Source: Psammoneis japonica (taxonomy: Eukaryota). From it: a DNA stretch of 64,000 bases. The notes below the pieces were generated by a model. That model had not been told where the DNA came from. It saw only the letters and a list, made by a program, of their open reading frames with translations, and made no database searches. Below are positions 1 through 64,000 of this stretch, one piece after another. The DNA is taken from the NCBI GenBank assembly GCA_008632985.1, contig QPGO01000047.1:124001-188000 (forward strand). Reading direction: 5' to 3'. The translations under genes and the position numbers were made by a program. Numbering within the stretch: position 1 is the stretch's first letter; each line of letters begins with the position of its first letter.

Positions 1-723
1 CAGCTGATAAATGCTTGTTTTATTGAGTCCTTTCCGCCCGAATGCTATGACACGGACGGTGTTGAATGCACTCGTGGCTTGTACGCAACTGAGCTTGCCT
101 ATTGCTTATTTGCACTTGTGCTGGCATGTTTGCTTGTCGCACTTGTCAATACCTTTCTCGTATATTGGACGGTAAGACAGCTGACAAGGAAGTGCGACCG
201 ACGTGCTTCAAGAAGGAATTCCCATGTTGGTGATCAAATGTTCCGTCGCGAGAGACGTGTCGGCGTTCAAGCATGCCTATATATGCTAGCTTACTTGAGT
301 ACCTCCTTATGGATTTTAAGTTCTTCTCTTGTTTATGAGCTTGCTGTCAATTCAGGAGCAAAGCCGGGAAACGGGCTCTATGCTTACCAGTGCCTCTGGG
401 TTTTCTTTGTGGCGCTTCAAGGCTTCCTCAACTTCTTTGTTTATATTCGACCCCGCTATCTTCAATGGAATGAAAGCCATTCAGAAAAGTCGCGACTTCG
501 GGCTTTGCGAAAAGCAATGTTTGACGTAAACCCACCCCCAACCGCTATTTCTAGCCGCCGAACTAGTTCTCCCCCGTTGCACACCAGTCGAGCTTCGTCG
601 TCATCTGGAATGAAGCGCGGCACTTCTTCATTCAAGAAGGGACAAAGTAGACCTCTTTCATTAAAGATGGAACCAACTGTAACAACGAATGCGCCTATTG
701 AGAAGAAACAAGAGGAATGTTGA
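1..723 (+). CDS. GPCR-like 7TM protein (cAMP-receptor/Git3-like), 5' end outside window; paralog of 3089-4282
   Basis: Frame is open from base 1 (QLINACFIESFPPECYDTDGVECTRG). TM7 motif LQGFLNFFVYIRPRY. Aligns by eye with the 3089-4282 protein. Confidence 0.8.
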   Translation, partial: QLINACFIESFPPECYDTDGVECTRGLYATELAYCLFALVLACLLVALVNTFLVYWTVRQLTRKCDRRASRRNSHVGDQMFRRERRVGVQACLYMLAYLSTSLWILSSSLVYELAVNSGAKPGNGLYAYQCLWVFFVALQGFLNFFVYIRPRYLQWNESHSEKSRLRALRKAMFDVNPPPTAISSRRTSSPPLHTSRASSSSGMKRGTSSFKKGQSRPLSLKMEPTVTTNAPIEKKQEEC

Positions 724-1137
724 GGGCCAGTGCATCCATCTATCAATTGGCATGACGAACAGCTTGTTCGACTCCATGCTTATAGTTGGTAATGTTCAGC
801 TCGTCTATTTCAATTTCTGCGATTGCGAGAAAGAAAGATGCACGGACGAGCGATGGACTGAAAAAAGGAAACAAAGAAGTACGAAAGAGCAATCGAGTGC
901 TGAGTACAGAAGTATACTGGTTGCGCCAAGTGGCGTGAAGAATGCAATATAGTTATTACAGTGTAAATCAAAATGTAGGTGACAGTTGTTACCTACACCC
1001 TATAGAGACAAAAACCAAACTAATAATGCTAACGTTTCACAAAACAGAAAAAGTGCCATTAACCATGAAGAACATCAACCATGAAGTACGTACGGTATTG
1101 AGCGTTCTCGTCAATACAAAAATCGTAGCCTGTCATC

Positions 1138-2735
1138 TCAAAAGAGCTCTCGCAAGCTGAAAAAGGTCCCAACCAATCCCACAACGATTCCAATAATCAA
1201 AAAGGACCACGCCAACAACGAAAATCCCTTGAGCTTGAGACAAAAGAGACCCGGCAAGATAAAGGCAATCACGGTGCCCATGCAACAGCCCACCAAATCC
1301 AAAACGACGCCCAAGGACGGGGCCTTGATGGCCAAAAAGGTTGTAACGACCCACAAGAGAGTTGTGAGCATGACATGAAAGGAAAAAATGAGTTGATTGA
1401 CATCCACCAACCACCAAGTATCCGCCGGAAGCAGCAACTTTGATTCCACGTCACCCGTTACAATTGCAGTGCTTTTCGTGGTGGACAGAAAGACGACAAT
1501 CATTTCTCGACAGCTAAAGAATGGGAGAGGATACGTAAACATCATTACAAAACAAAGCAACAGCTTTGCCAAATCAATAGCTTTGGTTTGTGGGTATGCC
1601 TCAAACACGTCATCAGGTGTTTGATCCCAAAAGGTAATGTAAATAACAATACCAATGGTTAGCGAGAGAACGGCAGCCAACAGTATCGTCCACGTCGACA
1701 CGGCCTCCCAACTCTTGACGCTTCGAATGTCGGAGCGAAGAGAATTATACGTCAAGTGGACAGTATGCTGCGAGACAAAGTTAAACACAAAGGTCCCGAG
1801 ACTGTAATTGAAAACAGTTTGAGAGATTAGAATCAACAACGACAAGACTGCACGGCTTTCGGTATCAGAGCATGACTTACCTCTCGACAAACCCGGGCTT
1901 GACTTGTAGCCAATTCTCCGAGAAGGTACCGCCTTGAACTCGAACGTCGCCATTCGGATTGTCAATGTACATGAACAATGCAATCAGAATAATGCCTACG
2001 ACTGCACCAATCTTGACTGTCGATACCTTTTCAAGGCGTGCCATGTGCCGGAGCATGCAGAGCGGCAAAACCACAATTGCGCTAATCAGAAATGTCACCA
2101 AGCCGACATTGCCCAAGAAGGATTGTAGCATCGTCGTGTCGCTGCCGCTATTCTCTGACGCAATGTTTGTTCCGTAGATAAAATGGTGAATGGCTGGAGA
2201 AAAGTTATCCTTGATAATCACACTGTAGGCAACGAGTGACCCAAAGGAGTAAACGAACTTGGAGATGACAACAGCCATTTGACCCGAGTATCCAAATGCG
2301 GTGGCTCCAAGTTGCTCATAAGAACTCGGTGAAGACCCTTCCGACTCTACCGCGAGTGATACAACCATGTCAAAGGAATATTTCGACAAGACTGCAAACA
2401 AGAGAACAGTGGCGATGGACAAGAGACCACCTGAATTTGCAATTGCTCCGCCGAGGCCAATTGCTCCGGCCGCGACGATGCTGTTGGTCAGATTGAAAAC
2501 TGCTCCCTTTACTGTTGATCCACGTGGCTTACTTTCTGTTTTTAGAGATAACGAATACGTTACAAAGCGATGGTCAGTGGAGTCCGAACAACACTGGTGT
2601 TTGCTTCAATCATGATTTCTCAACACACTCACCTCGGTAGGACTCTTGCTCGTTCTCTCGGATAAAGGTCGTACGCCGCAACAACGGAGTGAGTTCCGCA
2701 GGGAAGAAATCGTCGTCATCATCGTCAGTCGGCAT
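1138..2735 (-). CDS. Amino acid transporter, AAAP/SLC38 (Aa_trans) family, 3 exons
   Basis: Splicing GT-AG introns at about 2632-2536 and 1880-1802 gives MPTDDDD...GAVFNLTNSIVAAGAIGLG...SYEQLG..AFG...YPLPFFSCRE. Many hydrophobic segments. Confidence 0.88.
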
Positions 2736-3088
2736 GCTCCCAAACACAAGTAGGACATGCCTTGCGAATCAATCCATCAAGTTGTTGTTGTGGTTGCCAA
2801 CTGCCAAGGGACGGAACTGTGTAAACTTAGATCTTCTCACTTTATTTTTGGAATTTTGCGAGGCGGGCATGCGCGTGTCGTAGTGACGTTTGCTTCAAGT
2901 TACAGTAGAAGTCATAGGAGCTCTCTTGCTAGAGTAGGGCCTAGGGCTAGTGCTGCTTCCTTGACATCGCTTACTATCGATGCATTCATTCTGGAATTCC
3001 CTCTCAGATTAGATTTGCATCAAACATCACACCGTGTCATCAATGATGCTGTCAACTGGAGCAACAAACACGACAATAGATCGCGACA

Positions 3089-4282
3089 ATGGCACTTACT
3101 TACGCAACGGACGCTCACTACATTGGATTGACTGTGTGTCTCAGTGTATCAGCAGTCCTTTCTTTGACTGGTGATGCATGCATTATTTACAGGATTGTGA
3201 AAGGGAAGAAGATCGATAAACTATACCATCGCTTGATGTTGGCAATCTCGATTTCAGACATCGTGTTCACACTGGCCGCGTTGCTGAGTCCATACATGAT
3301 GCCGTCAGTGACAGGCATTGTTACCGCTAGGGGAAACACTGCGTCATGCTCGGCATTTGCGGCGTTTATTATTGCTGGAGTTCTTGCCGTTAGCTCCTAC
3401 TGCAGTCAGCTCAGTTGCTACTATCGTCTCATGATCAGACATGGATACAGTGAGGAGACGTTGGCACGGCGCTTTGAAAAACCCGCTCATTTGGTGACAT
3501 TTCTCATCATCATTGTCTTTGTATCTGTCTGTCTGGCTTTGGAAGGGTTTAACCCAAATAAGCTGAGAAACGCGTGCTTTATTGAGTACCTGCCGCAGGA
3601 CTGCTTTGATAACGACAGTGTTGAATGCACTCGTGGCTTGTACGCAATTGAGCTGGCCCATTGTTTAGCTGCACTTGTCCTGGCATATTTGCTTGTTGCA
3701 CTTGTCAATACCTTTCTTGTATATTGGACGGTAAGGCAGTTTACAAGGAAGTGCGACCGACGTGCTTCAAGGAGGAATTCCCATGTTGGTGATCAAATGT
3801 TCCGTCGCGAGAGACGTGTCGCCGTTCAAGCATGCCTATATATGCTAGCTTACTTGAATACCTTCTTGTGGGTTGCGAGCACTGCTTTTGTTTATTCTCT
3901 TGTGGTCCCTTCGGGAGAAAAGCCGGGAAATGGAATCTATGCTTACCATTGCCTCTGGGTTTTCTTTGTGCTGCTTCAAGGCTTCCTCAACTTCTTTGTC
4001 TATATTCGACCCCGCTATCTTCAATGGAATGAGAACCATTCAGAGAAGTCTTGGCTTTGGGCTTTGCGAAAAGCAGTGTTTGACGTGAACCCACCTCCAA
4101 CCGCCATTTCTAGCCGCCGAACTAGTTCTCCTCCGTTGCACACCAGTCGAGCTTCGTCGTCATCTGGAATGAAGCGCGGCACTTCTTCATTCAAGAAGGG
4201 ACAAAGTATACCTCCTTCATTCAAGAGGGAACAAAGTGTGACAACAAATGTGTCTGTTGAGAAGGAACAAGAGGAATGTTGA
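3089..4282 (+). CDS. GPCR-like 7TM protein (cAMP-receptor/Git3-like)
   Basis: 397-aa intronless ORF with seven hydrophobic segments and motifs YHRLMLAISISD, GNTASC, C..DSVECTRG, LQGFLNFFVYIRP typical of diatom GPCR-like proteins. Confidence 0.85.
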   Translation: MALTYATDAHYIGLTVCLSVSAVLSLTGDACIIYRIVKGKKIDKLYHRLMLAISISDIVFTLAALLSPYMMPSVTGIVTARGNTASCSAFAAFIIAGVLAVSSYCSQLSCYYRLMIRHGYSEETLARRFEKPAHLVTFLIIIVFVSVCLALEGFNPNKLRNACFIEYLPQDCFDNDSVECTRGLYAIELAHCLAALVLAYLLVALVNTFLVYWTVRQFTRKCDRRASRRNSHVGDQMFRRERRVAVQACLYMLAYLNTFLWVASTAFVYSLVVPSGEKPGNGIYAYHCLWVFFVLLQGFLNFFVYIRPRYLQWNENHSEKSWLWALRKAVFDVNPPPTAISSRRTSSPPLHTSRASSSSGMKRGTSSFKKGQSIPPSFKREQSVTTNVSVEKEQEEC

Positions 4283-6269
4283 GGTCCAGTACATCCATCT
4301 ATAAATTGGCATGACGGACAGCTTGTTAGACTCCATGCTCATAGCAGGTACTTATTTTCACGTCATCTGTTTCAATTTCTGCGATTGAGTGAAACAAAGA
4401 CGCACAGATGAGCGATGGAGTGAAGCAAGACTGATCGATTCGTGCAAGGGAAACAAAGGCGTACGAAAAAGCAATGGAGTGAAAGCAAAAATGAGCGACA
4501 ATGTCAATTTTGCGCCAAGCGTTCTGACGCAATCGAGTGAAGCAAGAATGATCGATTCGGGTATCGACTGGCCTAACGATATCATTATTACTGGCTTCTA
4601 TAGACTTGTTGGTTGAGCACAAGTGATAACAATCTGAAACTTCTGGTGAGGCTCCGTCTCATTAAAGTGACGGGACCTACAATTGCGAGTGGAAAACAAT
4701 GTTGTTCAAGTTCTTTGACGAAATAAAGAAAATGGCTAGCACGGACTTGAGTAACCCCATCGGGATTACTACGCTCGCCTGTGCTGTTTGGTCGAGGCAC
4801 GGCGATACATGTGACTAAATTGGAAATCGTCGCTCCTGGCCGAAATGAGAAAAGATGAATATACGCAAGGGCTGAAGCCAAGAAGGAAAGCGAGAGACTG
4901 CGACGCAAGTGGTCGACCAGGTGCTTTCACAATGTGGTGGAAGATTTCTGACCTAGAGTGCATCCAGGGGCGCGGACGGCGTCTTTGCTTATGAAAATGT
5001 CGGATTTCGAAAGGCGTTATACAAGTAGCGTTCTCATGTGCTTCGCGATAAAAGAAAGCTGCTCCAAGTTGTGGCATGTCGAAACTGGCAGGTACGTTTC
5101 AATTCCGGATGTCATTTGTTGTCACGAGAATATACCGAGACGATTCTAGAACAAATTATTCCAGTCTTGTAGCGAGCTGCTATCCCGTTGATATTGCTCA
5201 CTCAAACTGTGCCACTGACGAAACGCGTCTCTTCCCCTCGGAACAGGGAGAACACAGGCAAATCATGGTTGCACCGGTGCAGAGTGCTTTCTTGGACTAG
5301 ATGTCAGAAGACGTGTGCTGCCGTTTGTTAACAGAAGACCTACATGATGCCTCTCCAGTCGAGGAGGAGCTACTACTGCAGCTGCAGTCTTTGTACTCGA
5401 ATCTCGAATCCCTTCGTTTTGCGGCCTGCAACGCCCTTCAACGCAGCTTGGAGAGCAAGAGAAGGAACGGCAAATGTTGCCTGAAGCTGAAAAGATTGCA
5501 GTGCTGTTGGATTTGTTTGGCACGACGATCATATTGGCATCGCACAAAGAAGCAGAAATAGACCAACAACACGACAAGGCTTCAATTTCGACGAGACATG
5601 CGAATCCCGAGGCCAAAGATGCGCGCTAGTAGCTGCAAAATCAAAATGCTGCCATGAAGAGTATTCCCATGCGATGCTAGAAGCTTTTCTTCGTTATGGA
5701 GATTGTGACGCCAAGGTAAATCTTATGTGCAACTTGATTGTGGATTCATTCTACTTCTTCTCAATGTCCTGTTCGCACACAGATTGGTTTTTCCATGGTG
5801 TGCCTCAGACCGGTTTGTGCACTGTTGGGAGTGCCGCCAAAGGGTGTTTGGTAGAGAAAAATGTCTCCTACCCATGACGATTGATGGTGCCTTGCGAGAC
5901 GACATGGTTGCTCTTGAAACTGGTCTTGCCTACGTTCTTCCTTACAGCGAAGTTGCTGGACGACACAATCTCGGGAGGCATCATGTCTCAAACAAGCGTG
6001 GGGCACACAAATGAAAGCTTGGTTATTATGTGTCATCCTGTCGATAGTTTGTCCATACAGCCACGATAAAAGCAGTGCCGGGCCTTGAATCGGCGTCACC
6101 ATTCGTTTGGGACTCGTGTCGGAGGAAAAGTTCTCGCAGCACCAGCCACAGCAGGTCTACGGCAACACAATCCACAATGTCAAGATGAGTTTTTGCACGC
6201 TCAAAACAAAAACATAATATGAATTATAGACCCAATGCATTGGCTGATTTGTCTTTTTTTAGTTTATAG

Positions 6270-6930
6270 ATGGTGGGCTTCCGAAACGGCATCGGCTTGC
6301 ACATTCCTGATGCGAGCCTGAAATGTCGATTTCTCTTCCGATGGCGTTGAAGCAACAGAACCAATTTCCGAAGCGGCTTCCGTCTTATCTGAACACGTTC
6401 ACATGTGACTTGAGGGCCTGAATTTTTTCTCTTCCACTCATCCAGACAAACAGTCTCAACTGCATTCCATGAGAGTGGGCTTCTGAATCGGCATCGGCTT
6501 GCACGTTTCTGATGCGAGTTTCTCTTCCGCTGGTGTTGAAGCAACATAACCGGCTTCTCCAAAGTGGCTTCCATTTCATCTGAACACGTTCACATGTCAC
6601 TTGCGGGCCTGAATTCTGTCTCTTCCACCTGTTCAGACAAACAGTCTCAACTGCATTCCACGAGAGTGGGCTTCTGAACTGGCACCTGCTTGCACGTTTC
6701 TGATGCCAGCCTTGATTTCTCTTTTGCCAGTGTCAAACAACAAAACCAACTTCTGAAGCAACTCATTCCACCTCAGGCCTGAAATTGATCTCTTTCTCTT
6801 CCGTCCATCTTGAGAAACAGTCTTGACCACATTCCATGAGAGTGGGCTTCTGAAAAGCATCGGCTCAAATGTTCTCTTCCGCTGGTGTTGAAGCAACACA
6901 ACCAACACTTCCAAAGTGGCTTCCAACTCA
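6270..6930. repeat. Degenerate tandem repeat, about 180-200 bp unit, about 4 copies
   Basis: Motif gtgggcttc(c/t)gaa..ggca.c.gct recurs near 6273, 6475, 6666 and 6842. Confidence 0.8.
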
Positions 6931-7599
6931 TTGTCTCTTTGACCCATCTTGAAAAACAGTCTCTTGACTTCTTCCAAACAACTGGCACAAAACTGCAATG
7001 CTGTCAATGTGCAAGAAAGCAAAAGTGCAATGAGTGGATGAACAAATGCCACATGGAAAGAGAAAAAGCAACAACACCATCATTTCAACAACACACACTC
7101 ACCCTGCATTGCTTTGTTGCTGGCAAGTTGGCTGGCCAATTGCACCAAAAACACCCAAACAATGACAAATTGAGGATTGGCTCCTGTCATCATCACCAGA
7201 ACCACCAGCACATTAAGTCTTCTGAGTTGCTTTGTGCAAAAAAGACACTGTGTGAGATGATGCAAGCATGGGTGATGGACAAAATCATTTGGTCCAAAGG
7301 TGTGAGCTGTTTAGACTCTGCTCCACAGTGGAGCATGCACAAAACCTTTTTTTTTAACCCACCTTTGTTCACAGACCATTCCACCACCAAGAAGACAAAA
7401 TGTCACCATGTTGTGGACACAATGAGGAGAGTTAAATCTTCCAATGCCACAGATTGCCAGATGTTGCTGTGAATTGGCTGCGCCCAACACCAGAAGATTT
7501 GATTGTTTGTTGTCCAAATGATGTCAAGCCAAAGAGACAACACACTGGCCCCACCAACAATGATGATGCAATGCCAAACCAACATGAACAAGCACAAAC

Positions 7600-8090
7600 A
7601 GAAAGAAACAGAATGAGTGTGTGCATTTTTGTGTTTTTTTACACAGCAATTGCAATGACACACTCACACCTTTTTTGCAATGCTGCTGCTCTTTGTTCTT
7701 TCAGAATCCAAAGAGAAAATGACCCATTGCCATCCAGAAGAGCTGTGGTGTCCTTTGGGAGCAGTTGAAAAAAGCAAGAAAAGAAACAGAATGAGTGCGC
7801 ATTCACACATTTTGCACAGCAATTCCAACAACACACTTTCCCTTTTTCACCCCACCAATGATGCTGCTCTTTGTTCTTCCAAAGCTTCAAAGAGAAAAAA
7901 AAGCATCACCGTCTGCACAAGCTGTTGTGTCCTTTTGTGGCAAAGGCAGAAAAGAAACAGAATGAATGATCATTCATGTGTTTCACACATCAACTCTGAT
8001 GACATGCTCATGCCTTTTTTCCCAAGAACACTGCTGCTCTTCATTCTTCCAAAGTTTCAAAGAGAAACAAAGCCATCAACTTGGAGACCC
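7600..8090. repeat. Degenerate tandem repeat, about 175 bp unit, 3 copies
   Basis: aaagaaacagaatga...tgctgctct...caaagagaaa starts near 7602, 7780 and 7951. Confidence 0.8.
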
Positions 8091-9884
8091 CAAACTGCAA
8101 ATGATGCTGCAGCTGATGGAGTGAGCTGCAAGAACCTGCTGGAGCATCTCCATGTCTCCCATGAATGACGCCATTCCATGTCAAGTGAGTGACTTCTGTT
8201 TTCGAGTTGAGCTCATAAAACCATTCCATTTTCATCAGTCATCCAACTGCGCACTTTGTTGGATCAACAGAGACAGCATCATCAATCACCAATGCTGCAA
8301 CATCACAAGCAGAGATGATCTGCAAAACAATGTGGATGCCAGCAAGAGATGTGGACACAGAAACATGCAACAGCCTCAAAGTGACACTTGCCGAGTGAAT
8401 CATGTTCTCTCACAATTGCTCTGCACATGTTGCTTGCACCTTGTGCCACTTTTGGTTCATTGCCACTTTTGGCTTGCTCAAAAAAATGAATGAGTGATGC
8501 AGTGATGAGCAATGAGCAAGATTTGGATTGTCAGCTTTGCTTGGCGCCTGTGGTGCTGCACACGCAGAAACCATGACCCTGTGACAACAAAGGAGCAACA
8601 AGTGTCTTCATCACCACAGGTGGCGCAAATCCAATCAAAGTTCAGGTTGGGTTTCCTTGGTGAGAGGATCTCAAATCCAGCCCCAAATGGATTTGCACCA
8701 CCTTCGGTCTCATGAAGTTAAATGCGTGAACACCCATCTCCAAGAGTGTCACATTTGGTGCAACCAACTGGCCAACCCGCCCACTGAGCACAGTCTGTTG
8801 AGCTCATGGTCAAGAGAGAAGCACAAGCAATGCTTGCTTGTGCTTGACATGTTCAAGTCAACAGCCAAATTATGAGCGAACCGAAGGCAGCACTGATTTG
8901 AGCATCGGCAGATTGCCTCTCAGTGCCTGAAAGGTTTTTTGGGTGTGCAGTTGTGAAGAGCCTGCAAAGAATGGAAGGGAACAGCAGAAGGAGGCACAGC
9001 AGCAGCTGCAGTGATGGTGGAATAGAATGGAGTAAATGCAGTGGATGTGCGGTGTTTGGTTCAAGGGACAGGGAACGTAGGAGCAGGAAAAGTTGAGGCG
9101 AATCGAAGGGCATGCACAGAAAGATGGAGGAGGACTGCATTGCAGCTGAGAGCCTGAAGAGCCCATTGGGATGGAGAGGCAGTGTGGAAGGTGCTGCCAA
9201 AGTGGTCAGAGGACAGGCAACACCATGCAGAATCAGCCAATGGAAGGAGAGCAGACAGAGAGGACAAGGCGTGGAGAAAGGCGGAGTGGGAAGGGTCAGA
9301 GTGCCGAAAGTCAGAGGGAGAGGACCAAGGGGGCTTGGGTTGAGACCGGACGGATGTGAATGTAGAGCCAAAGAGGAGGCAATGAGCAAAGAAGCCAAGA
9401 CCACCGAGGTGATCAACGGTGAAAGGGAGAAGGAAGACGCCGTCATTGTTGAGCGAAGAAACAACAAGGGAGCCATCAGCAGAGGAGGGGAAGGGCCAAG
9501 AAACTTCCCGAACACAGATTTATGTTTATATTTAGTTTTTCAATTTTATTTATTCAATGCATTCATGATAACGGATTCTTGCTATCAGGAAATACAATTA
9601 GCAACGGAAACAAAAATGAATAGAGTAGTCAACACTGTAGGTTATTGTCTTCCGTTTGGAAATTTCGAATTCTGACAGCTGACATAGTGGTCGAGATTTT
9701 CAGCGTTACGGCGTGCATTATTTGGCCATGACCCATGACCATGTGCAGCGCACAGCTCAAGCAACAAGCAAACGGGGCTTTCGGCTTTTCGTGCACGGCA
9801 TACTGTTACTTTCTCTGAGTCATCCCCCCTGAGACGCGCCAGTACTGTATACAGTACGTACATACTTGACGGTCCATCACAAGA

Positions 9885-10961
9885 ATGAGAGATGCCACTC
9901 TAGGAGCGCTTGTACTTGTGCTGGGCGCAACGCTTGGTTACATTGCAGTCATGGTGGTGTGGTTGCCAATCCATAGCACCAAAACGACAAACGCAGCTAC
10001 AATTCTCCAGAAGATGACTCGACATGCTGACTTCCCAATGATGGACTGTGATGAAGTTGCACAGAATCTAGAAAACGACATGTACTCTTGGCAAGAAATC
10101 AACTCCATTCGTCGCCACGTTGTCTTACACGAGCCCGAGTGCTTTTCAAGGTTGTTTTCCATCTTTTCATACAAATTTCGAGCACGAATCCAACAACGAC
10201 GTCGGTACTATTATTTGCATATACCCAAAGCGGCAGGGACCTCCTTGTGTCAATCCATGCGATTACACAATTTCACAACTCCCGACTATTCCAATTGCAA
10301 TTATTACAGCTTGAGACCATACTGGTGTTGCGCTGCAACAAGGTCGCTTCATGCCGTGTCTTGTGAGGCCTTGACGGCAATTCACTACACGTTTGTCGCC
10401 AATGAACGATGGATGGATTACGAAAACAACGCGGTATCCTTTTGCAAGGATTGGATCTACATGATTTCCATACGTGAACCCCTCGAGAGACTGGCGTCGC
10501 ACTTGACCATGTGGTACAATGTGTTTGACACTCACACGCTCTTTTCACAAGACGAGCGAATGAAACGGTTGGATATTATAAAGCGCAACTACATGACGTG
10601 GAGTCTTGTCAGTGGCAACACAGCTGATCCTACCAGTTTTCGAGCACAAGCGGAGCATTTGGAACTGGCCAAGGCGACCCTGAGTCAATTTGATTTCATC
10701 CTTGACATCTTTTCTAAAGAGAAGTCTTCAAGAATGGTGTCATGTCAAGAGCAGCTTTGGAATTACATGGGTATTACAAGGGATACGTCTTTAAGAAACA
10801 ACACAATGCGTCATGGTTCGAAACGTATGGAAGGAAAGCTCGGCACCGACTTGAAGTCCATGAATGCAGTGGATGTCGAGTTGTACAAGTACGGTCAAGA
10901 ATTAATTCAAGCCGACTGCAAATTCTTCCAGCTGATGACAGACACGGACTCTAGAGAGTAA
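9885..10961 (+). CDS. Type II membrane sulfotransferase-like protein
   Basis: N-terminal TM anchor. PAPS-binding motifs YLHIPKAAGTS (5'PSB) and ISIREPLERLAS (3'PB). C-terminal N..D..LY. Confidence 0.8.
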   Translation: MRDATLGALVLVLGATLGYIAVMVVWLPIHSTKTTNAATILQKMTRHADFPMMDCDEVAQNLENDMYSWQEINSIRRHVVLHEPECFSRLFSIFSYKFRARIQQRRRYYYLHIPKAAGTSLCQSMRLHNFTTPDYSNCNYYSLRPYWCCAATRSLHAVSCEALTAIHYTFVANERWMDYENNAVSFCKDWIYMISIREPLERLASHLTMWYNVFDTHTLFSQDERMKRLDIIKRNYMTWSLVSGNTADPTSFRAQAEHLELAKATLSQFDFILDIFSKEKSSRMVSCQEQLWNYMGITRDTSLRNNTMRHGSKRMEGKLGTDLKSMNAVDVELYKYGQELIQADCKFFQLMTDTDSRE

Positions 10962-11999
10962 ATGGATGGAATGAATACGATAACCAAAAACACAAGCAGG
11001 AAAATACCGGAGGGACAAACAGAAACGCAGATACGGCTGCAAGGTGGCCACAAGCAAGAAAAGGACAAGGTAAAGACTGCTCCGGGCTTCTAGGCGAGCA
11101 AGTTGTCGTTAGATTGAAAATGGCGAAAAGTAATGATGGTAAGATGGCACTCGCCAAGGATGCATCGATTGGAATTGTTTTTGTTTGAAACGAAAAAAAT
11201 GATACAATAAAGCTACCATCACCCCGTGTTCCAAGCTCCTATCTAGAATGGACTCTCGACTAAAAAAAGGATGAGTTCAACTCTCAAAAACAACAAGGAA
11301 ACGAACAGGCCCAAACGCTAAGTCTCCATTTTTTCGAACCAGGTTCGCCAATAGCAGCGACTGCAGGATTCTCGTTGCTCGAAAATTGAAGTGGAGAAAA
11401 AGGACAGAGGTGGCCCAAGAATTCTGCCATTGGGCTTTATCGATCCATTCTGCTGTTGCTGTGATAGAGTGGTACTACACGAGTACGTGGATCACACAGT
11501 CAGCATCCTATGGAAAGCATGAAATACCGTCAAATCCAATCCAACGCTCTGCCTAGATTACGTGCAGATTGTTTTCGCGGCCTGTAAGGGTGGGTCGATT
11601 GGTATTCCAGAATTGTCTTTGCTATGAAGAGTCCTTTGCTGGGGTCTCAATCTTATGTTTTGGTTCTTTTGATAGTTCGCGACACGTGTACTCAATGTAT
11701 TCAAGTCGGTAGGCGCTTCAATACGACGCGGGAAAGCGGAGGTGACGGCGGCACTTGCAGGATGGCTGTGGTTTGCGGTTCAACGAACAACGGCATTCGA
11801 TTGTTGTGCTCTGAAGAGTACACGACGCGATGCTTTGCCGGTGAACTTTATTGATTCCCCATCATGAATGAAAGGACGCTTCCTAGTAAAATTGGAGCAA
11901 CGCAGTGTCCGTGATGGGGGACCTCCATCCATTCTCGCCTTTTGTTATTGTGTGGAGTGGCATTTCAATCCCATACCTTCTTTTTGTATTTCAGGTGCA

Positions 12000-14900
12000 T
12001 CATGCAGGACAATGGAAACTAATGAGGATGTGCATGCATAGGTAGCCATTTGAATTCATCCGAGTCGTCTTTGTCTTGAGTACTTCTTATCAACGTCTCT
12101 TCGTTCTCGTTTTTCTTAGATAGGGTTACGAATTGCTTTACATGCCACTGGCTGTGGTCACGTGTCGGACCCCTGAAAGCTACTAACCGGTAGTTCCAAT
12201 TTACGTTCCATGGCACTTATGGCTTGCTGAGCAATACATTCACGTACCGACTGAAGCAAGAGTTCCATGGACATTCGAATTGCTCGCTAAGATCCAAAAG
12301 GGTGCCATCTGAAAAGACAAATCCTTCTCGATAGGCATTGAACCGACTCACTACCATTGTTGAAGGGTCCGTGGCATCCAGTATCATGGCTGAGTCTAAA
12401 TCAGGAAGAATACAAAAATTGTGGTAGCCGCTGTGAAAGACGCCTGCAACTCCATACGTGCTGCTTCAAAGCCTCGCCTGTGCACCGCTTTCAACGTTGG
12501 AACCTTTGTTGCCGCCATTCCTCCTCTTTCCTCCAAGTCTCCAACAATTTTGTCCAACAACTCAGGACTTGTTAGCCCTAACCTCTTCTTTCTCTAATGG
12601 TTCTAGCAAGGGTTCCCAGCTATCACCAAAATTTACCTACCACTCTGCCCATCTCCATGCCCACCCAAGACAATGCATGACCCTGATTGCAGCGTTCAGC
12701 CACCTTGGCGCATGGGCTACACTTAGTGGCTGCGACAAGCTCGTCAATTTCTTTTCCGCTCGCAGGCTCTCTACCTAGATGGAGTCTTCGAGTTTAGATC
12801 GGAATGCAAACGCGTTTCCCAAATGACGAAAGCACATGGCATAGAATTCGTAGAACCCACCGTAGGCGCTCCTTTCTCTCACTTCAAGCCAGCCTGCCTT
12901 GCACACGTGACACGCATGTACCGGTAGAATGGCCCGCGATGTTGAGAATGATCTCGGCCACCCGCTCTTTGTCGCATTCTGGCAGAGAAGACATCAGTAT
13001 ACTTTCCAAGAATATGCCCCATCATTTTGCCACCTTCTTCAGCATGTCATCAGCGTCAAGTGAGTGACGCAAGATCACGGCTACGGCTGGCACAAGCCGT
13101 TCTAGTTGCTTGGCGACGGTTTGACCATCCTTGTCCTGACCAAAGTATTTGCATGAAATGAAGGAGTAGTCGCCTTCTGTTACCTCTTCGACACCATAGC
13201 ACATATTATTATGGTGTACGGCCACGTTGCATGCCTCACAAAACAGAATTTTGTCTGGAGCACCTCCCCGTCAGCACAAATGCCACAGACTGCATTCACA
13301 TCTTCATTTTGCGTCGTGATACCAGCAAGTGTCAACGTCGGAGTGTTCCATCGCCTTGCGCTCGTCAATCGTGCTCTTCAGCAGGGAACGTATCTTGGAA
13401 TCAAAACCATTTTCCAGGGAGAAATATCAGCTCTTGTGTTGTTTGCGTAGAATTTCATTCTCACACGACTCTTTGCATTGAGCTTCCTGGTTCGCCACCA
13501 TTCCTTTTACAGGAATAACTCGAAACACATTCAACTGGGGATCAGTCATAAAGGTATTCGTGAAAGGCTTGAGCTCGTCTTGCTTCTTCTTTCCGTTATC
13601 GAGAACGTACAGCTCCAACGGTAGTGACTTTAGCGTTTATAGGCAGGCCCGAATGCCAAAACAAGCATCTCTCGCTTTCTGGTTGGCATCTGGATAGTAT
13701 CGACTTGCTTTATCTTGTGGCTTTCGATTCGAGGACCAGGGACTCTTGTACACTTCTGGAACTGCAGAAGCCAGCGCCCGACACGCTTTCGCTTGGGAAA
13801 GGAAGACGCACCAGTAGGCGCTGTCGTTGCAACCTGCCGCCTTGCACCGATCCGGTTGGGCACTTTTCTACAATAGCGGTGTCATTTCCCGCTTTCTTTT
13901 GAGAATTGGCCAGAAAAGCGCATCGGTAGCTACACTTGTGCAAATCGCAAACAACCGGAGAACAATAAGTTTGGCTCTTTTCTCGAGATTCATCTTGATT
14001 TCCAGCCTTTATTGACGACATGCTGAAATAGGGCGAAAACCAGGGAATAGACGTGTTTGGAATCTGTGAAATGCCATGCCAAATTTTGCAGGGCCTGGCA
14101 TGCTCCAACATCAATGCGGCGAGCACCCCTGCGGCGGGATTCGCAAGGGTGGGCTTAACCAAAAGGGATTGTTGAGAGGGCTCCCCATCGCTGGACTTGT
14201 CGTTGGCAGCTTCAGCTGTACCGGGTTTCGTTTACTTCTCCTTTTCCAATTTACAGTCGTTGGGTCGTTCTTCTCGTCCTTACTCGAGTCGGGGTGCGAC
14301 GCGTCTGCGCTTTCGGGATCAACAAGGCGAGTCTGGCCCTGCTATTGTTCGTACCGCTTAGTGGAGACTTTTCTAGTTGACCGTCGCCGGCTTGTTTGCC
14401 GCCACGTTCGTTCCCGGACGATGCTGTCTCGGCAGAACGCTTGGAGGCATCTGTATTCTCTTGCTGATTTCCTCCGTAGCACCGTTTCTGGCTGGATCGC
14501 CATTTGAGCCGTTGTCGTTGATGGTATCACTGGTCTTATTGGCCGCGTCCGTACGCTGCTCCATGTCTAGACAATACACACACTCCACACAACCAGTTCC
14601 GATATTTTGTTTCTAAGTTTCGTCACAAGATTGGTTTCCTCCATACCAGTCCATTGAAACTTGTAATGGATGAATCCTCTTGGGGATCCCTTGTGTCGTG
14701 CCAACCACACAAACTCTCCGGTACTCTTGTAGGAACTTGCCAGCGCTTCTTGTTCATCGTCACTCTTGTCTTGCAATAGCTGCAGTGTGCACGAACCCAT
14801 GGATACTGGTGTCAAGCTTGACGGTTCAAATGAGGTGCAAATTTCACCGGGATCCTAATAATCCAACCAGCGGTAGGTGGTGTTAATTGTTTGAATCATC

Positions 14901-15300
14901 ATTGTCCTTGCTAGAGCGAGGTATCATGACTGCTGCGAATGCACACCGAACATACTGAATACCACCCTTGATGAATCGGTTCCGGAACTTGGGTCCACAC
15001 CCTGTCTTGAACGAGTTGTACCGGGAGGAACATCAAATCCCAAAAGTCTCGCACATTATACGCAGAGGAAGAGGTATCTGGTCGTGGCTAATACAACTCA
15101 CTCCATTTGTACAATTCGGTGCCATTGGCAATACACTGGGGTGGAGGGTATGTCTGATTCAGGTGCCTGCTGTCGTTTTTGTCATTCGGGTTGTTGCTGT
15201 TGTGACGGCAGCGGATGAGGAGGAGGCGGAGGAGATATTGGTGCATGCCCCGGCATAGAGACATGCTAGAACTTGACCCGCTGCTCGTGATTGAATCGCA
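12000..15300 (-). pseudogene. Heavily decayed relic of a large unidentified gene or element
   Basis: Short protein-like fragments in shifting minus-strand frames (e.g. GVFHSGYHNFCILPDLDSAMILD, VCGICADGEVL, GFIHYKFQWTGMEE) broken by stops. No family recognised. Confidence 0.35.
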
Positions 15301-17181
15301 GCATCGTTGTTTCTAATGGCTTGTTGATGCTATTTCTTACATTGTCGTAAACCACCTGCTGCTGCTGCTGCTTGCTACGGTATGAACGAAACACCCGGAG
15401 TTGGCGCTACTTATTCCATTGCAGAGAGAGACGTGAGCATACCTCCATGTCTTTCTTCTGGTGTATCCACAAACTATCTCACCATACTCCTTCATTCTGT
15501 GCCATAAGCATCGTGTAGTCCTTGTGACTGCGTTCTTCCGATAGACGAGTCTGCCTCCCGTAGCCCACCATTGATTTCCCAAGGTGCTTCCCTCGTCGTC
15601 CAGATACACGTGGCTCCTTGCGTGAGCCACGCCGAGAGCCAATCAATGGGCACGCGCGGTTTCTTGCAAACCAGAGTTCATGACATCAACACACGACAGC
15701 CATTTCGTCGATGCTGCCTGGATAGCTTCTCTGAAAACTCTGTGCGGCGTCTCTCCTCGAAGGCTTCAGGTGTACGTGGTTTTTCGTCTTCTGTGTTTCC
15801 CCAAAAGATGGATGAGAAGGAGCATCACCAGCTGATGGTGTGGATGCATCGGTAGCAAGATTTCCAGATTACAAAATGGCCAAATTCTGTCGTCGACCAT
15901 GTTTAACTCTAGACTCTAGCGGCCCACTCAGCCACAACCTCTTACATGTGCAGCCCTCCGCCACCACGAACACAGCTTGCATGGTCGTCAAAGAGAATAC
16001 TGCTCGTATGAGCGGACCGCAACGTCAACTCAAAAAACTTGAAGCCTATCGAAAGCACCTTCTCCATCTAGCCATTAGTTGTAGGTGAATCGTGGTGGAG
16101 ATCACCGTCAGATCTACAGCCAATAAAAATGGCTCTCTGAGTGAGCTCAGAATCCAAAGACGTTTTGCTTTTAATTGGATAAAATGCCACAGAGAAGCCA
16201 TAACAGGTATAAGACAAACCATTCTTTTGTGTCCAGTATGAGAGTTGCGTACAATGCTTGTTGTACTCATGTTACGTAGGAATGAATTGGCAGTGCTGTC
16301 CGTTCCTGTACAGTGTGCACCATTACGGCGACTCCCAGACTGGAAGCTTGTTCAGCACCGTTCGTGTAAAAACCCAACATTCCTTTTCTAGGCGTTTGCC
16401 GCGTTCTTCTCATCAGAGAAATCTAGTTGCGGACGGCATGATACTGTTTTATTACGATTGAACGCAGATTGGCAGGAAGTAATGTGGATCGAACTAGACG
16501 TCCACTGGAGGCTCTGTACGTGAGCTTGACGCCACCTATCCGTTGACAACAGTCATTTACAGCCGCAGTACAGGGCTGCTCCATCAAACGAGCCTTCCTG
16601 AAGTGTGTCAGTGAGTCAGATGATTACTGTAAATAACTGGCGAGAGTAACGACTGAAGCCGACCGTCACCGGCCGAGGACATTTTCGATCGGCTTCAGGC
16701 CATGTCTTCAGGCACGAGTGGAGACGACTTTATTTTGTGAGATGCGGGCTGCTTGCTGGAATGGGAAGCATGAACCACCTGAAAGCCCAAGTTCAACACA
16801 AAAGTAAATAAGACAGTCGTCAACATGCCCGAAGTATATCTAAACTTTGTCACTCACGAATGCTGGTGAAAAAAATCAGAACAAACATGCCGTTCTTCGC
16901 TCTTCTGCCCGTTTAAAATTTCAATTTCGCCGATCATTACAACATACTCCATTCCCATTTATGAACATATCTAAGTTTAATATTTGTACATAGTTATATG
17001 ACAATCGTTATGATACTATATAGCCGTAAATATATGTAAAAAACTTTAACCGCAAAATCGAGAAATCGAGACGCTCTCAGAGAAGAGAGCCCATGGGCCC
17101 ATGGTCGCGACAACAGTTCGACGGCAATAGGAAAAGCGTATACAAAGGGAGCAGACGCATCAACCAGAAGGCTTTGTCACT

Positions 17182-18581
17182 ATGTGGAAACGAGCTGTAA
17201 GAGAAAGCCTTGCCGCTGGCACTAAAGCGTCAACACAGTACCGTCAGAAATCATCCACTTCCTTGCATAAACGGGCTGTTCAGGCCTTGAGCAAGCTCAA
17301 CAACAGCTCGCCACCAAAGAAAGATGCAGCGAAGGAACAAACAATCAAGTTGAACGATGATGTGGCATTTGACGTGAAAACAGATTTCGCTGTTGTTGAG
17401 GAAAACAAGAATCAAAGCAAGACTATCAAAACAAGTGATGTAGCACCAAAGATCAAATCGGAACCGTCACAAGCTGTCGAGACACCAGCCATGCCGACTG
17501 CTCCATTTGTTGCCGGCCAACTCCATGAGTTTGCTCCCAAAATTGTGGTTGCCGGGGTCGGTGGTGCTGGCGGCAATGCAATAAACAACATGATTGCCAA
17601 GGAGTTGCAAGGTATGTCATCATCGATCCCAATTGCAGTCAACTCGATTCGCCTTGATTATTAATCTCTAATCACTTACCGCTCTATTCGTGTACAGGAG
17701 TGGATTTCTGCGCTCTCAATACGGACGCTCAACACTTGTCAACGACGCTTACCGACCAACGATTACAGTTGGGAGCTGACTTGACGCGTGGCTTGGGATG
17801 CGGCGCGAACCCAGACGCTGGGCGTATGGCGGCGGAGGAGTGCCGTCAGGATATTGAAGACTTTCTCAAGGAGGCGCATATGGTTTTCATAACTGCCGGA
17901 ATGGGAGGTGGTACCGGGACTGGAGCTGCCCCGGTGGTAGCAGAGATTTGTTACCAAGCTGGTATTCTTACGGTTGCGGTGGTGACGACGCCATTTACGT
18001 TTGAAGGAACTCACCGAAAGAGACTTGCACTGGAAGGAATCGAGCGTCTTCAGGATGTAGTCGACACATTGATTGTGATTCCCAACCAAAACTTGTTTGC
18101 TCTCGCCACTCCTGAAACGTCCTTTGTTGATGCATTTCGAATGGCGGACGATGTTTTGCTCGGTGGTGTCAAGAGCATTACGGATCTCATGACGTCTCCA
18201 GGATTGATCAATTTGGATTTTGCTGACGTTCAGTCCGTTATGCATGGAATGGGTAGTGCTCTCCTGGGAACCGGAGTTGCAGAGGGTGAGAATCGCGCCG
18301 TCGAGGCTGCGCAGCAAGCCCTAGACAATCCCCTCCTCACCAAGGACATGGACATTAGTACGGCAAAAGGAATGCTCGTCAACATCACAGGAGGAAAGGA
18401 CATGACACTTTTTGAGGTGGACAAAGCGGCACAATGTGTTACCGAAAAAATCAAGGATGAGTCAGCAAATATCATTTTTGGTAGTGCTTACGAGGAGGCA
18501 ATGGCTGGTTCGATTCGGGTCTCGGTTGTGGCCACAGGCCTCGACACGAACGGCGTCGACGGAGCAAACACATACTACTAG
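17182..18581 (+). CDS. ftsZ: FtsZ, probably mitochondrial (alphaproteobacterial type), 2 exons
   Basis: Intron 17612-17697 joins [15 protein letters not shown] to [11 protein letters not shown]. Tubulin motif GMGGGTGTG, plus IPNQNLF and GLINLDFAD. Basic, Ser-rich N-terminal extension. Confidence 0.95.
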
Positions 18582-19344
18582 AGCGTGGCGTTTTGCAGGG
18601 ATCGATAAGTAACCCTTTCATAATTATTGAACTTTGGATCGTTTTCTCTTGATGCCGAGGTAACGTAGATCGAGATTGCCACCGGCATTGTTTTTCATTT
18701 GTCGCACATACTCAACAGAAGATGTTGCAACCGAAAGCCAAGGTGTGTATCACATAATATGCTCTTATTGCGTTGTGCTTGTAGACCGATACCGCTCAAT
18801 ATTCCAGTTGGTGTACTGTACCACTTCAGAACAACACTTCTGCGTTTGCCAAAAAGCCGGTGGATATCCCAAAGTATTCATGCTCACCCATGAGTGTCCA
18901 ACCATTATTCTTTTTATTTACAGAAGTACCCGCCCATGCCCTGAGATGTCTCCGGTGTCGCCCTTCCAGAGAGTCGGATCGGCTGACTATCGTTTTTTAA
19001 GGCCAGCGACATGATAATTCCACTGTCATGCTAGGATCCAACGAAAATACAAGCGACGCTCTACTCTTGAGGTAAATTTTGTCATCGTCAAGGAGCGAAT
19101 ATGGTAACTGTCGTAGTATCCTTTTAAAATTTGATAACAGGATATTACAGGGTGCGATCAAGAATTCTCATCATAATCAGGCCACGGGTACGGCTAGTCG
19201 TATCGATGTCAGCATACCTACCCCGAGAAACATGGTAAGAATGAACAACGGTCTCCTCTTGTCCCATTCTGTCCATACCGGTTACCGTATTCCAACAAGT
19301 TTTCTGAGCCTTCGTACCGGAATTGCTGTGATCTGAATGGCATC

Positions 19345-19760
19345 CGCTCTTGCAGCAAGGACCAATGACAGATATTAATCAGATGCTATCCTAACAGTTG
19401 CAAGTCTACCTACATTTACCTAAGAACTGCCACTGAGTATTCATAATACGATGGCCCTTATTCCTTGCTTTCTCCTCTCTTGACGACTTCTGGATTGTTC
19501 GTAAAGAACCACAAAATGAAGTTCCCAACCTGTCCTATTCTGTCCGCAACGGAAGTGCTGTGATCTCAATGGTACCAGCTCTAGCAGTAGTGATCAACAA
19601 TAGACAATAATCAGATAACTAACCTAAATCTTGTACATCTACCTACCTATATCTAAGAAAGGCCACCGGCTACTCATAATCCGTTGATCCTTATTTCTTG
19701 TTTTCTCCTTTCTTGACGAAGTCCGGATTGTTCGTCAAGAACCAAAAAATAAAGTTGTCA
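19345..19760. repeat. About 235-bp tandem duplication of the 3' end and 3' flank of the LRR gene
   Basis: 19458-19523 (minus) encodes NFILWFFTNNPEVVKRGESKE*, versus NFIFWFLTNNPDFVKKGENKK* at 19691-19756. Flanks also align. Confidence 0.75.
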
Positions 19761-20921
19761 TCGCTGCGCGGACCTGCCAAGACATGTGGCCAAAGAGCTG
19801 CAGACACGTTGTCGCGACGCAGCAAGTGTCTTCCTGCACTATTCATGTGAACGTAGCAATCCATTTCATCTTGCGTCTCCTCGTCAACCGTCGGCATCCA
19901 CACCTGGTCAGCAGAATACGCAGCTTCTCCAATGTCCTTGGGTGTGGTTGTAAGCGACAAGCAGCCGTCCAGCTGGAGATAACGAAGCCTCGGCAGCTGA
20001 AGAATTTCCTTTGGAATAGACGTCAAGTGTTCACACCCAACCAGACCCAAGACACTCAACTTTGTGAGCAATCCCATCTTTGGAGGAAGCTCGAATAATT
20101 CGGAGCAATTTATAAGCTTTAACCACGTCAGATTGACAAGATTGCAAACGACGACTTGCAAGAATTCATTCAAGCCGGGGCCGTAGTTTTCAAGCATAAG
20201 ACATTGAAGCTGTGACAGCTTCCCAACTTCAATCTCGGGAGTTTCGTGAGTTTCTTGCAATCCACAAGATAGAGTTCTTCAAGTTGCTGTAACTGTCCTA
20301 TTTCAGGGGACAACTTCGTGAGAGACCGGCCAACGTGTAACCGCAGCTCCACCAAGTTTGTCAACTGCCACAATTGATCTGGCAACTCTTTGAGACTTTC
20401 GCAGTGGCGAAGGTCAAGGAGACGCAGTTGCTGCAGCTGCCCGATTCCCTTTGGCAACTCTGCAAGACTTTTGCAATGGCAAAGGTGAAGTTCTCTCAGT
20501 TGCTGCAGTTTCCTGATTTCCATTGGCAACTCTTCCCGATTCCCGCAGGCAAACTTCTGAGAGCACTGCAATTGCACAAGTTCAGCTTCTTCAAGCTTGT
20601 CAATTCGCACACTTCATTGGGCAAGACAACGATGCTCCGGCACTCAGTTAATTGCAATTCTTCAAGTCGCTGCAGCTGCTCAATTTCTCGAGGGATCCGC
20701 ACAAGATTGATGGAACTCACGGCCAAGACTTCAAGTCGACACAACAAGCCAATTTCGCACGGAAGCACAACCAAACTGGGGACAGAGCACAAATGCATTT
20801 CTCTTGCATTGATGCACTTCTCGTGCTCCAGTGAAAAAGTGTGCAACAACCGCCACTTTGGCAGTCCCGCAGCTTGTTTCATGGCAGCGAGGATCAGGTC
20901 GGAAGGGTCGTCATCGTCCAT
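19691..20921 (-). pseudogene. Leucine-rich repeat protein, frameshifted, 5' half TpA-converted
   Basis: LRR units (LPxEIGxLxxLxxLxL..C) spread over three frames, with shifts near 20535 and 20240. Diatom-type C-terminus N.AGR.LL...LWP.VL. Confidence 0.85.
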
Positions 20922-21029
20922 TGTTGTTGCTCTTGTTCCCTTGCAACCGGGCTGTGAGAGCAACGCACTGGCTCAAAGTGAGCGTGTTGACAAAAAAAAC
21001 TGTTGGTGATTTCAAATGCCATTGACGAC

Positions 21030-21435
21030 CGTGCGCCGGGCCATGACTCGTTGTGTGTGTCAAGAAAGCATTGCGCGATGCTTTTCTTGTGTTTCTTTTT
21101 GAAAAACGAGCCAGCTTGCACTGCCAGCACTTGTGCTCAAAAGACAATGTTTCGTTGTGCGGTGCAAGTGAAACCGGGCGTGCTAACTCCCAAGGGGCTG
21201 TCGTCTCTCGTCTCCACGTGTGCATTTAGAGGGCCTGCCGCAGTTGTTCTCTGCGACCTGCGCCGGGCCATGTCTCGTTGTGTGTGCAAAGAAAGCGTTG
21301 CGCAGTGCTTTTCTTGTTTTTCTTTTGAAAAGAGATCTTGCCAACACCAGCACTTACGACTGTTCAAAAGCCAATGTTTCGTTGTGCCGCACAAGTAAAA
21401 CCGGACGTGCCAACTCCAAACGGACCATCGTCTCT
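21030..21435. repeat. Direct repeat, about 228 bp unit, 2 copies, upstream of the LRR pseudogene
   Basis: tgcgccgggccatg.ctcgttgtgtgtg...aagt.aaaccgg.cgtgc.aactcc starts near 21032 and 21259. Confidence 0.85.
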
Positions 21436-21742
21436 GTGTTGACAGGGCTGTGATGCAATGTCATAGAGCAAAAAATGAAAACGCACGAACCAAAGCGCCA
21501 TCAAAGAACGTGAAGTGGCTTATGTAGTTTCTGACCACGACATTTCACGTTAATGACCCTCGTCTGGCCGCCACCGAAAACATCAAAAACAATTCTGATT
21601 TTGTCATTTTCATTTGACGAAATCTACAGGAAACGCTGGTAGAATTTCTACGTAGAATTTATCTTATGTAGCGCGACGCAATAGCGCGATAGTCGCACGA
21701 AGTCATCACACGCGCAGTCATCGGCAGATCTTGATCGGCACC

Positions 21743-24278
21743 ATGGCGTCTTCTCTTTTGCGAACGAGCGTTCGACGTTGTGTGACGACGGGTCGTATCA
21801 CACCACGGCGTAATGATTTTATCAATAAGAGAGTGTTTTCAAGTAGTAGTGTGGCTGCTGCAGTGTCAACATCGTCTGAGCAACACTATGAGGATTCGTC
21901 TCGCGCGTCATTGCCGTGGATGGGAGCAGCAGCGGCGGCGGCACTGGCAACTGCATTGAATACTGACAACAACAACAAGGCAGAATGCTGCGGAATTGCA
22001 GGTGTTGTTGGGGGAGATAAGGACGATGCCAGGTAAGATACTTATGGCCGAACGAATTCGCCGGACGCTGTGTTCCCGGTGTACTTGATTAATTTGATCA
22101 TAGACGTGCAGAGGAAGCGCAGGGATTACCATAAGTGAGGCGTTGATCATACTTACATCATCAAACTTGCTCTTGTTCTATTTTAGACAATTTCTTTTGG
22201 AAGGACTGACTATTCTCAAGAATCGCGGCTACGATAGCGCCGGACTAGCTACGGTCCCGGTAGAGGGCGGAGCCATGGTATTGACAAAGTACGCCAGTGA
22301 CGGAGACAAGGCTGATAGCATTGAATTAGTAAAGTCCAAAAGCGAAGCTTCTTCGGGCCATCCTATTGGTATTGCTCATACGCGTTGGGCCACTCACGGA
22401 GGAAAAACAGATGAAAACGCGCATCCTCATACGGATTCTTCTGGCAAGATTGCTCTGGTCCATAACGGTACTCTGAACAACGCAAATGAGTTACGGAAAG
22501 AACTCCAAGACCTGGGCCACGTTTTTACGAGTCAAACGGATACCGAAGTCATTGTCAAACTCATTGGTCATATCCGAGATAAGGACCCCAGCAATATCTC
22601 TGTCAAGGATGCTACTCAGCTCGCCTTGGATCGCTGTGACGGTACGTGGGGCCTCTGCATCATGTGCTCTGACACACCCGACGAACTTGTGGTGGCGTGC
22701 AATGGATCACCCATGGTGTTGGGGATTGCCCACAATCGTACCTTTGTTGCGAGTGAAACGTCGGCCTTCAATCGGTACACCAAGAACTTTATCAGCATGA
22801 AGGATGGAGAGATTGGTGTTTTGCACGCTGACGGACGAACTTTGGATTTGACGCGCAAGCAGAAAGCGCCTGATCACAAAGTCGAATTGTCGCCAGATCC
22901 ATTTCCTCATTGGACGCTAAAGGAGTAAGTTGTAATGGTTGTATGTGTCGCTACTGTAAGTTAAAGGCAACGGGCTTACCCTTTTGGATCACCTTGTTCT
23001 CGCTCAGAATGACTGAGCAACCTGAAGCCATGGCTCGAGCCCTGGGATTTGGCGGTCGGTTGGCTCCTGACAAGGTCTTGTTGGGTGGACTGGATAGTAA
23101 CTTTGACCGCATGTCTAAGATCCGTCTCTTGACTCTGAGCGCCTGTGGAACGAGTCTCAACGCAGCCAAGTACGGGGAACGACTCATGAAGCATTTGGGA
23201 TCCGTTGACAGTATCGTGTCCATTGACGCTGCAGAAACTGGCCCTGATGATTTTCCTGTCTGCAAGGAAACGTCAGAAAGTGGTGTCATTGTTATTTCGC
23301 AAAGTGGGGAGACCAAGGATGTCCAACGTGTCGTGTTGACTGCCATGGACAAGGGTGTGACAGTGATGAGTGTGGTCAATGCCGTGGGTAGTCTCATTGC
23401 GCGCACCACAAAGCTGGGAGTTTACTGCAACGCCGGACGGGAAAATGCGGTTGCATCGACAAAAGCATTTACGACTCAAGTTACTGTACTAGCACTTATT
23501 GCATTGTGGTTTCGCGAAGCCCGTGACAAGCTCGAGGGCTTGGCGCCCTCTCAAGAAGCGGTTCGTCTCAAGGAGGCACTCATGCGGCTGCCCATTACTT
23601 TTGGAATGACCATGAAATCGCGTGACAAATGCCGTGAAATTGCCAAACGACTGGAAAACAAGGAACATTGTTTCTTATTGGGCAAGGGGTATGGCGAACC
23701 GGTGGCACAAGAAGGAGCGCTGAAAATCAAGGAAATGTGCTACCTTCACGCAGAGGGGTACAGCGGAGGCGCACTCAAGCACGGGCCCTTTGCCCTGATT
23801 GAGAACGATGAGACGGGAAAGAATGGTGCGACCCCAATCATTATGCTCGTTCTCGACGATGAGCATGCCCAGCACATGCGTACTTGTGCGGAGGAGGTAA
23901 GTTTTTGGCAAGAGAGTAACAATCATGGGATTGCCGGGCCTGCACTCATGATGCTGGCGTTTATTTATCGTGTAGGTCAAGGCTCGGGGTGCTGAGATTA
24001 TAATTATTACGGACAAGGCTAGCCTTGCACAGGGTTTGGACGACGATCCTATTCTCATTCCGTCCAACGGTCCAATGACTGCTCTTGGTGCCGTGCTACC
24101 GTTGCAACTGATTGCTTACGAACTTGCTATGCTACGGTGAGTTTAAGTTGTGCTGCCCTTTCATATTTTGAAGCAAATCGGCTCTTCCTCTCATCAAGCG
24201 TGTTTATGAATTTGTTAATGTAGTGGCATCAATCCGGATACTCCACGAAACTTGGCCAAAGCAGTTACTGTAGACTAG
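21743..24278 (+). CDS. glmS: Glutamine--fructose-6-phosphate transaminase (GFAT) with N-terminal presequence, 5 exons
   Basis: Motifs [53 protein letters not shown] and C-terminal [11 protein letters not shown]. Introns 22033-22186, 22925-23007, 23897-23975, 24137-24223. Confidence 0.95.
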
Positions 24279-24802
24279 GGGGGTTACTTGTGATGTTGAG
24301 TTTTGCTTCCATGTAGTCCGTAGTTGAGTAATTTAGAGTCTATTCCCATCTCTAGTGCTGCAAGGCGACGTAGCAAAGGATGTTTCTCTTGACTTATCTA
24401 CGGAGCATTGTTTGTACGGTGTGAACTAGATGAAAGCAGGGTGATCCGTAGCAGCTTCTGCGACAAGCGCAGGTAATCGGCCGCGGGGAATGTGTCGCTC
24501 CACCCTCCACCAAAGAGAAGCTCTATCCATTGTTTATTTAACTCACAGCCAGAGGATTCCTTCGTAGTGTGTTGTGTACTTAAGCCATCTCTCCTCCTCC
24601 AGCACACTATCATCCCGCCCACGCCTTCAGTCATTACAAAACAATCATCGTCTTTCGAATCTAGCTCTATAGAAGTAACAGTGGACTAGAAACAAGCAAA
24701 TGAAGAGGAAGTAATCATGTAGAAGTCGGACTATATAGTACTTGGCTGTTCATTCTAATACAAGTAGCTTGATTTTGGAATGCCTTGTAGCCACTCCTCA
24801 TC

Positions 24803-25201
24803 TTAGAACGCGATACTCCAAAGGTCATTGACAAGAAGCGCCAGGCCAAAATAGCGGATTATCGCCAAGGCAATGGTTGGCCATGTGGGGTATCCAAACG
24901 CCGTGCGACTCCACACATATCCAACCTGGCCCAAAACTGCAAGGGTCGCTCCTTTTGAGGCTTGGTCGTCTTGAAGTGAAAGAAACAAGAGAATCGCCGT
25001 CAAGAGTCCTGCATATTCGGATTCGTTGTTGACCGCCTTTTGATACTGCTGAATGCTAAATTTGGAACTGATGCGACTCTTGCGTTTCGGATCCCATTCC
25101 AGAAACTGGTAGGTGCGGAGTGTGAAACTGAGCAGGACCCTTGTCATGGTGGCGTGGGCGGCAATGAGAGTTGCTCCTTGGAGGGCAGTGAAGAACGTCA
25201 T
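24803..25201 (-). CDS. Small membrane protein, MAPEG-like
   Basis: 132 aa with about 4 hydrophobic helices. YQKAVNNESEY resembles the MAPEG helix-2 R.H.N..E motif. Confidence 0.55.
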   Translation of the reverse strand: MTFFTALQGATLIAAHATMTRVLLSFTLRTYQFLEWDPKRKSRISSKFSIQQYQKAVNNESEYAGLLTAILLFLSLQDDQASKGATLAVLGQVGYVWSRTAFGYPTWPTIALAIIRYFGLALLVNDLWSIAF

Positions 25202-25538
25202 TATTGCTTTGGTGAAGTAGGTTTTTGTCGTTTAGAGTAGCGAAAGCCTTTTTTGTGACAGAACAATCATTGCTAATGTGATACAACGATAGTCTCCAGC
25301 GTCCTTCGAAGAAGCTTGGTCCTTTCTGCCTGAGCAAATTTCACACTCAGCGCCCGCGCAGCGCCCAGAGAAATGAGCGCGAGAATACTGTAGAAGTCTA
25401 CGCCACCTATTGGGGATTGATTACATTTATTCAGATATGTTTACTTATTTTAAATTTTGAAATGTTTGATTGATTGGAACTCCCTCCACGCCGTCTGCTT
25501 GTCTGCCCTCTACTGTACAAAGCTAGTATTTCCTGGTT

Positions 25539-25550
25539 GATGACGTCATC
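25539..25550. promoter_or_regulatory. Palindromic CRE-like element GATGACGTCATC in a divergent promoter
   Basis: Perfect 12-bp palindrome containing TGACGTCA, between two divergent genes. Confidence 0.35.
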
Positions 25551-25684
25551 TCCGAACCCAAATTTTTTGCTTGACACGAAGTTGAAGTGTCACCTCATTT
25601 TTTACGACGCGAAAGATTCGTTCATTGTTCTGGTTACCCCTAACATACACCAGATCATCGATAGGAGACTTTCAGACCAGAGTA

Positions 25685-26589
25685 ATGTTCTGCATCAAGA
25701 AGCTTACGTTAGGGCTTGTTGCCAGCGTCATCTTCGCTTCAAACTGCGTCGACGCTAGAGTGTTTGCACCACGCAGCAACGCGTTGAGGATCAAGGGACA
25801 AAAGCATGCTAATCTGGAGAACTCGAACGTGTTACAAATCCGAGGTGGGGCGGGCCCTTGGATCCCATGTTGACCGCCAAAGTGGTCACGGGAGCTGGCT
25901 TGGCATCTGGTCTCTATTCACACTTGGCTCCTACAAAATCCAACGAAGCTTACGGTCTCACGAGCTCATCGTACACGGTCGAGTGGTTGACGAGCGCATT
26001 TGGGTTGGGTCTAATCGCATATTCCATCTTTTCGTACTGTCTGCTTGTCAAGGATACAGGCGTGAACTTAGCGGTGGGTTATGCATTGATTCCTTGGGTT
26101 ATTGACAATCTTCGCCAGGTGCTTAATGGCGATGAAAGCGACGCCATCAAAGCCGGGTTCGGAAATGAAGGGTTTGTATTTGCCTTGGCGTTGAACGCTC
26201 TTACGATGTATGGCTCCACACAAGACTGGGCCGACAAGATTGTCAAAGTCACAGCCACCGTATGGGGTTTGTCTGGACTTCAGATGGCGTTGGCTCCGCA
26301 GTCAGCGGCCAAGTCGTGGGGTGCAAAGGAGGATCTTGATATCGCGGGCAAGAGCTACATGCGGAGTATGGGTTTCTACTTGTTAGCCCACTATGTCCCA
26401 ATTCTCTCCATTATCTTTAAAGATACTGCTCCTTTAAAGGCATTTGGTCTGGGCTGTGTTAGCTGGTTCGCTTCGATGGCTACTCAGCTTTTCATCACGA
26501 AAGACGTTGAGAATTTGGGACTTCCTTTGGGCCCCATGTACTTTTGGTTGGTCTTTCACGCTGTGGCAATTGGAACGATCCTCTTTTGA
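25685..26589 (+). CDS. Multi-pass membrane protein with signal peptide; apparent 1-nt frameshift near 25857
   Basis: MFCIKKLTLGLVASVIFASNCVDA...LQIRGGAGP continues in another frame as LDPMLTAKVV..., giving an RGGAGPLDP junction once one base is restored. Confidence 0.7.
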
Positions 26590-26804
26590 GACTTTATCCC
26601 TGGGGCCTACATGTTTCATATTTCACGACCAAAGGTTCAACGAAGATTTACAAGATCCGAACTCATGTACGCGTCGAATTCGTCTGTGATTAGTTATGAT
26701 GAGCAATTACAATAGATACTGATGCAACTACTACTGGAAACTAGTATGCCTTACATGCTTAGAGTCAATCGCCAATTCAGAACTCCCTATGAATTTCGTA
26801 CTCT

Positions 26805-28445
26805 CTAGGCGGTGTGCTTTGACTGAAAACCACAAACTCCAACAGGCGCAGGCACGCCTTTAAGCGTAAGTTCCGTTTCTCTTGTTTGTTGAAACGACCC
26901 GCTTTCCAATAGTTTTTCGAAAGCCGTTGTGGCAGCAGATTCCTTCAGAACGTCTTTTGTCACGAGGCACTCTCCGCCATTTGCCTTGCCTTCAATCCGT
27001 GCCGCAACATTAACAGTAGAACCAAAGTAGTCGTTGATACCATTCAATGGCACAACCACGGCAGAACCTGCGTGAATTCCAACCCGAATCTGCAGCGAGT
27101 TGCCACTGGGGCGTTTGACTTTATGAATGGACTCGAGTGCCTCAGCCATTGCCAAAATGGCTGCTTCGCCAGACGAAAAGGCTCCCATGACGGCGTCTCC
27201 TACAGTCTTTACAATTCGACCTCGGCTTGCCATGGCTCCAAACAAAATTTCAAAATGATCTTGGATGACCTGCAGAGCTGCGCCATCGCCAGACGATTCG
27301 TACAAGTCCGTGCTGGACACAACGTCGGTAAAAACCAACACCACCTTTTTGATACCAAATCGTGATGACTTGGAAACGACTTGATCACCAAAGAGCCTCT
27401 GAAAGGAAGGGACGTGAAGACAGTCGGCAGCACTAGCGTACGGCTTGCGCTCCTCCACGGGTACGTAGTATTTTGTGTGATCGTCCTCTTCCAGATCCTT
27501 GTATACCCAAAGAGCCATGAGACTCTCCATGTCACACAACAAATCAAAGCGGACCTTTCCATGTTCCAACGTAAACGATTTCCGAACTGCTCCAGTTGCC
27601 GGTTGCTTGATTTCCGATGTCTTTAGTAGCAAACGAAGCGGCTCGTCATTTTCAACGGCGTCTCGTTTGACGTCCACAAAGCACTCAACCCTCGAAAATG
27701 GGCAATGTAGTCTGTATAGTCCTTTGGTCAGGGCTGGATGGGACTTGTCTTGTTCGCCATAACCAAACAAGTAGCTGTACTTGGTGTTGTTGGTAGTGGG
27801 AATTCCATACATAAAGTAGCGAAAAGAAGGCATGCGTGGAGACGAGGGAGAGTGCGGGCATTCCCAACCCGTTACTGGAAAATACATGACTTCTGGATCA
27901 ATCAGAAAGAAGATCTTGACTTGATCCAGCGTATCTGTTACATTTTGATTTCCACATAGGCCACAGGTTTGCGTTTTCGTCAAGTCATGCAGAGACGTCA
28001 CTTCCTTGGTCCCTCCAGCACACCGACTACATTCAGCGGACCACACCATTTCCATCAGTCCAGCTGTAGTTGCATAATTGAACTCTGTCAGCACAACGTC
28101 AAGCGGGAGATTGTTTTTGTTTGCAAATTCTCTAGGCAGAACTGGAATCAAGTGCTCAAATGTCGAAACGACTTGGCCCATCGCTACGACCTGAGCGGAC
28201 GTACAAACCATACAGGTGTTTTCTTCATCAGGTTCTTGATATCCATGCCCTCTTGCTACCGCGAGTGTTTCACGAAATTTGCTCCATACCTCTTCATTAA
28301 AGGGCGGATCCGACGGGTCACGTACGGATTCACGGCGACAGGCTTCGAGTCGCCGATCCAACAAGTCTAAATCGGCTGTAAAGGGCTCTCGTCCCTTCAC
28401 AATCCTTGTTCGGTTGTGAGGACGAGAAATGTCAATTTTGCTCAT
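26805..28445 (-). CDS. Class III adenylate/guanylate cyclase with N-terminal Zn-ribbon (DUF5939-like) region
   Basis: Cyclase motifs VFTDVVSSTDLY, IVKTVGDAVMGAF, RVGIHAG, DYFGSTVNVAARIE, LKG. CSRC...CGLC in the N-terminal half. Intronless. Confidence 0.9.
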   Translation of the reverse strand: MSKIDISRPHNRTRIVKGREPFTADLDLLDRRLEACRRESVRDPSDPPFNEEVWSKFRETLAVARGHGYQEPDEENTCMVCTSAQVVAMGQVVSTFEHLIPVLPREFANKNNLPLDVVLTEFNYATTAGLMEMVWSAECSRCAGGTKEVTSLHDLTKTQTCGLCGNQNVTDTLDQVKIFFLIDPEVMYFPVTGWECPHSPSSPRMPSFRYFMYGIPTTNNTKYSYLFGYGEQDKSHPALTKGLYRLHCPFSRVECFVDVKRDAVENDEPLRLLLKTSEIKQPATGAVRKSFTLEHGKVRFDLLCDMESLMALWVYKDLEEDDHTKYYVPVEERKPYASAADCLHVPSFQRLFGDQVVSKSSRFGIKKVVLVFTDVVSSTDLYESSGDGAALQVIQDHFEILFGAMASRGRIVKTVGDAVMGAFSSGEAAILAMAEALESIHKVKRPSGNSLQIRVGIHAGSAVVVPLNGINDYFGSTVNVAARIEGKANGGECLVTKDVLKESAATTAFEKLLESGSFQQTRETELTLKGVPAPVGVCGFQSKHTA

Positions 28446-28628
28446 TGTCGGTAGTATTTCTTGTTGCTTCCAAAAGCAATGCCAAATGCCATATCATCCG
28501 ACATCATCTCTGTAATAGCTCTATTCAAACATCTTCGCTAGCTAGTTCCAAGTTTGGCGGATGCGCTGCTGAGAAGAGATCCTTTCAAATTATCATATTT
28601 ATATCTTTTTCAATATAAAATTGAACGC

Positions 28629-28636
28629 TGACGTCA
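28629..28636. promoter_or_regulatory. CRE palindrome TGACGTCA in the divergent promoter of the cyclase and the CIA30-domain gene
   Basis: Exact 8-mer about 185 bp upstream of the cyclase ATG. Confidence 0.3.
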
Positions 28637-28766
28637 TCATCAAATTTCCAAAAAAATTGACTCACACAAAAAGATCAACGAAGTGCGAAGTGCACCGTGA
28701 AAGGTCAAAGGTGAAAAAGACACCGCTGAGCTGACCGCTTCATCATTGTTCCCAGGTACCGTAGCT

Positions 28767-30323
28767 ATGCCGCCAGCGTTAATGTCATTAAGCATGACGA
28801 TGGGAAACCTTTCATGGCGCCTCTTGATGGCAATGGCGATTGCGACGTCGTTCCTCTCTTATGCTTCCGCATACAACACAGACGCGGGAGCAATTGTTCT
28901 TGAATCGTTCCAAAACCCTCAACACAAATGGTCTGCGCTCAACGATCCAGTCATGGGCGGCAGGTCCAAGGGAACGCTTACGATTGAAAACGGCAGGGCT
29001 CATTTCAAAGGTAACGTCGCTATTGTTCCTTCGCTACAAGCTCCAGGCTTTATCACTATTCGTTCTCGACCTTTCAATGGTATTTATCCCGACATTTCTT
29101 CTTGCAACGCACTCACTATCGAATTGCAAGCCTACCAAGAGTATTCAGGATATCGTATTAGTTTTGGAAATGCTCATGTTCCGGGTGGGCGCTTTGCGTT
29201 TGGATACAAGTCGGATATGCCTGTGTCGGTGGAAAAAGGCATGCACACCGTGACGATTCCCTTTACAAACTTTACAGACAATTGGGACGATGCTACTGGC
29301 GACCCCAAGGTGACGTGTCAAGAGGATTCTAGGTACTGTCCTTCACTAAAGGCATTGCACAATGTTCAGACCATTAGTGTTTGGGGAGAAGGAGTTGAGG
29401 GGATTGTGGATTTGGAAATCAAGTCAATTGGAGCAAGCGGGTGTGCAGCAGACGCTGTAAAGGACGCAGCCGAGATGAACTGGAACGTCGACGAAGAAAC
29501 GATAGAGGAAGCGTCGGCCGAAAACCTCATCACATCTCATCTCCATAAGAACGGAAATTCCATTCTTATTGAAGACTTTGAAAATCCGTCCCTTACATGG
29601 TCTCAAAAGAACGATCCTGTCATGGGAGGTGAATCGACTGGGACTTTTCAAGTCAGGAATGGCGTGGGTGTATTTCAAGGCCAAGTCAAAATTGTTCCTT
29701 TCTTGCAAGCCCCTGGTTTTATAAAGGTACAAGCGAGTGGGGACTTTCCAGACGTATCGTCTTGTTCTGCCTTGGCTCTCCAAGTCATGGCGACCGAGCC
29801 ATACAAGGGTTTTCGGGTCAGTTTTGGTCTCAAGAGCGCACCGGGGAGCATGAAGTATATCCGTGGATTCAAGTCCGACATGACTGTTGTTGCGGACGGG
29901 TCATTTCATACTGTGCATTTAATGTTTGAAGACTTTACCGACAAGTGGGACCCCGCTACGGGGGATGCGGTTGTGACTTGCCAAGAGGATGCTCAGTTCT
30001 GTCCAGACCTGGAAACGTTGAGAGATATCAAGCAGTTTTCAATTCTGGGTGAGGGTGTCGCTGGCAAAGTGGAACTTTATGTTCGAACTATTCATGCCGT
30101 CAACTGTACTGCCGTTGGATCTCCTTTACCGACCCTCTCGGCGAGACTTACGTCAGTTCCTGCCATTAGAACTGAAATGGCAGCCCCTTTAGGACTCTTG
30201 GCTTTGGCAATTCTTATCTCCGTTTCTACAGTGGCTATGGCGCTACGACGTCGATCTCGACGTCTGTCGCAGGTCAACTACGAAGAAATCCAGCCTTCAA
30301 ATCCAGAAGGAAGTCTGGCTTAA
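28767..30323 (+). CDS. Type I membrane/secreted protein with two tandem CIA30 (NDUFAF1-like) domains
   Basis: Two copies of W...NDPVMGG.S.G...F.G.V.IVP.LQAPGF and F.D.WD.ATGD..VTCQED. Signal peptide, and C-terminal TM followed by RRRSRR. Confidence 0.85.
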   Translation: MPPALMSLSMTMGNLSWRLLMAMAIATSFLSYASAYNTDAGAIVLESFQNPQHKWSALNDPVMGGRSKGTLTIENGRAHFKGNVAIVPSLQAPGFITIRSRPFNGIYPDISSCNALTIELQAYQEYSGYRISFGNAHVPGGRFAFGYKSDMPVSVEKGMHTVTIPFTNFTDNWDDATGDPKVTCQEDSRYCPSLKALHNVQTISVWGEGVEGIVDLEIKSIGASGCAADAVKDAAEMNWNVDEETIEEASAENLITSHLHKNGNSILIEDFENPSLTWSQKNDPVMGGESTGTFQVRNGVGVFQGQVKIVPFLQAPGFIKVQASGDFPDVSSCSALALQVMATEPYKGFRVSFGLKSAPGSMKYIRGFKSDMTVVADGSFHTVHLMFEDFTDKWDPATGDAVVTCQEDAQFCPDLETLRDIKQFSILGEGVAGKVELYVRTIHAVNCTAVGSPLPTLSARLTSVPAIRTEMAAPLGLLALAILISVSTVAMALRRRSRRLSQVNYEEIQPSNPEGSLA

Positions 30324-30519
30324 AAAAGCTTTCGGCTAATAAGGTTTTATTCTAAGTTATGTACGCATGAAATACTAATGTATCTGCGCAGGGGCATGAA
30401 CTTATGTACCGGGAAGGAAGTATTCAATACAACGCATCTTCTAACCTTGTGCATGGTCATGAACCTCATGTAAGTACGTACGCAACATGAATGCATCTGC
30501 CAAGCATGGGCATCAATCT

Positions 30520-32232
30520 CTATTTGATGGCTTGGTCCACAATGATACCAATAATCACAGCAACCGCCGCAACGATGAGTACCCAAGCCCAGATATCCGA
30601 TGAGAATACGGTAGAGTAGTGAGTCCACACAGGCAAGTCTTCCTTTATCATCCGACGACGACTTTTGATCAAGAGCACCGAGGGGCAGACCGTGTAGCTC
30701 AGCAACGTGAAGATACCGCCGTATATGGCTAAGATGTCAAGTTCCTTCACAAACACGGCTCCAATCACTTGAGGAACGCTTGCGAGGAGACGGAAAAAAC
30801 TTCGTTTCTTCCAATCCAGATGTACTGCTATAGAGTTCTCGGGGTAGAGGAAGTCAATGATAATTTCACTTAAAGAAATTGCAATCAACGGAAATACCGC
30901 CAAGCTATCCATTGCGGCAAACAAGACAATGTATCCTCGAAGTAAGCTCGCCCAACCAGGTCGATTGGGCTCGGCTGAATGATACTCTTCCCAATTAAGA
31001 TTGCTGCTTTCTTGCATGTTGTCTCGTCCAAAGTAAATACTGAGGACCAACGCTAGAATCAAGTTTGAGACAAAGATGAAGCTCACCCCGACTTTAAAGA
31101 TGGGTATAATAATCTTCTTGTTGTGACTAATGCTTGCAGTCATTGGAACTGCAAACTGAAACGCTGTAGAAAAGATAGCCGTCTGTATGACAAGAATCAA
31201 GTATCCAAAATCTGCCAATGGAATGTCATCGACAGGTCCGACTTGTGTTCCAAATTGAGGAACACTAGATACATATCCCACAGCCACTGTGGCGAGCATG
31301 AGTGCCACCATTACGAGCCGTGCTCCCAAAAAGATGAGCTGAATGAAAAGCTGGTCCAGAATTGGAACCAACGTGAGCGGACTGGTAACCGCCATGAATG
31401 CAAGAACATAGATCTTATAATCCATATCCCCACTTCCAAATGGAAGAAAGCCCGCAAACGTAGCACCAAAGACGGATGCAAACAACCAGGTGATTCCATA
31501 CAAATCTCCCATGAGCGCAACCGTGAAGAAGATGGTGGGCCATTTACCGAGAAAGATGTGCGAGAGTTTGGTTAACTCGTACTTTCTGGTCCGAACTGCC
31601 ATGGAATACCTCCTTCCATTGATTCCTCGGAGGCTCCTTTCTCCGGAAGGAAGGATTTCCGAATTAGCAAGAGCCTCTGCTCGCGCGCATGTGTTCAGTA
31701 CAAACGAAGAAGTAATGAATGACTGAAGGGCAACGCAAGCAAAGACAATCGTCGACAAGAGGGTTCCCGCCTTTGCAAAGGCATGGGGTAGGAGCAAGAA
31801 CCCGGCGCTGACGTAGTTGATGACAATGCAAGTCAGAGTATAGCGTGATAGTCCTGGTTTGGGGTCCACTACGCTCATGGTCATGATGGAATTGATGGAT
31901 GTGGTTGAAGAACGTCGTCGAGGAGAACTGGCAGTTTCGTCTGAAGAGCGAGGGAATGCTTCGGGAATATCACTCTCTGTCATTGTAGATCCATAGAGTA
32001 GCCCAGGGCGTCCATTCAGTGCTCGACCAGAGTCATTATCATCTACTACGATCTTTCTGTCGTCGTTCGTCATTTCTTGTTTTAGATCTGCTTGGGCCGA
32101 GGAGGAATCACTGTCTCCACTGACTCCTACTGATATATCTTCCACCGGACATGAAACGGTTTCTGGTACTGGTTGACCAATAGCGGTCCATTCCTCGCCC
32201 GGTGAAGGGCCTGAACTAGCATCAGTTGCCAT
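30520..32232 (-). CDS. Amino acid transporter-like protein (AAAP/TMEM104-like)
   Basis: INYVSAGFLLLPHAFAKAG, YELTKLS..FLG, about 11 hydrophobic segments, acidic N-terminal tail. Confidence 0.85.
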   Translation of the reverse strand: MATDASSGPSPGEEWTAIGQPVPETVSCPVEDISVGVSGDSDSSSAQADLKQEMTNDDRKIVVDDNDSGRALNGRPGLLYGSTMTESDIPEAFPRSSDETASSPRRRSSTTSINSIMTMSVVDPKPGLSRYTLTCIVINYVSAGFLLLPHAFAKAGTLLSTIVFACVALQSFITSSFVLNTCARAEALANSEILPSGERSLRGINGRRYSMAVRTRKYELTKLSHIFLGKWPTIFFTVALMGDLYGITWLFASVFGATFAGFLPFGSGDMDYKIYVLAFMAVTSPLTLVPILDQLFIQLIFLGARLVMVALMLATVAVGYVSSVPQFGTQVGPVDDIPLADFGYLILVIQTAIFSTAFQFAVPMTASISHNKKIIIPIFKVGVSFIFVSNLILALVLSIYFGRDNMQESSNLNWEEYHSAEPNRPGWASLLRGYIVLFAAMDSLAVFPLIAISLSEIIIDFLYPENSIAVHLDWKKRSFFRLLASVPQVIGAVFVKELDILAIYGGIFTLLSYTVCPSVLLIKSRRRMIKEDLPVWTHYSTVFSSDIWAWVLIVAAVAVIIGIIVDQAIK

Positions 32233-32954
32233 GGTGATGGTGGAGATCGTTTCGTGACAAGTGACAAGTGAAAGCGTTGACACTTTATTGTGGAAGCCTA
32301 CCATACACGCATACTGTACAACGAACCTTCGTACGTATCCTGATCGTGGCTTCAAGTTGAAGAACAATGAATGACGTAATCGACTGCAATGGTACTGTAC
32401 GACGTGTGCGTTCTGTAACTATTCTCTAATGAGAGCTTTTATAACTGCAAGAAACACCATTTTTGTCACAAATAATAAATGATAAAAAGGTCTAGTAACG
32501 GCAAATTGTGTCTTCTAACTTGTGTTGCGAAAACCGGTCAACAGGGAGACGTCATTGGTGGACATCATGGCATGATGGATGGAAGTCTTCTTTCGCCGCT
32601 TCCTTTTCGGCTCCTCACTTCCCACCGCTCGCTCTCAACCCGCGCCTCCCTGGCAGTCTCCCGCTGCTCTCCACAACTCTGATGCCTCCTGCTCTGCCTT
32701 TCTTCATGCCCCCTCCTCCCCTGCGCTGACTTCACCTGCTGCTGCGGAGCCCACCTTGGCACCACCGATCGCTTTGGCAGCACACATCGCTCTGCATGCC
32801 AAGCTGCAAGCAGCACCCAGTGCCACCTCTCTTCTTGTGCCACTTGGTTCCTTCCCCTGCCCTGTCCACACACCAAATGCCCTGCTGCTCGTCGCTGTGC
32901 CCCCCTCTGTCACCCCCCCGCAGCCACCACCGCCGCTCTGAGACAGCTGCCTTG

Positions 32955-33200
32955 ACACCATTTTGCACCCTTGGCAACATTGTGCCCTTGGCCACCTTGT
33001 GCTTTCTGTTGTTTTGAACCCACAGCCACCATTTTGCACCCTTCTTAATTTTGCGACCTTTCGCATTTTGCACATTTTGAGATTTTTTGCCCTCGGTTTG
33101 TGCCCTTGGCAGTTTTGCGCCCTTTGAAATTTTTGCCCTTGGCCATTTTGGGCTCTTTGTCATTTTGTGCCATGAGCCACAATTTTGCCCCCTCTGAGTT
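32955..33200. repeat. Cluster of short ttttgc(a)ccctt(ggc) motifs
   Basis: About 8 variants of tgcccttggc / ttttgcaccc in about 250 bp. Confidence 0.65.
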
Positions 33201-33840
33201 GGCATGCTGAGTTGCACCCCAAAGTTGGCATGCCAAGTTTTCCCCCAAAGTTCGAGTTTGCCAAGGTTCGACACACCTGTGGCAAGTCGCCCACGTGTTT
33301 GCCTCCCAAGCCAGCAAATTTTGGTGGTTAAATTTGGGTTTGTGTTTTGCTTCTTTGGAAAATGTCTCATTTTCATTGAGATGAGTCGGCTTGACAACTT
33401 GTGCCATTTTGTGGGGCTGAATGAGTTGTGAAGGTGTCTGCCCACATGTCAGTCATGTGTTGTGATTGAAATCATGGGGAGTCACTTTTGGGTGTTCTTT
33501 GGCGACCATGATTGTGTTTTAGAACTTTGACTCCAAGGCTTTCAACCAATCTGACCTCAAATCCATCACTGCAGACTCCTCAAGCAAACTGTGGAGTGAC
33601 AGGATTTGAACAAAATTTCAGTTCATCACACATGATCATGTGTGCTCGCAGCTCCGCACGCAGCACATGATGCACTTTGCTTTCAAGCCACTTGGCTCAC
33701 AAGAACGACAACAACAGCTCTGACATCATGACACCAGTCTTTTGACTCCTGTGGTGGTCTCTGCATGGAGACTCATCTGCTGTTTAGACAGCAGTGAGGA
33801 GTCATTGTTTTCTTCCACCCAATCATCTTCAATTTCTGTC

Positions 33841-33930
33841 ACTTGCCAAACTCGCCAAACTTGCCAAACTCACCAAACTTGCCAAACTCATCAAACTTGA
33901 CAAACTTGGATGCCTTGCCAAACTCGAAAA
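33841..33930. repeat. 9-bp minisatellite (AAACTYRCC), about 8 copies
   Basis: acttgccaaactcgccaaacttgccaaactcaccaaacttgccaaactcatcaaacttgacaaactt. Confidence 0.9.
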
Positions 33931-33999
33931 ACTCACACCGCTGCAACAACAATCCTGGGCCAAAGCAGAAAAGTCAAGGGGGGGTCATCCCCACATTCA

Positions 34000-35230
34000 T
34001 CCCAAAATGGTGTTTGTTTCCGAATGCAAAAAATTGTTTGCATTCACACCAGATCATGCAAAAAATGAGAACCACCAGGCACTGCAGTCAAAGCATGACA
34101 ATGATGCAATCATCAATCTTTCTTGAAAACACAGCGGGGCAACCACAAACTTTTGATCCACGTGTGATCTTTGACACAAAAAAGGAGCACAGCTGGAAGA
34201 TTTGGTGTGTCAGATGTGACGCTGATGATGCCCCCAGTGTCAGAAGGTTTCTCCAGCTCGTTGACCTCTGCTTCACAATGGGCACCCTTTTCAGCTTCAC
34301 TGTCATCATGAGAGCCCCTCTTCGTCATCCAAAACTTTCTTCTGTGCCTCTTCTGGCTGGGTCTCCCACACCACAAAGCCATCAACAGAAGCTTTTTGCT
34401 TCAGAGATGCTGGGGTTTCTTCTTCTGTCTTGTTCATTGTTGCTGGCTTCATCCTTTGCTGCATCTTCAGCACCACCTGTTGCTGCTTCTGGCTCTTTTG
34501 CAGGCACTTGGTTTTCTTTGTGATTTTGCAACGGATTTTTGGTGCTGTGTTCTGGGGTTGGGGGGAAGCTGTTGTTTGGAGCATCATCCTGTTCTGCATC
34601 TTCAACACTGCCTTTCACTGCTTCTGGCTCTTTTGCAGGCACTTGGTTTTTTTGTGATTTTGCAGTGGAACTTCCGGGAATCATTGTTTGGAGCATCATC
34701 CTGCGCTGCATCTTTGACACCACCTTTTGCTGCTTCTCTGGCTCTTTTGCAGGCACTTGGTTTTCTTTGTGATTTTGCAATGGATCTTTTGGAATCTTGG
34801 CACTGTCTTCTGGGTTTGGGTGGGAGTTGTTGTCTTGGGCATGTTCAGAGTTAAAATGTGCAGCACTGACTGTGCCATGTGGGTCCATTGCTGGGTCCAT
34901 TGTGGCTGACTCTTCTTTGTCTGTGACGTGTTCAGATTGGATGTGAGAAGTGCAGACTGTGCAATTTGGGACCATCGCTTGCTCCATTTTGCCCGACTCA
35001 CCTGACCAAATGGCACTGCTTTCCATTTTGTCCTCCTGGGCAGGTTCTTCAATTTGTGGACCTTCCTGCTGGTGCCCAGCCAACAACTGATTTTTGTCAT
35101 TGTGCTCAGCGTCTGCTCTGTCTTGAGACTCACCCTTGCACTGGCACTTCTCAAACCCACCTTTGTTGACCTCTCTGCACTCACATGGCTTGTGATTGAG
35201 GAAACTTCCAGCAGATGAGTGTTGCCTCAA
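34000..35230 (-). pseudogene. Relic low-complexity acidic protein with 3 internal KENQVPAKEPE repeats
   Basis: ORF 34382-35230 repeats K(E)NQVPAKEPE. DNA motif ctggctcttttgcaggcacttggtttt occurs near 34489, 34624 and 34738. No Tyr. Confidence 0.55.
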
Positions 35231-36666
35231 TCATTCTTGCACACTCTTCCACTGATTTTTCATCCTTGTGGCATTCGTGGAAGTGGTTGCAGTCGCTGCA
35301 ACTTTTGTCATCATCAAACACACAAATTGGCGCCTGCCCCCCCCCCCCACACAATGCAGATCAACCAGAAATGCAGATCAACCAGATTGGATGGTGCTGG
35401 AAACTTGTTTTTGGCAGGGCCAGCATCTGAACTCTCAAGCTTGTCACTGGTGCTGTCATGCCTTGGAACCTGTCAGGCTGGACCCTCTCCTCTCTAACAC
35501 CATGCCTCTCATTTCCATGGCACTTGTTTTCCAGATGCTTTGTTTCTCAGAAAGAGCATCAAGGCTGCAGTGCAGAGGTGCACAACAGGGGGCAGACTTT
35601 GTGACCCTGTGTTTGGGGCAGCTCCCAATTTGCCTGCATCTTGCCGTGTCATTTTGGAGCAGGTGGAGATTGTGTCAGCCGGCCCCTGCACCAAATTCCT
35701 GATTTTTGTTCCTGTGTGTTTTGTCATCCAGCCCACAAGTGGCTGAAGCTGGCAACTCAAGCAGAGGTGCCAAGTTTGCCCCCTCTTGCTTGCGTGCATT
35801 TGTTTCATCCTAAACATGCACCAGGCAGGTGCCCCAACCTCCATGCTGTGGAGCCAAGCTGGTGCTGCGTGGTTGTTCGTGCCTCCCAACAGACAACTGG
35901 CTGGCACCCTTTGGTTTTTCTGCAACTCAGCTTTGACTGTTGAGAGGAGTGCTGCTGCCCCTGCTGTTTTTGCTTCCTTCTGTGTGTCCTCCAGCTGCTG
36001 CCTGGCCAAGTTTTTTGACATCCCTGTGGCACAACCTGCAGACTGAAGCACCGCCCACCCCGACTCGGAGAGTGCTGCATTTTGCGCGCACTTTTGAGTT
36101 TGTGAGAGGGCATCAGCCAATGCAAGCATGTCTCAGCCTGTGTTTGAGTTTGTGCTGGCACACCTTGTGCTGCATTTTCCTTCCAAAATTTCAGCATGTT
36201 TTGGCGTTTGAACAAACGCCGCCTGTGTGTGATGGTCAACACGGTGCACCACAATGCTGCTGGCACACTGCTGAAAAAGTTGCTCTGGTTGTTCTTGCTG
36301 GACCCTTGCAAGTGCAGCACGATGCCAGGCACAAAATAATGACAGATGCTGCGTGACACGAAAACAAAGAGAAGCCAGCTTTGCACAAAAAAGTCACACA
36401 CAACAAAATTGATGTGTGTCGTGAAAGCATGATGTGGCAACAAGTGATCTAAATATCCGGGTTTCTTCCCGATAGATTTATGAGAACCCCATTCGGCATG
36501 GCTGATGTGTGAGTTCGCGCGAAGAAAAGTTTAGCATACTTTCTCACAAAGTCCGTTTATTATCATGCTCATTATGAATATCTTTATAAAACGGGTTCGG
36601 ATTCACATTTTGAGAGCTCTGTCAGCAAAAATCCACATCAAAAGTGGGAGACAATGAACTTCACCC

Positions 36667-38220
36667 ATGACGCCGAATGCGACTGATCCATGTATCACAA
36701 AGAACCCACCGACCGGCGCAGAGGCAGCTGAAGACGCTGATAAAGACCAGGCGGCATCTCGCGACGAAGACAGCAGTCAAAGCCTCAAAGCGAGAGCTGA
36801 AATGCCAAGTTCACGAATAGAGAAGCCTCCAGATCTTGTCAAGGAAGCGAGTTCGAAGCATCCTCATTCTAGTGATTCGACATTGAAAGATTCTGCTGAT
36901 AATCCTTCACGTTGCTTTGGCAAGCCCTCCAGACCAGAGAAGAAACCGGATAGCACTGAGAAGAAGGTCTCCACCAAGCCGCCTTTTCTGCAGACCAAAG
37001 CTGACAGAAGAGATCCACTAAAAGCTGCGGAACAGAAAGATCCACCTAAAACTGAACGAAAAGAAGATCCCCCAAAAGCAAAGGAAGAGAAGGGTGCGCC
37101 TAAACCCTCAAACAAACAGTCACCAGCTCCACCTTCCATTCCTCACGTCACACCGCTTGTACAATCGCTTCCAGATCCTCCTCCGCTTTCTCCACAGCAC
37201 GATAAACCCCCCGTAGCCCCAGGGAAGAAGAAAAGAATTCCGCACGTCTACCATGATTACGCTTCTGTTCCTGACTCTGTTGGGTTTGTCCGAAAAAAGA
37301 CGGGTGGCGTTACTACGGCTTTTCCTGAAAAGTTGCATGACATGCTAAGTGGACAAACTGACTCGACCATTGTTGGGTGGTTACCACACGGGAGAGCCTT
37401 TATCGTTCGAAAGCCGAAGGTCTTTACGACAGAAGTCATGCCTAAATTCTTTCGTCAAACAAAGCTCACGTCGTTCCAACGACAATTGAATCTATATGGT
37501 GGGTTTTTAACGTTGTTATTCCGACGATGTGACTCTTGTAACTGCTCCTCACTGTCTCTTTACCCTTACGTCACTCACCCACTCTCCTAATTCCTTTCAG
37601 GCTTTAGGAGAATCACACAAGGTCCTGATGCCGGTGCATACTATCATGAAAAGTTTCTAAGGGGGCGTCCTCAGTTGACCATGCGAATGGTTCGACAAAA
37701 GGTCAAAGGAACAGGTCACAAGCAGCCAGCCGACTCAGAGACGGAGCCTAACTTTTATGCCATGCCTCATTTATCAGACGACTCATCCACAGCTCCTTGG
37801 ATGGGATCGAGCTCAGATGGATCTGCTGTATCTCCCTCTCAGCAGCCAAATAGTCCTGGCCTGCAAGGATTGCATGGTGCAGCTAATCTTCTCAAGGGTA
37901 TTGCCGCTGGGATTCCACCGGGGTGGACACTGGCACCGACAGTGGCAAGCACGAACACATCCAACGAATCCTCCGCCACTACCACGACAGCTTCACTGTA
38001 CTCGTCTACGCATACATGGGATACAAGGCCTCGTAGTTCCGCTGCACCCCACAGTGGGACCAAGAATAATGCTGCTGCGTTCAAACCGGCGCAGTTTTTC
38101 GGAGAAGCTACTGCAAAGGATTCGACAGCAGCCAAGTCGACGACAAAGACGGATGACTCTTCAGCCATGCCGTCAACGTGGGATTCTCATAAAGGGAGCT
38201 TGAAGGAAGAGAAGGCATAA
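36667..38220 (+). CDS. Heat shock factor (HSF)-type transcription factor, 2 exons
   Basis: GGVTTAFPEKLHDML, WLPHGRAF, KLTSFQRQLNLYG. Intron 37499-37600 continues FRRITQGPDAGAYYHEKFLRG. Confidence 0.93.
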
Positions 38221-38435
38221 GATAATACTATAGGGGGAGTGTTTGGATGCTCGACAATGTTTGTTATAAAATAACTTAGAACTAAAACAATAGCGAGACC
38301 ATCAGAGACGCCCATGAAAAGCGATAATCCAAGACAGACTGCTATCGTCGACCAACGAATGACTGCGTCTACCATGCAGGGAATAATATAACGGTAGATC
38401 GGAACCAGTCACCATGATGTTCAACTACCTCCACC

Positions 38436-40959
38436 TCAAAAGCTCTCCGATCTCTTCAGCCGAAGCTTGTCGCGAATGCCACCAAGAGTCCAACCATTGC
38501 AGGCGGGCCCCAACATGAGCTGTCCATCTAGAGAGCTAGCTTCAGAAACAGTATCCGAGCAATCATCAGACTTGATAAATGCGCTTCTGTCCTTGAGATC
38601 GCCAAGCATGGGAGCGTCTGAGGCTCTGGACGAATAAGATTTCATTGACGCTTCTTCACTGGCACAGCTCTGAACACTAGACTGCAAGAGCGTTCCATAC
38701 ACGTGAAGTTTGAGTTCGGTAGGAGCCATTTCCTTCGACATGATCTTGTCGTGGCCCAACCAAGGGTTTTTTTTCACACTAGGACTGGCGCCCACGGATT
38801 TGGACGTTTGCATCGGGTAAACCTTGCTCAGGTTGGGACTGCTACGATTACGCTCCAATCGCTGTGTCTGCGGAACGACCTCAGTTGGAGACAGCAAGCC
38901 AGCTTGGTGCATATCAAGTGAAACATCCTGAAGAAAAAGAAAGCGTGTGCAACCATGAGCAAAGAAACGAGCTGGCAAGTCAGTGTACAAGTATCAGCTG
39001 AGAGTACTCACCTTGGCTTCTTCATCTTGGTCATCAGCACCGTCTGCTTCCATCGACTCTGGTTCTTCATTAATAGCGACGGTCGCAAGGTTGACGCCTT
39101 CAAATCCTCCCAAGATTTGCTCCATGCCAACGTCGCCGTTACCCGTTTCGGACATGCCATCAAAATTCTCTGACATCCTACTTGCGCCATCAGTTGTGTT
39201 TCCGTCCTGTACAAAAGGAAAAAGACGGAATTGAGGATTTGAACTGCTTGGGAACACTGGCCGTATCATAGAGCGACAATCAACATACCTCCAAGTCGTA
39301 CAAATAAGACACGCTGTCCGCCATGCTCATTGGCGGCTCATTGGGAGATCCTGCTTCATCCCCATCAACAGATTCCTCCACTACCGACTCCTCACGTCTG
39401 CGTCGTTGCCGACGCACAAGGAAGAATGCGAGAATGCACAGCAACGCGAAAAACGTAATCAGCGGCCCAATCAAAATCCGTTTATCAAAGCCTTTAGAGG
39501 AGCCATTCGTGTGCTTCTCCCCAGTAGCACCCGAAACATTGGAACCTTGCGATGGACTCGGAGTCGGTGCAGTTGATGGCGCTTTCGTTGGGGAGTCCGT
39601 TGGAGCGCGAGTGGGAACACTTGAGGGGACCGAACTAGGTTGGCTGCTTGGAACAGAGGAGGGTACGGCCGAGGGTGCAAATGAAGGCGAAGACGAAGTC
39701 GTGGGAGAAATGGAAGCCGACGGAGCAGACGACGGCCGCGAAGAAGATGGCTGAAAGGAAGGCGTAAGAGAGGGACCTGGAGTGATCGACGGAGCAGCAG
39801 TGGGCGACAATGAAGGTGCTAGCGAAGGACCAGGACTTGTAGTTGGTTCGCGGATCACCACTTCATTCCCGTCCAGCTCTTGACAAGTAGTGCTTCCAAT
39901 GACATTTGAGAATATCCCGCATTCCAAACACGGTTTTTCGTCGCTGATCTGCCTTCCCTCGGTAGGTTCGTAGTATCCAGCAGGGCAGGCAATAACATCA
40001 CAGCCAAACGTGTTCGGTGAAATATCATTCAGCTCGGTTTCAACGCACATTCCCGCAGGGATCTCTCCGGTCAGACCGAGGTCACGGATACGAAAGTGAG
40101 TCAACTGCATCTCTCCAAAACAACTTGGAAGCTCACCCACAATCTGGACATTGTCCGAAATATCGAGAGCATCCAAGTCTTGAATGGAACAGAGAAGTGA
40201 CGGCACAGTGCCGGTCATATTGTTACTATGCAGGTGAAGGCGTCTCAAAGTCGGAAACATGCCGGGTTCAGCAGGGAGCTCTCCGGTAAGCTTGTTGCGA
40301 CCAAGATTCAACTGGCGAAGCTCCGCCAAAAACAACAGGCTTGATGGCAACGGCCCCTCGAGATCGTTCTTGAGGGCCTTGAAGCGACGAAGACGAGTAA
40401 ACTCGCCCATACTCGAAGGAAGAATACCCGACAAGGCCATTTCATCAAGGTCCAGAAAGATTACATAACCTTCGCTATCGCATGTGACCCCCTCAAAGTC
40501 GCAGTACGTCGTGCCTGGAGAAAACCAATTGTCCAAACGAGAGTCCTCGACTCCGACAGAATCTGCAAACTTCTGCAAAGCGTCCGTTTGAAGCACGGCA
40601 ACGGGTGCGGCAGTTCGAGTCGGTGACGACGATGGACTTAGTGACGGAGATAGTGAAGGTACCATTGATGGTTCGGCTGATGGTGACAACGAAGGGGCAG
40701 CAGTTGCCGAAGGAGAACCCGAAGGTACGGTGGATGGTGAGAGAGAGGGAGCAAACGACGGCTGAGACGTGGCCACGCTAGGCGCAGCCGACTCAAGACG
40801 CCGCGATTCCATCAGTTGATTTACATCAAAGGAACCAATTTGATCGGTAACACTGTTAAAGGCCTTTGCAGTAGCACCGTCCCCAAGAGAACGACCTTCC
40901 GCAGAGAGTGCCGCGACGCCAACCGCCGCGACAGGCAAGAAACTCAGATTAAAGCGCAT
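38436..40959 (-). CDS. LRR receptor-like type I membrane protein with Pro/Ser/Thr stalks and no kinase domain, 3 exons
   Basis: Signal peptide, PS.SPS repeats, C.FEGVTC cap, L.G.LP LRRs, TM then RRQRRRR. Introns 39288-39207 and 39011-38928. Confidence 0.85.
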
Positions 40960-41389
40960 ATTTTTTCTGTGTGAAGGGATTGTGAGAGAACTTTTTTGTG
41001 AGAAGAAATGTGTAGCAGTGACCAAAAGTGCTTCGAAATCGTGGCCGTGATGGTAGTCGACCGTCACAGCGGAAACTCCGGCAAGATACATGTGTAACAT
41101 GGTTTTTTGAAGAAAATTGACAGAACTCCAACCACGACTCACCGTAGAGCGTGTGATACCATACTGCGGTGCATGTATTTAAGACCAAGAACGTTACATT
41201 CGGAGATCGCTGGACTTGAGTCAACGTTTCAAAAATGCACCTGTCCACATATGTGACGAGACAAGTTATGACCTGCGACCAGGAACCGAAAGTATCGGTA
41301 CATACGACCGCGCGTCAAATCGTGACGGTATGTTTCCTTGAATGATATGCATCCACTGAATTGAAAAAGGACGTTTGTATTCTTCTCAC

Positions 41390-43273
41390 TCAACTCCAAC
41401 GTCCACGCTTGGTAGGCGGAGACTGTTCGGAAGTTGCTGGTCCATAGTAATTACTACCGTGGAGACCCCCGTTTGTCTCCGACGACGACTCGAACGAAGC
41501 ATCTCGACTGGAAAAGCCGAGTCCCGCTTGGTTATGCCGGTTGCGCGACGCAACATTACCCGATCGACGACTCTTGTCCGCAAGTGCTTGAAGCTGTGGG
41601 TCAATTTGACGTCCTTCCCGTTCAAAGGCATTCACCAATACGTGAGCAAAATCGGCATGTTTGGGAGTCACCAAGAGAGTGTAGGCCGTCCCCTGTCGGT
41701 GCTCCGTCTTGGACAGCCGACCAGCACGACCAATCCGGTGCACATGTGCATCGAGATTCTTGGCAATGTCAAAGTTGACTACCGTTGAGATCTGTGCCAC
41801 GTCAAGGCCACGAGCCGCGAGATCGGTAGCAATTAAGACGGAAACCTCACCCTTACTGAATGCTCGCAGAGCCTTGTTTCGATCCGTCTGGTGTTTGTCT
41901 CCATGAAGTGTTTCCATGGTAACATTTGGATTCGTTTCACGCAATTCGGCTACAAGTGTTTCACAATCGGCTCGGGTCGCTACAAACACCAGGGTCCGTC
42001 CGACACTGGCCAAGGTGGGAATCATTTCCATGATCCACTTCTTCTTGGCCTCGTACGAAGGCAGGACCATTACGTGTTGGGTGACATGACGAGACGATTC
42101 GCCGGTCCGTCCAATGGCGATTCGTACGGGATGGGGCAAGAGCCACTTTTGTGCGACACGTTCCACTTTGCGTCCCATTGTGGCACTCAAGAGAAGCGAT
42201 TGGCGATTGGGACGGATGTTTTTCAAGATTTGCGACACTTGAGATTCAAAGCCCATGTCTAGCAATTTGTCGGCTTCATCCAAGACGACAAACGTGACTC
42301 GTTTCAAGCTCACGCCATTCTTCTTGACACTGAGTACATCCAAGAAACGTCCGGGTGTGGCGACGATAACTTCGCAACCACCGCTCTTGTGCAAGTCTTG
42401 TACCAATTGATAACGGGATGTTCCTCCCGTTACGGCCACACAGGTCCCACCCAAGGGCGACAGCATGGATTTGGCGTGCTTGTGTACTTGAAGAGCCAAT
42501 TCTCGTGTCGGTACCAAGACGATTCCAATGGGGCCCGACTCATCTTGGGTCAAGTGCGGTTGATCGCAACAGTGCACCACCATGGGCCATACATAGGCTA
42601 GTGTCTTTCCACTGCCGGTAGCGGCAGTCACAATGGCGTCCTTTCCAGTAAGTGCAATTGGAAGTGTCTGGGACTGTACAAGAGTTGGCTTTGTAAAATT
42701 TCGATTGTACACGTGTTGCAACAGGGCGTCTCCAAACACGTCTTTTAATTCATGCAGAGACAAAATAGGATCGATCGCTTCTGTACAAGACACGTCATGT
42801 TGTCTTCGCCAATCTCGCCCTTGTTTTGTATCAGTCGTAGTCCAAAAGCATTTCTCAAAGTCATTGTAATGAATCGAGTCGTGTTGCACCTGCTCCAACG
42901 TCAGTGTGACTTGCTTATTGGATTTCTTTTCCTCGTCCTCGTCATCTTCATTTCTTTGTTTTCCGGCCTTGTGAAACATAGACGCCATTTCTTGCTTGAT
43001 AATCGAGTCACGATCCACGTCATGCTCTTGCTCTACTATAGATTTTTTCTTTGTTGTCTCTTGCCAATGGCTTGTAGCTTCCTCCTCACCCGCAACATCT
43101 AATCGTTCCGCTCGCTTCTTCTGTGTGGTGGTGGCCTGAGGAGCGGATTCTTCCAAGCTTTTCATGTATGCATCCAACGGATCTTCTTCTTCTTCCGTAT
43201 TTTGTTGTGGTACGCTGTTTTGTTGTGGTGTAGGCTCGTCATGTTCGCTATCGCTTTCGTCAAACCAGCCCAT
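41390..43273 (-). CDS. DEAD-box RNA helicase, DDX42-like
   Basis: EEDPLDAYM N-terminus, ATGSGKT, PTRELA, TPGR, DEAD, SAT, ARGLD, HRIGRAGR. Confidence 0.92.
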   Translation of the reverse strand: MGWFDESDSEHDEPTPQQNSVPQQNTEEEEDPLDAYMKSLEESAPQATTTQKKRAERLDVAGEEEATSHWQETTKKKSIVEQEHDVDRDSIIKQEMASMFHKAGKQRNEDDEDEEKKSNKQVTLTLEQVQHDSIHYNDFEKCFWTTTDTKQGRDWRRQHDVSCTEAIDPILSLHELKDVFGDALLQHVYNRNFTKPTLVQSQTLPIALTGKDAIVTAATGSGKTLAYVWPMVVHCCDQPHLTQDESGPIGIVLVPTRELALQVHKHAKSMLSPLGGTCVAVTGGTSRYQLVQDLHKSGGCEVIVATPGRFLDVLSVKKNGVSLKRVTFVVLDEADKLLDMGFESQVSQILKNIRPNRQSLLLSATMGRKVERVAQKWLLPHPVRIAIGRTGESSRHVTQHVMVLPSYEAKKKWIMEMIPTLASVGRTLVFVATRADCETLVAELRETNPNVTMETLHGDKHQTDRNKALRAFSKGEVSVLIATDLAARGLDVAQISTVVNFDIAKNLDAHVHRIGRAGRLSKTEHRQGTAYTLLVTPKHADFAHVLVNAFEREGRQIDPQLQALADKSRRSGNVASRNRHNQAGLGFSSRDASFESSSETNGGLHGSNYYGPATSEQSPPTKRGRWS

Positions 43274-43621
43274 GGTCGGTAGTTAGTGTCGATGATTGAC
43301 AGTGACAGCAGTGTTGGCATCAGTGTGCGGTGAACAACATGGATAACGCATCATGTCAGTTAGTCGAATGGTTCATACTAATGGTCTGTACGTCGGTTTT
43401 GTTGGCGGTTCCAGTCTTGCTGTACGCCGGTTATTCCGCGGATGTTCAGTCGTGCCGTACCTACCGTAAAGTACCGTACAGCCTTCTCACTTCGACGACT
43501 GCGTAGGGCCTACCGGGCCGGCCGCCAGCCGCCGCAGTTCACTTGCTTCACAATCGCTTTTCGGAAGCTCATTAATCTCTCAGCCTCCTTTGAACGACAC
43601 AACCAACCCGAATTCGTTCCA

Positions 43622-44581
43622 ATGAAGATCATCCTTCTTTTGTTGCTGCGTTCGGCCTCGAAGCTGGCAAAAGGTCAGGTTGATGAGTCCGACGTTGCTG
43701 CCACTGTTCAAAGTGTTCCGGAACCAGCACCAGCACCTGCACCAGCACCCTCCTTGTCTCCACAACGAGATCTACAGGTGGTGACATTCCCAGGAGGCGG
43801 TTGCACCTCTAGCGCTTGTTGCTTGAATGGAATTTGTCATGCCCGACCACCATCACCACCGCCTTCGGGCGGATCTTCTCCCGTTTCTTCGCCGGTGTCG
43901 TTTCCAACTACTCCCCAGCCGACCGGTTGCGACTTGGAACGGGCTCCAATGTTTGAGGCGAAGATGGGGAGGCTCGATGCCTATTGCCCACCCGCATTTT
44001 ACTACGTTACTGGACTTGGTGCAGGGTATCCTGTGGTTGCGCATTTTGCTGGTACCAACGTCAACGAGAGCATTCTTGTACCTTCAGAATCATCCAAACA
44101 ACGACTATTTCCCATTTCCTTGCAAGTGAACCGAGAAGGTGAATTTTTCAAGTCATCTACAACTGGCAGCCTGGAGTTTGTGGCGGAAGAAGATGTTCTG
44201 TACGAATTCGTCCTATCCGACCCCAACGGACAATTTCCATTCTATGGCTTTCAACTCTATCCAAGTACGTCGGAATCGTATTGTGCATACGTATGCAAAT
44301 ATTTCTTAGACGAGTATAATGATGATCAATGTCGATGCATCTTGAAAGACGATGGATCATACCTCCCCAGTCCGAGTCGGTTTCTTGCATGCCATCCGGG
44401 ATGTGTACAGAAAGAGATACCGGCCAGAATGCCAACGATCACAGACTTATCGCCTGTGGATTCCAAACCACTGAACAATGATGTTCCATCTCACAGCCCA
44501 CCGAGTAGGAATAGCTCATCCGCACTGGTGTGGATTCCGGTTCTGGGTTCCTGGATTTATTTCTTGGCGCTTCATTTCTAG
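43622..44581 (+). CDS. Hypothetical secreted Pro/Cys-rich protein, possible C-terminal anchor
   Basis: MKIILLLLL start, PAPAP tract, paired Cys, hydrophobic C-terminus. Confidence 0.55.
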   Translation: MKIILLLLLRSASKLAKGQVDESDVAATVQSVPEPAPAPAPAPSLSPQRDLQVVTFPGGGCTSSACCLNGICHARPPSPPPSGGSSPVSSPVSFPTTPQPTGCDLERAPMFEAKMGRLDAYCPPAFYYVTGLGAGYPVVAHFAGTNVNESILVPSESSKQRLFPISLQVNREGEFFKSSTTGSLEFVAEEDVLYEFVLSDPNGQFPFYGFQLYPSTSESYCAYVCKYFLDEYNDDQCRCILKDDGSYLPSPSRFLACHPGCVQKEIPARMPTITDLSPVDSKPLNNDVPSHSPPSRNSSSALVWIPVLGSWIYFLALHF

Positions 44582-45263
44582 CTACTAGTTATGAGACAAG
44601 CGTACGATGCCTTATGCGTGGCTGCTCCTTTTAAAAACTTATTAGCCCTGAAATCAATCAATCAACTCCTTGTTGACTTCTCCTCATTATTAGACTTTCT
44701 CTCGCTGCATGTCTATCATCACTATCCGGTACGTTCATGAATAGATTCGCATGCAGACATTTACGTTGGTTAGGTCAAAATTAGCAATCATTCAACAGAT
44801 AGGAAGCAAAAGTCACTTTTTCGTGTCTCGTCCTTTATTATAGGGCTACTCTCTAGCATTGCGACAACCGCTACAGCGTACCTTTTCATGGTGAACAACG
44901 GTCGTCGTTGTACAATTCGTCAGATGACTGACTCGCCATGACACAAAGATTCAAAAGAAAAAAAAGATGCTTATATCGAATATATCTAAAACATTGATGT
45001 GTGATGGCTGAAAAGCTTTGTTTCTATAAATTTGTTTTACTTGCCACTTGTATCGCGTTTACCCTGTCTACATGTAAATGAGCACTTTTTTGCGCTTGCG
45101 AGACGAGTTCTTTTTCGTAAGGTCGCGAAGGGACAGCGACCCAGTCTTTTGAGTCTTCTCCGAATTGGTCGACGAGATGGAAGCAGGGACGTCGACGGGA
45201 GGTCGCGGTACACCCCGTAGGTGAATTTCGCATCGTTCATCGTCCAGAATGTTTTGATAGTAA

Positions 45264-46055
45264 TTGCCTTTGAGTCTCGAATTGTTTGGCTTGCTGTGCC
45301 ATGACACAGAAGGGCTCGTTGATCTTGCGGGTCGCGTTGCCACAGAAAAGTACATGGCAGGCTCGACAGACATGGGCACCGTTTCGAGCGCACGTCATGG
45401 GGACCTTATCACCACTGATTTCAAAGCTTTCTTTGCAGACGTCTCAGGATGGAAAATACAGCATGTCTTATACCGTGGCGAGGTGGGGAAGCACTGGGAG
45501 GCCCTGCTTTCAAGCCTGTGCGAATGACCTGGGTCAAACCTTTTTGCTTGGGTCCTGTACCGATCAGGCTACGGCTGGAAGCAGAATCAAAACAGAATTC
45601 TCAAGATCAAACTTCGACACGACATTCTCGGCGAGCTTCTTGCGCAGTGTGCATGTGGTAGAGGCCACGGTGGAACCAAGGGCCGCGTACAATGGGATCC
45701 AGAACGAGATATCTATAGCAGTGATAATGGGAAAGAACCTCGAAAGATGCTTCGGACAAGAGCGATTCAAATCGGGTTCTCGAAAGAACTCTCTCAAATC
45801 TACGTCGACAATATTTTGAATATCAAAGACGTGACTGAGCTCGCAAACAAGGTTGGCAAAGCCCACGCTGTTTTGGCCAAAAATCCCAAACTGGATATCA
45901 TGTCCTCCATTGAGCTCCCTGAAGAAAGGCTCTACATGCCTCACGTGAGTGACCAAGTATTGGAACAGCTTGCCCTCTTGCCTGGCAAGGTCGCTGAGGA
46001 AACGGCTCGACTTGGTTTGGGCAAAGCATCGCTTGTCAGCCAAGCGACACAATAA
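45264..46055 (+). pseudogene. DUF4291-family gene, frameshifted
   Basis: GGPAFKPVRMTWVKP in one frame, then FAWVLYRSGYGWK...RVQWDPERD...RAIQIG...IL.I.DVT in another. Shift lies in the T-run at 45541. Confidence 0.7.
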
Positions 46056-46192
46056 CAATAGAGTCGGAATGCAAACAGTTTTGTACAATATCAATGCCCC
46101 GGCTCGTAGTCGACGTGATTGGACGAGACACAAGAACAATATTTGGGTGCCATGTTGTGATTGCTAGTTTCGCATACGATAAAGGAATCGCA

Positions 46193-46906
46193 TCACTTCT
46201 TTTTCTTCGCAATAACGTACATGGAGTTCATTCCCATTTCCTCTTCCATGTGTTGACGAGAATGGATGACATCCAGCTCAGCTTTTGTAATCCATTCGAT
46301 GACTTGCGATTCCGAGTGCAAAAGGGCCTTGAACCCCGGCGAGTGATCACCATAGTCAATTGGACCGTCCCCTTCCCAAACACCTAGATACAAACAACCG
46401 CCCGGACACAGCATTCGAGCCCATTCCGAAATGACACTGTCGCATTGTTCCGGACTAGCGTGGTGCAATGCAAATGTGTTGATGATTGCAGCGCATGTCC
46501 CATTCGGTTCCGAGCTCGTATCGAGCATGTCTCCCAAGGAGAGTGTCGCCTTGTCTTTTAGACGCAAACCTGCCTGTTTCAACATTTCGGGAGAAATGTC
46601 AATGCCTCGGAGATTCCAATTCTTGTCGGTGCCTTTTTCATTATGAATCCACTCTAGCATATGACCACTTCCAACGCAGGTATCTACAATGTGGCCCTTG
46701 GTTGGAAGATTCTTGAGCAACACGGTCAAATCGGGCGCAATCTTTTTCATTTCATCATTCATCATTTCGGAATAGTACTCGGCACCGCTCCCGTAGAACT
46801 CTACTAGCTTTTCGCCCTGTGTGACAACTCCGTTGTTGTTGTTGGACGCCATTGCTATACTGTTCAATGCAGCAAACGTCTGGATAGTAGTGGCCAACGC
46901 ATTCAT
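46193..46906 (-). CDS. Class I SAM-dependent methyltransferase
   Basis: IVDTCVGSG motif I, GIDISPEML, GDM, FALHH, RML.PGG. Confidence 0.85.
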   Translation of the reverse strand: MNALATTIQTFAALNSIAMASNNNNGVVTQGEKLVEFYGSGAEYYSEMMNDEMKKIAPDLTVLLKNLPTKGHIVDTCVGSGHMLEWIHNEKGTDKNWNLRGIDISPEMLKQAGLRLKDKATLSLGDMLDTSSEPNGTCAAIINTFALHHASPEQCDSVISEWARMLCPGGCLYLGVWEGDGPIDYGDHSPGFKALLHSESQVIEWITKAELDVIHSRQHMEEEMGMNSMYVIAKKKK

Positions 46907-47241
46907 GCAGCAATAAATAAGCGCTATCTAGCTGTTGTGATGTGTGGGGATTTTTGGATCTTTTCGACTTTTTGTAGTAAGGCATGAATATTCAAATGAT
47001 AAATAACGTCTAACGCCCGAAATAACGGTAGTTTGGTTGAAAATTTCGAAAAAAATAGCTGTGCCACATCGCCAATCGCCAAAAGGAAAACAAGCGATCA
47101 ATTATTCACATCAGCCCGCTCACGGAAGTGCCGTCCAAATGCCAAATGTTATCAGTCAATGATAATGACTAGGGCTACCGTACTCACTAGGCCCCTCGTT
47201 GAATCCTCCCACCCCTTCATACCTCTAATCTAAAAAAAGCC

Positions 47242-47862
47242 ATGTCTCCGAGACGCCTTCAGCTCCATCAGTGGACTCTGTTGCTCCTTCTTTTGACATC
47301 GGTTCATTCATCGACAAATGTGATGAAGGTAAATGCGATTGGGCCAAAGATATCACTATCCAAACCTTCAAAGCCACCAGTGGAGACAATAGTAGAACCA
47401 AATCCACCGAGCAAACAGAAACAAAAGGGAATTAGTGTTGGTCACTTTCATCCTCCCAACTTGTCCGAGGTGCCATCGGATGTTCCAGAACTCGCCACGA
47501 CCCGTAGGACATTGATAAAGCTTGACGCTTGGATTGGATGTATCTATTCGGCCTTTTTCCTACTCTTCCCGAGCCACGTGGTTACCACTTTTTTTCGGTA
47601 CGACCTTGAAAACGGAATCCGACCATTCATGAATATGGCTGTACGAATGATTGGAATCAATCACCTTGGTTACGTGGCGGGTTTGTTGTCCACAAAAGAC
47701 GACAGAGTAGCCATTCGAAACGCAACAGGATTTCTTACTCTTGGAGGTATCTTTACCGTTTATTATGCACAACTTGCGTTAGATGTCAAATGGATCTTTT
47801 GGAGCTGCACAATTCTGACGAGTGTGTTGATTGGGGCGCACTGGACGGCGTTTTTGGCCTGA
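47242..47862 (+). CDS. Hypothetical membrane protein with signal peptide
   Basis: 206-aa ORF with an N-terminal hydrophobic stretch and about 4 C-terminal TM helices. Confidence 0.6.
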   Translation: MSPRRLQLHQWTLLLLLLTSVHSSTNVMKVNAIGPKISLSKPSKPPVETIVEPNPPSKQKQKGISVGHFHPPNLSEVPSDVPELATTRRTLIKLDAWIGCIYSAFFLLFPSHVVTTFFRYDLENGIRPFMNMAVRMIGINHLGYVAGLLSTKDDRVAIRNATGFLTLGGIFTVYYAQLALDVKWIFWSCTILTSVLIGAHWTAFLA

Positions 47863-48233
47863 CGCAACGAAACCGTGTACTGCGTCATCTAAAGCGGGTT
47901 TGCAGGTGGCATTTTTTGGTTCAAGGGGTTATTCCTGTTTGTGTGAAGGGTGTAGTTATGAAATTTTGTAGAAAACAATGGGTGCAGGTCATCTGCAAGT
48001 CATACAGTATATTGAAGTGATTGATGTCGGCGGCATTTTTTTTAATAGTTATTGTAGCATGCATCCACCATTGACGACTGTGTCATTAGCGTACCGTGCG
48101 GAAACCTTGAAGAAAGACTGAACCAGTAATGAGCAATTCTTGGGATGCTAATGCCGTAAAAGCGCCGCAAGATTGAGCTTAGTCGAGGAACATGGACGAT
48201 TGGCTTGAATCTGCCGCCATTACTCGTTGTATG

Positions 48234-50057
48234 TTATTGTGTGAACATGATCGAGTAGATCCACCTTGACCCGAGCTCTTTTGTCCAATCCACAAACCGC
48301 TTGTATCGTTCTCCGTATTCTTCGTCATCCCAAAAGAAATTTGCAGGTGGAGGCGTACCCGTGTTCACATAGTCGCGCTGAAATTTGTTGAGCCAAAAGA
48401 GCATTTCGTCCAACCAACCATCGTCACGGTGTATTCTGAGAATAATGGCTCCATTCGTAGCCGTTTGTCGCACCATGACTGCCGAGTGACATTCGGGCCC
48501 CACACAAAGCATCTCCATCATTAGTTGAGGCACGTAATGGGGAGACACGTACGGCTCTCGAAATGGCATTCGGCGAATGGCGAATCGCGGTGTTTCATTC
48601 GGCTTTGTCCATCGTGCTGTAATGTAGGGACAGTGATTTTTGACCTCGAGTGCCTCCACAGTCCCATTTGGATATCGTAGTATTGCGTCTGGTGTTGCTC
48701 CAATCAACATGGAGGATTCTGTATGGGTTTGGTTTACAGTCAGACCGGCGCCGCACATTCCTACCTCTTGCACTCTTATACCAGGCTCTCGTTTCCAAAA
48801 ATAATTCAATGCAGTCAATACGGATACAGCCTCTTGAGCATCACCCCAAAGCAGTCGAATAGGCATGATTCCTTGATGAGCGTGGTCCTCTGCTCGCTGC
48901 TTTCGCCGACTGTGTTCTTGTGCCGTGGTTTTTGGCAGATATTTTGCAGCAAAGGGAAAACGCTTTCCATTGGCGTTCTTGCCGCTTGGAATGGTCCATA
49001 CACGTTTCTTGGTTTCTTCCAAAGGCCCGTCATGCTCCGTATCTGTACACAAGAGCTCATTCATTTCGTCTAGTGTACAAAGAGCATCTTGGCTCAATCG
49101 ATGAAACGCTCTCGTGCCCTTTTCACCGCCTCTCCAGCTCATGGGAATGTTTAATGCCGCACTCGCCTTGGGCTCCATCAATCCAAGTGCTCCGGCGGCT
49201 TGAGAGGTAGTACAGCGTCCCTTGTGGAGCGCGTCCCACTGCCATGATTCTTGTCGAAAAAGACGAGCGTCTTCCAACGACTTTAAGCACGACACGGATT
49301 CGGGGAGAGCATCGTACCGAGGATGCAGTCTTAAATGCTCCAATGGCAAGGCTCTCCAGTGTATATCGGGAAAATTACCAAGATATGCTCTTTTTCGATT
49401 CTTTGATTTCTTGCTCTTGGGATTCCGTCGTGTTTTCTTTGATGACGTGACAGGATCATCAGCATCTGTACGTATAAATTCTTCTGCAGGCACGGCATCT
49501 TCTGTGGACCCTTCTTGCGTCTGTATTCTGGAGCTAGCGCTGTTGATGCTTGTTTCTCGCCGAGATACTCGAACTTGGGATGGAATAAGGTCGTACGAAA
49601 ACGAGCCCTTTGATGACGACTGACTTTTTGTCGATTTCTTTCGCGACGAACTGCTGTTGTTCAATTTTGAAGGATGCCGAGCGACGATTTGTGATGGGAC
49701 TAGAGACAAACATGAAGGCGGCTCATTTTTTTTTCTCTCTGCCTTGAGTTGTCTCGGAATGAAGGGTGGGTGGTTTGTCGAAAAGCCGTCAACGACTGCT
49801 TGCTGGTCCAACATAATGTTGGCAGCCAACACGAGAAACGCGACAACAAGCACTCGGCCCGTGAAGAACCTTCCACCGGTATTATGCGTGTACTTCTGAG
49901 GCGTCTTTGATCCTATAGGCTTCCAAATCTTTGTTAAACATGATCTATTTGCTTCCTGTTGCATATGCAAGTGATTCATTGCCATGCAAACCGCTGACTC
50001 ATTTGCTTTTGCGGTGCTATTTTTCCGCCGTTTTATCTCCCATCTCCCATCCATCAT
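48234..50057 (-). CDS. YqaJ/lambda-exonuclease-like PD-(D/E)xK nuclease with N-terminal targeting region
   Basis: W..LHKGRCTTS, WG..QE, EVG, GATPDA, LEVKNHCP, Y.PQL..EM. True start codon uncertain. Confidence 0.7.
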   Translation of the reverse strand: MMDGRWEIKRRKNSTAKANESAVCMAMNHLHMQQEANRSCLTKIWKPIGSKTPQKYTHNTGGRFFTGRVLVVAFLVLAANIMLDQQAVVDGFSTNHPPFIPRQLKAERKKNEPPSCLSLVPSQIVARHPSKLNNSSSSRKKSTKSQSSSKGSFSYDLIPSQVRVSRRETSINSASSRIQTQEGSTEDAVPAEEFIRTDADDPVTSSKKTRRNPKSKKSKNRKRAYLGNFPDIHWRALPLEHLRLHPRYDALPESVSCLKSLEDARLFRQESWQWDALHKGRCTTSQAAGALGLMEPKASAALNIPMSWRGGEKGTRAFHRLSQDALCTLDEMNELLCTDTEHDGPLEETKKRVWTIPSGKNANGKRFPFAAKYLPKTTAQEHSRRKQRAEDHAHQGIMPIRLLWGDAQEAVSVLTALNYFWKREPGIRVQEVGMCGAGLTVNQTHTESSMLIGATPDAILRYPNGTVEALEVKNHCPYITARWTKPNETPRFAIRRMPFREPYVSPHYVPQLMMEMLCVGPECHSAVMVRQTATNGAIILRIHRDDGWLDEMLFWLNKFQRDYVNTGTPPPANFFWDDEEYGERYKRFVDWTKELGSRWIYSIMFTQ

Positions 50058-50705
50058 CCATCATCGTCCCGATCATCGCGCGTATGCGTTCTCATGAGCA
50101 ACCAATGACGTACGACGTGCGAACTTTCACGCGCGCGAGCGAGATCGCGGTCGAAGGACAGGACCGTGAAGCATGAGGCGTGATCGCATGCCCAGAAGTA
50201 GCTCTACTAGCTAGAGGAAGCTAAAAGGAGAGGAAGAAACTTTCATTGCGTAATAATGGCGGGACCACTACAATTTTATTTCAGTTTCTGCTCAATCTAG
50301 TGTACTTTCTTCCAACAACAAACACCCAAAGGCCGTTCGGGCAAGTGATCCTTAGCCAGTCAATCTTTTGTCACGACATCACGTGCCAACACTTTCAAGT
50401 TTTACGCCTTGCTGTCTCCTTTGTTTTCTTCCTTCTGTCGCCAACCGACTTCAAATTCTCCTCCCGCCGAATTGTCTGAGGGCTTTCTCGTAGATCTATC
50501 GACTAGGAACGCTGCTAAGTCTACTCCGCTAGCTAGTACGGTAGGCTTGCTTTGGTGGTCGCATATATTGATACTAACTGAAACACTAATACTTTGTTAC
50601 AAACTTACATTGACAAACGCGAAATCATACGCAGATCTTGCAGAATCACCACCACAAATAATATTGCACAGATCAACTGCACATTCAGTTCTCAACAGTT
50701 CCTAC

Positions 50706-51638
50706 TTAAAGAAACTTGTGAATCGCCGTATAGGCATTGTCCTGGTAGGTTTCATTGGTAAAGTCATCCATAAAGCACGACTGATCCGTCACCTCCCCAC
50801 TAAAGCCCTTTTTGCTGGCATAAAAGACACCCGTCTTGTAGGTTTCATCGTCCACCAAGGCATCGACATAACGCTTGGCACCCACATCGACCTTGTGCAT
50901 GGATCCCGTCACGGACATGATGGGCATGACTACTTTAAACAGGGCGCGCTTGAAAAGGGGCAAGTCGCCGGCCGCTTCGGTACCCGATGTGCCTCCGGGA
51001 CTCATGGTGACGAATCGAAACTTGGGTTCCTTACGAGCCATACTGGACATGTACAGTGCTCCCATGTACTTGACGTGACCATAGGTGGCTTCAAAGGACG
51101 TGTCCTTGACATACGCGGATCCGTCCAGATACGGCGTCAGTTCCTCCACGGTTCCCTCCTTGATATCGGGACGAGGAAATTGAAAGGACTTGATTCCACG
51201 AGCCGCCTCGCTTCCCGACAAGACAACCGAAGCACCCTCGACTAGCTTTTTCGCCTTGATGAGTTCTTCCACCAACAGAACGTGTCCCATGAGATTAATC
51301 GCAACCACGGCCGGCACACCAAAGTCCGTCTTGGCCATGTGATCGACTCCGCCCTTGCCTCCGGCGTTCAACACCAATCCATCCAGCTTACCGTCAAACG
51401 CTTCGACAGCCTTTTTGACAGAATCGGGTTTGGAAACATCCATAACGACAACTTTGTAGACATTCGTTTTACCCGTGGCCTTTTCGAGGTCCTCCTTGGC
51501 CGCATTGGCACGCTCCTCGTTGCGGCATGCTAGATAGACCGTTTCCATGCCGTCCAATAGTCCCAACTGCCTCGCACACTCTTTTCCCAAACCAGCATTG
51601 GCGCCTGTCACCAATACGTTTGTAATCTTGTTAGTCAT
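50706..51638 (-). CDS. Short-chain dehydrogenase/reductase
   Basis: VTGANAGLG, LACRN, LNAG, N..GH, YGHVK (YxxxK). Confidence 0.92.
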   Translation of the reverse strand: MTNKITNVLVTGANAGLGKECARQLGLLDGMETVYLACRNEERANAAKEDLEKATGKTNVYKVVVMDVSKPDSVKKAVEAFDGKLDGLVLNAGGKGGVDHMAKTDFGVPAVVAINLMGHVLLVEELIKAKKLVEGASVVLSGSEAARGIKSFQFPRPDIKEGTVEELTPYLDGSAYVKDTSFEATYGHVKYMGALYMSSMARKEPKFRFVTMSPGGTSGTEAAGDLPLFKRALFKVVMPIMSVTGSMHKVDVGAKRYVDALVDDETYKTGVFYASKKGFSGEVTDQSCFMDDFTNETYQDNAYTAIHKFL

Positions 51639-52016
51639 GATGGCAATACAGTATGGATGATGTGTTCTGATGACAGTTCTGCTGCTCTGCTGCAGTGTTG
51701 TTGGTTTTGTGTGTGTATGTTGTGTGATGCATCTTCTGTTGACTGTTGAATGCTGTTGGATGTTGAAGCCACCTGCGGCAAGTTGAAGTTCTGACAGCTT
51801 CGAACGCTTCGATGAACTTCTTGGTTGATCACCTCTAATACTTTATTCAATGACATATAAAATTGTATTGGACATTTTATACATAATAAAATCTGCATAA
51901 GTTCAAATATCGACGTGGACCAATAAAAAGAAGGCTTGCGCCACGTCCTCGGCTTTCCCGCGCAAAAACTGCCTCCAACAAACTCCAAAACACACGCGCT
52001 ATCAACAGAGCCAACC

Positions 52017-53023
52017 ATGACGCTCGCTACCGCTACTCCTGGTAGCAATGACGACGTTCTTGTCGACAAACCAAACGCCACATTATCACCAACAATTTCG
52101 TCATCGTCTTCCATGACGAGCCAGAAGCAAGAGCCTTGTTTGCTCGAGGAGTCGGTCGAACTCAAAGGTGTAGAGGATGTGCTTGCAGCTCTCACTCCTG
52201 AAGAAAAGGCGGAATTGGCAGACGAAAACATGCCACTAAGACACTTTCGTGCGGAAAAGGTGAGTGTGCGAAAGCCATGTACGAGACTGTAAGGAATACA
52301 CGTGTGTTGTGGAAAAAGTGCGCTCACCTTTTATTGTTGTTACTGCTTCATTTTTTTCTTTTTTGATGTTCGCAGGGCAATACAAAAGAAGCCATTCGCA
52401 AAATCAAAGCCACCATTGCATGGCGCAAAGAGTTTCAAGTCGAAAAACTCAAACGATGTTTTGACGAGGACGGCGATGAGGAATTTCGATCCATCATTAC
52501 CAAAGAAAATGAAACAGGCAAAATCTACGTGCGCGGCCACGACAAGGAGGGTCGATCGTGCATGTACATGATTCCTGCAAGAGAAAACACACACGACGAA
52601 TTGAACAACATGAGGCATTTGGTATTCATGTTGGAAAAGGCAATTGCGTGCAATGAAGATGGTTTGGAAAAGATTCATCTCATTATTGATTACAATGGCT
52701 TCAAAATCAAAGACTCACCGCCCCTTTCCACCTCCAAGCACACCTTGACTATATTACAAGATCATTATCCCGAACGCATGAAGGTATCGTGGGTATGCAA
52801 TCCACCCATGACGTTTAAAATCTTTTGGACCATTATCAAACCCTTTGTCGATCCCGTCACCAAGGAAAAGATTGTCTTTTGTCACGGCAAGAGCGGACAA
52901 GCGAAATTGGCCAAAACGTTTGATTTGACCAAGATGGAAAAGTGTGCGTTTGGAACAGAGACATTGAAGGAATTCAATTCCAAAGAATTCTTGGCATTGC
53001 CTTTTGACAAGACTTTTGAGTAG
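52017..53023 (+). CDS. CRAL-TRIO/Sec14 lipid-binding protein, 2 exons
   Basis: LRHFRAEK, intron 52260-52375, GNTKEAI...WRKEF, GHDKEGR, ILQDHYPER, FVDPVTKEKI. Confidence 0.92.
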
Positions 53024-53254
53024 AATGTAGTAGCGAGATGGATAACGCTACGTTTTACCGGTAGTAGAGAGTGGTTCTTATACTTTTTGGTTGGTACAAG
53101 TACTTTTGGTTCGTGGACATCATGGCGTGCTTGGTGTGAATGTGCTGTTAAGAACTCCGTGGTGCTGACATGTACATTGAAATCGTAGCCTTGAAAGTCG
53201 CTCGTAGGTTTTCGTTCTCAAATAGTTACATCACACTCATGGCATTGAAGTCTC

Positions 53255-53791
53255 TTGTGGGGTGCGTCAAACAGGTCTCACGGAAAGCAAGCCCTTAGCC
53301 ACAATTCTGACAGGAAGTGGAGTGCATGTCCAGAAAAAGACATTGAAGCCTGCAATGGCGATAAGGCTGATTGCATGGCCACTGCAGATGACGCATCAAG
53401 CCAATTCAAGTGCATGATTCAGCCCACCAACTCAAGTCATTGTCGCTGCATCCAAGAAGAACGAAGCTGGACCGAAAAGATTCACATCTGTGAATGCGAG
53501 GCAAATGAGTGGCATCAGCTTGGTCATGACCTCAACAGAGAAGTTCAACCTCACCCATTCATTGAATTGTCTTGTTCCATTTTGAGTGACAGAACTCACG
53601 TGACCTTTGCCGCTGGGAACAATGGCGCACACGTCTCAAAGCTTGGGGCTGGTTGTGCATTGCCATGGGCCAATGACTGTGCAGCTCTTACAAAAAATGT
53701 GCAAGCTTGCATTTTCTGTTGCGTGTGGGTCACAGAAGCCATCACATCTGTCATGGAATTACCCACCCCAAGAGAGCTTCAGCTCATTTGA
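53255..53791 (+). pseudogene. Tyr-free relic ORF, beta-propeller/FG-GAP-like after back-conversion
   Basis: IHICECEANEWHQLGHDL reads IYIYEYEANEWYQLGYDL if TG/CA are reverted to TA. Confidence 0.45.
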
Positions 53792-54174
53792 TGCTGCTGG
53801 TTTCGCTTTTTTTTCATGTCATTTCACTCAAAACCAGATCCCTTGATCTTGTTCAATTTGCACATCTGTGAAAGAACAAGGTGGAAGAAAACAGTTCAGA
53901 TGTTGCATGTTGCACTTTGAGGATGCAGTCAATTGTTAAGGCAAGTGTGGGCATGTGTGAAGAGCAAGAGTGGGTCACTGCACAGCAGGCTGCCCACTTG
54001 AGGCATGTCAAGTTTTGTGCGACCGAGGTGTCATTTTTGCCAGTGGTGTGAAATGAAACCTCAGCAAACTCTCATTGCAGCTGTTGAAAGGATGGATGGT
54101 CAGCACATTGTTCGACAAACCTGAACCCAGCTTGCTTTGAGCATTGCTGCTCACGAAGTGTCGCGTCCATTTTC

Positions 54175-55243
54175 ATGATGACATGTGCACATTGGTGTGC
54201 ACTGCTGCCAATGGTTGCAAAGGTCATGTTTGATGCGATGGCGCAAGGTGTGTCAATTGCTGCAAAAGCAAGTCAAGACATGCTTTGCGCTGCTTTGGCT
54301 GCACCACGATTTTTGCGCCGATCGAAAGCCACGATGACTCCTTTGTCCACCTCCAGAACATCCTGCGCAACACCATGCCTGCAAGCATGCCTTTTGACCA
54401 CAAGGACTGTGACTCCACCCTTCTTCACAACGCCATTCAAAACTGCACACCTGCAGAGGACATGCCAGTTGATGCTCTGTCTGCCAGTCCTCCTTTGACT
54501 TGTCCATCGAGCATGAAATCGATTTGTCCGACCATTTTCAAAACATCCTTCGAGAGCATGCGCCCGCCGCAATGATTGCCATCCTGACGTTTTCCGACAC
54601 TTGCGAGATTTTGTCAAATTTCACTGGTGAGACCATGTCAAAGCTGCGCACTGCATTCCACGAGTTCTCTTTGAAGACCAAGACTGTTCGTGAAACCGCT
54701 TCGACCTTGCACGAGATCATCCATGACTCCTTGAAGACCTTCATCACGAAGGCACGAATTCAGGCTCACGTTTGGAAAGAATGTATGACGATGTCGTTTC
54801 AGACACCAATGTTGTCATTAGAATGTTGGTGGACAACAATTCAAGAAGCAACTGACAGCTCTGTCACACTTGTTCAAACTCAGGCCCGCACTCTGTGTGA
54901 CAAATGCGAGACGATGCCGTTTTGGACACCAAAATTGTTTTGCATCCAGAACATTGGTGGACGAGAGTTCAAAACTCGTGAAGGAGCTTTTAATCTGGGT
55001 GCGAGTGCGGGTGAGCAAGATGTCAAGAGTTGGGGACGTTCCTTGTGCCCCGATCCGAATCATGCGGTGAATTGGGCCAGTTGTTTGACGTGTGCGGCAA
55101 GAGGGGCATGGTGTGTTGTAGAGCGGGATCAGCTGTTGTGCAGTTTACATTCGGAACCTTGGCGCAAGACGATTCTGTTGAGAGTTTTCTGTTCATTGCA
55201 TTGGATGGTGGGATCTAGCTGTGCCATTGCAGAGCGCACATGA
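54175..55243 (+). pseudogene. Tyr-free relic gene, frameshifted, unknown product
   Basis: Overlapping ORFs 54285-54575 and 54500-55243 read as protein-like text with C/H at Tyr-like positions. Confidence 0.5.
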
Positions 55244-55520
55244 CAAGAGCAAGTGTCCAAATAGTCTCCCTGCTTTCATTTCGTCCGCTTCGTCAAAAAT
55301 GCCAAAGGAAATGCTGCCTCCATCGCTTGAAGAGCCTCTCCAACCGGTGGAAGCGAGATTTAAGTGCAGCTGTGCCAGTGCAGAGCACATGCAACAAGAA
55401 CAAGTGTCCAAATAGTCTCCCTGCTTTCATTTTGTCCGCTTCGTCAAAAAAGCCAAAGGAAATGCTGCCTCCATCGCTCAAAGAGCCTCTCCAACCGGTG
55501 GAAGCGAGATTTAAGTGCAG
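55220..55520. repeat. Near-identical 150-bp tandem duplication
   Basis: caagtgtccaaatagtctccctgctttcattt...gcgagatttaagtgcagc occurs twice, 150 bp apart. Confidence 0.92.
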
Positions 55521-56447
55521 CCAATGAAACGCAGCTTCACCGGCATTGCGAATCACCGCATCAGGTTTTTCCTTTGGAACGCTCGGCACGCGACCAATTG
55601 TTTTGAGAGAATTGGCAATCTGGTGCTGCTCGCAGACACTTTCCAAGCAGTGGTGCATTTCGGAAACAGCATCGTCAAACAAGATCACTGGCAAGGAGGT
55701 GCAAGCATCCTCCAGTGGTGTGGATCGTGCGCCCGCACACACAATGTGAATTCGAAACTCCGTGCAAGGCCTTTGAACCATCAATCTTGAAGGCACCAAA
55801 ACTTTAAGGTCTGACAATGTTGTGGAAGAAGGGGAAGTGAGAAGTGAAAATCGAGAACGGATGGTCACGGTGCGAGCTTGCGATGAATGAATTTGTTGTT
55901 CCTCACCTTGCTGTCAACAACAAGCTGCGGCAGACGGGATTCATTCAAGGCGGGCAGCATTGGAGAAAGCTTCACGCCTTTCTATGCGGCGATCACTGAC
56001 ACTGCCATTTCTAGCGTCGGCTCTTGTCCTTCCAACACAGCTGCCCCGACTCGGTGCTTGACTTGCTTGTCATCAAAGGTTCCCTCAAAGTTTGACAACG
56101 TGCGCGAAATTTCGGAGACTGTCAACCGTGTGCCATTTCTCCTCGTCGTCGCAGGAGAGAAGACTCAACTTCTTGGTGCTGTCGCACTTGGCTGCCGTTG
56201 CAGGAAACCATGACTGCAGCACATGGATTGAGACCTGTGCTTGTCGTCATCAACTGGCCCGATTGCTTCCATGTTACTGCCGGCCGACAACGAGAAGGAC
56301 TCTTCAACTTCATCCGAAAAGTCAGTCAAACGAGTCTTTTGAAGCACAAAAGGGAATGAGAGACAATTGGAGTGTGCCCTTTCTGCCCCATTCCTGGCTT
56401 GTGCCTCGTGCCGCACCCCGTCTGTTGTCACGAGATTGTCTCGAGAT

Positions 56448-56537
56448 CGTGTCCCGCGCATCACCGTCCCACGTCCCGCGTCTCACCGTCCCACGTCCCA
56501 CGTCCCGCATCCCGGCGCGTCCCGTGTCCCACGTCCA
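56448..56537. repeat. GTCCCRC short-motif array
   Basis: About 8 copies of (c)gtcccac / gtcccgc upstream of ORF 56689. Confidence 0.8.
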
Positions 56538-56688
56538 AAAGAAATTTGTAAATTCCAAAAGCCTGGGTCGTGCCAGCGTGTGTGCTTGTCTGTGTCACCA
56601 AAATGCAAGCACGACATTGCACGGCACAGCAACGGACGACAAAAACCGACAAAACCTGTTCGCAGCTTTGACCTGCTGCTGAATCACC

Positions 56689-58017
56689 ATGTCGTCATCT
56701 GCCACTGATCCCTCGAACACTCCTGAGCGTCTCGTCAAGAAAGGTGTCCAAAAGAAAATGAAGCCATCCGGTCCTCTGTTTTCCGCTGACATGCTTTCTC
56801 CGGTCGGCAAGAAACGAAAGACTTTGCAGTCTCAGGCGTCGGCAAAGAAACGCCGTCCTGATGGAGCTGTTGCTGCTGCCCAAATGCCCCAATTCGAAGC
56901 TCGTCTTGATGAAATCGAAGAAAAGAATGGATGCCAAAAGGAAATCACGACGATCGTCAAGTCCTGTGACAAGATGCTCGGCCCGGTCGATCGAGCCTGC
57001 AAGCATCTCAAATCAAAACTCGAAAAGGCAGCCAATCACCATGATTCTGTGAAACAAGCTAGAGATGAGGCGAATCGAAAGTTTGATGAAATCGGACGTG
57101 ACATGGATGAAGTCGATGCGAAGATCAAGTCTCCATTGAGTGAAGTCGAAAACCTGCGCGCTCAGAAGAAAGAAATGACCAGCATGCGCGAAGCTGTCAC
57201 GTCGGTGGCTTTGAACCTTGCCACCACAGTCAAGGCCGAGAACGCCGTGTCTTCTCCATCCACACAACTTGAGGAAGCGAAGAAGAACAAAGAGCTTCTT
57301 GAGAAGGAACTTGAACCCTGTCAGCATCTTCTCAGACAACATCGTGTCATTTGGAGGGATTGGTCTGGTGAGCAAATGTTTGAAAACTTGGAAATGGAGT
57401 TTTCACGCAATTTTCTAGAAAATCTGGACAAGGAGAGGCTTCTGATCATCAAGAAGGCTGTGAAGATTTTTGGCTTCCCGCCAGCAAGACACTTCAATGT
57501 GAGGAACAAACCAAAAACGGGTGTGATCGACGACATTTGCACTGCAGCAGACATGCCTCTCCCAGAGTTGGCATTTGATCCTGAAGCCATCCAGAAGGCA
57601 GTGCGAGAAGGACGCGCCAACTGGGATGCATTCAAGCAAAAGGTTGCGATGGCGGATGCAGCGCACGCTGCGAAGGACTGCGAGCACATGGATGGCATTT
57701 CTGATGAAGAAGAGCATGGTGAAGAGGATGCTCAGACAACAGGGGGCAACATTTCGAAAACATCTGGAAGACGAAAGAGCATTTGGAAAACCAATGGATC
57801 AAACCACTCTGGAGCAACACTTGTCTTAATCTTGCTCTGTCAAACATCGGCACAGCAGGAGCAGGGCCCTGCGTCTGGACAGGTGGCACCTGCACGACAA
57901 GGACGTGCTTCCTGCAATCCCGGGAGCGCTGCAGCCGACGCAGCTGTTCGAGAAAAATGCGTCAACGGCAAACCGGGTGCAGCAAGCAAGATGTTGTGCG
58001 ATTCCTTGCTGGCTTGA
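56689..58017 (+). pseudogene. 442-aa coiled-coil, NLS-bearing ORF with no tyrosine; hypermutated gene
   Basis: KKRK and KKRR motifs, heptad region, no Tyr, and GCQ, KSCD, RACKHL, KDCEHMD, EEHGE at Tyr-like positions. Confidence 0.6.
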
Positions 58018-58959
58018 GGCAGATCCAAATTCGTCTAAAACAGAAAGATGAAAAACTGCGAACTGGCGGCTGTGCCCTCCAACTCAATTCCAGCAACCAC
58101 CCAACTGGCTCGTCAATCAAATGGTCACTCTGGGTGACTGAGTCGTCACCGACAAATGCACAGACAAAGGCAAAGAGTCGACAGGCAAGGTGCCAGCGAG
58201 GAATGAACTGCGAATCAATCTCGCTTGCAGGTTTGAAGCGACTCCATCTGCAAAGAAGCTCAGTCAAGAATGAAATTTTCCTGACAAGGCCTTCAACCAA
58301 CAGCGCAGGAATTGACACATTCAGACGGGCAACTGCAGATCGTTCTGAGCGTTGAACCAGTCGCTGCACTCATTGCATCTGCGAATCACTGGTGCCAGCA
58401 AGGGCCAGAGCAGCAAGCTTCCCATCAGCAAAACGCTTGCCTGCATCCTGCGTGCAACTGCAAGTGCGCTTCAATTGCAATGAGCAGCAAGAGAAGCTTC
58501 AGCAAACAGAGTGCGAGAACAATGCATTGAAAATGAGAAGGAGACACTTGACGAATGAAACAAAACAGGCGACTCACCTCGACACGTGCTCATTCCCCCA
58601 ATGACGTCTCGAACTTCTGGCCCAAGCGTCACTGCCATTCTTTTCTTCATTCCATCCATGTTACATTGAATCGCTTGTTGCTTTGCCGTAAGCGATTGGA
58701 AGTCTACAAAGGCGGTGCTCGAAAGCAAGTCACCGGATGCTGAACCTGTGAGATGCTCCCAACCCAGCTTTCTTGCTAAAGTGGGCTGCTTCTTTTTCGG
58801 GATCTTTCGCCGTTGATCTTGTGTCAAACGAACGCATTCAGCATCAATGCCAGGTATGTTGATTCAACTCTTGAGTCATGCTGCGCAAGGACAAGAGAGA
58901 AAGCAGGAATTTTTGGTGCCAAGTCTCATCGGCGACAGGGCAATGTTCAAAGAAGTCAC

Positions 58960-60175
58960 TCACTCGCAGTGATGCTGGAGTGCCGGATATGTCCTTGCGT
59001 CTTTAACAGCACTGCTCAGAGGGACAGAGTCAAACAATTTATTGTGCATGTCTTCACGCGATTCTCTTTGAGCAAGAACAGCAGTCGGCTCCTTAGGTTC
59101 GTTGAGATGCTTAGTGACAAGTGTTCCGCCCTTGGCGCACTCGTCTAGACAGCTCAAATGTTCTGCGAGTTTGTGGACTTTCTTTGCGTAAACGTGTTCA
59201 CATGCGACAATGTGCTTCATTCGAGTCTGAACTAGCTTTCTCAAGTGTTCGTGGTTCAGTGGCACTTCTGCATGCTTGATCTGGTCGGAAAAATGTTGTC
59301 AAAGAAAGAGTGCAGAGCCTTTGTCGTGCCTCTGTGCCGTCAGAACACACTCCACAAGTGCTGTCTCACGGCACTGTCTCTTGTGTTTTTCTTCGAGAAA
59401 GTATCCGTTCTCAAGGAAATCGCACCGTAGCGGAAGAAAGAGCTCCCAGTCCGTCCACAGTCTTCTCAGAATTTACAGAAACTGTGGGTAAAGCAAAGCC
59501 ATAACAACCCAGAACCTCCAGCTTCCATTTTCGACCGCAATGACAGTCGTGCTGTAGAAACCGACAGAAGCTAAACCATTCCCTGAGAAGCCAGATAGGG
59601 AGCGAAATGAATGTGGGCCAGAGAGAGAGATGTGGAAGCCAAACAGAAGAAACCGTAGTGTCTTGAAATTGTCTAGCCCGACATGTCGCAAGAGCTCGTG
59701 GTCTTCGTCTGACAATGGCCGTCGTCCCATGTCTTCAGAAAGACAGTTCTTTGGTTCACCGGCACAGGACGTGGATCCTTGTCTTGGATCAGTTGTGCCC
59801 GTCTCCATGTGCGGTGTGAACTTGAGCAAACCAGAGAGAGTGCGCTGACCGCATGCTGCGAGAATCGCAGCTTCGCAAGCCTGCTGGCCCCTTCTGTGCC
59901 CATGATTATATCGCCATCACTGCTTCGAGGCGTTTGAACTGGAAAACTCATTCGATTCTTGAATCTAATTCGTCGGGAAGTGCTCCCAGGAAGGGATCAT
60001 CGTTCCATTTTCTGGTCTGGTTCTGTGCAAATCGACGCTGCTCTTGTTCCTTTCGATCTTCCTCCCCGCAAAGTTCACGGCACTCTGCATCTGATTTTTT
60101 CTCTTTAAGTGCGTTTTCAAGTTCGTTTGCAATGCCCGGCGTGCAAGAGCGTGAAATGAAACATTGGCAATTCAT
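58960..60175 (-). pseudogene. Fragmented, partly converted relic gene
   Basis: Protein-like minus-strand fragments (SDAECRELCGEEDRKEQE, LRKLVQTRMKHIVACEHVY) in different frames. Confidence 0.4.
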
Positions 60176-60306
60176 CCTCTGTTGAAAACAACTGTGGCAA
60201 GTAATAACGGCAGTGTTGCGTTTGGCAGTCCCTAGATTTCGACCGGATGGAAGGGTATAAAATCATGGTAGAGAACTTGCTGCAGTCGATCTGCTCCACA
60301 AGCTTG

Positions 60307-62109
60307 TCATGACATTGCTGCTGGTGACACAACTTCCTCCCAGAGTGTGTTTCGTGGCAATTCGTGTTTCAATGCCAAAGCAAGCGCGTCCTTCATCATG
60401 GGTCCATCATTTACAACGGCGTCCTTTCCGTGGCGCTTGTATAGCTCCATGTATGACTGGAGACCTTTGGTGGTCAGGTCTTGATCGATTTCAGGATCAA
60501 ACAGCACCGGAGAAAAGTTGAACACAATCAACCAGACCTTGTCGTCGACATCCATCATCAAATCGGCAGAAAAGATCTCAAACTGCGGTTTGCACATGGA
60601 AGTATCAGTTTGCCTCCGAGCACAGAGCTTGCCTTGCTCAATGGCTCTCGACACAACGCTCGCGAGGACTGCTTGGCATTTCTCCAAGGACCAACCCTTC
60701 ACCTCATGTTTACGCGATAGTCGTAGTCGCTCGTGACGCTGAATCGTGACTTGAGTTTCTGGCAAAAGATCAAGCGGACTCCACGAATTGGGTGAAATCG
60801 ACAAGTAGGCATCACGGTTGGTATAGAGCTTCCATTCCCCGCTCGACTCCTGGAGCAAAAGACTGTAAAACTTTAAATGACACTTTTGGCCGTTTCCGAC
60901 AAGGCGGGGGTTCAAAACGTGCTGTTGAATGATGTGTGTAATCGATGCTTTTCTGATGCTTGGTGATTGACTCGTGGCTGCTGCAGCTCGGCATTCCGAC
61001 AGGGTAGAGAAGCATTCTACAGCACGGCCGCCATTCTTGTCACACTCCTTCAAAAAGAAAGGACCGTTCGTCTCATTGTCCGATGTGTCCTCTGTCACGA
61101 GTTGGCTTTCAACAATGCTGCCATGTTCATTTAGAAACCATGTCGGTGGCATGGCATCATATGCAAGGCTGTGCACCTTTTCCTTTTCGTCGAGCCATTC
61201 TCTTCCCTTGATGAACGTGGATACTTTGCTAAACTGCGGTTCGTCGCACAGGTCTATGACACGCTTACCCAGCGGGCAATAGTACTGCCTTTCATGCGAC
61301 GAAATCATGGATGCGCTATTGTACCATTCCTGCTGTGGGTACTCGTACCAGTCTTCTTGCATCAGCAAACGTTTCATATAGAGTGGCCCATGTCCGCCCC
61401 GCCCCACACTGCAGCAGAACTTGACGCTCTTGTCACTGCCATTCTCGTTGTAGAAATAGTTTTCAAGCCCTACCGCAGAATCAATCATTTCTTCCATGGA
61501 AATGACGGACGCATACAGGGGAATGACGTGCTGCATGACCGCGTATAAACGATCTTCGTTGTCGTCTTGGATACACTCTTGCACGACCGACACTTGTTGG
61601 ATACTGCTCACATCGCACAGCATTTGACACGTGATTTGAATCGAAAACGAGGCCTTTATTCCCACTAGAGTAACATGAGTAACGTTCTCTTGTTCCAAAG
61701 CCGCCAGAATTTTCTGCATGGGCGGCATATGTCCTTGCCTCCAAATCGTAACCGCGTTGCTCGCGTCAACAATCAAGCTTGATTCTACTTCCGACGACGC
61801 GCTGCCTGTTGTAAACCATGACACTGACTTTGTCTTTTCGTATAATCGTTTCAAACCTCCATAGATCTTATGATTGGAGTCAATTCCCCCATAACCGGCG
61901 GGGAACTGCAAGCCAGTGTATATGATTGTCCAGTGGGCAGCGTGAGCTACTTGAACGCACGTCCGAACCAGTTCCAACAGAGCTTGCCGCTTTCCTTCTG
62001 GCGTTATAGACTGTAGCATGTCAGGTTGCATATCACATATGATCAAAGCATCCTTTCTTGAAGAGAACGGTAGGGTATCCATGGTTGCTAGTTTGCAGCG
62101 GCCATCCAA
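60307..62109 (-). CDS. Isochorismatase-like domain fused to tubulin-tyrosine-ligase-like ATP-grasp domain
   Basis: N-terminal ALIICDMQ...VTHVTLVG. C-terminal FFLK.....GR, IIQQHV.NP.L, K.HLK.Y, FEIFSADLMMD...VWLI.FN.SP. Confidence 0.75.
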   Translation of the reverse strand: MDGRCKLATMDTLPFSSRKDALIICDMQPDMLQSITPEGKRQALLELVRTCVQVAHAAHWTIIYTGLQFPAGYGGIDSNHKIYGGLKRLYEKTKSVSWFTTGSASSEVESSLIVDASNAVTIWRQGHMPPMQKILAALEQENVTHVTLVGIKASFSIQITCQMLCDVSSIQQVSVVQECIQDDNEDRLYAVMQHVIPLYASVISMEEMIDSAVGLENYFYNENGSDKSVKFCCSVGRGGHGPLYMKRLLMQEDWYEYPQQEWYNSASMISSHERQYYCPLGKRVIDLCDEPQFSKVSTFIKGREWLDEKEKVHSLAYDAMPPTWFLNEHGSIVESQLVTEDTSDNETNGPFFLKECDKNGGRAVECFSTLSECRAAAATSQSPSIRKASITHIIQQHVLNPRLVGNGQKCHLKFYSLLLQESSGEWKLYTNRDAYLSISPNSWSPLDLLPETQVTIQRHERLRLSRKHEVKGWSLEKCQAVLASVVSRAIEQGKLCARRQTDTSMCKPQFEIFSADLMMDVDDKVWLIVFNFSPVLFDPEIDQDLTTKGLQSYMELYKRHGKDAVVNDGPMMKDALALALKHELPRNTLWEEVVSPAAMS

Positions 62110-62693
62110 CTCGCTTCTGCCATTGCGTTTACTTGCCGTGCCAATTGTCGCAACTTTGGAGCACGATTACCCAAACACGATCGTCGTGTCCCTCTCTGAT
62201 GGTTTTTGCACTCACAGAGCTCTCGCCTCTCGCGCGAGTGGGAATGTGCATTCACGTCGTTACTTCGAGAGTCAGTCAACCATCGCTTGCGCAAACAATC
62301 TCCTTTACAACGTGATTCATTCTTCCTTCTTGGCATGCGAACATCATCATGCCGAAAGAGTTCACACAACATCGATGCAAACGCATGGTGGTGTGCACGG
62401 ATGAGAGAGGACGAGCCGCGCCGCTCGAATCTCGAGGCGCGCGCAGCAGAAATAACGCGCATGGCATGATGGGTGGTCGTGTCAGAGTAGCATTCGCAAA
62501 ACACAAACATCACGATTGATTCAAGAAAGCACCTCATAATAATTGTCGTTCGATAAGGAGTCTGCAAGTTTTTCTTTTCTGACTGTCGGACATCGAAATC
62601 GAGTGCGTTCCAAGAAAGTTGAGATTTTATTAGTGGCTCTCTGCTCTCTCTAGAGGACCAGGAATTGCGCAATACAACAGCAGTTTGGATAAA

Positions 62694-63683
62694 ATGCGTT
62701 TGTCTCCTTCCCATCCCGCCAACACGAACAAGAAGCAGCATATTGTTGTGGCGCTCGGTGGAAATGCCTTGCTAAAACGTGGAGAGCCACTCTCGGTATC
62801 GGTACAGCGCAAGAACATTGCCGAGGGGATGCAACGTCTTGGTCCCATCTTGCAAAAGCACACTGCTACAATCGTACATGGCAATGGTCCTCAAGTTGGG
62901 TTGTTGGCGCTCATGGGAGCCGCCTATCAAAAAGAGTCGGGTATTGAACAGATGGAGCTTGATGTGTTGGACGCGGAGACCGAAGGCATGATTGGGTACT
63001 TGATTGAACAGGAGCTGCATCCCTACATTGCTAGAGAGCGGGGAGTTGTTACACTCTTGTCCCAAATTGTGGTGGATCCCAATGACCCTGCCTTTGGCAA
63101 TCCCACCAAGTTTATTGGTCCCATTTATACAAAAGAGGAAGCGAAGAAGATCAAAGGAACTCTCAAAAAGGACGGAGAGTACTATCGACGAGTTGTTGCA
63201 TCACCACTTCCGGTGAGACTCATTGACCAGCAAATGCATGCCGTAAAACTCTTGACCGCGGCGAATGCCATTGTTATATGCGCTGGAGGAGGTGGTATAC
63301 CCGTTGTTGAAGATCCAGAGACAAAGCAGCTAAAGGGTGTTGAGGCTGTCATTGATAAAGACCGAGCTGCAGCAATGATGGGCCGCAGTCTCAAGGCTGA
63401 TGGTCTGCTCATTTTGACCGACGTGTCGGGAGTGGCAATTCATTTTGGTTCTTCAGACGAGAAGTGGATCAAGTCCGTTTCTCCCGAGCGGCTGCGAGAA
63501 ATGGCGGATCAGTTCCCAGCAGGATCCATGGGTCCAAAGGTGGAAAGCGCCATTGAGTTTGTCGCACAGAGCGGCGGGTGGAGTGCGATTGCGTCATTGA
63601 AGCATGTCGACAAGATGATGGCGGGTATGGCTGGCACCTTTGTGACGAACGATCATGGTCCTGACCACATAGAATATTATTGA
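62694..63683 (+). CDS. arcC: Carbamate kinase
   Basis: [58 protein letters not shown]. Intronless. Confidence 0.96.
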
Positions 63684-64000
63684 TGACAACACGTTCAACG
63701 TAACGAGGAAAGGAGATACGCTATTGACTTTTAGACGATGCATTCTCGAGCGTAATTCATACCATACAGTATTATAACATAGCTAAGATAGATCACAAAA
63801 TATTGAGGTCGGGCTTGTCGGTGAGTTGTAGTTGCATCTATGATACTTGGAGTACCTAAGCTCTAGCAAGAGAAATAGCTAAGGCGCAACCGCTCGGACT
63901 TCCTAGACGAGTTGAGAATACGATGATTGCCATTCCAACGGTAGTGATAGTATCAACAATGACAGCTTCCGTTACAGTATCAACAACTCTGCGTGTAGTA

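Follow-up and report, generated by a model that had tools for sequence, protein, structure and literature searches.

TA-poor blocks in the window

The window (the whole 64-kb stretch of DNA analysed here) contains four blocks from which the dinucleotide TA is nearly absent, as called by a two-state HMM on "T then A or not" across its full length. Three of them match blocks named in a preliminary description of this DNA, and the HMM borders lie close to the earlier ones, which were thus not cherry-picked; the fourth had not been counted. The blocks, their partly depleted edges, and the genes and repeats associated with them are as follows.

6271 to 9018, no strand: TA-poor block 1, the finding itself; TA O/E 0.05, CG O/E 0.28, CA 1.64, TG 1.90; 10 TA, 0 VTAB
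9019 to 9520, no strand: right edge of block 1, partly depleted and purine-rich; 4 TA in 9023 to 9520 (atag, gtaa, gtag, gtag)
20348 to 21354, no strand: TA-poor block 2; TA O/E 0.05, CG O/E 0.76; a partial zone extends up to 21463
32520 to 36448, no strand: TA-poor block 3; TA O/E 0.03, CG O/E 0.30; 8 TA, 0 VTAB
53368 to 58661, no strand: TA-poor block 4; TA O/E 0.07, CG O/E 0.77; 22 TA
58662 to 60602, no strand: tail of block 4, partly depleted; 37 TA (YTAR 11, mixed 19, RTAY 7)
19691 to 20972, minus strand: LRR gene in three overlapping frames; Pfam LRR_14, E=7e-15 and 6.5e-9
56683 to 58017, plus strand: 444-codon open frame inside block 4, lacking tyrosine; weak coiled-coil-type Pfam matches only
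7602 to 8078, no strand: tandem repeat in block 1, ~175 bases by ~2.7 copies; 11 CA<->TG doubles per 291 aligned positions
55217 to 55521, no strand: tandem repeat in block 4, 151 bases by 2 copies, 93% alike; 3 CA<->TG doubles, accounting for 6 of the 11 differing bases

By dinucleotide counts, TA O/E is 0.03 to 0.07 in the four blocks versus 0.59 outside, and CA/TG O/E is 1.41 to 1.90 versus 1.19, with other dinucleotides little altered. The longest TA-free gap spans 1,067 bases (33785 to 34852, in block 3), compared with a median gap of 16. GC content is 0.455 to 0.502 in the blocks and 0.477 outside, and AA and TT are not depleted but have higher O/E values within the blocks. The surviving TA bear out the earlier suggestion of a sequence specificity beyond the reach of composition, and the values given here rule out a general AT-to-GC shift by drift or GC-biased gene conversion. 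We note that the blocks have sharp borders, are of kilobase scale, and are mostly intergenic.

In blocks 2 and 4, the loss of TA (~36 per kb) is nearly balanced by the gain of TG/CA (~39 per kb). The balance fails at the level of trinucleotide contexts, with TGC over-gained and TGT under-gained, and so was not used for ranking contexts. The (C,C) class in the same two blocks gains 56.7 against 23 expected ancestors, with the TGC/GCA gains exceeding the supply from TAC/GTA ancestors at background density; either the ancestry of the blocks is unlike the background or there have been secondary changes.

Contigs from run X1 (one sample's reads, which may be the assembly's own) match positions 5000 to 7014, 7677 to 8977, and 19774 to 22000 with 1, 2, and 6 differing letters, respectively. 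Among the nine differences listed in or beside blocks 1 and 2, none is at a TA and six are CpG<->TpG/CpA; there are 52 further differences. Run X2, which is RNA-like as judged by its GT..AG joints, has zero cover over 6701 to 9535 and 20309 to 21442, although such a gap is uninformative on expression.

Genes and open frames within the blocks

Block 2 spans the 5' half of the LRR gene together with its upstream region, and tyrosine codons are absent from the part of the gene inside the block. This gene provides the sole real Pfam match among the block frames, and no viral or transposon Pfam family is matched at E<=0.05 by any of the 117 open frames of at least 70 codons in the blocks, where heavy mutation could hide such an origin. 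For the 444-codon frame in block 4, no homologue was found among 8,000 candidates scored. A metagenome scan for relatives by helicase alignment gave generic DEAD-box loci only (31 to 38% identity), which were left out of the analysis, and tRNA and Rfam scans of the 64-kb window gave no match. DNA free of TA lacks TAA and TAG stops, and open frames that are long but spurious thus arise in every one of the six phases, which calls for caution in annotation.

Sequence contexts of the surviving TA dinucleotides

The preliminary description held that the TA dinucleotides left in the blocks are in TTA or TAA, most often TTAA. The ten that it listed for 6275 to 9020 are present in the same order (ttat at 6386, ataa at 6547, ttaa at 7214, ttag at 7312, ttaa at 7355, ttaa at 7433, ttac at 7640, ataa at 8216, ttaa at 8719, and ttat at 8871), and the eight in block 3 (32517 to 36449; ttaa, ttaa, ttag, ttag, ttaa, ctaa, ctaa, ataa) and five in 20341 to 21400 (ttaa, ctaa, ttag, ttac, gtaa) obey the same rule, so that none of the 23 TA in these three blocks is VTAB. 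The rule is not absolute, however: VTAB accounts for 9 of the 22 TA in block 4 and for atag, gtag, and gtag in 9023 to 9520, and it is thus a strong bias rather than a ban.

Against a background of 1,952 TA outside the blocks, 61.1% VTAB and 3.2% TTAA (57.5% and 3.2% in the ORF-free part), the first three HMM blocks have 0 of 21 VTAB (p=2.5e-9) and 8 of 21 TTAA (p=1.6e-7). Block 4, used as a hold-out, has 6 TTAA among 22 versus the 3.2% background (p=5e-5), although two of these (55361 and 55512) sit in copies of one tandem repeat and are thus not independent of each other. Its other survivors are TTAB (5), VTAA (2), and VTAB (9). Altogether, 43 TA remain in the 13 kb of the four blocks (TTAA 14, TTAB 12, VTAA 8, VTAB 9), compared with 1,995 outside (TTAA 65, TTAB 383, VTAA 334, VTAB 1,213).

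Survival was expressed as the ratio of TA density inside the blocks to that elsewhere, on the assumption that the ancestral blocks resembled the remainder of the window in their TA contexts. On this measure, the predicted order TTAA > TTAB = VTAA >> VTAB is recovered within the 64-kb window, with densities of 0.85, 0.12, 0.09, and 0.03. Survival is not uniform (deviance 75.8, 9 df), and a multiplicative half-site model with four bases fits the survivors (deviance 4.1, 6 df, p=0.66). Half-site survival by the base 3' of each strand's A is 0.88 for A, 0.34 for G, 0.08 for C, and 0.09 for T. A neighboring A/T tract, as originally put forward, is thus not the sole source of protection; a two-class A-versus-B model fits poorly (goodness-of-fit p=0.006) and loses to the four-base model (LRT p=1.6e-4) because a G 3' of the A also protects.

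By class, survival is 0.34 for YTAR, 0.055 for mixed sites, and 0.007 for RTAY, of which one site is left. YTAR resists, RTAY is erased almost completely (ATAT, GTAC, ATAC/GTAT), and TTAA escapes nearly untouched. The same ranking holds in the partly depleted edges (YTAR 0.69, mixed 0.45, RTAY 0.22; p=0.026 for RTAY depletion). The few TA left thus probably record which sequences the agent prefers, its rate being set by the tetranucleotide.

The remaining TA could also be newcomers that arose by ordinary mutation once hypermutation had ceased, or sites kept by selection, and we consider either very improbable. Some TA must have arisen in the former way, perhaps including the VTAB sites of block 4, but newcomers are expected to be TTAA in 7.6% of cases if by transitions from TG/CA (200 of 2,626) or in 5.0% if by transversions (196 of 3,894), against 14 of 43 observed; VTAB should make up 52 to 55% of new TA, against 9 of 43. 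Selection would need to hold TTAA in four unrelated noncoding blocks, for which there is no known function.

Tandem repeats record change in place

Eight of nine tandem arrays lie within blocks, and their copies often carry CA in one and TG in the other at the same dinucleotide. Such exchanges are seen at 30 of 1,363 aligned positions in the blocks but at only 1 of 1,067 in two repeats outside (Fisher p=4e-7). They require that an ancestral TA (or CG) was resolved independently on opposite strands after duplication, and TA thus mutated in place and on both strands.

This bears on several alternatives: that the blocks are foreign DNA with a TA-free composition of its own, that TA is selected against, that conversion is GC-biased, or that the assembly or the base calling is at fault. 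The sharp borders and, the LRR gene apart, the lack of recognizable host genes would suit this group. However, the CA<->TG doubles indicate change after duplication, GC is unraised and AA/TT undepleted, the host LRR gene crosses a block border, and the same letters recur in contigs from a further run on this sample, though perhaps not independently of the assembly. We regard this whole group of explanations as highly improbable.

One strand or the whole duplex site

The preliminary description further proposed that each strand is attacked, and protected, separately. The tests disagree on this point, and strand-by-strand protection is not established: the product tetranucleotides lean toward it, but tandem sites with opposite outcomes do not. 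In the strict form of the proposal, the A of each strand is attacked separately and is shielded only by an adjoining A/T tract, so that TTAA is doubly shielded while TTAB and VTAA convert via the unshielded strand. Survival is indeed multiplicative over half-sites, with TTAB close to VTAA (0.12 and 0.09). Where a class has a single A half-site, attack on the other half accounts for a gain of 159.7 (sd ~28) and attack on the A half for one of 89.6 (sd ~22) (43.5 versus 19.0 in blocks 2 and 4 only), and G half-sites are attacked less than their C/T partners (24.6 versus 126.7 and -17.9 versus 38.5).

The strict form fares worse elsewhere, and we consider it unlikely. Apart from the failure of its two base classes against four, only ~5% of hits are expected on the A-shielded strand (hand-derived from the fitted rates), yet about a third of the net gain is there. 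An A follows the TG copy at 9 of the 30 CA<->TG sites (3 of 7 in the CpG-normal blocks), and among the 20 sites whose flanks are conserved, 12 show T at -1 or A at +1, compared with an expectation of ~10% (also derived by hand). The tandem-copy strand test is confounded by CpG-derived sites in blocks 1 and 3.

An agent might instead read the duplex tetranucleotide as a whole, for example by groove shape or stacking (YYRR versus RYRY), with one rate per site and the strand chosen at random. A multiplicative fit is equally expected of such an agent, and the 25 of 30 CA<->TG sites that could be classified by hand (YY 5, mixed 15, RR 5) are near the background TA classes (30.5%, 53.9%, and 15.6%). 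Consistent with random choice of strand, TG and CA show no asymmetry at block scale, although three or four 500-base windows deviate, and they are interspersed without strand runs beyond the background (runs test z from -2.1 to +1.8 in the blocks, within the background range). Against it, the net gain in blocks 2 and 4, which are CpG-normal, favors a pyrimidine over a purine as the base 3' of the new G (~206 versus ~39, hand sums), whereas half-site densities predict ~57:43. We consider recognition at the level of the whole site unlikely as well.

Comparison with known systems

RIP in Neurospora and other fungi changes C to T at CpA, giving a TpA excess and a CpA/TpG deficit. The blocks share with it a dinucleotide-specific transition hypermutation on both strands of bounded stretches, with coding ruined and repeats among the targets, but the direction is opposite, in that RIP turns CpA into TpA and enriches TA whereas here TpA becomes CpA/TpG. 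With TA nearly absent and CA/TG up to 1.9, the blocks do not fit RIP itself. As to the RIP trigger of duplication, eight of the nine tandem arrays are in blocks, yet a repeat pair of 864 bases, 88% alike (2 to 862 and 3561 to 4424), lies outside and shows no TA depletion.

Very-short-patch repair in Escherichia coli, which is linked to CCWGG methylation, depletes CTAG across the whole genome. It is likewise a sequence-specific process, on T:G mismatches, in which a TA word is lost to CA/TG words, but CTAG is among the more resistant contexts here, with 4 left versus 26.7 expected at background density.

Animal ADARs carry out A-to-I editing with U at -1 and favor a 3' G, and they are not known from other groups. 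The blocks would share with ADAR and with fungal RNA editing an adenine deamination with a 5' U/T requirement, and RNA-level hyperediting of double-stranded transcripts (ADAR-like or fungal ADAT-like), copied back into DNA, could in principle yield them; this is supported by the U at -1 known for ADAR (stated in the Discussion of 10.64898/2026.01.13.699255) and for fungal sexual-stage A-to-I editing (PMC11156358). However, the substrate of A-to-I editing is RNA in hairpin or double-stranded form, and long inverted repeats are absent from the blocks and their surroundings, where the best arms are 22 to 28 nt and 71 to 77% complementary. Moreover, both strands are struck site by site without runs, tandem copies changed independently and in place, and G at +1 is partly protective (survival 0.34), the reverse of the ADAR preference. 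Fungal editing is often at UAG and UAA, whereas TAA and TAG are protected here. ADAR-type hyperediting is rejected on the arms and on the +1 base, and the wider copy-back scenario is highly improbable.

Amphioxus BjADAT2 is a natural eukaryotic TadA-type deaminase able to make A:T-to-G:C changes in DNA, and it is the only natural eukaryotic ADAT2 known to have been tested on DNA, with preferred contexts in E. coli of GAA for adenine and TCG for cytosine, not TA (PMC10354150). The blocks depart from this context, since T is needed at -1 and A at +1 protects, and a BjADAT2-type preference is rejected.

The closest parallel is in the chlorarachniophyte Bigelowiella natans, for which 231 de novo mutations are described in the main text of a preprint (Mettrop et al., bioRxiv 10.64898/2026.01.13.699255). 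With a single exception these are A to G or T to C, and the GC-biased mutations are all on TpA and in two integrated viral regions, at a de novo rate ~1,000 times that of the genome. The same text describes 124 TpA-poor, CpA+TpG-rich clusters across the genome, with most cluster genes unannotated, as here, and names ADAT2/ADAT3 as the candidate (10.64898/2026.01.13.699255). Common to both systems are change confined to TpA, yielding TpG/CpA on either strand (here deduced from the end state), and kilobase domains with long-term TpA loss and CpA+TpG gain. The differences are that the host here is a diatom-like ochrophyte, that the blocks show no viral or transposon domain and one spans half of a host LRR gene, that they are near saturation (TA O/E 0.03 to 0.07 versus the 0.45 given for the B. 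natans NCLDV region), and that CpG is also lost in two and a half of them. As for the host, the named hits are to diatoms, with one to Triparma, an alga of the sister group. The tetranucleotide rule (TTAA spared, RTAY erased) is a further difference from the preprint's main text, in which "context," "flank," "TTAA," and "trinucleotide" each occur zero times (10.64898/2026.01.13.699255).

A probable TpA-targeted hypermutation and its possible role

The blocks are probably the end product of TpA-targeted A:T-to-G:C hypermutation, a B. natans-like process turning TA into TG/CA in a tetranucleotide-dependent manner, with an adenine deaminase as the likely agent. The hypermutation would act in place and on both strands of sharply bounded kilobase stretches, mostly between genes, that carry tandem repeats and in part CpG decay. 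Its rate would be set by the tetranucleotide, with RTAY erased, YTAR resisting, and TTAA practically immune, and we infer that the most likely agent is a DNA adenine deaminase with a requirement for T 5' of the A and a bias against a purine (above all A) 3' of it; the enzyme would be directed to silent chromatin. In kind, this would match the TpA hypermutation measured in B. natans.

More tentatively, it is conceivable that a RIP-like defense exists in stramenopiles as in Rhizaria, in which a DNA adenine deaminase recognizes words of four bases (with RTAY erased, YTAR spared, and TTAA immune) and is aimed by chromatin state and not by viral origin, with a slower CpG decay in the same domains. 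Under such targeting, long intergenic inserts that are silent, tandem repeats, and even a portion of a host LRR gene would be worn down as well, and the spectrum of surviving TA would then be a fingerprint for identifying the enzyme.

The sole description of TpA-specific DNA hypermutation to date is a 2026 preprint on a chlorarachniophyte, in which no enzyme is named as proven. Blocks saturated with this signature in a diatom-like genome would bring in a second major lineage and suggest that the process is aimed at silent DNA generally and not at viral inserts alone. The flank rule is a concrete and testable specificity (T required at -1; at +1, T about equal to C, then G, with A far behind) by which candidate deaminases can be accepted or rejected; BjADAT2, the only natural ADAT2 known to have been tested in this way, departs from it.

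A literature search gave no report of TpA-poor blocks in diatoms, and the only report of TpA hypermutation in DNA that it gave is 10.64898/2026.01.13.699255. Judged by B. natans-type cluster cut-offs, applied to 500-base O/E values that may differ slightly from the Rho of the preprint, the blocks qualify: block 3 passes across 4 kb (TA 0.00 to 0.15, TG/CA 1.71 to 1.91) and block 1 over 2.5 kb only, whereas block 4 passes for TpA throughout and for CpA+TpG in 4 of 10 full windows.

Distribution of TA and identification of depleted blocks

The TA observed/expected ratio (O/E) is 0.47 over the window as a whole and the median distance between successive TA is 16 bases, with gaps of 500 to 1067 bases at four places. 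A two-state HMM, reading the sequence as T then A or not, calls four blocks, and its first three calls are the three TA-poor stretches of the preliminary description.

TA-poor blocks called by the HMM
6271-9018, block 1: TA O/E 0.05, CpG O/E 0.28
20348-21354, block 2: TA O/E 0.05, CpG O/E 0.76
32520-36448, block 3: TA O/E 0.03, CpG O/E 0.30
53368-58661, block 4: TA O/E 0.07, CpG O/E 0.77

Outside the blocks the TA O/E is 0.59. CA and TG have O/E of 1.41 to 1.90 in the blocks versus 1.19 outside, GC content is 0.455 to 0.502 versus 0.477, and AA/TT is not reduced. The earlier list of ten TA within 6275-9020 is exact, as are the counts of 8 in block 3 and 5 in 20341-21400. The TpA finding is real, and its most likely cause, which we regard as probable, is TpA-targeted A:T->G:C hypermutation with rates that depend on the tetranucleotide; we infer that the agent is an adenine deaminase.

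Survival of TA depends on the flanking bases

Among the 1952 background TA outside the blocks, 61.1% are VTAB (no T before, no A after) and 3.2% are TTAA, the corresponding values for the ORF-free part being 57.5% and 3.2%. The first three blocks retain 21 TA, of which none is VTAB (p=2.5e-9) and eight are TTAA (p=1.6e-7). Block 4 did not figure in the preliminary description and therefore serves as a hold-out; the TTAA excess is replicated there (6/22, p=5e-5, although two of these, at 55361 and 55512, lie in a pair of tandem repeat copies and are scored as a single event), and the absence of VTAB is not (9/22, p=0.04 to 0.09 by choice of background). The proposal that no VTAB survives is thus correct for the three stretches originally described (0/23) and does not extend to block 4, nor to the 500 bases to the right of the end point then chosen, where three of four TA are VTAB. 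The predicted order of survival, TTAA > TTAB = VTAA >> VTAB, is borne out, with block/background densities of 0.85, 0.12, 0.09, and 0.03 over the four blocks, albeit from a small sample of 43 survivors in a single 64-kb window. New mutation alone does not account for the TA that remain, since one-step precursors within the blocks would yield 7.6% or 5.0% TTAA, versus the 14/43 observed.

We fitted Poisson models in which each TA step comprises two half-sites, one per strand, defined by the base that follows the A in the 3' direction.

Models of TA survival
Uniform survival: AIC 103.7; rejected (deviance 75.8, 9 df)
A versus not-A, as first proposed: AIC 51.5; fails (p=0.006)
Four-base: AIC 38.1; fits (deviance 4.1, 6 df, p=0.66)

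Half-site survival in the four-base model is 0.88 for A, 0.34 for G, 0.08 for C, and 0.09 for T. The finding has to be amended on two points: G is protective as well, and VTAB is not banned outright. By class, survival is 0.34 for YTAR (TTAA, TTAG/CTAA, and CTAG), 0.055 for mixed flanks, and 0.007 for RTAY (ATAT, GTAC, and ATAC/GTAT), with one RTAY site left. The partly depleted edges (among them 9019-9520 and 58662-60602), which are independent of the fit, follow the same order, with 0.69, 0.45, and 0.22, respectively (RTAY depletion, p=0.026; three-class chi-square, p=0.056).

Tandem copies record mutation in place

Tandem repeats occur within every block. The blocks are dissimilar to one another. 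Eight of the nine tandem arrays in the window are in blocks, which occupy 20% of it (p=2e-5), and the ninth is 600 bases from block 2.

Tandem arrays
In blocks: 6330-6706, 20380-20535, 21026-21435, 33097-33171, 33841-33933, 34572-34788, 55217-55521, 56451-56536
Outside: 19318-19756

Seven non-redundant pairs of in-block copies have 30 sites in 1363 aligned positions at which one copy has CA and the other TG, accounting for 60 of the 238 bases that differ; two repeat pairs located elsewhere in the window have one such site in 1067 positions (2/146 differing bases; Fisher p=4e-7 by positions and 6e-12 by differing bases). Such a double requires an ancestral TA (or CG in the CpG-poor blocks) that mutated to TG in one copy but to CA in its partner, and the change therefore occurred after duplication, at this locus, and on both strands. 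This excludes an imported composition, and selection or biased conversion is very unlikely to have caused the blocks. TG and CA are intermixed, with neither strand runs nor block-scale strand bias, which fits many independent hits. Duplication alone appears insufficient to attract the process, as a dispersed 864-base pair (2-862 and 3561-4424, 88% alike) has no TA depletion, no CA/TG doubles, and an ordinary substitution spectrum.

The preliminary description further held that the A of each strand is protected separately. The fit of the multiplicative half-site model is consistent with this, and classes with one A half-site show a product gain of 159.7 (sd ~28) where the other half was hit, versus 89.6 (sd ~22) for the A half; C/T partners are also hit far more than G half-sites, and the hand-summed gain in blocks 2 and 4 is ~206 where the new G has a pyrimidine on its 3' side, compared with ~39 for a purine. 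However, the shielded strand should take ~5% of hits (hand-derived from the fitted rates) and takes about one third. At 9/30 CA/TG sites (3/7 in CpG-normal blocks) an A comes directly after the TG of the copy that has it, 12 of the 20 sites whose flanks are conserved have a T at -1 or an A at +1, and by hand count the site classes resemble a random draw from background TA. Both tests use the background as a proxy for the ancestor, and blocks 1 and 3 are confounded by CpG-derived sites. In blocks 2 and 4, the TGC/GCA gain is far above the possible supply from TAC/GTA ancestors at background density (56.7 versus 23 expected for the C,C class) and TGT/ACA is under-gained; TATA -> TGCA may be a partial source of the excess.

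CpG depletion and comparison with run X1

In 500-base windows, CpG is depleted (O/E 0.04 to 0.54) at 6501-9000, 32501-36000, and 53501-54500, which correspond to blocks 1 and 3 plus the leftmost kilobase of block 4; CpG is retained in block 2 and over the remainder of block 4. VTAB survivors are absent from the CpG-poor blocks, suggesting that TA disappears rapidly and that CpG erodes behind it more slowly within shared, probably methylated domains.

Contigs of sequencing run X1 match the window at 5000-7014, 7677-8977, and 19774-22000 with 1, 2, and 6 differences, which is weak support against an artefact because X1 and the likely source of the assembly share one sample. Among the differences listed (52 more exist), nine fall inside or next to blocks 1 and 2. 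None of the nine touches a TA, and six are CpG versus TpG/CpA. Six of the listed differences fall within ~1 kb at 20348-21463, four of them with CG in X1 and TG/CA in the window, compared with about one listed difference per 1.5 to 2 kb outside the blocks; continuing loss of CpG, or elevated diversity in block 2, may be the cause.

Relationship to known systems

The one paper with the same signature is a preprint on Bigelowiella natans (10.64898/2026.01.13.699255), where 231 of 302 nuclear mutations in mutation-accumulation lines fell in two integrated viral regions, at ~1000 times the rate of the rest of the genome. A->G or T->C accounted for all but one, and every GC-biased change was at TpA. 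Its authors describe 124 TpA-poor, CpA+TpG-rich clusters genome-wide, with 81% of cluster genes unannotated, and propose an ADAT2-type adenine deaminase; bases beyond the dinucleotide are not mentioned in its main text. Amphioxus ADAT2, for which DNA editing has been demonstrated, favors the contexts GAA and TCG (PMC10354150), unlike the T at -1 and protective A at +1 of the blocks. RIP acts in the direction opposite to that in the blocks. ADAR-type editing requires double-stranded RNA and favors a 3' G. Our literature search found no second report of this kind of TpA hypermutation, and none for diatoms.

Content and setting of the blocks

The blocks sit between long frames and Pfam-supported genes, except that block 2 includes the 5' half and upstream region of an LRR gene (minus strand). 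At 1.0 to 5.3 kb they mostly exceed the longest ORF-free stretches outside (1478 bases, the next <800). Because TAA and TAG are lost, long frames occur in every phase, with 102 open frames of at least 70 codons in all six phases of the blocks (13 kb); most are surely spurious, and gene finders would over-call here. The frames are almost all tyrosine-free for lack of TA. Viral or transposon families gave no match to any of the 117 frames of at least 70 codons found in the blocks plus the tail of block 4; real matches were confined to LRR and belong to the minus-strand gene of block 2. A homologue search with the 444-codon frame of block 4 found none in 8000 scored candidates, and no long inverted repeats were found in or around the blocks.

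The window is from a compact eukaryotic genome (48% GC) with long, intron-poor frames, and its Pfam domains include DEAD-box helicase, guanylate cyclase, CIA30, LRR, SIS, and tubulin-tyrosine-ligase domains. Among the matches listed for the DEAD-box helicase, the named ones are all diatoms and identity is at most 57%; a glucosamine-6-phosphate synthase fragment has two named matches, one in a Thalassiosira (70%) and one in Triparma laevis (66%), and a best unnamed match of 81%. These matches point to a diatom or an alga closely related to diatoms. One long frame (60307-62109, minus strand) has an unusual pairing of isochorismatase and tubulin-tyrosine-ligase domains. At 5088-5244, 5713-5781, and 11588-11675, contigs of a second run, X2 (listed as 'DNA?'), lack segments of 155, 67, and 86 bases, each bounded by GT..AG; X2 thus resembles a transcriptome, and short introns are thereby seen in the flanking genes.

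What the first reader, a model, noticed from the sequence alone, without database searches (positions are those of the whole stretch)
19691..20921. LRR gene half-converted: apparent spreading from an upstream repeat into a host gene
Seen: the 3' part (19691-20340) has normal TA and Tyr (LEELYL, LRYLQL, CYV). The 5' part has one TA (a TTAA) and reads LRELHLCHC, LPNEVCEL, LNLCNC, EMHLCSV where LRR units commonly carry Tyr. The gene is also frameshifted. Inference: the mutagenic domain nucleated at the 228-bp repeat or promoter and extended about 600 bp into the CDS, like RIP leakage.
Basis: partly seen in the sequence, partly recalled or inferred. Interest (0 to 1): 0.8.

Follow-up and report, generated by a model that had tools for sequence, protein, structure and literature searches.

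The report
TA-stripped tract across diatom LRR gene
In a diatom genome, an 845-base stretch covering the front half of a broken leucine-rich-repeat gene has lost nearly every T-A step, the mark of a targeted mutation process so far reported only in an unrelated alga.

Summary
Window 20339-21183 holds 1 TA in 845 bp, a TTAA. The 3' part of the same minus-strand LRR gene holds 16 TA in 645 bp (Poisson P about 5e-9). The 5' half has 0 Tyr in 193 codons, excess Cys+His, and no T|A codon junctions. The gene is read in three frames, so it has two frameshifts.

The tract is one of four TA-free tracts in the window. Inside them TA o/e is 0.05 against 0.57 outside, CA/TG are enriched and CpG is depleted. 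K-mer contigs from a DNA run reproduce the tract at single-copy depth. Duplicated segments inside the tracts differ by CA-versus-TG doublets, which points to mutation, not selection.

The signature matches the TpA->TpG/CpA hypermutation described in a 2026 preprint for Bigelowiella natans. The GFAT gene next door places this window in a diatom.

New details: TTAA sites are spared (14 of 41 residual TAs; p=8e-11), and tract edges are sharp.

The sharp edge lies in the gene and the graded edge lies in the repeat. A TA-rich tandem repeat just 3' of the gene is untouched. A recombinant origin cannot be excluded.

The parts
20339..21183 (.). Saturated TA-free core tract (845 bp): the 5' 583 bp of the LRR CDS, 104 bp of upstream spacer and most of copy 1 of the 227-bp repeat
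   Evidence: 1 TA in 845 bp. CA o/e 1.63, TG 1.47, CG 0.74. Covered by X1 contig record 7 at depth 61.7.
20648..20651 (.). The only TA left in the tract, inside a TTAA
   Evidence: TTAA accounts for 14 of 41 residual TAs in the four tracts against 65 of 1997 outside.
21184..21520 (.). Partly depleted shoulder, covering the rest of copy 1 and copy 2 of the 227-bp repeat
   Evidence: 5 TA in 337 bp, then normal density from about 21520.
19691..20921 (-). LRR gene of about 13 units of 24 aa, read in three frames; probably a pseudogene
   Evidence: ORFs 20972..20499, 20613..20173 and 20278..19691. Pfam LRR_14, LRR_4 and LRR_8 hits. Unit register.
20520..20545 (-). Frameshift 1, inside the tract: frame A reads ..SLPAGIG and frame B reads REELPMEIRKLQQ. 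It looks like the loss of about half an LRR unit
20236..20238 (-). Frameshift 2, outside the tract: the ..KKLTKLP frame and the EIEVGKLSQ frame share one base, so one base is missing
21026..21435 (.).
   Evidence: The copies differ by TG/CA doublets and by TA/TG and TA/CA differences. Depth is at the single-copy baseline.
19318..19756 (.). 233-bp tandem repeat, 1.9 copies, TA-rich and multi-copy. It overlaps the last 22 codons of the LRR gene and is not stripped of TA
   Evidence: 14 TA in 19600-19699. X1 depth is 217.6 against about 62.
6548..9362 (.). TA-free tract 1: 11 TA in 2815 bp, CpG o/e 0.24, multi-copy by depth
   Evidence: depth 166-513.
32517..36336 (.). TA-free tract 3: 7 TA in 3820 bp, CpG o/e 0.29
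53363..58661 (.). TA-free tract 4: 22 TA in 5299 bp, CpG o/e 0.76
21744..24300 (+). Neighbouring GFAT (glutamine-fructose-6-phosphate aminotransferase) gene with GT..AG introns and normal TA. It shows the lineage is a diatom
   Evidence: Pfam GATase_6 and SIS hits. Best relatives are diatoms at 72-79% identity. Spliced contigs in X2.

Best explanation
A regionally targeted, TpA-specific T:A->C:G transition process has run to saturation over 20339-21183 and partly over 21184-21520. Each TA became TG or CA, depending on which strand was hit. The tract takes in the 5' half of an already or subsequently decayed LRR gene, its upstream spacer and a local tandem repeat. The 3' half of the same gene lay outside the target and kept its TAs and tyrosines.

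Shown: the composition, its mutational nature, its regional extent, the sparing of TTAA and the involvement of both strands.

Inferred: the chemistry. The simplest version is enzymatic deamination of the adenine that follows T on either strand of duplex DNA (A->I, copied as G), as proposed for Bigelowiella natans. Oxidation of the thymine to a G-pairing base would give the same footprint.

Also inferred: that the conversion happened in place, that the target is defined by something with sharp limits (a homology or insertion boundary, or a guided chromatin mark) rather than by diffusion from a repeat, and that the process is recurrent, which keeps new TAs from reappearing.
For: (a) Depletion hits every class of TA. 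The 5' half has Tyr codons 0 of 193, NTA codons 1, T|A junctions 0 of 39 T-ending codons, and a TTG+CTG share of Leu of 29/43 against 17/39 in the 3' half and 248/517 in the background. The 262 non-coding bases 20922-21183 also lack TA.

(b) It is one of four tracts with the same signature: TA o/e 0.05 against 0.57, CA 1.57 and TG 1.67 against 1.20.

(c) Aligned internal duplicates inside the tracts show 27 CA-versus-TG doublets in 1386 columns. Duplicates outside show 1 in 207 and 0 in 864. The two 227-bp copies show such doublets plus TA/TG and TA/CA differences. The copies were therefore converted independently after duplication.

(d) CA and TG are intermixed with no strand runs (z from -1.7 to +1.8 in the four tracts). 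This indicates many hits on both strands of duplex DNA.

(e) Context rule: TTAA density is 1.10/kb inside against 1.27/kb outside, while GTAC, ATAC, CTAC and ATAT fall from 119-177 occurrences to 0. Fisher p=8e-11. The tract's only TA is a TTAA.

(f) DNA-run contigs confirm the sequence at single-copy depth across the boundary in one piece.

(g) The same de novo spectrum, exclusively TpA->TpG/CpA in delimited regions plus 124 TpA-depleted clusters, was measured in B. natans mutation-accumulation lines (preprint 10.64898/2026.01.13.699255; Results and Discussion read).
Against: - No unmutated paralogue, allele or orthologue was found, so the ancestral state of each site is inferred, not observed.
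- CA/TG doublets can also arise from ancestral CpG, and CpG is depleted in the tracts too.
- The residue-level test is weak: Fisher 0.11 for Y against C/H between the two halves.
- The tract is 0.85-1.2 kb, much shorter than the other three (2.8-5.3 kb).
- Unlike the Bigelowiella targets, nothing viral or transposon-like was recognisable in any tract.
- An abrupt edge in the middle of a gene fits a crossover between a stripped and an unstripped copy as well as it fits conversion in place.
- GC-rich, codon-biased diatom transcripts can show TA gaps of up to 508 bp. A gap alone is therefore not unique, although those sequences are 51-60% GC against 48% here.
Confidence: 0.6

Rival explanations
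1. Chimeric gene. The 5' half with its upstream DNA was stripped of TA elsewhere, as part of a targeted element or paralogue. It was then joined in LRR register to an unstripped paralogue by unequal crossover or gene conversion near 20338.
For: The edge at 20338 is abrupt, with TAs at -39, -48 and -68 bp and then none for 311 bp. LRR arrays with 72-bp units 78-79% alike invite in-register recombination. Extra depth over 19822-21123 (106 and 85 against 62) and a second contig matching in pieces show related sequences elsewhere in the genome. The gene is broken anyway.
Against: All seven other tract edges in the window except 21184 are equally abrupt and lie in non-genic DNA, so sharp edges are a property of the process and need no crossover. 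One DNA contig spans the junction at single-copy depth. No donor copy was found.
Confidence: 0.25
2. The process nucleates on the 228-bp tandem repeat or the promoter and leaks about 600 bp into the adjoining single-copy gene, like RIP leakage beyond a duplication.
For: The tract is continuous from the repeat into the CDS. Every TA-free tract in the window contains internal tandem repeats of 110-230 bp. That RIP leaks some hundreds of bp into flanks in Neurospora is recalled, not checked here.
Against: The gradient runs the wrong way: saturation in the CDS and copy 1, partial depletion in copy 2, and an abrupt stop inside the gene. The 227-bp repeat is at single-copy depth. The multi-copy 233-bp tandem repeat at the other end of the same gene is TA-rich. 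The 88%-alike 860-bp duplicates at 2-862 and 3561-4424 are also not stripped.
Confidence: 0.12
3. Selection or codon bias. The 5' half avoids UA for mRNA stability or translation, or the protein simply lacks Tyr.
For: TA is under-represented in all coding DNA here (3.5 per 100 bp, o/e about 0.57). GC-rich diatom GFAT transcripts show TA gaps of up to 508 bp.
Against: The depletion continues through 262 non-coding bases and the repeat. It stops in the middle of the ORF. Three other tracts have no recognisable coding content. The gene is frameshifted, so selection on it is unlikely.
Confidence: 0.03
4. Sequencing or assembly artefact from modified bases in TpA, such as a modified T or A that is miscalled.
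For: The gene has frameshifts. Modified thymines at TpA are known in some protists (recalled, not checked here).
Against: K-mer contigs of DNA run X1 give the same letters, with 9 differences in 4133, at the same depth as the flanks. No half-depth TG-only and CA-only versions appear, as strand-specific miscalls would produce. X1 may not be independent of the assembly.
Confidence: 0.03
5. RNA-level A-to-I hyper-editing (ADAR-like, on double-stranded RNA) followed by reverse transcription and integration.
For: A preference for U before the edited A is known for ADARs and for fungal ADAT-derived mRNA editing (preprint Discussion; abstract of PMC11156358 seen in the listing).
Against: There are no strand-coordinated runs of TG or CA. 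AA is not depleted (o/e 1.31 inside). The tract is contiguous with the unedited half of the same gene and with promoter DNA. No retroelement features were found.
Confidence: 0.02

Closest known systems
TpA-targeted regional hypermutation in Bigelowiella natans (Mettrop et al., bioRxiv 10.64898/2026.01.13.699255; Results and Discussion read)
   Same: The change is exclusively TpA->TpG/CpA, seen here as a footprint. Regions are delimited and lie among normal DNA. TpA depletion comes with CpA+TpG enrichment. Most affected sequence is unannotatable. Both strands are affected.
   Different: The lineage differs: a diatom (stramenopile) rather than a chlorarachniophyte (rhizarian). Here the tracts are saturated (o/e 0.02-0.07), whereas the active NCLDV region there has Rho 0.45. 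No viral or transposon domain is recognisable here. A host-type LRR gene is cut through. TTAA is spared and CpG is co-depleted; searches of the preprint's main text for 'TTAA', 'context' and 'tetranucleotide' gave 0 occurrences, and its supplements are closed. No de novo mutations were observed here.
Repeat-induced point mutation (RIP) of ascomycete fungi
   Same: It is a regional, dinucleotide-specific, both-strand transition hypermutation that inactivates genes and can affect adjoining sequence. It serves as a genome defence.
   Different: RIP is C->T at CpA and creates TpA, so the footprint here is the reverse. Duplication is neither sufficient nor evidently needed here, since untouched repeats sit next door. 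RIP operates premeiotically in fungi through DNMT-like proteins, and nothing is known here.
Deaminase-based restriction (APOBEC3 C->U on DNA; ADAR A->I on dsRNA; ADAT2/3- or TadA-type adenine deaminases)
   Same: These are context-dependent deaminations used against foreign nucleic acid. ADAT/TadA enzymes naturally act on an A preceded by U (tRNA U33-A34; recalled). This fits a TA target.
   Different: The substrate here appears to be chromosomal duplex DNA over kilobases, with sharp limits and both strands hit equally. No enzyme has been identified, and no genome was available to search for one.
CpG decay of methylated DNA
   Same: It also feeds CA/TG and also marks silenced repeats. It co-occurs in tracts 1 and 3 (CpG o/e 0.24-0.29).
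   Different: It cannot remove TA. The LRR tract has only mild CpG loss (0.74).

Membership tests
TpA->TpG/CpA regional hypermutation (Bigelowiella type) | [quoted passage not shown] | tested here: met
   TA o/e 0.05 inside against 0.57 outside; CA 1.57 and TG 1.67 against 1.20. The LRR tract has 1 TA in 845 bp.
TpA->TpG/CpA regional hypermutation (Bigelowiella type) | The changes are T:A->C:G transitions at TpA, on either strand | tested here: inconclusive
   This is indirect only. There are 27 CA/TG doublets between duplicates inside the tracts against 1 outside, TA/TG and TA/CA differences between the two repeat copies, and CA and TG intermixed. No ancestral sequence or de novo mutation was available, and CpG decay can also give doublets.
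TpA->TpG/CpA regional hypermutation (Bigelowiella type) | Targets are integrated viral, transposon or other foreign sequences | tested here: not met
   No viral or TE domain was found in any tract (Pfam on ORFs and on six-frame read-through; viral contigs; Atlas). The only recognisable content is a cellular-type LRR gene. Degradation could hide the origin, and tract 1 is multi-copy by depth.
TpA->TpG/CpA regional hypermutation (Bigelowiella type) | Elevated, episodic de novo mutation rate in the region | not testable with these tools
   This needs mutation-accumulation lines or population resequencing.
RIP (fungal repeat-induced point mutation) | C->T at CpA, giving TpA enrichment and CpA/TpG depletion | tested here: not met
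   The footprint is the opposite.
RIP (fungal repeat-induced point mutation) | Triggered by duplicated DNA of several hundred bp | tested here: not met
   The 233-bp multi-copy tandem repeat (19318-19756) and the 860-bp 88% duplicates (2-862 and 3561-4424) are not stripped.
Leucine-rich repeat proteins (24-residue, Cys-containing LxxLxLxxCxxLxxLPxxIG type) | Tandem LRR units matching LRR profiles | tested here: met
   Pfam LRR_14 gives E=7e-15 for the middle frame, 6.5e-9 for the 5' frame and 2.7e-6 for the 3' frame. 28888 library proteins match at E<=0.001, all through repeat units.
Leucine-rich repeat proteins (24-residue, Cys-containing LxxLxLxxCxxLxxLPxxIG type) | An intact open reading frame | tested here: not met
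   Two frameshifts. One gap in the X1 contig over 19774-23905 could sit at one of them; its place was not shown.

The most novel reading that the evidence does not exclude
Diatoms carry an active, guided DNA-editing defence that erases TpA on both strands of duplex DNA, except in TTAA, within sharply bounded targets. It is mechanistically the same system as in the rhizarian Bigelowiella, and so old or widespread across the SAR supergroup. Its targeting can cut straight through a cellular gene. That makes this LRR locus a natural ruler for the targeting boundary and for the enzyme's sequence rule.
Probability: 0.35. Interest if true: 0.85.

Novelty: new member of a known kind. Interest (0 to 1): 0.7.

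Why it matters
A TpA-specific, regionally confined hypermutation has so far been reported only once, in a 2026 preprint on a chlorarachniophyte. Finding its saturated footprint in a diatom, a different supergroup branch and a major ocean primary producer, suggests a widespread 'reverse RIP' genome defence among protists, not a curiosity of one species.

This locus is especially informative because one gene supplies both the treated and the untreated sample. It shows that the process is regional and not gene-wise, that it removes tyrosine codons and TAA/TAG stops, and that it has an abrupt limit.

The sparing of TTAA gives a concrete, testable substrate rule for the unknown enzyme. It also gives a simple genome-scan criterion for finding more cases.

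For annotation, such tracts yield long spurious ORFs, because only TGA stops remain, and Tyr-free pseudo-proteins.

Tried and rejected
- Whole genome: none is held, so there was no genome-wide scan, paralogue search or deaminase search.
- Earlier findings of this scan: nothing by place, words or sequence.
- Close paralogues or orthologues of the LRR gene: none found.
  - 3' part, longer proteins: 6 hits at <=39% identity, of which the three sequences read look bacterial (multi-domain proteins with a signal-peptide-like N-terminus; my reading of the sequences) and one is a named plant protein.
  - Middle frame, near lengths: 1 hit at 45% identity over half the query.
  - 5' frame against 1.84 billion representatives: the 150 listed are at 30-43% identity through repeat units only, and none matches the N-terminus.
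  - Metagenome contigs: 65 pattern matches, 0 relatives.
- Synteny route through GFAT: 80 loci, best 83% identity, mostly transcript-length contigs, none from the same species. They were used only as a control for TA gaps.
- Identity of the other three tracts: no credible Pfam hit on 27 ORFs of the three tracts or on 18 six-frame read-throughs with X at stops. No viral-contig relative of the 444-aa ORF. No Atlas hit.
- Strand rule ('A followed by A is not a substrate'), tested on tri- and tetranucleotide gains: inconclusive. Gains do not balance losses class by class, probably because the tracts' ancestral composition is unknown and CpG decay interferes.
- Strand-coordinated runs of CA or TG: none found.
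- Expression: no RNA holder is listed. X2 behaves like a transcript assembly, with depth 1.4-8 over the gene, but contigs cannot rank or exclude expression. This was not used as evidence.
- The X1/X2 contig that joins 20086>20344, 20394>20907 and 20929>21025 has non-canonical ends and short sides (23-51 letters). It was read as a related sequence elsewhere, not as splicing. Its sequence could not be seen.
- Literature: searches for TpA/TpG/CpA with diatom gave 0 papers. Searches for 'TA dinucleotide' with diatom, for diatom with hypermutation/TE/deaminase, for genome defence with adenine deamination, and for TpA with hypermutation and alga returned papers, but no listed title or abstract start reported this footprint in diatoms. 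These covered open PMC and bioRxiv only.
Full report
WHAT IS THERE

The window is eukaryotic, about 48% GC, with GT..AG introns. Just upstream of the finding, on the + strand from 21744, lies a GFAT (glutamine-fructose-6-phosphate aminotransferase) gene with Pfam GATase and SIS domains. Its best relatives are all diatoms, among them Asterionellopsis, Helicotheca, Fistulifera, Nitzschia and Cylindrotheca, at 72-79% identity with none closer. The organism is therefore a diatom without a close relative in the protein collection. No whole genome is held for it.

The finding's gene lies on the minus strand and is read in three frames: 20921..20499, 20613..20173 and 20278..19691. All three pieces match LRR profiles. 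Together they make about 13 units of the 24-residue LxxLxLxxCxxLxxLPxxIGxL type.
- Frameshift 1, at about 20520-20545, looks like the loss of half a unit.
- Frameshift 2, at about 20236-20238, is a missing base.
- The last 22 codons run into a 233-bp tandem repeat at 19318-19756.
The gene is best called a decayed LRR gene.

TA dinucleotides occur 16 times in the 645 bp of the 3' part (19694-20338). They occur once in the next 845 bp (20339-21183), and that one sits in a TTAA at 20648-20651. At the 3' part's own rate, the chance of one or fewer is about 5e-9.

Codon counts:

| | 5' half (193 codons) | 3' half (215 codons) | 11 other ORFs of the window |
|---|---|---|---|
| Tyr | 0 (P=0.004) | 5 | 2.8% |
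| Cys+His | 17, 8.8% (P=0.011) | 12, 5.6% | 4.7% |
| T\|A codon junctions | 0 (39 T-ending codons) | 6 | 251 (1588 T-ending codons) |
| TTG+CTG among Leu | 29 of 43 | 17 of 39 | 248 of 517 |

The 5' half has a single NTA codon. The 262 non-coding bases upstream of the start codon also lack TA. Tyr codons, synonymous sites, codon junctions and non-coding DNA are all stripped together. This is what a context-dependent mutation does, and it is not what selection on a protein or an mRNA does.

IT IS NOT AN ARTEFACT

Contigs of a DNA run (X1, baseline k-mer depth about 62) reproduce the region. One 4133-letter contig lies on 19774-23905, across the boundary, with 9 other letters and 1 gap. Its depth (61.7) equals that of the single-copy flanks. 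Strand-specific miscalling of a modified base would have given two half-depth versions. X1 may be the sample the assembly came from, so this confirms the letters but is not an independent strain.

IT IS ONE OF FOUR SUCH TRACTS

The window has 2039 TAs. Gaps of more than 285 bp between them occur only in four places: about 6548-9362, 20339-21183, 32517-36336 and 53363-58661.

| Dinucleotide o/e | Inside the tracts | Outside |
|---|---|---|
| TA | 0.05 | 0.57 |
| CA | 1.57 | 1.20 |
| TG | 1.67 | 1.20 |
| CpG | 0.51 | 0.96 |

CpG o/e is 0.24 and 0.29 in tracts 1 and 3, and 0.74 in the LRR tract. The other three tracts gave no credible family match, either on their ORFs or on six-frame read-through. 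They also gave no hit in viral contigs or the Atlas. Tract 1 is multi-copy by depth, at 166-513.

THE LOSS IS MUTATIONAL AND HITS BOTH STRANDS

Duplicated segments inside the tracts differ from each other by CA-versus-TG doublets: 6, 11, 5, 1, 1 and 3, which is 27 in 1386 aligned columns. Duplicates outside the tracts show 1 in 207 and 0 in 864. A doublet is what two copies show when the same ancestral TA was converted on opposite strands. Ancestral CpG can do the same, so this supports the reading without proving it.

The two copies of the 227-bp repeat upstream of the gene show such doublets, and also sites where one copy has TA and the other has TG or CA. The duplication therefore came first.

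CA and TG are intermixed with no strand-coordinated runs (z from -1.7 to +1.8; controls from -2.7 to +0.4). This argues for many separate hits on duplex DNA. It argues against a single single-strand event and against a retro-copied, edited RNA.

A SUBSTRATE RULE: TTAA IS SPARED

Of the 41 TAs left inside the four tracts, 14 are in TTAA. Outside, 65 of 1997 are (odds ratio 15, p=8e-11). TTAA density is 1.10 per kb inside and 1.27 per kb outside, so it is essentially not depleted. GTAC, ATAC, CTAC and ATAT drop from 119-177 occurrences to none. By trinucleotide, the inside/outside ratio is TAA/TTA 0.21, TAG/CTA 0.10, and TAC/GTA and TAT/ATA 0.03.

A simple reading is that an A followed by A is a poor substrate, so only the palindrome TTAA is protected on both strands. 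My attempt to confirm this from the products (TGA/TCA against the other classes) was inconclusive.

COMPARISON WITH WHAT IS KNOWN

A 2026 preprint (10.64898/2026.01.13.699255; I read the Results and Discussion) reports the following for Bigelowiella natans:
- In mutation-accumulation lines, two integrated viral regions mutate about 1000-fold faster than the rest of the genome.
- The changes are almost exclusively TpA->TpG/CpA.
- The authors propose an adenine deaminase (an ADAT2 homologue) acting as a RIP-like defence.

The footprint here is the same. The lineage is not: this is a stramenopile, not a rhizarian. My seven literature searches returned no listed title or abstract start reporting this footprint in diatoms (open PMC and bioRxiv only).

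RIP itself is the mirror image, since it turns CpA into TpA, and its defining features are not met here. I therefore file this as a new member of the Bigelowiella kind. One defining feature, a foreign-DNA target, was not met or is hidden by decay.

The idea that the domain nucleated at the 228-bp repeat and leaked into the gene is not borne out in detail.
- The saturated core is the CDS 5' half plus repeat copy 1. The abrupt edge is inside the gene: TAs at 39, 48 and 68 bp on the 3' side of 20338, then none for 311 bp. The only graded edge of the eight in the window is the one in repeat copy 2 (5 TAs in 21184-21520).
- The 227-bp repeat is at single-copy depth. The 233-bp tandem repeat at the gene's other end is multi-copy (depth 218), equally long, equally diverged (78%) and TA-rich.
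- The 860-bp duplicates at the window's start are also untouched.

Repeats as such are therefore not the trigger. Sharp edges speak for a target defined by sequence, such as a homology or insertion limit, or by a guided mark, and not by spreading.

The sharp edge inside the gene fits a second reading equally well. Extra depth over the CDS and a second contig that matches it in pieces show that related sequences exist. I could not retrieve any of them, so this stays open at about one chance in four.

RESIDUE-LEVEL CLAIM

I used 1113 LRR units from 150 distant homologues. In them, Tyr is commonest at unit positions 11, 6, 8, 13 and 10 (8.1-2.2%).
- At those positions the 5' half has 0 Tyr and 7 Cys/His in 32 cells. 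Expected values are 1.5 and 2.0 (P=0.005).
- The 3' half has 2 Tyr and 2 Cys/His in 28 cells. Expected values are 1.3 and 1.75.
- The direct contrast between the halves is not significant (Fisher 0.11).

His and Cys are also native at these positions in intact proteins. The Cys in NEVCEL is at position 23, where 7.5% of homologue units have Cys and 0.4% have Tyr. LRELHLCHC and LDLRHC are thus plausible Y->H/C products, but NEVCEL is not evidence. The DNA-level result carries the case.

MECHANISM, WITH SHOWN AND INFERRED STEPS MARKED

Shown:
- Regional, saturating loss of TA with a gain of CA and TG.
- Both strands affected.
- TTAA exempt.
- Independent conversion of duplicated copies.
- Sharp limits.
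- CpG decay in some of the tracts.

Inferred:
- The chemistry. Deamination of the A in TpA to hypoxanthine, read as G, fits the U-A preference of ADAT/TadA-type enzymes (recalled) and of fungal ADAT-derived editing (abstract seen in the listing). Oxidation of the T to a G-pairing derivative is an alternative I cannot separate.
- That the process is recurrent. The tract has about 160 CA/TG sites, any of which becomes TA by one common transition, yet none has done so, even though the repeat copies have diverged by 19% including transversions.
- That it acts as a silencing or defence system.

VERDICT

The phenomenon is known from one recent preprint in another supergroup. Its presence in a diatom, the TTAA exemption and a gene that carries its own untreated control are new and worth following up.

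Noticed in passing
window 6548-9362, 32517-36336, 53363-58661: Three further TA-free tracts of 2.8-5.3 kb (11, 7 and 22 TAs). They have CA/TG excess and CpG o/e of 0.24, 0.29 and 0.76. Each contains internal tandem repeats of 110-200 bp. None has a recognisable protein family. Tract 1 is multi-copy by read depth.
   Followed up: partly
all four tracts; e.g. 20648-20651, 7213-7216, 33045-33048, 57826-57829: TTAA is exempt from the TA loss: 14 of 41 residual TAs, and a density of 1.10/kb inside against 1.27/kb outside. Contexts with one 'TAA' strand (TTAC, TTAG, CTAA, GTAA) make up most of the remaining residual TAs.
   Followed up: yes
window about 58700-60600: The stretch next to tract 4 has intermediate TA density (o/e about 0.22-0.35 in 600-bp windows). 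It may be a partly converted shoulder like 21184-21520.
   Followed up: no
window 56683-58014 (+): A 444-codon open frame inside tract 4 is Lys/Glu-rich and coiled-coil-like, with no Tyr and only weak sub-threshold Pfam hits. With TAA and TAG erased, only TGA can stop a frame, so long ORFs in these tracts may be spurious.
   Followed up: partly
window 19318-19756: A 233-bp tandem repeat (1.9 copies, 78% alike) is very TA-rich (14 TA in 19600-19699) and about 3.5x single-copy depth in run X1. It forms the last 22 codons and the stop codon of the LRR gene.
   Followed up: partly
window 2-862 and 3561-4424: A direct duplication of about 860 bp at 88% identity with normal TA content. Its differences include 11 TA against CA/TG sites and 15 CG against CA/TG sites, but no CA/TG doublets.
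   Followed up: partly
window 22030-24223 (run X2): Run X2, labelled 'DNA?', behaves like a transcript assembly. Its contigs skip four GT..AG introns of the GFAT gene (22031-22184, 22925-23007, 23895-23973 and 24136-24222, each to within a few bases), which confirms the gene model.
   Followed up: no
window 14078-14790 and 15460-15770: X1 and X2 contigs show dense clustered differences, short skips and insertions relative to the window here. This suggests a diverged second allele or a paralogue of that region.
   Followed up: no
L052 661-1169, L039 5559-6357, L049 386-671 and 1178-1433: GC-rich (56-60%) diatom-like GFAT contigs from metagenomes have TA-free runs of up to 508 bp inside coding sequence. 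This is a caution that codon bias alone can give moderate TA gaps.
   Followed up: partly

Follow-up and report, generated by a model that had tools for sequence, protein, structure and literature searches.

TG/CA differences between tandem copies on the margin of a TA-free island are consistent with TpA-directed mutation in a diatom

We found that the window, i.e. the whole 64-kb stretch of DNA analysed here, contains six islands from which the dinucleotide TA has almost disappeared, and that a tandemly duplicated spacer unit sits on the margin of one of them (Table 1). The two copies of this unit differ by TG/CA doublets, that is, by sites at which one copy reads TG and the other CA. Considering these doublets together with the islands, we think it reasonably likely that each copy was hit independently by a regional process, acting at the island margin, that changes TpA into TpG or CpA.

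Results

Six islands of the window are nearly free of TA

The six TA-free islands add up to 12,362 nt, or 19% of the window, with 31 TA among them, which corresponds to a TA frequency of 0.0025 and an observed/expected ratio (o/e) of 0.02-0.06. The rest of the window (51,638 nt) contains 2002 TA, with a frequency of 0.0388 and an o/e of 0.57. The longest gap without any TA is 1067 nt, and at the density found outside the islands the probability of 500 nt without a TA is only about 4e-9.

The depletion concerns TA only, accompanied by CG in three islands, and AA shows no loss (o/e 1.16-1.40). Islands a1, a2 and c are CpG-poor (CG o/e 0.27-0.34); islands b and d2, instead, have lost TA and retained CpG (o/e 0.74 and 0.86, respectively). 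Over the islands TG reaches an o/e of 1.48-1.85 and CA of 1.28-1.79, and the pyrimidine-purine (YR) steps as a whole amount to 0.235 inside vs 0.243 outside, the loss of TA and CG (0.059) being largely balanced by the gain of TG and CA (0.052). The GC content of the CpG-retaining islands is also about what the loss of TA predicts (51.1 observed and 51.5 expected; 49.9 observed and 50.7 expected). One result of the compositional analysis counts against a TpA origin of the gained steps: when split by tetranucleotide context, the lost xTAy+xCGy and the gained xTGy+xCAy are uncorrelated (r = -0.28, p 0.30).

A duplicated spacer unit lies on the margin of island b

Tandem Repeats Finder (TRF) reports 21026-21435 as a tandem duplication with a period of 227, 1.8 copies, 81% matches, 5% indels and a score of 563, the two copies of the 227-bp unit being arranged head-to-tail. 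This confirms the duplication on which an earlier note on this DNA was built, and all the strings and copy differences quoted there were found in place. Two divergently oriented genes flank the block, which is located in the 780-bp spacer between them: on the left a leucine-rich-repeat (LRR) gene, whose transcription is directed away from the repeat, and on the right a glutamine-fructose-6-phosphate aminotransferase-like (GFAT-like) gene, split over at least three ORF pieces.

Island b spans the 5' half of the LRR gene, the region upstream of it and most of copy 1. Its left edge, at 20338, cuts through the LRR gene and its right edge is the TA at 21184, within copy 1; past this edge, TA density stays at about half of normal up to ~21464. 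The repeat block is hence a partly converted island margin, where TA/TG and TA/CA intermediates would be expected. An independent contig (X1, 4133 nt) runs unbroken over 20600-21900, with five differing letters and one gap relative to the window; therefore, the island edge is no assembly chimera.

The named best protein matches of the window all come from diatoms or from the diatom sister group. For example, the best named matches of the FtsZ gene upstream of the spacer are an MMETSP 'Syned...' transcript (83%), Chaetoceros (76%) and Seminavis (75%), with further named matches in Triparma (73%) and Thalassiosira (68-71%), and an isochorismatase-TTL fusion protein matches Corethron, Fragilaria and Cylindrotheca at 31-38%. 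A search of the 64-kb window against Rfam gave no match at the gathering score, and the three matches within 20900-21800 were all at chance level (E 2.9-9.7). We also considered the imperfect palindrome around 21069..21077 as a conserved structure and rejected it, given that the DNA folds in copy 1 (z -3.15) and fails to do so in copy 2 (z 0.02); the RNA folds alike.

Table 1. Position of the islands, arrays, genes, repeat copies and copy-to-copy differences in the window
Feature	Position	Strand	Identified by	Details
Island a1	6386-7214			TA o/e 0.02; CG o/e 0.34
Island a2	7433-9521			TA o/e 0.06; CG o/e 0.27
Island b	20338-21184			846 nt, 1 internal TA; TA o/e 0.02, CG 0.74, TG 1.48, CA 1.63
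Island c	32516-36337			3821 nt, 7 TA; TA o/e 0.03, CG o/e 0.29
Island d1	53362-54991			TA o/e 0.05; CG o/e 0.58
Island d2	55512-58662			TA o/e 0.05; CG o/e 0.86, CpG kept
Tandem array D	6273-6931			in islands a1/a2
Tandem array F	7602-8080			in islands a1/a2
Tandem array H	32961-33193			in island c
Tandem array E	34437-34800			in island c
FtsZ gene	17700-18581			upstream of the LRR-GFAT spacer
Leucine-rich-repeat gene	19691..20963	-	Pfam LRR_14/LRR_8	three-frame ORFs; start ATG (MDDDD...) at ~20921
Copy 1	21026..21252	.	TRF, repeat families D2/D3, alignment	full-length 227-bp unit
Copy 2	21253..21435	.	TRF, alignment	truncated, final ~44 nt missing relative to copy 1
GFAT-like gene	21743..23995	+	GATase class II and two SIS stretches	ATG at 21743
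442-codon ORF	56689-58014	+		tyrosine-free; in island d2
CA/CG pair	21069-70 vs 21296-7		alignment	in imperfect palindrome; absent from the earlier note
CG/CA pair	21076-7 vs 21303-4		alignment	in imperfect palindrome; absent from the earlier note
TG/CA doublet	21122-21123 vs 21345-21346		alignment	beside indels, less secure; absent from the earlier note
TG/CA doublet	21163-21164 (copy 1) vs 21390-21391 (copy 2)		alignment	secure
TG/TA pair	21169-21170 (copy 1) vs 21396-21397 (copy 2)		alignment	
TA/CA pair	21184-21185 (copy 1) vs 21411-21412 (copy 2)		alignment	
TG/CA doublet	21199-21200 (copy 1) vs 21426-21427 (copy 2)		alignment	secure

TG/CA doublets between the two copies exceed chance

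A global alignment of the two copies (177 aligned columns, 85.9% identity) shows 25 mismatches, consisting of 15 transitions and 10 transversions. That mutation occurred after the duplication, as claimed in the earlier note, is trivially true, since the copies differ. In this alignment GTGCAAGTGAAACC at 21162-21175 faces GCACAAGTAAAACC at 21389-21402, TGCTAACTCC at 21181-21190 faces TGCCAACTCC at 21408-21417, and CTGTCG at 21198-21203 of copy 1 faces CCATCG at 21425-21430 of copy 2. Ten of the 15 transitions fall in the four YR dinucleotides. The YR-step pairs comprise nine CG/CG, two CG/CA and no CG/TG, along with three TG/CA, one TG/TA, one TA/CA and no TA/TA. When the 15 transitions were placed randomly over the aligned columns in 100,000 trials, TG/CA doublets arose with a mean of 0.21, and at least two or at least three of them with a probability of 0.014-0.015 and 0.0005-0.0006, respectively. 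We can thus confirm that the TG/CA doublets of the repeat block exceed chance. Copy 1 always shows TG and copy 2 always CA over five sites, which would happen by chance in about 1/16 of cases; we make no claim of strand coherence, because other arrays show mixed orientation.

The earlier note had derived its four sites from an ancestral TA by single transitions. This derivation is correct but not unique, given that CG explains the doublets likewise. Over those four sites an ancestor with TA, CG, TG or CA costs six substitutions in each case, and since all four candidates cost the same, parsimony cannot polarise the focal sites. We found no other copy of the unit in the 64-kb window (blastn, word size 7; the best other match is of 30 nt, E 0.011), no match of two degenerate patterns made from the unit in metagenome contigs or viral contigs, and no second haplotype over 21061-21900 among the contigs of the one sample, represented by three sequencing runs of one study, that carries the stretch. 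Paralogous contigs from the same sample match the window over 20609-21060 only, beyond which they are unlike it, and cannot polarise the focal sites because the match ends at 21060; compared with the window, they show TG/CA at 20653-4, 21020-1 and 21023-4. We infer the direction of change at the focal sites from their context.

CpG deamination is the textbook origin of TG/CA pairs. Methylated CG ancestors might have been deaminated separately, one copy being hit on its top strand and the other on its bottom strand, in which case the TA/TG and TA/CA pairs would be unrelated transitions. Such ancestry would agree with the two CG/CA pairs seen in the alignment and with two of the three SNPs listed between the window and contig X1, CA/CG at 21224 and TG/CG at 21375, none of the three being at a TA. 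We count these CpG-type changes within the block against a TpA origin, with the reservation that CG looks derived at 21375, because copy 1 also has TG there. Three of the six islands are, moreover, strongly depleted in CpG. On the other hand, the repeat block itself is not CpG-depleted: it contains 29 CG (o/e 1.06) vs 4 TA (o/e 0.17), and at nine CpG sites neither copy has changed.

A uniform CpG-decay model, set on nine intact pairs and two single changes, predicts 0.05-0.8 doublets and is rejected by an exact multinomial test, with p 0.0087 for three doublets and 0.039 for two, on the presumption that rates are equal across CpGs. If only the single hits are used to set the CpG rate, the expected number of doublets is 0.05 and the probability of at least two is 0.001. 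A TA model (no TA/TA, two single changes, three doublets) fits instead, with a per-copy hit probability of ~0.85. CpG ancestry would also leave unexplained the low TA content of the block and the existence of the TA-poor islands d2 and b, which keep their CpG. Therefore, we consider CpG ancestors unlikely at the focal sites. The earlier note had reached the same view from the abundance of CpG in the block, an abundance that our counts verify; the rejection of the uniform model strengthens its view, and the CG/CA pairs and CpG-type SNPs weaken it.

TG/CA doublets are a property of the islands

Self-BLAST identified nine internal duplicate pairs in the window, seven of them in islands, and all nine were aligned; the pairs from arrays D, E and F are unit-shifted comparisons inside one array and are thus not fully independent. 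TG/CA accounts for 27 of the 38 adjacent double-transition doublets in these alignments, the other 11 being distributed over seven types. At 27 sites, in other words, both sides appear hit, with TG as one outcome and CA as the other, and 26 of these sites lie in islands: the seven island pairs show 26 TG/CA doublets in 209 mismatches, vs 1 in 146 for the two non-island pairs (Fisher's exact p 2.5e-11; 6.3e-11 when the focal pair is left out). One non-island pair, 2-862 / 3561-4424 (864 nt, 88% identical), shares 25 TAs between its members, and the other, a 233-bp tandem at 19318-19756, shares 10. Because the non-island pairs have nearly no TG/CA doublets, we conclude that these belong to the islands and not to duplication per se. 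This restriction is evidence against both generic tandem mutation and a purely repeat-triggered process resembling repeat-induced point mutation (RIP).

The same data bear on the possibility that the ancestor had TG or CA and that only one copy changed, either by a two-base event (tandem substitution or 2-bp inversion) or by successive transitions. The number of base changes is equal in this case, and tandem double substitutions occur in other eukaryotes. However, double-transition doublets other than TG/CA are rare in the window, those of the TG/CA type are nearly absent from non-island duplicates, and there is no reason why generic tandem mutation should be limited to TA-free islands. We regard a change in one copy alone as very improbable.

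Within the islands, CpG and TpA changes are found side by side. In array D we counted 12 CG/TG or CG/CA singles vs 5 doublets, so that CpG decay is clearly ongoing in this array, in line with CpG ancestry. Since islands a1, a2 and c are CpG-poor, doublets in these islands could stem from CG. No CG and no TA remain in arrays E and F. In alignments of three copies, the third copy reads TG or CA in eight of nine variable YR columns for array F and in three of four for array E. One column of array F reads CA/TA/TG, a combination that only a TA ancestor can give in single steps, and one column of array E reads CG/TG/TG.

Genes and open reading frames of the islands

ORF calls are inflated in TA-free islands because the stops TAA and TAG are missing. 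A Pfam search of 94 island ORFs left 92 without a match and assigned two to LRR, with no viral or transposon domain, and neither of the two island ORFs compared with IMG/VR had relatives there. A foreign origin of the islands, which we also considered, thus receives no support from Pfam or IMG/VR, bearing in mind that heavily mutated foreign DNA could escape both.

The 442-codon ORF of island d2 has 12 cellular-looking homologues in a library of 1.84 billion proteins (best E 1.1e-38, 33% identity). None of its 442 residues is a tyrosine, vs 0.9-2.2% in the nine aligned homologues; at the tyrosine rates of the homologues, the probability of such an absence lies between 0.018 and 5e-5. The fact that a tyrosine-free ORF has tyrosine-bearing homologues indicates that the TA-free state is derived. 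In the 26 columns where homologues carry tyrosine, the window protein shows no preference for Cys or His (one C and two H of 26), in a family that is divergent (20-32% identity). For the LRR gene, a search for paralogues with the island ORF 20499-20963 scored 49 candidates, none below E 1e-5, and the LRR units on either side of the island edge are too diverged in their DNA to be aligned.

One could argue that TA is removed by selection, TpA being deleterious as UpA in RNA or as the target of a protein or nuclease, and being replaced by TG or CA separately in each copy. Eukaryotic transcripts generally contain less UpA than expected. PMC3829696 mentions that CpG and UpA are selected against in cytoplasmic RNA, and selection would predict identical doublets and an identical end state; the 442-codon ORF, still open and endowed with homologues, is compatible with selection as well. 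Yet the depletion is ~15-fold and near total over 12 kb, spacer, promoter and all reading frames included, and the edge of island b at 20338 cuts through the LRR gene. Selection would have to act strongly on each of several hundred sites. Furthermore, in the chlorarachniophyte Bigelowiella natans the corresponding signature is reported to appear among newly arisen mutations, in the absence of selection (Mettrop et al., bioRxiv 10.64898/2026.01.13.699255). For these reasons, selection appears to us a rather improbable cause of the islands and of the doublets.

Discussion

Our preferred reading, in which regional TpA mutation hit the copies independently, can be put in the following terms. A 227-bp promoter/spacer unit would have been duplicated between the LRR and GFAT genes of a diatom nuclear genome, and the resulting block would lie on the margin of a region under TpA-specific A:T to G:C transitions. 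TpA is self-complementary, so TpG would result when the top-strand A is hit and CpA when it is the A of the bottom strand. Each copy would have been hit separately after the duplication: hits on opposite strands of the two copies would leave TG/CA, and a hit in one copy would leave TA/TG or TA/CA. The identical doublet might also form if a TG or CA later changed into TA and this TA then became the other of the two. Because a transient TA yields the same doublet, our claim is that the sites passed 'through TA', not strictly that TA was ancestral.

As to the chemistry, adenine deamination, as proposed for B. natans, seems most likely to us. An adenine lying 3' of T in DNA would be deaminated to inosine and read as G, and this deamination, by a putative enzyme, would be directed at selected chromatin regions.

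The closest parallel is the TpA-targeted hypermutation of integrated viral DNA described in B. natans (Mettrop et al., bioRxiv 10.64898/2026.01.13.699255). According to this preprint, 231 of 302 nuclear mutations in mutation-accumulation lines fell in two integrated viral regions, and 230 of these 231 were A>G or T>C, all at TpA and giving TpG or CpA depending on the strand, at a regional rate of ~6e-7 per site per generation (10.64898/2026.01.13.699255). The B. natans genome is reported to contain 124 clusters of TpA-depleted, CpA+TpG-enriched 1-kb windows and 324 CDS with a TpA frequency of 0.0018, and its authors suggest that an ADAT2-like deaminase is responsible (10.64898/2026.01.13.699255). 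By the stricter cluster rule used there, i.e. three successive 1-kb windows in which Rho TpA is <= 0.43 and CpA+TpG is >= 1.52 (10.64898/2026.01.13.699255), the run 33001-36000 of our window would count as a cluster.

The dinucleotide logic, TpA to TpG or CpA by strand, is identical in the two cases, the residual TpA is similar (0.0025 in our islands, 0.0018 in the low-TpA CDS of B. natans), and most affected ORFs are unannotated in both. There are also differences. B. natans is a rhizarian, whereas the host here is a stramenopile, a diatom judging from its protein matches; the targets described in B. natans are viral, whereas neither viral nor transposon domains appear in our islands, among whose genes are an LRR gene and a conserved orphan. 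Three of our islands are CpG-poor, whereas 'CpG' occurs 0 times in the main text of the preprint. Finally, direction and rate were measured in B. natans, whereas here they are inferred. A literature search for TA-free islands in diatoms or stramenopiles returned none, only the B. natans preprint, in a coverage that leaves most subscription journals outside.

RIP in ascomycetes resembles the process proposed here in that transitions are regional, depend on dinucleotide context, affect either strand and leave diverged duplicates behind. RIP converts CpA into TpA and thereby raises TpA/ApT. In our window the direction is the opposite, TpA/ApT being 0.058 in the islands vs 0.61 outside, and (CpA+TpG)/(ApC+GpT) is 1.82 in the islands vs 1.25 outside, the reverse of RIP. 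Seven of the nine duplicate pairs do lie in islands, that is, in 19% of the window, which recalls the targeting of duplicates by RIP. However, duplication alone is not the trigger, because 2-862 / 3561-4424 and 19318-19756 are not TA-depleted.

Deamination of 5-methylcytosine at CpG shares with the proposed process the decay of a self-complementary YpR step to TG or CA by strand, and it probably also operates in islands a1, a2 and c. In contrast, the focal block and island d2 retain CpG and lose TA. ADAR hyper-editing of double-stranded RNA in metazoa likewise produces clustered A to G changes beside a 5' U/T (10.64898/2026.01.13.699255). Its substrate is RNA, however, it is known from animals and its neighbour is a preference only, whereas in our case genomic DNA is concerned and TA alone is lost, AA not.

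Considering all the above results, the interpretation given in the earlier note is partly supported. Mutation of TA to TG or CA on either strand is upheld at the level of the window by the islands, the island doublets, the balance of YR steps and the CA/TA/TG column; for an ancestral TA at the focal sites themselves, parsimony is neutral.

The main value of the repeat block is that it points to kilobase-long TA-free islands in a diatom, and diatoms are a major group of marine primary producers. It is quite possible, and we put it forward tentatively, that diatoms have a regional, TpA-specific DNA editing that acts on host-like genes and promoters instead of recognisable viruses or transposons, erases nearly every TA over kilobases, with edges that may run through a gene, and is sometimes accompanied by loss of CpG. 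If so, a process known from one 2026 preprint on one rhizarian alga would also run in diatoms, and on ordinary-looking genes, so that among SAR-clade algae TpA editing would be either an old trait or one that has arisen repeatedly. Tandem copies, such as those described here, would serve as natural replicate records of strand choice and saturation. TpA editing would also be a major unnoticed shaper of genes, giving rise to tyrosine-free proteins and to spurious ORFs in multiple frames, and its presence in diatoms would bear on whether it represents a conserved eukaryotic pathway of genome defence or silencing.

Strand pattern in the focal repeat block

When the region 20600-21900 was compared with an independent contig of 4133 nt from the sequencing sample, the listed differences (three SNPs and one indel) all fell within 21120-21375, that is, inside the 227-bp repeat block, while no difference was listed in the approximately 1 kb flanking it. 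Two of the three SNPs are CA/CG and TG/CG. Of five TA-type sites, all carry TG or intact TA in copy 1 (21122-21200) and CA or intact TA in copy 2 (21345-21427). It looks as if a single strand had been struck in each copy. Such a pattern would arise by chance about once in 16, and in the other arrays, unlike the focal pair, the orientation of TG and CA is mixed. Copy 1 also holds an imperfect palindrome at 21061-21089 (AAGAAAGCAT..ATGCTTTTCTT), which folds as DNA better than shuffled sequences (z -3.15) and is not retained in copy 2 (DNA folding z 0.02).

Two duplicates lying outside the islands retain their TAs: the 864-nt pair 2-862/3561-4424 (88% identity, 25 TAs common to both copies) and the 233-bp tandem 19318-19756 (77% identity, 10 common TAs). 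Therefore, duplication by itself does not draw the proposed conversion of TpA to TpG/CpA.

Several contigs of the same sample align to 20609-21060 with 80-95% identity, and this segment is thus a member of a dispersed family. We observed that its extent is approximately that of the focal TA-free island (20338-21184).

TA-free islands and their open reading frames

Besides the focal island, the window contains five kilobase-scale islands with hardly any TA, and the six together occupy 19% of it. CpG is also low in three of the five further islands (observed/expected, o/e, 0.27-0.34) and at a normal level in one (0.86).

Features of the window
Feature	Position	Strand	Remarks
TA-free island	6386-7214		TA o/e 0.02-0.06
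TA-free island	7433-9521		TA o/e 0.02-0.06
TA-free island	32516-36337		TA o/e 0.02-0.06
TA-free island	53362-54991		TA o/e 0.02-0.06
TA-free island	55512-58662		TA o/e 0.02-0.06
442-codon ORF	56689-58014	+	within TA-free island
LRR gene	19691-20963	-	three overlapping frames
LRR gene ORFs	20496-20963, 20170-20610, 19691-20260	-
Dispersed segment	20609-21060		LRR 5' half, upstream region, initial 35 nt of repeat unit
619-codon ORF	60310-62166	-	isochorismatase and tubulin-tyrosine-ligase domains fused in one ORF

The 442-codon ORF encodes no tyrosine and has no Pfam family; its 12 homologues (best E 1.1e-38) do contain tyrosine. It may represent a gene rewritten by TA loss yet still open. The overlapping frames of the LRR gene leave insufficient space for introns, and this locus may be a frameshifted pseudogene or may reflect indels in the assembly. 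For the fusion ORF, 63 homologues reach E <= 1e-10; both Pfam domains are listed for the majority of these homologues, and every named one comes from a diatom.

On both strands, TAA and TAG total 47 in the 12.4 kb of islands versus 1711 in the 51.6 kb outside; TGA is increased inside the islands, where the other two stops are nearly gone. The islands hold 94 ORFs of at least 70 aa, many of which overlap and are open in several frames. Such multi-frame open ORFs make TA-free islands a trap for gene callers.

Follow-up and report, generated by a model that had tools for sequence, protein, structure and literature searches.

Sharply bounded TpA loss in gene-poor blocks of a diatom chromosome suggests in-place TpA to TpG/CpA hypermutation

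Introduction

What could remove nearly every TA dinucleotide from about 3.9 kb of a chromosome? The question was raised by positions 32520–36449 of a 64,000-nt window of Psammoneis japonica contig QPGO01000047.1 (all coordinates below are window positions). Before 2026, no eukaryotic process was known to remove TpA specifically, and the only account so far is a preprint, on a single rhizarian alga. A sequence-only reading of the window had listed 8 TA in this interval, pointed to three further TA-poor regions, and proposed a regional TpA to TpG/CpA mutation process acting in genome defense. These proposals were followed up here by computational analysis.

Materials and Methods

The TA count expected in each block was calculated from the flank rate, P(A given T) = 0.150, and evaluated with a binomial test. 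Exact 31-mers from a deep DNA run (X1) were assembled into contigs, which reached 12.9 kb at a word depth of ~57. Runs X1, X2 and X3 share one sample and one study, which may be the source of the assembly itself. In a simulation, context-weighted TA to TG/CA and CG to TG/CA changes were imposed on flank DNA, and the product was compared with the blocks. An A>G change on one strand is indistinguishable from T>C on the other.

Results

TA occurs 2039 times in the window, at a median distance of 16 bp. Four blocks, B1 to B4, which together make up 21% of the window, were confirmed as real, sharply bounded, gene-poor stretches stripped of nearly all TA. The TA observed/expected ratio (O/E) was 0.03–0.08 across the blocks and 0.58 in the rest of the window, and the CpA/TpG O/E in the blocks was 1.4–1.8. 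Block B3 (32520–36449) is the interval in question, an essentially TA-free, CpG-poor, non-coding minisatellite mosaic between two divergently oriented genes. Its 8 TA (33046, 33329, 33520, 33785, 34852, 35495, 35811 and 36337) are exactly those listed before, against 176 expected (binomial log10 P = −68.9, P ~1e-69). In 1000 mononucleotide shuffles of B3 the mean was 237 TA and the minimum 194; the longest TA-free run in the block is 1067 bp. The O/E values were 0.03 for TA, 0.30 for CG (72 vs 246 expected), 1.74 for TG and 1.77 for CA. The edges were indeed abrupt, TA density switching within 100–200 bp at both ends. Repeat units of 9, 17, 26 and 112–135 bp were found in B3, including a 9-bp ACTTGCCAA-type satellite at 33841–33933 (TRF and repeat search) that is highly repeated in the genome; the summed word depth of run X1 was 37768 in 33340–34006 vs ~57 elsewhere, with many back-going joints at 33841–33908. 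No TIR, LTR or TSD was found at the B3 ends, and none of its 22 ORFs of at least 90 aa reached the Pfam cut-off. As a side observation, all named relatives of the flanking helicase are diatom proteins.

The three further TA-poor regions were borne out, with refined limits. B1 (6390–9520; 13 TA vs 110 expected, O/E 0.06) is CpG-poor (45 CG vs 166 expected, O/E 0.26) and holds tandem arrays of 178–191 bp; a tandem array at 6273–6931 spans its left edge. B2 (20340–21400; 5 TA vs 42 expected) is near normal in CpG, the depletion not being significant (52 CG vs 62 expected). It comprises part of a leucine-rich repeat (LRR) relic and a 227-bp tandem array, and on the right its limit is blurred up to about 21500. 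B4 (53365–58660; 22 TA vs 185 expected, O/E 0.07) is only weakly depleted in CpG (254 CG vs 305 expected, O/E 0.76), contains a fossil ORF, and is apparently the youngest block. The repeats and relic genes attributed earlier to these regions were found as well: the repeat search placed tandem arrays in all four blocks, B2 holds an LRR array with frame breaks, and B4 a 444-codon ORF free of Tyr codons. Within the window, no similarity was detected between blocks or between blocks and flanks; parts of B3 are multi-copy in the genome. Among the 66 block ORFs of at least 90 aa, two matched LRR families above the Pfam cut-off and none matched viral or transposon families, an origin that heavy mutation may hide. 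No recognizable host genes were found by the Pfam search of ORFs in B1, B3 and most of B4. Losses of TA and CG offset each other (168 vs 174 sites in B3), so that GC profiles do not reveal the blocks.

Outside the blocks, two repeats of the window were left untouched, namely an 864-bp duplicate (2–862/3561–4424, 88% identity) and a tandem array of a 233-bp repeat (19318–19756), both with a TA O/E of ~0.5–0.85. Together with the lack of viral and transposon Pfam matches among the 66 ORFs, this leaves the proposed defense role unsupported.

The letters themselves were compared with the contigs of run X1. Over B3, contigs covering 31507–33562, 33861–34512, 34751–35275 and 35337–39999 differed from the window at 3, 0, 5 and 9 positions, respectively. 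In most of B3 and all of B2 the TA-free letters were matched, with 0–9 differences per contig, and an assembly artifact behind them is unlikely. Among the differences listed inside B2, six in number, four were of CpG type (CpG in the X1 run, TpG/CpA in the window), one was G>A, one was A>T and none involved TpA.

The block composition was reproduced by host-like flank DNA to which the TpA process and CpG decay had been applied. Simulated and block trinucleotide frequencies correlated at r = 0.99 over all 64 and at r = 0.76–0.82 over the 48 without TA and CG. The observed and predicted log2 gains were 0.80 vs 0.70 for GCA/TGC, 0.66 vs 0.55 for CAG/CTG and 0.65 vs 0.66 for CAC/GTG. The loss of TA depended on context. 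Survival by the 3′ neighbor of the A was 0.03 for T, 0.04 for C, 0.11 for G and 0.22 for A, a target ranking of TAY >> TAG > TAA, and these values are roughly what independent hits on each strand would give (products of survival values). For the tetramers, block vs flank counts were 0 vs 177 for GTAC, 0 vs 119 for ATAT and 1 vs 307 for ATAC/GTAT. TTAA was nearly immune (14 vs 65, 0.81x per base). AA was not depleted, its O/E being 1.16–1.55 in the blocks vs 1.15 outside, which fits a strict 5′-T requirement. TG and CA were gained on both strands (TG:CA of 304:358, 99:101, 458:386 and 489:503 in B1 to B4), and a runs test showed no same-strand clustering (z from −2.0 to +1.7; flanks −0.4 to −2.2). 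The direction was probably from TA to TG/CA, as judged from this composition. Comparisons within arrays, based on a handful of sites, are not diagnostic: two paralogs that lie outside the blocks show a similar pattern, with TA<>TG/CA accounting for 11 of their 20 TA-involving differences. To the right of B4, the zone 58661–61000 (TA O/E 0.25–0.32) had resistant to sensitive TA contexts of 8:9 vs 210:604 in all flanks (Fisher p=0.052), and is possibly, though marginally, a partially mutated zone.

CpG depletion accompanied the loss of TpA in part of the blocks, which the sequence-only reading had not mentioned. It was strong in B1 and B3 (O/E 0.26–0.30), whereas CpG was kept in B2 and B4 (0.76–0.78). 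The two losses are therefore separable, because B2 and B4 lost TA yet kept CpG. 5mC-driven decay would account for the CpG to TpG/CpA loss in B1 and B3 and for the CpG<>TpG/CpA polymorphism in B2. However, it cannot remove TpA, and B2 and B4 lose TpA at near-normal CpG. As the sole explanation it was rejected since it leaves the TpA loss unexplained, and it was retained as a second, separate component. The older blocks B1 and B3 were presumably also 5mC-methylated, giving their CpG to TpG/CpA decay. Because in B2 and B4 TA is gone and most CpG is kept, TpA loss would saturate faster than CpG decay.

Two coding relics were then read for the effect on proteins. The LRR-coding relic (20191–20972, minus strand) consists of 24-residue (72-bp) units with stops or a frame change, and matched LRR_14 at 20191–20613 (E=6.6e-15) and 20499–20972 (E=6.5e-9). 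It crosses the left edge of B2. Nine TA lie in 20111–20338, the last at 20338, and none lies between there and 20649; the LRR unit beyond the edge retains a TAT Tyr codon (20269–20271). As the B2 edge cuts the LRR coding array, the mutation occurred in place.

The fossil ORF of B4, a 444-codon open frame, has 442 codons from the ATG, plus a stop (56689–58014, plus strand), and belongs to an uncharacterized protein family. HMMER detected 12 relatives (best E=1.1e-38); no Pfam, PDB or IMG/VR link was found for the family. The ORF is too long for chance, since with TGA as the only stop (~253 stops) about 0.006 ORFs of at least 444 aa are expected in B4. Tyr was absent (0 vs 6.4 expected, P=0.0016), GTA was likewise absent (0 vs 6.8) and GCA was in excess (17 vs 9.9), and the codon-phase outcomes fit neutral decay. 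In the most conserved Tyr column, occupied by Tyr in 7 of the 12 relatives, the ORF has Arg, not Cys or His. Because a TpA change makes no in-frame stop (TAA to TGA/CAA, TAG to TGG/CAG), dead genes stay open and Tyr-free.

Discussion

The footprint is best read as saturating, in-place TpA to TpG/CpA hypermutation of non-genic, probably silenced islands of the diatom nuclear chromosome, with a DNA adenine deaminase as the candidate agent; we give this reading a probability of about three in four. The regional process proposed earlier thus remains the best reading, in view of the two-process model, the loss of Tyr codons, the edge within a coding array and the precedent in Bigelowiella natans. 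The conversion of TpA to TpG or CpA would be restricted to domains and would take place in situ, either strand being hit site by site. By analogy with B. natans and from the sequence context, the agent may be an enzyme recruited to marked chromatin. The most likely one would be an ADAT/TadA-class adenine deaminase that acts on DNA and would convert A to I, read as G, at the A of 5′-TAY-3′ on either strand. Such a deaminase had been named beforehand as a candidate; it is also the candidate of the B. natans preprint and fits the TAY context. The trigger is not repetition as such, and may be silencing marks or small RNAs.

The same regional process could also run through thymine chemistry. A TET/JBP-type dioxygenase would oxidize the T of 5′-RTA-3′ in silenced DNA to 5hmU/5fU, which mispairs with G and gives T>C. 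At the palindromic TpA the sequence outcome is identical, and spectrum, context and simulation fit equally. In dinoflagellates 5hmU prefers TpA, and 5-formyluracil is mutagenic. A dinoflagellate TET/JBP homologue that makes 5hmU from T and is linked to transposon silencing provides a precedent, in a paper whose main text does not use the term 'TpA' (PMC11572971). We regard thymine oxidation as rather unlikely, as the U before the target A in the native TadA/ADAT substrate explains the strict 5′-T more directly. The other enzymatic source put forward earlier was error-prone synthesis by a Y-family polymerase during repair in the blocks. Pol eta does yield A:T>G:C changes, at WA motifs (TA and AA). 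But WA covers AA, which is not depleted, and the loss is TA-specific and near-complete; this origin is disfavored and seems very improbable.

The blocks might instead have arrived TA-poor, as foreign or mobile DNA mutated elsewhere (e.g. as ADAR/ADAT-edited RNA/cDNA) or from a TA-avoiding source. Abrupt edges would be expected of such DNA, as would the lack of sequence shared, within the window, among blocks and with flanks, and the lack of recognizable host genes in B1, B3 and most of B4. Yet the left edge of B2 cuts an uninterrupted LRR array, the outer unit of which has normal TA density, and that of B1 falls inside a tandem array. B3 has no TIR, LTR or TSD, and the block composition matches that of host flank DNA once two types of mutation are added. 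Moreover, the symmetric, interspersed gains of TG and CA are unlike one-strand RNA editing, and the 3′-Y context and intact AA differ from what ADAR prefers (5′ U>A, 3′ G), leaving arrival in a TA-poor state improbable. A technical origin, from a miscalled modified base or from TG/CA letters made by assembly or polishing, had been flagged for checking. The check went against it, although X1 shares its sample and study with X2 and X3 and may stem from the assembly's own sample. The contigs gave the same TA-free sequence at a depth of ~57, and contigs up to 12.9 kb would not be expected from noisy reads. The translations of the fossil ORF and the LRR relic are coherent, with residue substitutions as expected, and the CpG<>TpG polymorphism in B2 resembles real allelic variation. 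An artifact is thus exceedingly improbable.

If the preferred reading, in-place TpA hypermutation, is carried further, it may represent a dedicated surveillance pathway, SAR-wide or older and active in diatoms, in which a TAY-specific ADAT/TadA-like deaminase would act on 5mC/small-RNA islands of any origin. We advance this extension tentatively and would not bet on it at even odds. If true, every Tyr codon and TATA-like element would be erased, ORFs would be left open but dead, and TTAA would be intrinsically immune; the pathway would then mirror fungal RIP, and adenine base editors would have a counterpart in nature. The same saturated footprint in a diatom suggests that such hypermutation probably occurs widely in the major marine phytoplankton, and shifts the question toward a lineage with genetically tractable model species. 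The enzyme and its targeting signal are constrained by the TAY >> TAG > TAA ranking, TTAA immunity, CpG separability, non-viral targets and edges that ignore element boundaries, details that go beyond the main text of the B. natans preprint. For annotation, long open frames in TA-poor blocks are to be treated as mutational fossils, in regions that GC profiles overlook. A natural DNA adenine deaminase with such context specificity would be of interest for base-editor engineering too.

Comparison with known systems

Fungal RIP, which is triggered by sequence duplication, is likewise a regional, sharply bounded, saturating and gene-killing transition hypermutation that leaves a dinucleotide scar. 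It runs in the reverse direction, however: RIP changes C to T mainly at CpA and so creates TpA (as summarized in the RIPCAL paper, PMC2621366), while the P. japonica process destroys it. RIP was rejected because the TpA and CpA/TpG ratios of the blocks are the opposite of its product, and, within the window, a RIP-like duplication trigger was rejected because the duplicate and the tandem repeat described above are unmutated.

ADAR and APOBEC also represent deaminase-driven hypermutation of selfish nucleic acids. APOBEC converts C to U; ADAR acts on dsRNA, marks one strand of a retro-copy and prefers 5′ U over A and 3′ G. The 5′ U preference is also given for ADAR in the B. natans preprint (10.64898/2026.01.13.699255). 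ADAR hyperediting via retro-copies was rejected on the symmetric, interspersed TG/CA, the intact AA and a 3′ order of T, C > G > A. TadA and ADAT2-ADAT3, deaminases of the class with the HxE-PCxxC motif, target an A after U (U33-A34 in the anticodon loop), and the native TadA substrate, U-A-C-G, shares the 5′ U/T before A and matches the TAC/TAY preference of the blocks. To our knowledge, no alga has been shown to have natural, DNA-wide activity of this class that is targeted to domains. The same preprint cites reports of DNA activity for ADAT2 of amphioxus and for engineered TadA (10.64898/2026.01.13.699255).

The closest counterpart is the TpA-targeted hypermutation of integrated viral DNA that the preprint describes in B. 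natans (Mettrop et al., bioRxiv 10.64898/2026.01.13.699255). According to its text, mutation-accumulation lines showed 231 mutations in two viral regions, of which 230 were A>G or T>C, these 'all' lying at TpA, and the viral-region rate was ~6e-7 per site per generation; the genome has 124 TpA-poor/CpA+TpG-rich clusters, a low-TpA CDS subgroup has a TpA frequency of 0.0018, and ADAT2 is the candidate enzyme (10.64898/2026.01.13.699255). The P. japonica blocks agree with this account in the change of TpA to TpG/CpA on both strands, in the clustering of TpA-poor/CpA+TpG-rich regions, in largely unannotatable targets, in an ADAT-type adenine deaminase as candidate, and in a TpA frequency of ~0.002 when fully hit (0.0020–0.0047 in the blocks vs 0.0018). 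By the preprint's cluster rule, windows 33001–36000 in B3 pass (Rho_TpA 0.02–0.06, Rho_CpA+TpG 1.71–1.82), B1 and B4 have two passing windows each, and B2 has none because the grid splits this 1-kb block.

The two cases also differ. B. natans is a chlorarachniophyte (Rhizaria) and P. japonica a diatom (stramenopile). De novo mutations were recorded in the former, whereas the P. japonica blocks are known from their sequence footprint. The B. natans targets described are viral, whereas the 66 block ORFs show no viral or transposon Pfam domain and an LRR array of host type is among the targets. CpG decay is strong in two P. japonica blocks, while 'CpG' does not occur in the main text of the preprint; the TAY >> TAG > TAA ranking and TTAA immunity are likewise absent from that main text, and its supplementary tables may hold them. 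No report of TpA-erasing hypermutation in diatoms was found in the literature searched. The earlier statement that no eukaryotic defense with this signature had been described no longer holds in view of the 2026 preprint, and the P. japonica blocks represent, as a new finding, the same kind of process so far reported only there.

Four blocks nearly devoid of TA

Across the 64 kb of the window (48% GC), 2039 TA dinucleotides were counted at a median spacing of 16 bp. Four blocks, together 21% of the window, were nearly devoid of them: B1 (6390-9520; 13 TA observed, 110 expected), B2 (20340-21400; 5 and 42), B3 (32520-36449; 8 and 176) and B4 (53365-58660; 22 and 185). The TA O/E was 0.03-0.08 in the blocks versus 0.58 elsewhere in the window, while the O/E of TG and CA rose up to 1.4-1.8 in the blocks versus 1.2 outside, and at the block edges the TA switch was completed in 100-200 bp. 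For B3, the expectation was taken from the flank rate P(A|T)=0.150 and gave a binomial log10 P of -68.9; the lowest count in 1000 mononucleotide shuffles was 194 TA, and the longest TA-free run was 1067 bp. The sequence-only reading had counted 8 TA in B3 and had claimed the same signature for three further regions. The count and every listed position were reproduced, and B1, B2 and B4 were all TA-depleted, with refined limits.

That reading was right about the loss of TpA, but had missed a strong loss of CpG in B1 (CG 45 observed, 166 expected; O/E 0.26) and B3 (72 and 246; 0.30). The values in B2 (52 and 62; 0.78) and B4 (254 and 305; 0.76) were much closer to expectation. Because TA is saturated in all four blocks and CpG is lost in two only, TpA loss is the faster process and is separable from CpG loss. 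In B3, the 168 TA sites lost are about balanced by 174 CG sites lost and GC stays at 0.50, so a GC profile is blind to the block.

The TA-free letters recur in a deep DNA run

Three coded sequencing runs (X1, X2 and X3), all from one sample and one study, were compared with positions 20000-39999. X1 behaved as a deep DNA run: its word depth was ~57, and in this stretch its contigs reached 12.9 kb. Its contigs at 31507-33562, 33861-34512, 34751-35275 and 35337-39999 kept the TA-free letters of the window with 3, 0, 5 and 9 differences, and B2 was wholly covered by X1 contigs of the same TA-free sequence. Assembly from exact 31-mers at depth ~57 argues against an artefact of assembly, polishing or noisy basecalling, the explanation by which the earlier proposal could have fallen, although X1 is perhaps the assembly's own sample and thus not an independent confirmation. 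The SNPs between X1 and the window were scattered, therefore some real variation was sampled. One 3.9-kb X1 contig (20000-23905) had 6 of its 9 differences inside the 1-kb B2; four of these six were CpG in X1 versus TpG/CpA in the window and none was at TpA. For this reason CpG decay in the blocks looks recent or ongoing, and seems elevated in B2, where the CpG O/E is still 0.78.

X2 contigs omitted GT..AG introns of 79-154 bp, as RNA would, and spanned 28783-32203 and 36697-39999. Within 20000-39999 no X2 contig was placed in B3 or the B2 core, which is no evidence of silence. One X2 contig (20057-20397) matched the 3′ part of the LRR relic, a leucine-rich-repeat coding array at 20191-20972 (minus strand), without listed differences, and then continued for 60 nt beyond 20397 unlike the window. 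This end may be a splice to a distant exon, a paralogue or another allele. In X3, a tiny run whose contigs total 0.16 Mb, five contigs of 42-45 nt with short unlike ends were found on both strands at 33574-33612 in B3. They could be small RNAs of B3 or of a related repeat copy and, if so, would bear on how blocks are targeted.

Block edges lie inside repeat arrays

The LRR array (minus strand; each unit 24 residues or 72 bp) continues across the left edge of B2. A unit outside B2 retains a TAT Tyr codon, and 9 TA were counted in 20111-20338, whereas inside B2 the first TA appears only at 20649. Likewise, the left edge of B1 falls within a 191-bp tandem array. Neither left edge is an insertion junction, therefore the change happened in place. 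Polarising substitutions by tandem units across the edges yielded too few sites, and in a paralog pair outside the blocks TA<>TG/CA changes also made up 11 of the 20 differences involving TA.

Mutational spectrum and sequence context

Flanking DNA was subjected in simulation to two processes only, a context-weighted TA>TG/CA change and a CG>TG/CA change. The trinucleotide log-ratios of simulated and real blocks agreed with r=0.99 over all 64 trinucleotides and with r=0.76-0.82 over the 48 without TA or CG. The largest gains were close to prediction (GCA/TGC 0.80 observed, 0.70 predicted; CAG/CTG 0.66 and 0.55; CAC/GTG 0.65 and 0.66); a C-rich stretch in B3 (CCC/GGG +0.52) was unaccounted for. 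The blocks are thus host-like DNA plus these two changes. The two products were symmetric and interspersed, with TG:CA of 304:358 in B1, 99:101 in B2, 458:386 in B3 and 489:503 in B4, and runs-test z values of -2.0 to +1.7 in blocks and -0.4 to -2.2 in flanks.

The survival of TA was strongly dependent on its neighbours. Expressed as block count, flank count and per-base ratio, nothing survived of GTAC (0, 177, 0) or ATAT (0, 119, 0), and little of ATAC/GTAT (1, 307, 0.012), CTAC/GTAG (3, 288, 0.039), ATAA/TTAT (4, 307, 0.049) and ATAG/CTAT (4, 214, 0.07). Survival increased through GTAA/TTAC (9, 261, 0.13), CTAG (4, 105, 0.14) and CTAA/TTAG (9, 144, 0.24) to TTAA (14, 65, 0.81). By the 3′ neighbour of A on both strands, survival was 0.03 for T, 0.04 for C, 0.11 for G and 0.22 for A. 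Hits made independently on either strand would give roughly these values, and the effective target is 5′-TAY-3′ >> TAG > TAA.

Zones beside B4 (58661-61000) and B3 (36450-39000) have intermediate TA (O/E about 0.3 in the former). Resistant and sensitive TA contexts stood at 8:9 and 14:19, respectively, versus 210:604 in all flanks, a shift of marginal significance (Fisher p=0.052 and 0.040, uncorrected). Here hypermutation may be at an early stage or incomplete, and may extend into the isochorismatase/TTL gene region.

Contents and surroundings of the blocks

The flanking genes are ordinary eukaryotic ones, coding for a DEAD-box helicase, CIA30, adenylate cyclase, LRR, SIS and TTL/isochorismatase proteins. 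The 120 best relatives of the helicase were only 41-57% identical, with no near-identical match among them, and those with an organism name were all from diatoms (Fragilaria, Amphora, Thalassiosira, Epithemia, Seminavis, Cylindrotheca, Nitzschia, Fistulifera, Chaetoceros and Bacillariaceae MAGs). Judged by this one gene, the source of the window is a diatom or a close ally of diatoms. Five metagenome loci of other diatoms anchored on helicase relatives (~42 kb, far too small a sample) contained no TA-free block; their lowest 1-kb TA O/E was 0.27.

Tandem arrays were found in all of B1-B4, in agreement with the earlier claim that the blocks hold repeats, while none of the 13 self-matches within the window joined one block to another. 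B3 combines units of 9, 17, 26 and 112-135 bp in a mosaic, without terminal inverted or direct repeats at its ends. Its 9-bp satellite of the ACTTGCCAA type (33841-33933) stands beside 17- and 26-bp minisatellites within 32673-34006, and satellite and minisatellites alike are massively multi-copy in the genome: the summed X1 depth reached 1185 and 37768 in two B3 bins versus ~57 elsewhere, and more than 1000 X1 contigs of 88-99% likeness fell on the 20-kb stretch 20000-39999.

The stop trinucleotides of B3 on both strands are 11 TAA, 4 TAG and 175 TGA. As TAA and TAG are nearly gone, long chance open frames are expected in the blocks. A first Pfam pass over 11 block ORFs gave no match above a family cut-off. 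In a permissive pass over ORFs of at least 90 aa, 2 of 66 gave one, both to LRR families in B2, the others giving nothing or noise below cut-off. No foreign domains were found among these ORFs, and a defence role, as suggested by the sequence-only reading, is no more than a hypothesis. A bacterial promoter/terminator scan of B4, irrelevant for a eukaryote, gave nothing above shuffles.

A fossil ORF in B4

A Tyr-free ORF on the plus strand of B4 (56689-58014), here called the fossil ORF, occupies a 444-codon frame (56683-58017). With ~253 stops in B4, about 0.006 ORFs of that length are expected, and the frame is too long for chance. A word-indexed search found no match and an atlas search no usable one, while HMMER detected 12 relatives (P0121-P0132) among 1.84 billion representatives, the best of which (E=1.1e-38) was 33% identical over residues 72-342. 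The family is uncharacterised: a profile search returned only its member P0127, a 'hypothetical protein', no Pfam family was found, a PDB profile search gave coiled-coil matches only, and an IMG/VR scan with the relative P0121 found no relative. The single-sequence AlphaFold model of the fossil ORF (mean pLDDT 50.3) was too poor for a fold search. A basic KKRR patch and a long coiled coil are features of the family, as is a conserved C-terminal module (consensus 'W..SG..F..L.LEF.Y...LRKALK.FGFP.A...EIC.AVGI'), which by eye we take to resemble a SAP-like helix-extended-helix.

From the 1.8% Tyr in aligned columns of the relatives, 6.4 Tyr were expected in the fossil ORF and none was present (P=0.0016). 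Of the 31 columns with Tyr in any relative, 4 carry Cys or His in the window copy (13% versus a 3.7% background), a weak signal in the right direction; the best-conserved Tyr column has Arg. Whether selection steered the TG or CA outcome was assessed by codon phase. At the 3|1 junction, TG:CA was 61:45 (neutral 54:46; selection 45:56), and at codon positions 2-3 it was 35:34 (neutral 47:39; selection 54:32). GTA (Val) codons numbered 0 versus 6.8 expected, and GCA (Ala) codons 17 versus 9.9. Given these outcomes and counts, the decay of the fossil ORF looks neutral. Its frame has stayed open because TA>TG/CA creates no in-frame stop (TAA>TGA/CAA; TAG>TGG/CAG). The same holds for this type of mutation in general, and gene callers should be wary of it.

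Mechanism and comparison with known systems

We put at roughly 0.85 the probability that B1-B4 were produced by a real mutational process, regional in action and directed at TpA. The blocks would have arisen by regional TpA>TpG/CpA hypermutation acting in place on either strand, with an ADAT/TadA-class adenine deaminase as candidate agent and the CpG>TpG/CpA change as a second, slower and separable component. The regional hypermutation and the candidate deaminase, both proposed by the sequence-only reading, stand as the best explanation, the direction TA>TG/CA being one that we infer. B3 occupies the gap between two divergently oriented genes and ends ~100-250 bp from each, beside very TA-rich stretches, so that its limits look like those of a chromatin domain. 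Repetition alone is insufficient as a trigger, because an 864-bp direct duplicate (2-862 and 3561-4424; 88% identity) that spans coding sequence keeps normal TA, and a 233-bp tandem (19318-19756; 1.9 copies, 77% matches) ~600 bp from B2 is unusually rich in TA (O/E 0.82-0.85). The process, the deaminase and the chromatin targeting are, taken jointly, still likely to be right.

The AA dinucleotide was not depleted (O/E 1.16-1.55 in blocks versus 1.15 outside), which disfavours both an ADAR-like 5′ preference tolerating A and pol eta with its WA hotspots, the latter a candidate of the earlier proposal. The symmetric and interspersed TG and CA argue against RNA editing of a single strand with fixation through retro-copies; long processive same-strand tracts are disfavoured by the same interspersion and by a runs test without clustering. 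Oxidation of thymine by TET/JBP enzymes would give the same letters as adenine deamination, with an identical sequence outcome, and is used for transposon silencing in dinoflagellates (PMC11572971); we consider this route unlikely here.

The earlier claim that the signature has no described precedent is superseded by the work of Mettrop et al. on Bigelowiella natans (bioRxiv 2026, 10.64898/2026.01.13.699255). In their preprint, 231 of 302 nuclear mutations in mutation-accumulation lines fell in integrated NCLDV and virophage regions, and 230 of these 231 were A>G or T>C, all at TpA, at ~6e-7 per site per generation, roughly 1000x background. The genome holds 124 TpA-poor, CpA+TpG-rich clusters and 324 low-TpA CDS (mean TpA frequency 0.0018) enriched in transposase and reverse-transcriptase domains, and an ADAT2 homologue is the proposed agent. 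By the cluster rule of the preprint, B3 is such a cluster, and TpA frequencies in our blocks are 0.0020-0.0047. The kind of process is therefore already known, very recently, from one organism. A literature search beyond the preprint, with most subscription journals outside its coverage, found no report of the signature in diatoms or elsewhere, and the main text of the preprint lacks the words 'diatom', 'stramenopile', 'CpG', 'trinucleotide', 'context' and 'TTAA'.

Fungal RIP works as a mirror image: duplication sets it off and TpA is its product, whereas the blocks lose TpA and the duplicate in the window is untouched. With TpA lost and duplicates of normal TA, the blocks do not belong to RIP, and 5mC decay accounts for their CpG component only. 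The blocks would place TpA-directed hypermutation in a second, ecologically major lineage. New specifics are the TAY context, the immunity of TTAA, a TpA loss that is separable from CpG decay, a target of host type, and edges that fall within arrays.

What the first reader, a model, noticed from the sequence alone, without database searches (positions are those of the whole stretch)
53232..60200. TpA loss is uncoupled from CpG loss, and blocks appear to be at different stages
Seen: blocks 1 and 3 have lost both TA and most CG. Blocks 2 and 4 lost TA but keep many CG (e.g. 56400-57300). Block 4 also keeps some VTAB sites (gtat 54783, gtag 55118, ctag 55216, 57059, 57415) and fades after about 58600. 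Known: diatoms methylate CpG in repeats through DNMT5. Inference: TpA conversion is fast and comes first, and CpG deamination accumulates later.
Basis: partly seen in the sequence, partly recalled or inferred. Interest (0 to 1): 0.7.

Follow-up and report, generated by a model that had tools for sequence, protein, structure and literature searches.

The report
TpA editing outruns diatom CpG decay
In this diatom's silent DNA, TA steps are rewritten to TG or CA quickly and over a wider zone than the slower loss of CG steps, so the two look like separate mutation processes; the flagged block keeps its CG partly because it is made of old host-gene copies that escaped CG decay, not simply because it is young.

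Summary
Observation confirmed. Blocks 2 and 4 have TpA o/e 0.05-0.08 with CpG 0.76; blocks 1 and 3 have CpG 0.30 (background 0.58 and 0.96). Over 464 kb the plot is L-shaped: TpA-low windows span all CpG levels, and CpG-low windows with normal TpA are nearly absent. The losses are nested, not independent.

'TpA first' holds. The youngest LTR pair differs at 13 TpA, 3 CpG and 0 other sites. In one Copia family CpG loss tracks neutral divergence (rho -0.80) and TpA loss does not.

'Stage = age' fails in block 4. CpG conversion falls from 56% at the left to 14% at the right. The right part is an old OSCA/TMEM63 pseudogene with strong TpA conversion and no CpG excess. Block rims keep CpG in 18 of 22 blocks. 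Surviving TpA follows context (loss: TAT > TAC > TAG > TAA).

Best reading: a fast TpA-specific A-to-G editor acting on a domain wider than the CpG-methylated core, plus clock-like 5mCpG decay. The closest known case is TpA hypermutation in Bigelowiella natans (2026 preprint, no mention of CpG). This scan has already reported the phenomenon, and the uncoupling, on other pieces of this genome.

The parts
53228..58987 (.). Block 4, TpA-erased core (TpA o/e 0.08, CpG 0.76); a mosaic of low-copy duplicated sequence
53440..54170 (.). Copy of a stretch found TA-intact twice on the same contig; one of these overlaps the 3' end of an ORF with an FG-GAP hit. Most CpG-depleted part of block 4: TpA 19 of 22 and CpG 19 of 34 converted
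54222..55217 (.). Copy of a dispersed family ('family A', 12 copies aligned, 5 TA-intact with CpG o/e 1.2; no Pfam match). Against L044: TpA 25 of 34 converted (6 kept), CpG 28 of 71 converted (reverse 9 of 49)
55217..55518 (.). 151-bp tandem duplicate; the copies differ at 3 TG/CA sites, 2 CpG sites and 3 other sites, so conversion came after duplication
55630..56227 (-). Fragment of a peptidase M16 gene (TA-intact copy on C37); TpA 17 of 20, CpG 10 of 34 converted (reverse 7 of 32)
56451..56536 (.).
56683..58017 (+). 444-codon open frame with no tyrosine; no Pfam or atlas hit; CpG o/e 1.03 in 56561-57300. Three CpG transitions separate it from a sequencing-run contig (56637, 56816, 57071)
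58046..59989 (-). Old frameshifted pseudogene copy of an OSCA/TMEM63 (RSN1_TM, PHM7_cyt, RSN1_7TM) gene whose intact paralogue is on C244. Ancestral TpA 27 of 40 converted, ancestral CpG 6 of 51 (intact copy 4 of 51). This is the 'fade' zone
60211..61200 (-). 3' end of the flanking isochorismatase-TTL gene; against its 96% paralogue 4 of 26 TpA are converted here and 0 of 47 further in (weak leakage)
20339..21354 (.). Block 2: TpA o/e 0.05, CpG 0.76; copy of a low-copy LRR gene family; TpA 14 of 24, CpG 14 of 51 converted (reverse 8 of 43)
6268..9520 (.). Block 1: TpA 0.06, CpG 0.31; holds high-copy dispersed repeats (154 candidates)
32517..36449 (.). Block 3: TpA 0.03, CpG 0.30; holds the LTR end (33515-33841) of a Copia family (RVT_2; 1131 candidates) used here as the clock

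Best explanation
Two separate mutational processes act on the same silent domains. (1) A TpA-specific, strand-symmetric A-to-G (= T-to-C) process converts most TpA soon after a stretch comes under it; its speed depends on the next base (TAT > TAC > TAG > TAA). It reaches further than CpG decay: block rims, duplicated host genes and slightly into flanking genes. The most likely chemistry is adenine deamination on DNA by a TadA/ADAT-type enzyme (inferred, about 45%). (2) CpG decays to TpG/CpA more slowly and in proportion to time, as expected from deamination of 5mC laid by DNMT5 on transposon cores (inferred from the literature). A TA-low/CG-high stretch therefore has two origins: a young element caught early, or an old duplicate in the outer zone that was unmethylated or only lately silenced. 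The right half of block 4 is the second kind. Shown: spectrum, context, rate order, the clock in one family, the rim effect and the age of the pseudogene. Inferred: enzymes, methylation state and defence function.
For: Spectrum: TA of intact copies goes to TG or CA, about none to CG. Rate order: youngest LTR pair 13 TpA, 3 CpG, 0 other differences; a 1.66-kb duplicate 36 of 64 TpA against 9 of 102 CpG. Clock: 35 Copia segments, CpG kept against other divergence rho -0.59 (p 2e-4), TpA rho -0.15 (p 0.40); 14 long TA-erased copies, CpG -0.80 (transversions only -0.58, p 0.03), TpA -0.10, TpA against CpG 0.17. Copy L024: 0.58% divergence, TpA 0.18 kept, CpG 0.73 kept, as in TA-retaining copies. 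Space: CpG higher in the outer 600 bp than in the core in 18 of 22 blocks (p 0.005) with TpA equal (p 0.24). Old pseudogene: C>T at CpG 6 of 123 against 20 of 495 elsewhere (p 0.62), A>G after T 36 of 119 against 29 of 619 (p 1e-14). Context: one additive per-strand term for the 3' base fits 10 tetramer classes, R2 0.98. A C5-methylase hit and a SNF2 hit lie 3.6 kb apart on one strand of C76, the DNMT5 layout.
Against: In the LTR-only alignment (44 copies, about 185 sites) TpA kept also fell with divergence (rho -0.48), as did CpG (-0.45); in the 19 long copies TpA gave -0.41 (p 0.085). The Copia copies were picked by likeness to a depleted copy, out of 1131 candidates, and some are not independent. 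Some older copies keep TpA (0.54-0.79) while CpG is at 0.42-0.53 (L020, L030, L031), so TpA is not always first. Block 4 itself is one of the 4 of 22 blocks without CG-rich rims. Block edges are defined by TA, which can inflate rim CpG a little. Family A shows no clear clock. Non-TpA A>G is 2.7-fold raised in erased copies (p 0.03), so the process is not perfectly TpA-specific. No methylation data and no enzyme were identified.
Confidence: 0.62

Rival explanations
1. Pure age staging: both processes start together everywhere in a block, and blocks differ only in age.
For: L-shaped plot; CpG clock in the Copia family; youngest LTR pair; four CpG transitions among five differences between the window and run contigs at 55492-57111, suggesting CpG decay is under way there (p 0.02 against flank).
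Against: The CpG-keeping pseudogene carries 3.2% transversions, more than any of 35 Copia segments (max 1.75%), yet has no CpG excess. There is a CpG gradient inside block 4 (trend p 5e-7) and a rim effect. It survives only if 'age' means time since local silencing, which sequence cannot date.
Confidence: 0.16
2. One coupled process: T:G mismatches from 5mC deamination start long repair patches filled by an error-prone polymerase (Pol eta-like, A>G at WA; recalled), so TpA loss is a by-product that spreads past the methylated core.
For: Nesting: CpG loss rarely occurs without TpA loss; TpA zone wider than CpG zone; A>G after A is raised on the pseudogene branch (14 of 230 against 2 of 230) and in erased Copia copies.
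Against: A>G after T is 30% against 6% after A, with a 4% baseline, and C[A] is raised as much as A[A] in Copia copies. A 2-kb pseudogene is converted with no CpG loss of its own. In B. natans the TpA rate was 6.9e-7 against 3.9e-9 for GC>AT (Mettrop et al.).
Confidence: 0.13
3. The lesion is on T, not A: a modified or oxidised thymine in R-T-A context mispairs with G in silent chromatin.
For: The context reads equally well as 5'-purine-T-A; sequence cannot tell which base is hit.
Against: No positive evidence; I ran no search for thymine-modifying enzymes. The only published case proposes adenine deamination.
Confidence: 0.07
4. Composition or assembly artefact: the CG-rich blocks descend from TA-poor sources, or the pattern comes from sequencing error.
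For: Family A's source is CpG-rich (o/e 1.2) and a tandem array inflates one example.
Against: TA-intact homologues exist for most of blocks 2 and 4, and outgroups polarise the loss to the window copy (27 of 40 against 1 of 40). Contigs of a public run match the block almost letter for letter (0 differences in 2291, 4 in 1047), though that run may be the assembly's own sample.
Confidence: 0.02

Closest known systems
TpA hypermutation of integrated viral DNA in Bigelowiella natans (Mettrop et al., bioRxiv 10.64898/2026.01.13.699255; parts 1-4 of 5 read)
   Same: TpA to TpG/CpA on both strands, confined to regions, leaving TpA-poor and TpG/CpA-rich clusters; transposon domains among the targets; uneven activity.
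   Different: Here a diatom; targets are transposons and duplicated host genes; conversion is near saturation over 191 of 464 kb sampled; it overlaps CpG decay; a 3'-base preference is measured. The preprint's main text has no 'CpG' and no 'diatom'.
DNMT5-dependent CG methylation of transposons in Phaeodactylum tricornutum (PMC9998398; passages only)
   Same: [quoted passage not shown]
   Different: The passages seen concern methylation and expression; 'deamination' does not occur in the main text. They do not explain TpA loss.
Repeat-induced point mutation (RIP) of ascomycete fungi (recalled; search listings only)
   Same: Dinucleotide-specific transitions in repeated DNA, with leakage into neighbours.
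   Different: RIP is C>T and creates TpA; this removes TpA. In these data the intact paralogues are not hit.

Membership tests
B. natans-type TpA hypermutation | Changes are TpA to TpG or CpA, on both strands | tested here: met
   TA>TG 16 and TA>CA 7 against L044; 34 and 24 against L114; polarised 27 of 40
B. natans-type TpA hypermutation | Confined to regions, genes spared | tested here: met
B. natans-type TpA hypermutation | Target is integrated viral or other foreign DNA | tested here: not met
   Identified pieces of blocks 2 and 4 are host-type genes (OSCA, peptidase M16, LRR); block 3 holds a Copia end. The preprint allows transposons as further targets.
B. natans-type TpA hypermutation | No raised GC>AT rate in the targeted region | tested here: inconclusive
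   Met in the pseudogene 58046-59989; not met in transposon cores, where CpG also decays
B. natans-type TpA hypermutation | De novo rate near 6e-7 per site per generation, in a subset of lines | not testable with these tools
   Needs mutation-accumulation lines
B. natans-type TpA hypermutation | ADAT2-like candidate deaminase | tested here: inconclusive
   9 PF00383 matches and 4 PF02137 matches in G000; not read or compared; such genes are general
DNMT5-type 5mCpG decay | CpG to TpG/CpA in transposons, growing with time | tested here: met
DNMT5-type 5mCpG decay | Gene with C5-methylase plus SNF2 domains | tested here: inconclusive
   G000:C76:292881-293144 (+, E 1e-4) and C76:296748-297380 (+); locus not fetched
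DNMT5-type 5mCpG decay | 5mC present at these CpG | not testable with these tools
   No bisulfite or nanopore signal
Fungal RIP | C>T at CpA, raising TpA | tested here: not met
   TpA falls and CpA/TpG rises; [C]A>T not raised in erased copies
Fungal RIP | Homology-triggered, premeiotic, RID-dependent | not testable with these tools
   Recalled features
Pol eta-type WA mutagenesis | A>G at AA of the same order as at TA (recalled) | tested here: not met
   36 of 119 at T[A] against 14 of 230 at A[A], 7 of 176 at C[A] and 8 of 213 at G[A]

The most novel reading that the evidence does not exclude
Diatoms have a DNA adenine editor that marks surplus DNA, including old duplicates of ordinary host genes, independently of 5mC and ahead of it, with CpG methylation following on the edited core. 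This would be an editing-first, methylation-second silencing pathway of opposite chemistry to fungal RIP, shared with a rhizarian alga.
Probability: 0.25. Interest if true: 0.87.

Novelty: new variant of a known kind. Interest (0 to 1): 0.64.

Why it matters
The one published TpA hypermutation case I found leaves open what targets it and how it relates to DNA methylation. Here the two signatures separate in time (fast against clock-like) and in space (wider against core), and a 2-kb old pseudogene is TpA-edited without CpG decay. That makes a sharp test possible in diatoms, where DNMT5 knockouts exist (PMC9998398). It also means transposon ages and pseudogene dN/dS in such genomes are wrong unless TpA and CpG sites are masked, and that loss of TAA, TAG and tyrosine codons can leave long misleading open frames.

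Tried and rejected
1. TpA-type differences between the window and run contigs at 59987-60676 looked like allelic editing at the rim (8 of 16 listed rows). Rejected: five of the listed letters (60258, 60326, 60524, 60643, 60676) match the paralogue at C49:230-233 kb, and 60096-60196 is multi-copy.
2. CpG-type differences in the core (4 of 5 in two fully listed records) are kept only as a weak hint: p 0.02 against flank, p 0.13 with the pseudogene record included; 2 of the 3 flank transitions are also CpG; 40 of 108 rows were shown; the run may be the assembly's own sample; 54817 was dropped as multi-copy.
3. No RNA holder was listed; run X2 has no cover over 55340-57340; neither is used as evidence.
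4. 'VTAB' as the target rule: replaced by a graded 3'-base rule; CTAG is a slow context.
5. The 444-codon frame: no Pfam match, no atlas hit.
6. Family A as a clock: too few TA columns and transversions.
7. A reverse class at window level: of 282 repeat-targeted windows, 44 have TpA >=0.45; 4 of these have CpG <0.6 and none <0.4. It is at most a minority class with both half lost.
8. Block length against CpG: rho -0.18, p 0.23.
9. Literature: six searches listed no paper on TpA loss in diatom repeats or on its order relative to CpG loss; the library lacks most subscription journals. The bioRxiv supplements were not seen, and Fig. S8 of Mettrop et al. plots TpA against other dinucleotides, so it may bear on CpG.
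10. A larger LTR-pair set was planned; only 11 repeat pairs were obtained.
Full report
Setting. The window is G000:C49:124001-188000 in a 91.4-Mb assembly of 597 contigs. 24 silicon-transporter matches, the best at E 2e-208, point to a diatom (inference). Block 4 lies between a CRAL-TRIO gene and an isochorismatase-TTL gene.

Observation. Segmentation on TA gives four blocks with TpA o/e 0.03-0.08 against 0.58 outside. CpG o/e is 0.31 and 0.30 in blocks 1 and 3, 0.76 in blocks 2 and 4, and 0.96 outside. Block 4 has 29 TA where 233 are expected. The CpG contrast between the two pairs has p 2e-23. The named sites and the fade after 58600 are there; one coordinate is off by one.

I scored 457 1-kb windows over 464 kb of C49, the window plus 40 fetched stretches. 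Of 157 windows with TpA o/e below 0.2, 44 have CpG at 0.6 or more and 11 at 0.8 or more, so the TA-low/CG-high class exists. Of 232 windows with TpA at 0.45 or more, 1 has CpG below 0.6. Spearman rho is 0.71 overall and 0.50 among 146 TA-low windows. The losses are nested: CpG decay happens almost only inside TpA-erased DNA. In 282 windows from repeat-targeted loci elsewhere, 4 of 44 TA-normal windows have CpG below 0.6 and none below 0.4.

What block 4 is made of. Searches of the genome returned few candidates for blocks 2 and 4 (9, 26, 15 and 9) and many for blocks 1 and 3 (154 and 1131); these counts are lower bounds. The identifiable pieces of block 4 are host-type genes: a peptidase M16 fragment and an OSCA/TMEM63 gene; block 2 is an LRR gene copy. 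Block 3 carries the end of a Copia element. Against the nearest TA-intact homologue, from left to right, TpA conversion is 19 of 22, 25 of 34, 17 of 20, 6 of 8, 11 of 13 and 55 of 90. CpG conversion is 19 of 34, 28 of 71, 10 of 34, 3 of 10, 3 of 16 and 13 of 92, with reverse counts of 0 of 11, 9 of 49, 7 of 32, 5 of 16, 0 of 14 and 9 of 89. The CpG trend has p 5e-7 by site and 0.017 over the six segments. An o/e of 0.8 can hide real loss: the intact copies of family A have 1.2.

Order and clock. Of 11 repeat pairs scored, the LTR pair in L092 has 13 TpA, 3 CpG and no other differences; a 1.66-kb duplicate has 36, 9 and 30; the more diverged LTR pairs share 1-2 TpA and mostly differ at 4-10 CpG. 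In 35 segments of the Copia family (hits of 500 bp or more and 82% or more among the loci held), CpG kept falls with divergence at other sites (rho -0.59) and TpA kept does not (-0.15, p 0.40). Among 14 long TA-erased copies the values are -0.80 (transversions alone -0.58) and -0.10. Against this: the LTR-only set of 44 copies gave -0.48 for TpA and -0.45 for CpG, the 19 long copies gave -0.41 for TpA (p 0.085), the copies were picked by likeness to a depleted copy, and three older copies keep 54-79% of TpA columns with CpG at 42-53%. So TpA loss is usually fast and largely independent of age, CpG loss is clock-like, and the ratio varies between loci.

Why age alone fails in block 4. With two outgroup paralogues, the pseudogene at 58046-59989 has 57 non-synonymous and 15 synonymous changes outside TA/CG sites on its own branch, against 4 and 18 on the intact branch, so it has long been unconstrained. 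It has 44 transversions in 1356 sites (3.2%), above the 1.75% maximum of the Copia segments (the two counts use different site filters). Yet C>T at CpG is 6 of 123, no more than 20 of 495 at other C, while A>G after T is 36 of 119. Family A in the window has 0 private transversions in 294 sites and has lost about half of its CpG columns. Across 22 blocks of 3 kb or more, CpG is higher in the outer 600 bp than in the core in 18 (p 0.005) while TpA is level; block 4 is one of the four exceptions. Either TpA editing covers a wider zone than methylation, or it reached these parts recently. Sequence alone cannot separate the two. A weak hint for the second comes from 55492-57111, where 4 of 5 differences from run contigs are CpG transitions.

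Context. TpA density inside against outside blocks is TTAA 0.51, CTAA 0.27, CTAG 0.18, GTAA 0.12, CTAC 0.11, ATAA 0.085, ATAG 0.045, GTAC 0.02, ATAC 0.014 and ATAT 0.009. One term per strand for the base after TA (T 2.33, C 1.86, G 0.79, A 0.32) fits with R2 0.98 (four terms on ten points, and 5' and 3' effects are not separable from survival alone). The direction of change in Copia columns mostly agrees, with milder ratios. That TadA's natural target is U-A-C is recalled, not from a call, and is only a lead. Non-TpA A>G is 34 of 6900 in erased copies against 5 of 2749 (p 0.03).

Mechanism. I commit to two processes: a TpA-specific A-to-G editor on silent DNA, most likely a TadA/ADAT-type deaminase, and slower deamination of DNMT5-type 5mCpG in cores. 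The genome has deaminase-family genes and a possible DNMT5 layout on C76; neither was examined further. The rivals are pure age staging, error-prone repair started from 5mC mismatches, and a thymine lesion.

Comparison and novelty. Mettrop et al. (bioRxiv 10.64898/2026.01.13.699255; parts 1-4 of 5 read, supplements not seen) measured TpA-only A>G/T>C mutation in integrated viral DNA of B. natans and proposed an ADAT2 homologue; the main text has no 'CpG' or 'diatom'. PMC9998398 (passages only) shows DNMT5-dependent CG methylation of diatom transposons. Six searches listed nothing on this in diatoms. Earlier notes of this scan describe the same phenomenon and the same uncoupling on other pieces of this genome; they gave me the preprint and the rim idea and are not independent support. 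A word search for the clock, pseudogene and rim terms together found none. This works like the B. natans process and is best filed as a new variant of it, not a proven member: the target class differs and the rate and enzyme are untested.

Noticed in passing
window 53440-59989: Block 4 strings together pieces of at least four unrelated loci (C49 321-325 kb, family A, peptidase M16 on C37, OSCA region on C244), like a gene-fragment capture array. Intact family-A copies end near GGATCTAG/CTAC, which recalls a Helitron 3' end (recalled motif, not tested).
   Followed up: partly
window 60211-62941 and G000:C49:230387-233118: The isochorismatase-TTL gene region is duplicated, inverted, at 96% identity; the window copy shows a few TpA and CpG conversions near block 4.
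   Followed up: partly
window 56683-58017: 444-codon frame with no tyrosine; the first 350 codons look like a real coiled-coil protein but have no Pfam or atlas match.
   Followed up: partly
L183, L184, L185 (C312, C356, C171): Repeat-dense stretches where TpA (mostly 0.2-0.6) and CpG (mostly 0.4-0.7) are both about half lost; TpA editing seems slower in these domains.
   Followed up: partly
L092:1106-8387 (G000:C49:259-266 kb): Element with 286-bp direct terminal repeats that differ only at TpA (13) and CpG (3) sites; a good single-locus model of the early stage.
   Followed up: partly
G000:C76:292881-297380: C5-methylase hit followed by a SNF2 hit on the same strand: DNMT5 candidate.
   Followed up: no
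G000:C297, C301, C10, C28: 27 C5-methylase matches in the genome, several clustered or broken; a possible methyltransferase expansion.
   Followed up: no
G000:C38:226311-230342: One 1511-aa frame holds three silicon-transporter domains in tandem.
   Followed up: no
C49 blocks, 191 kb: CpG survival also has a mild context: GCGC 0.75 down to ACGT 0.34.
   Followed up: no
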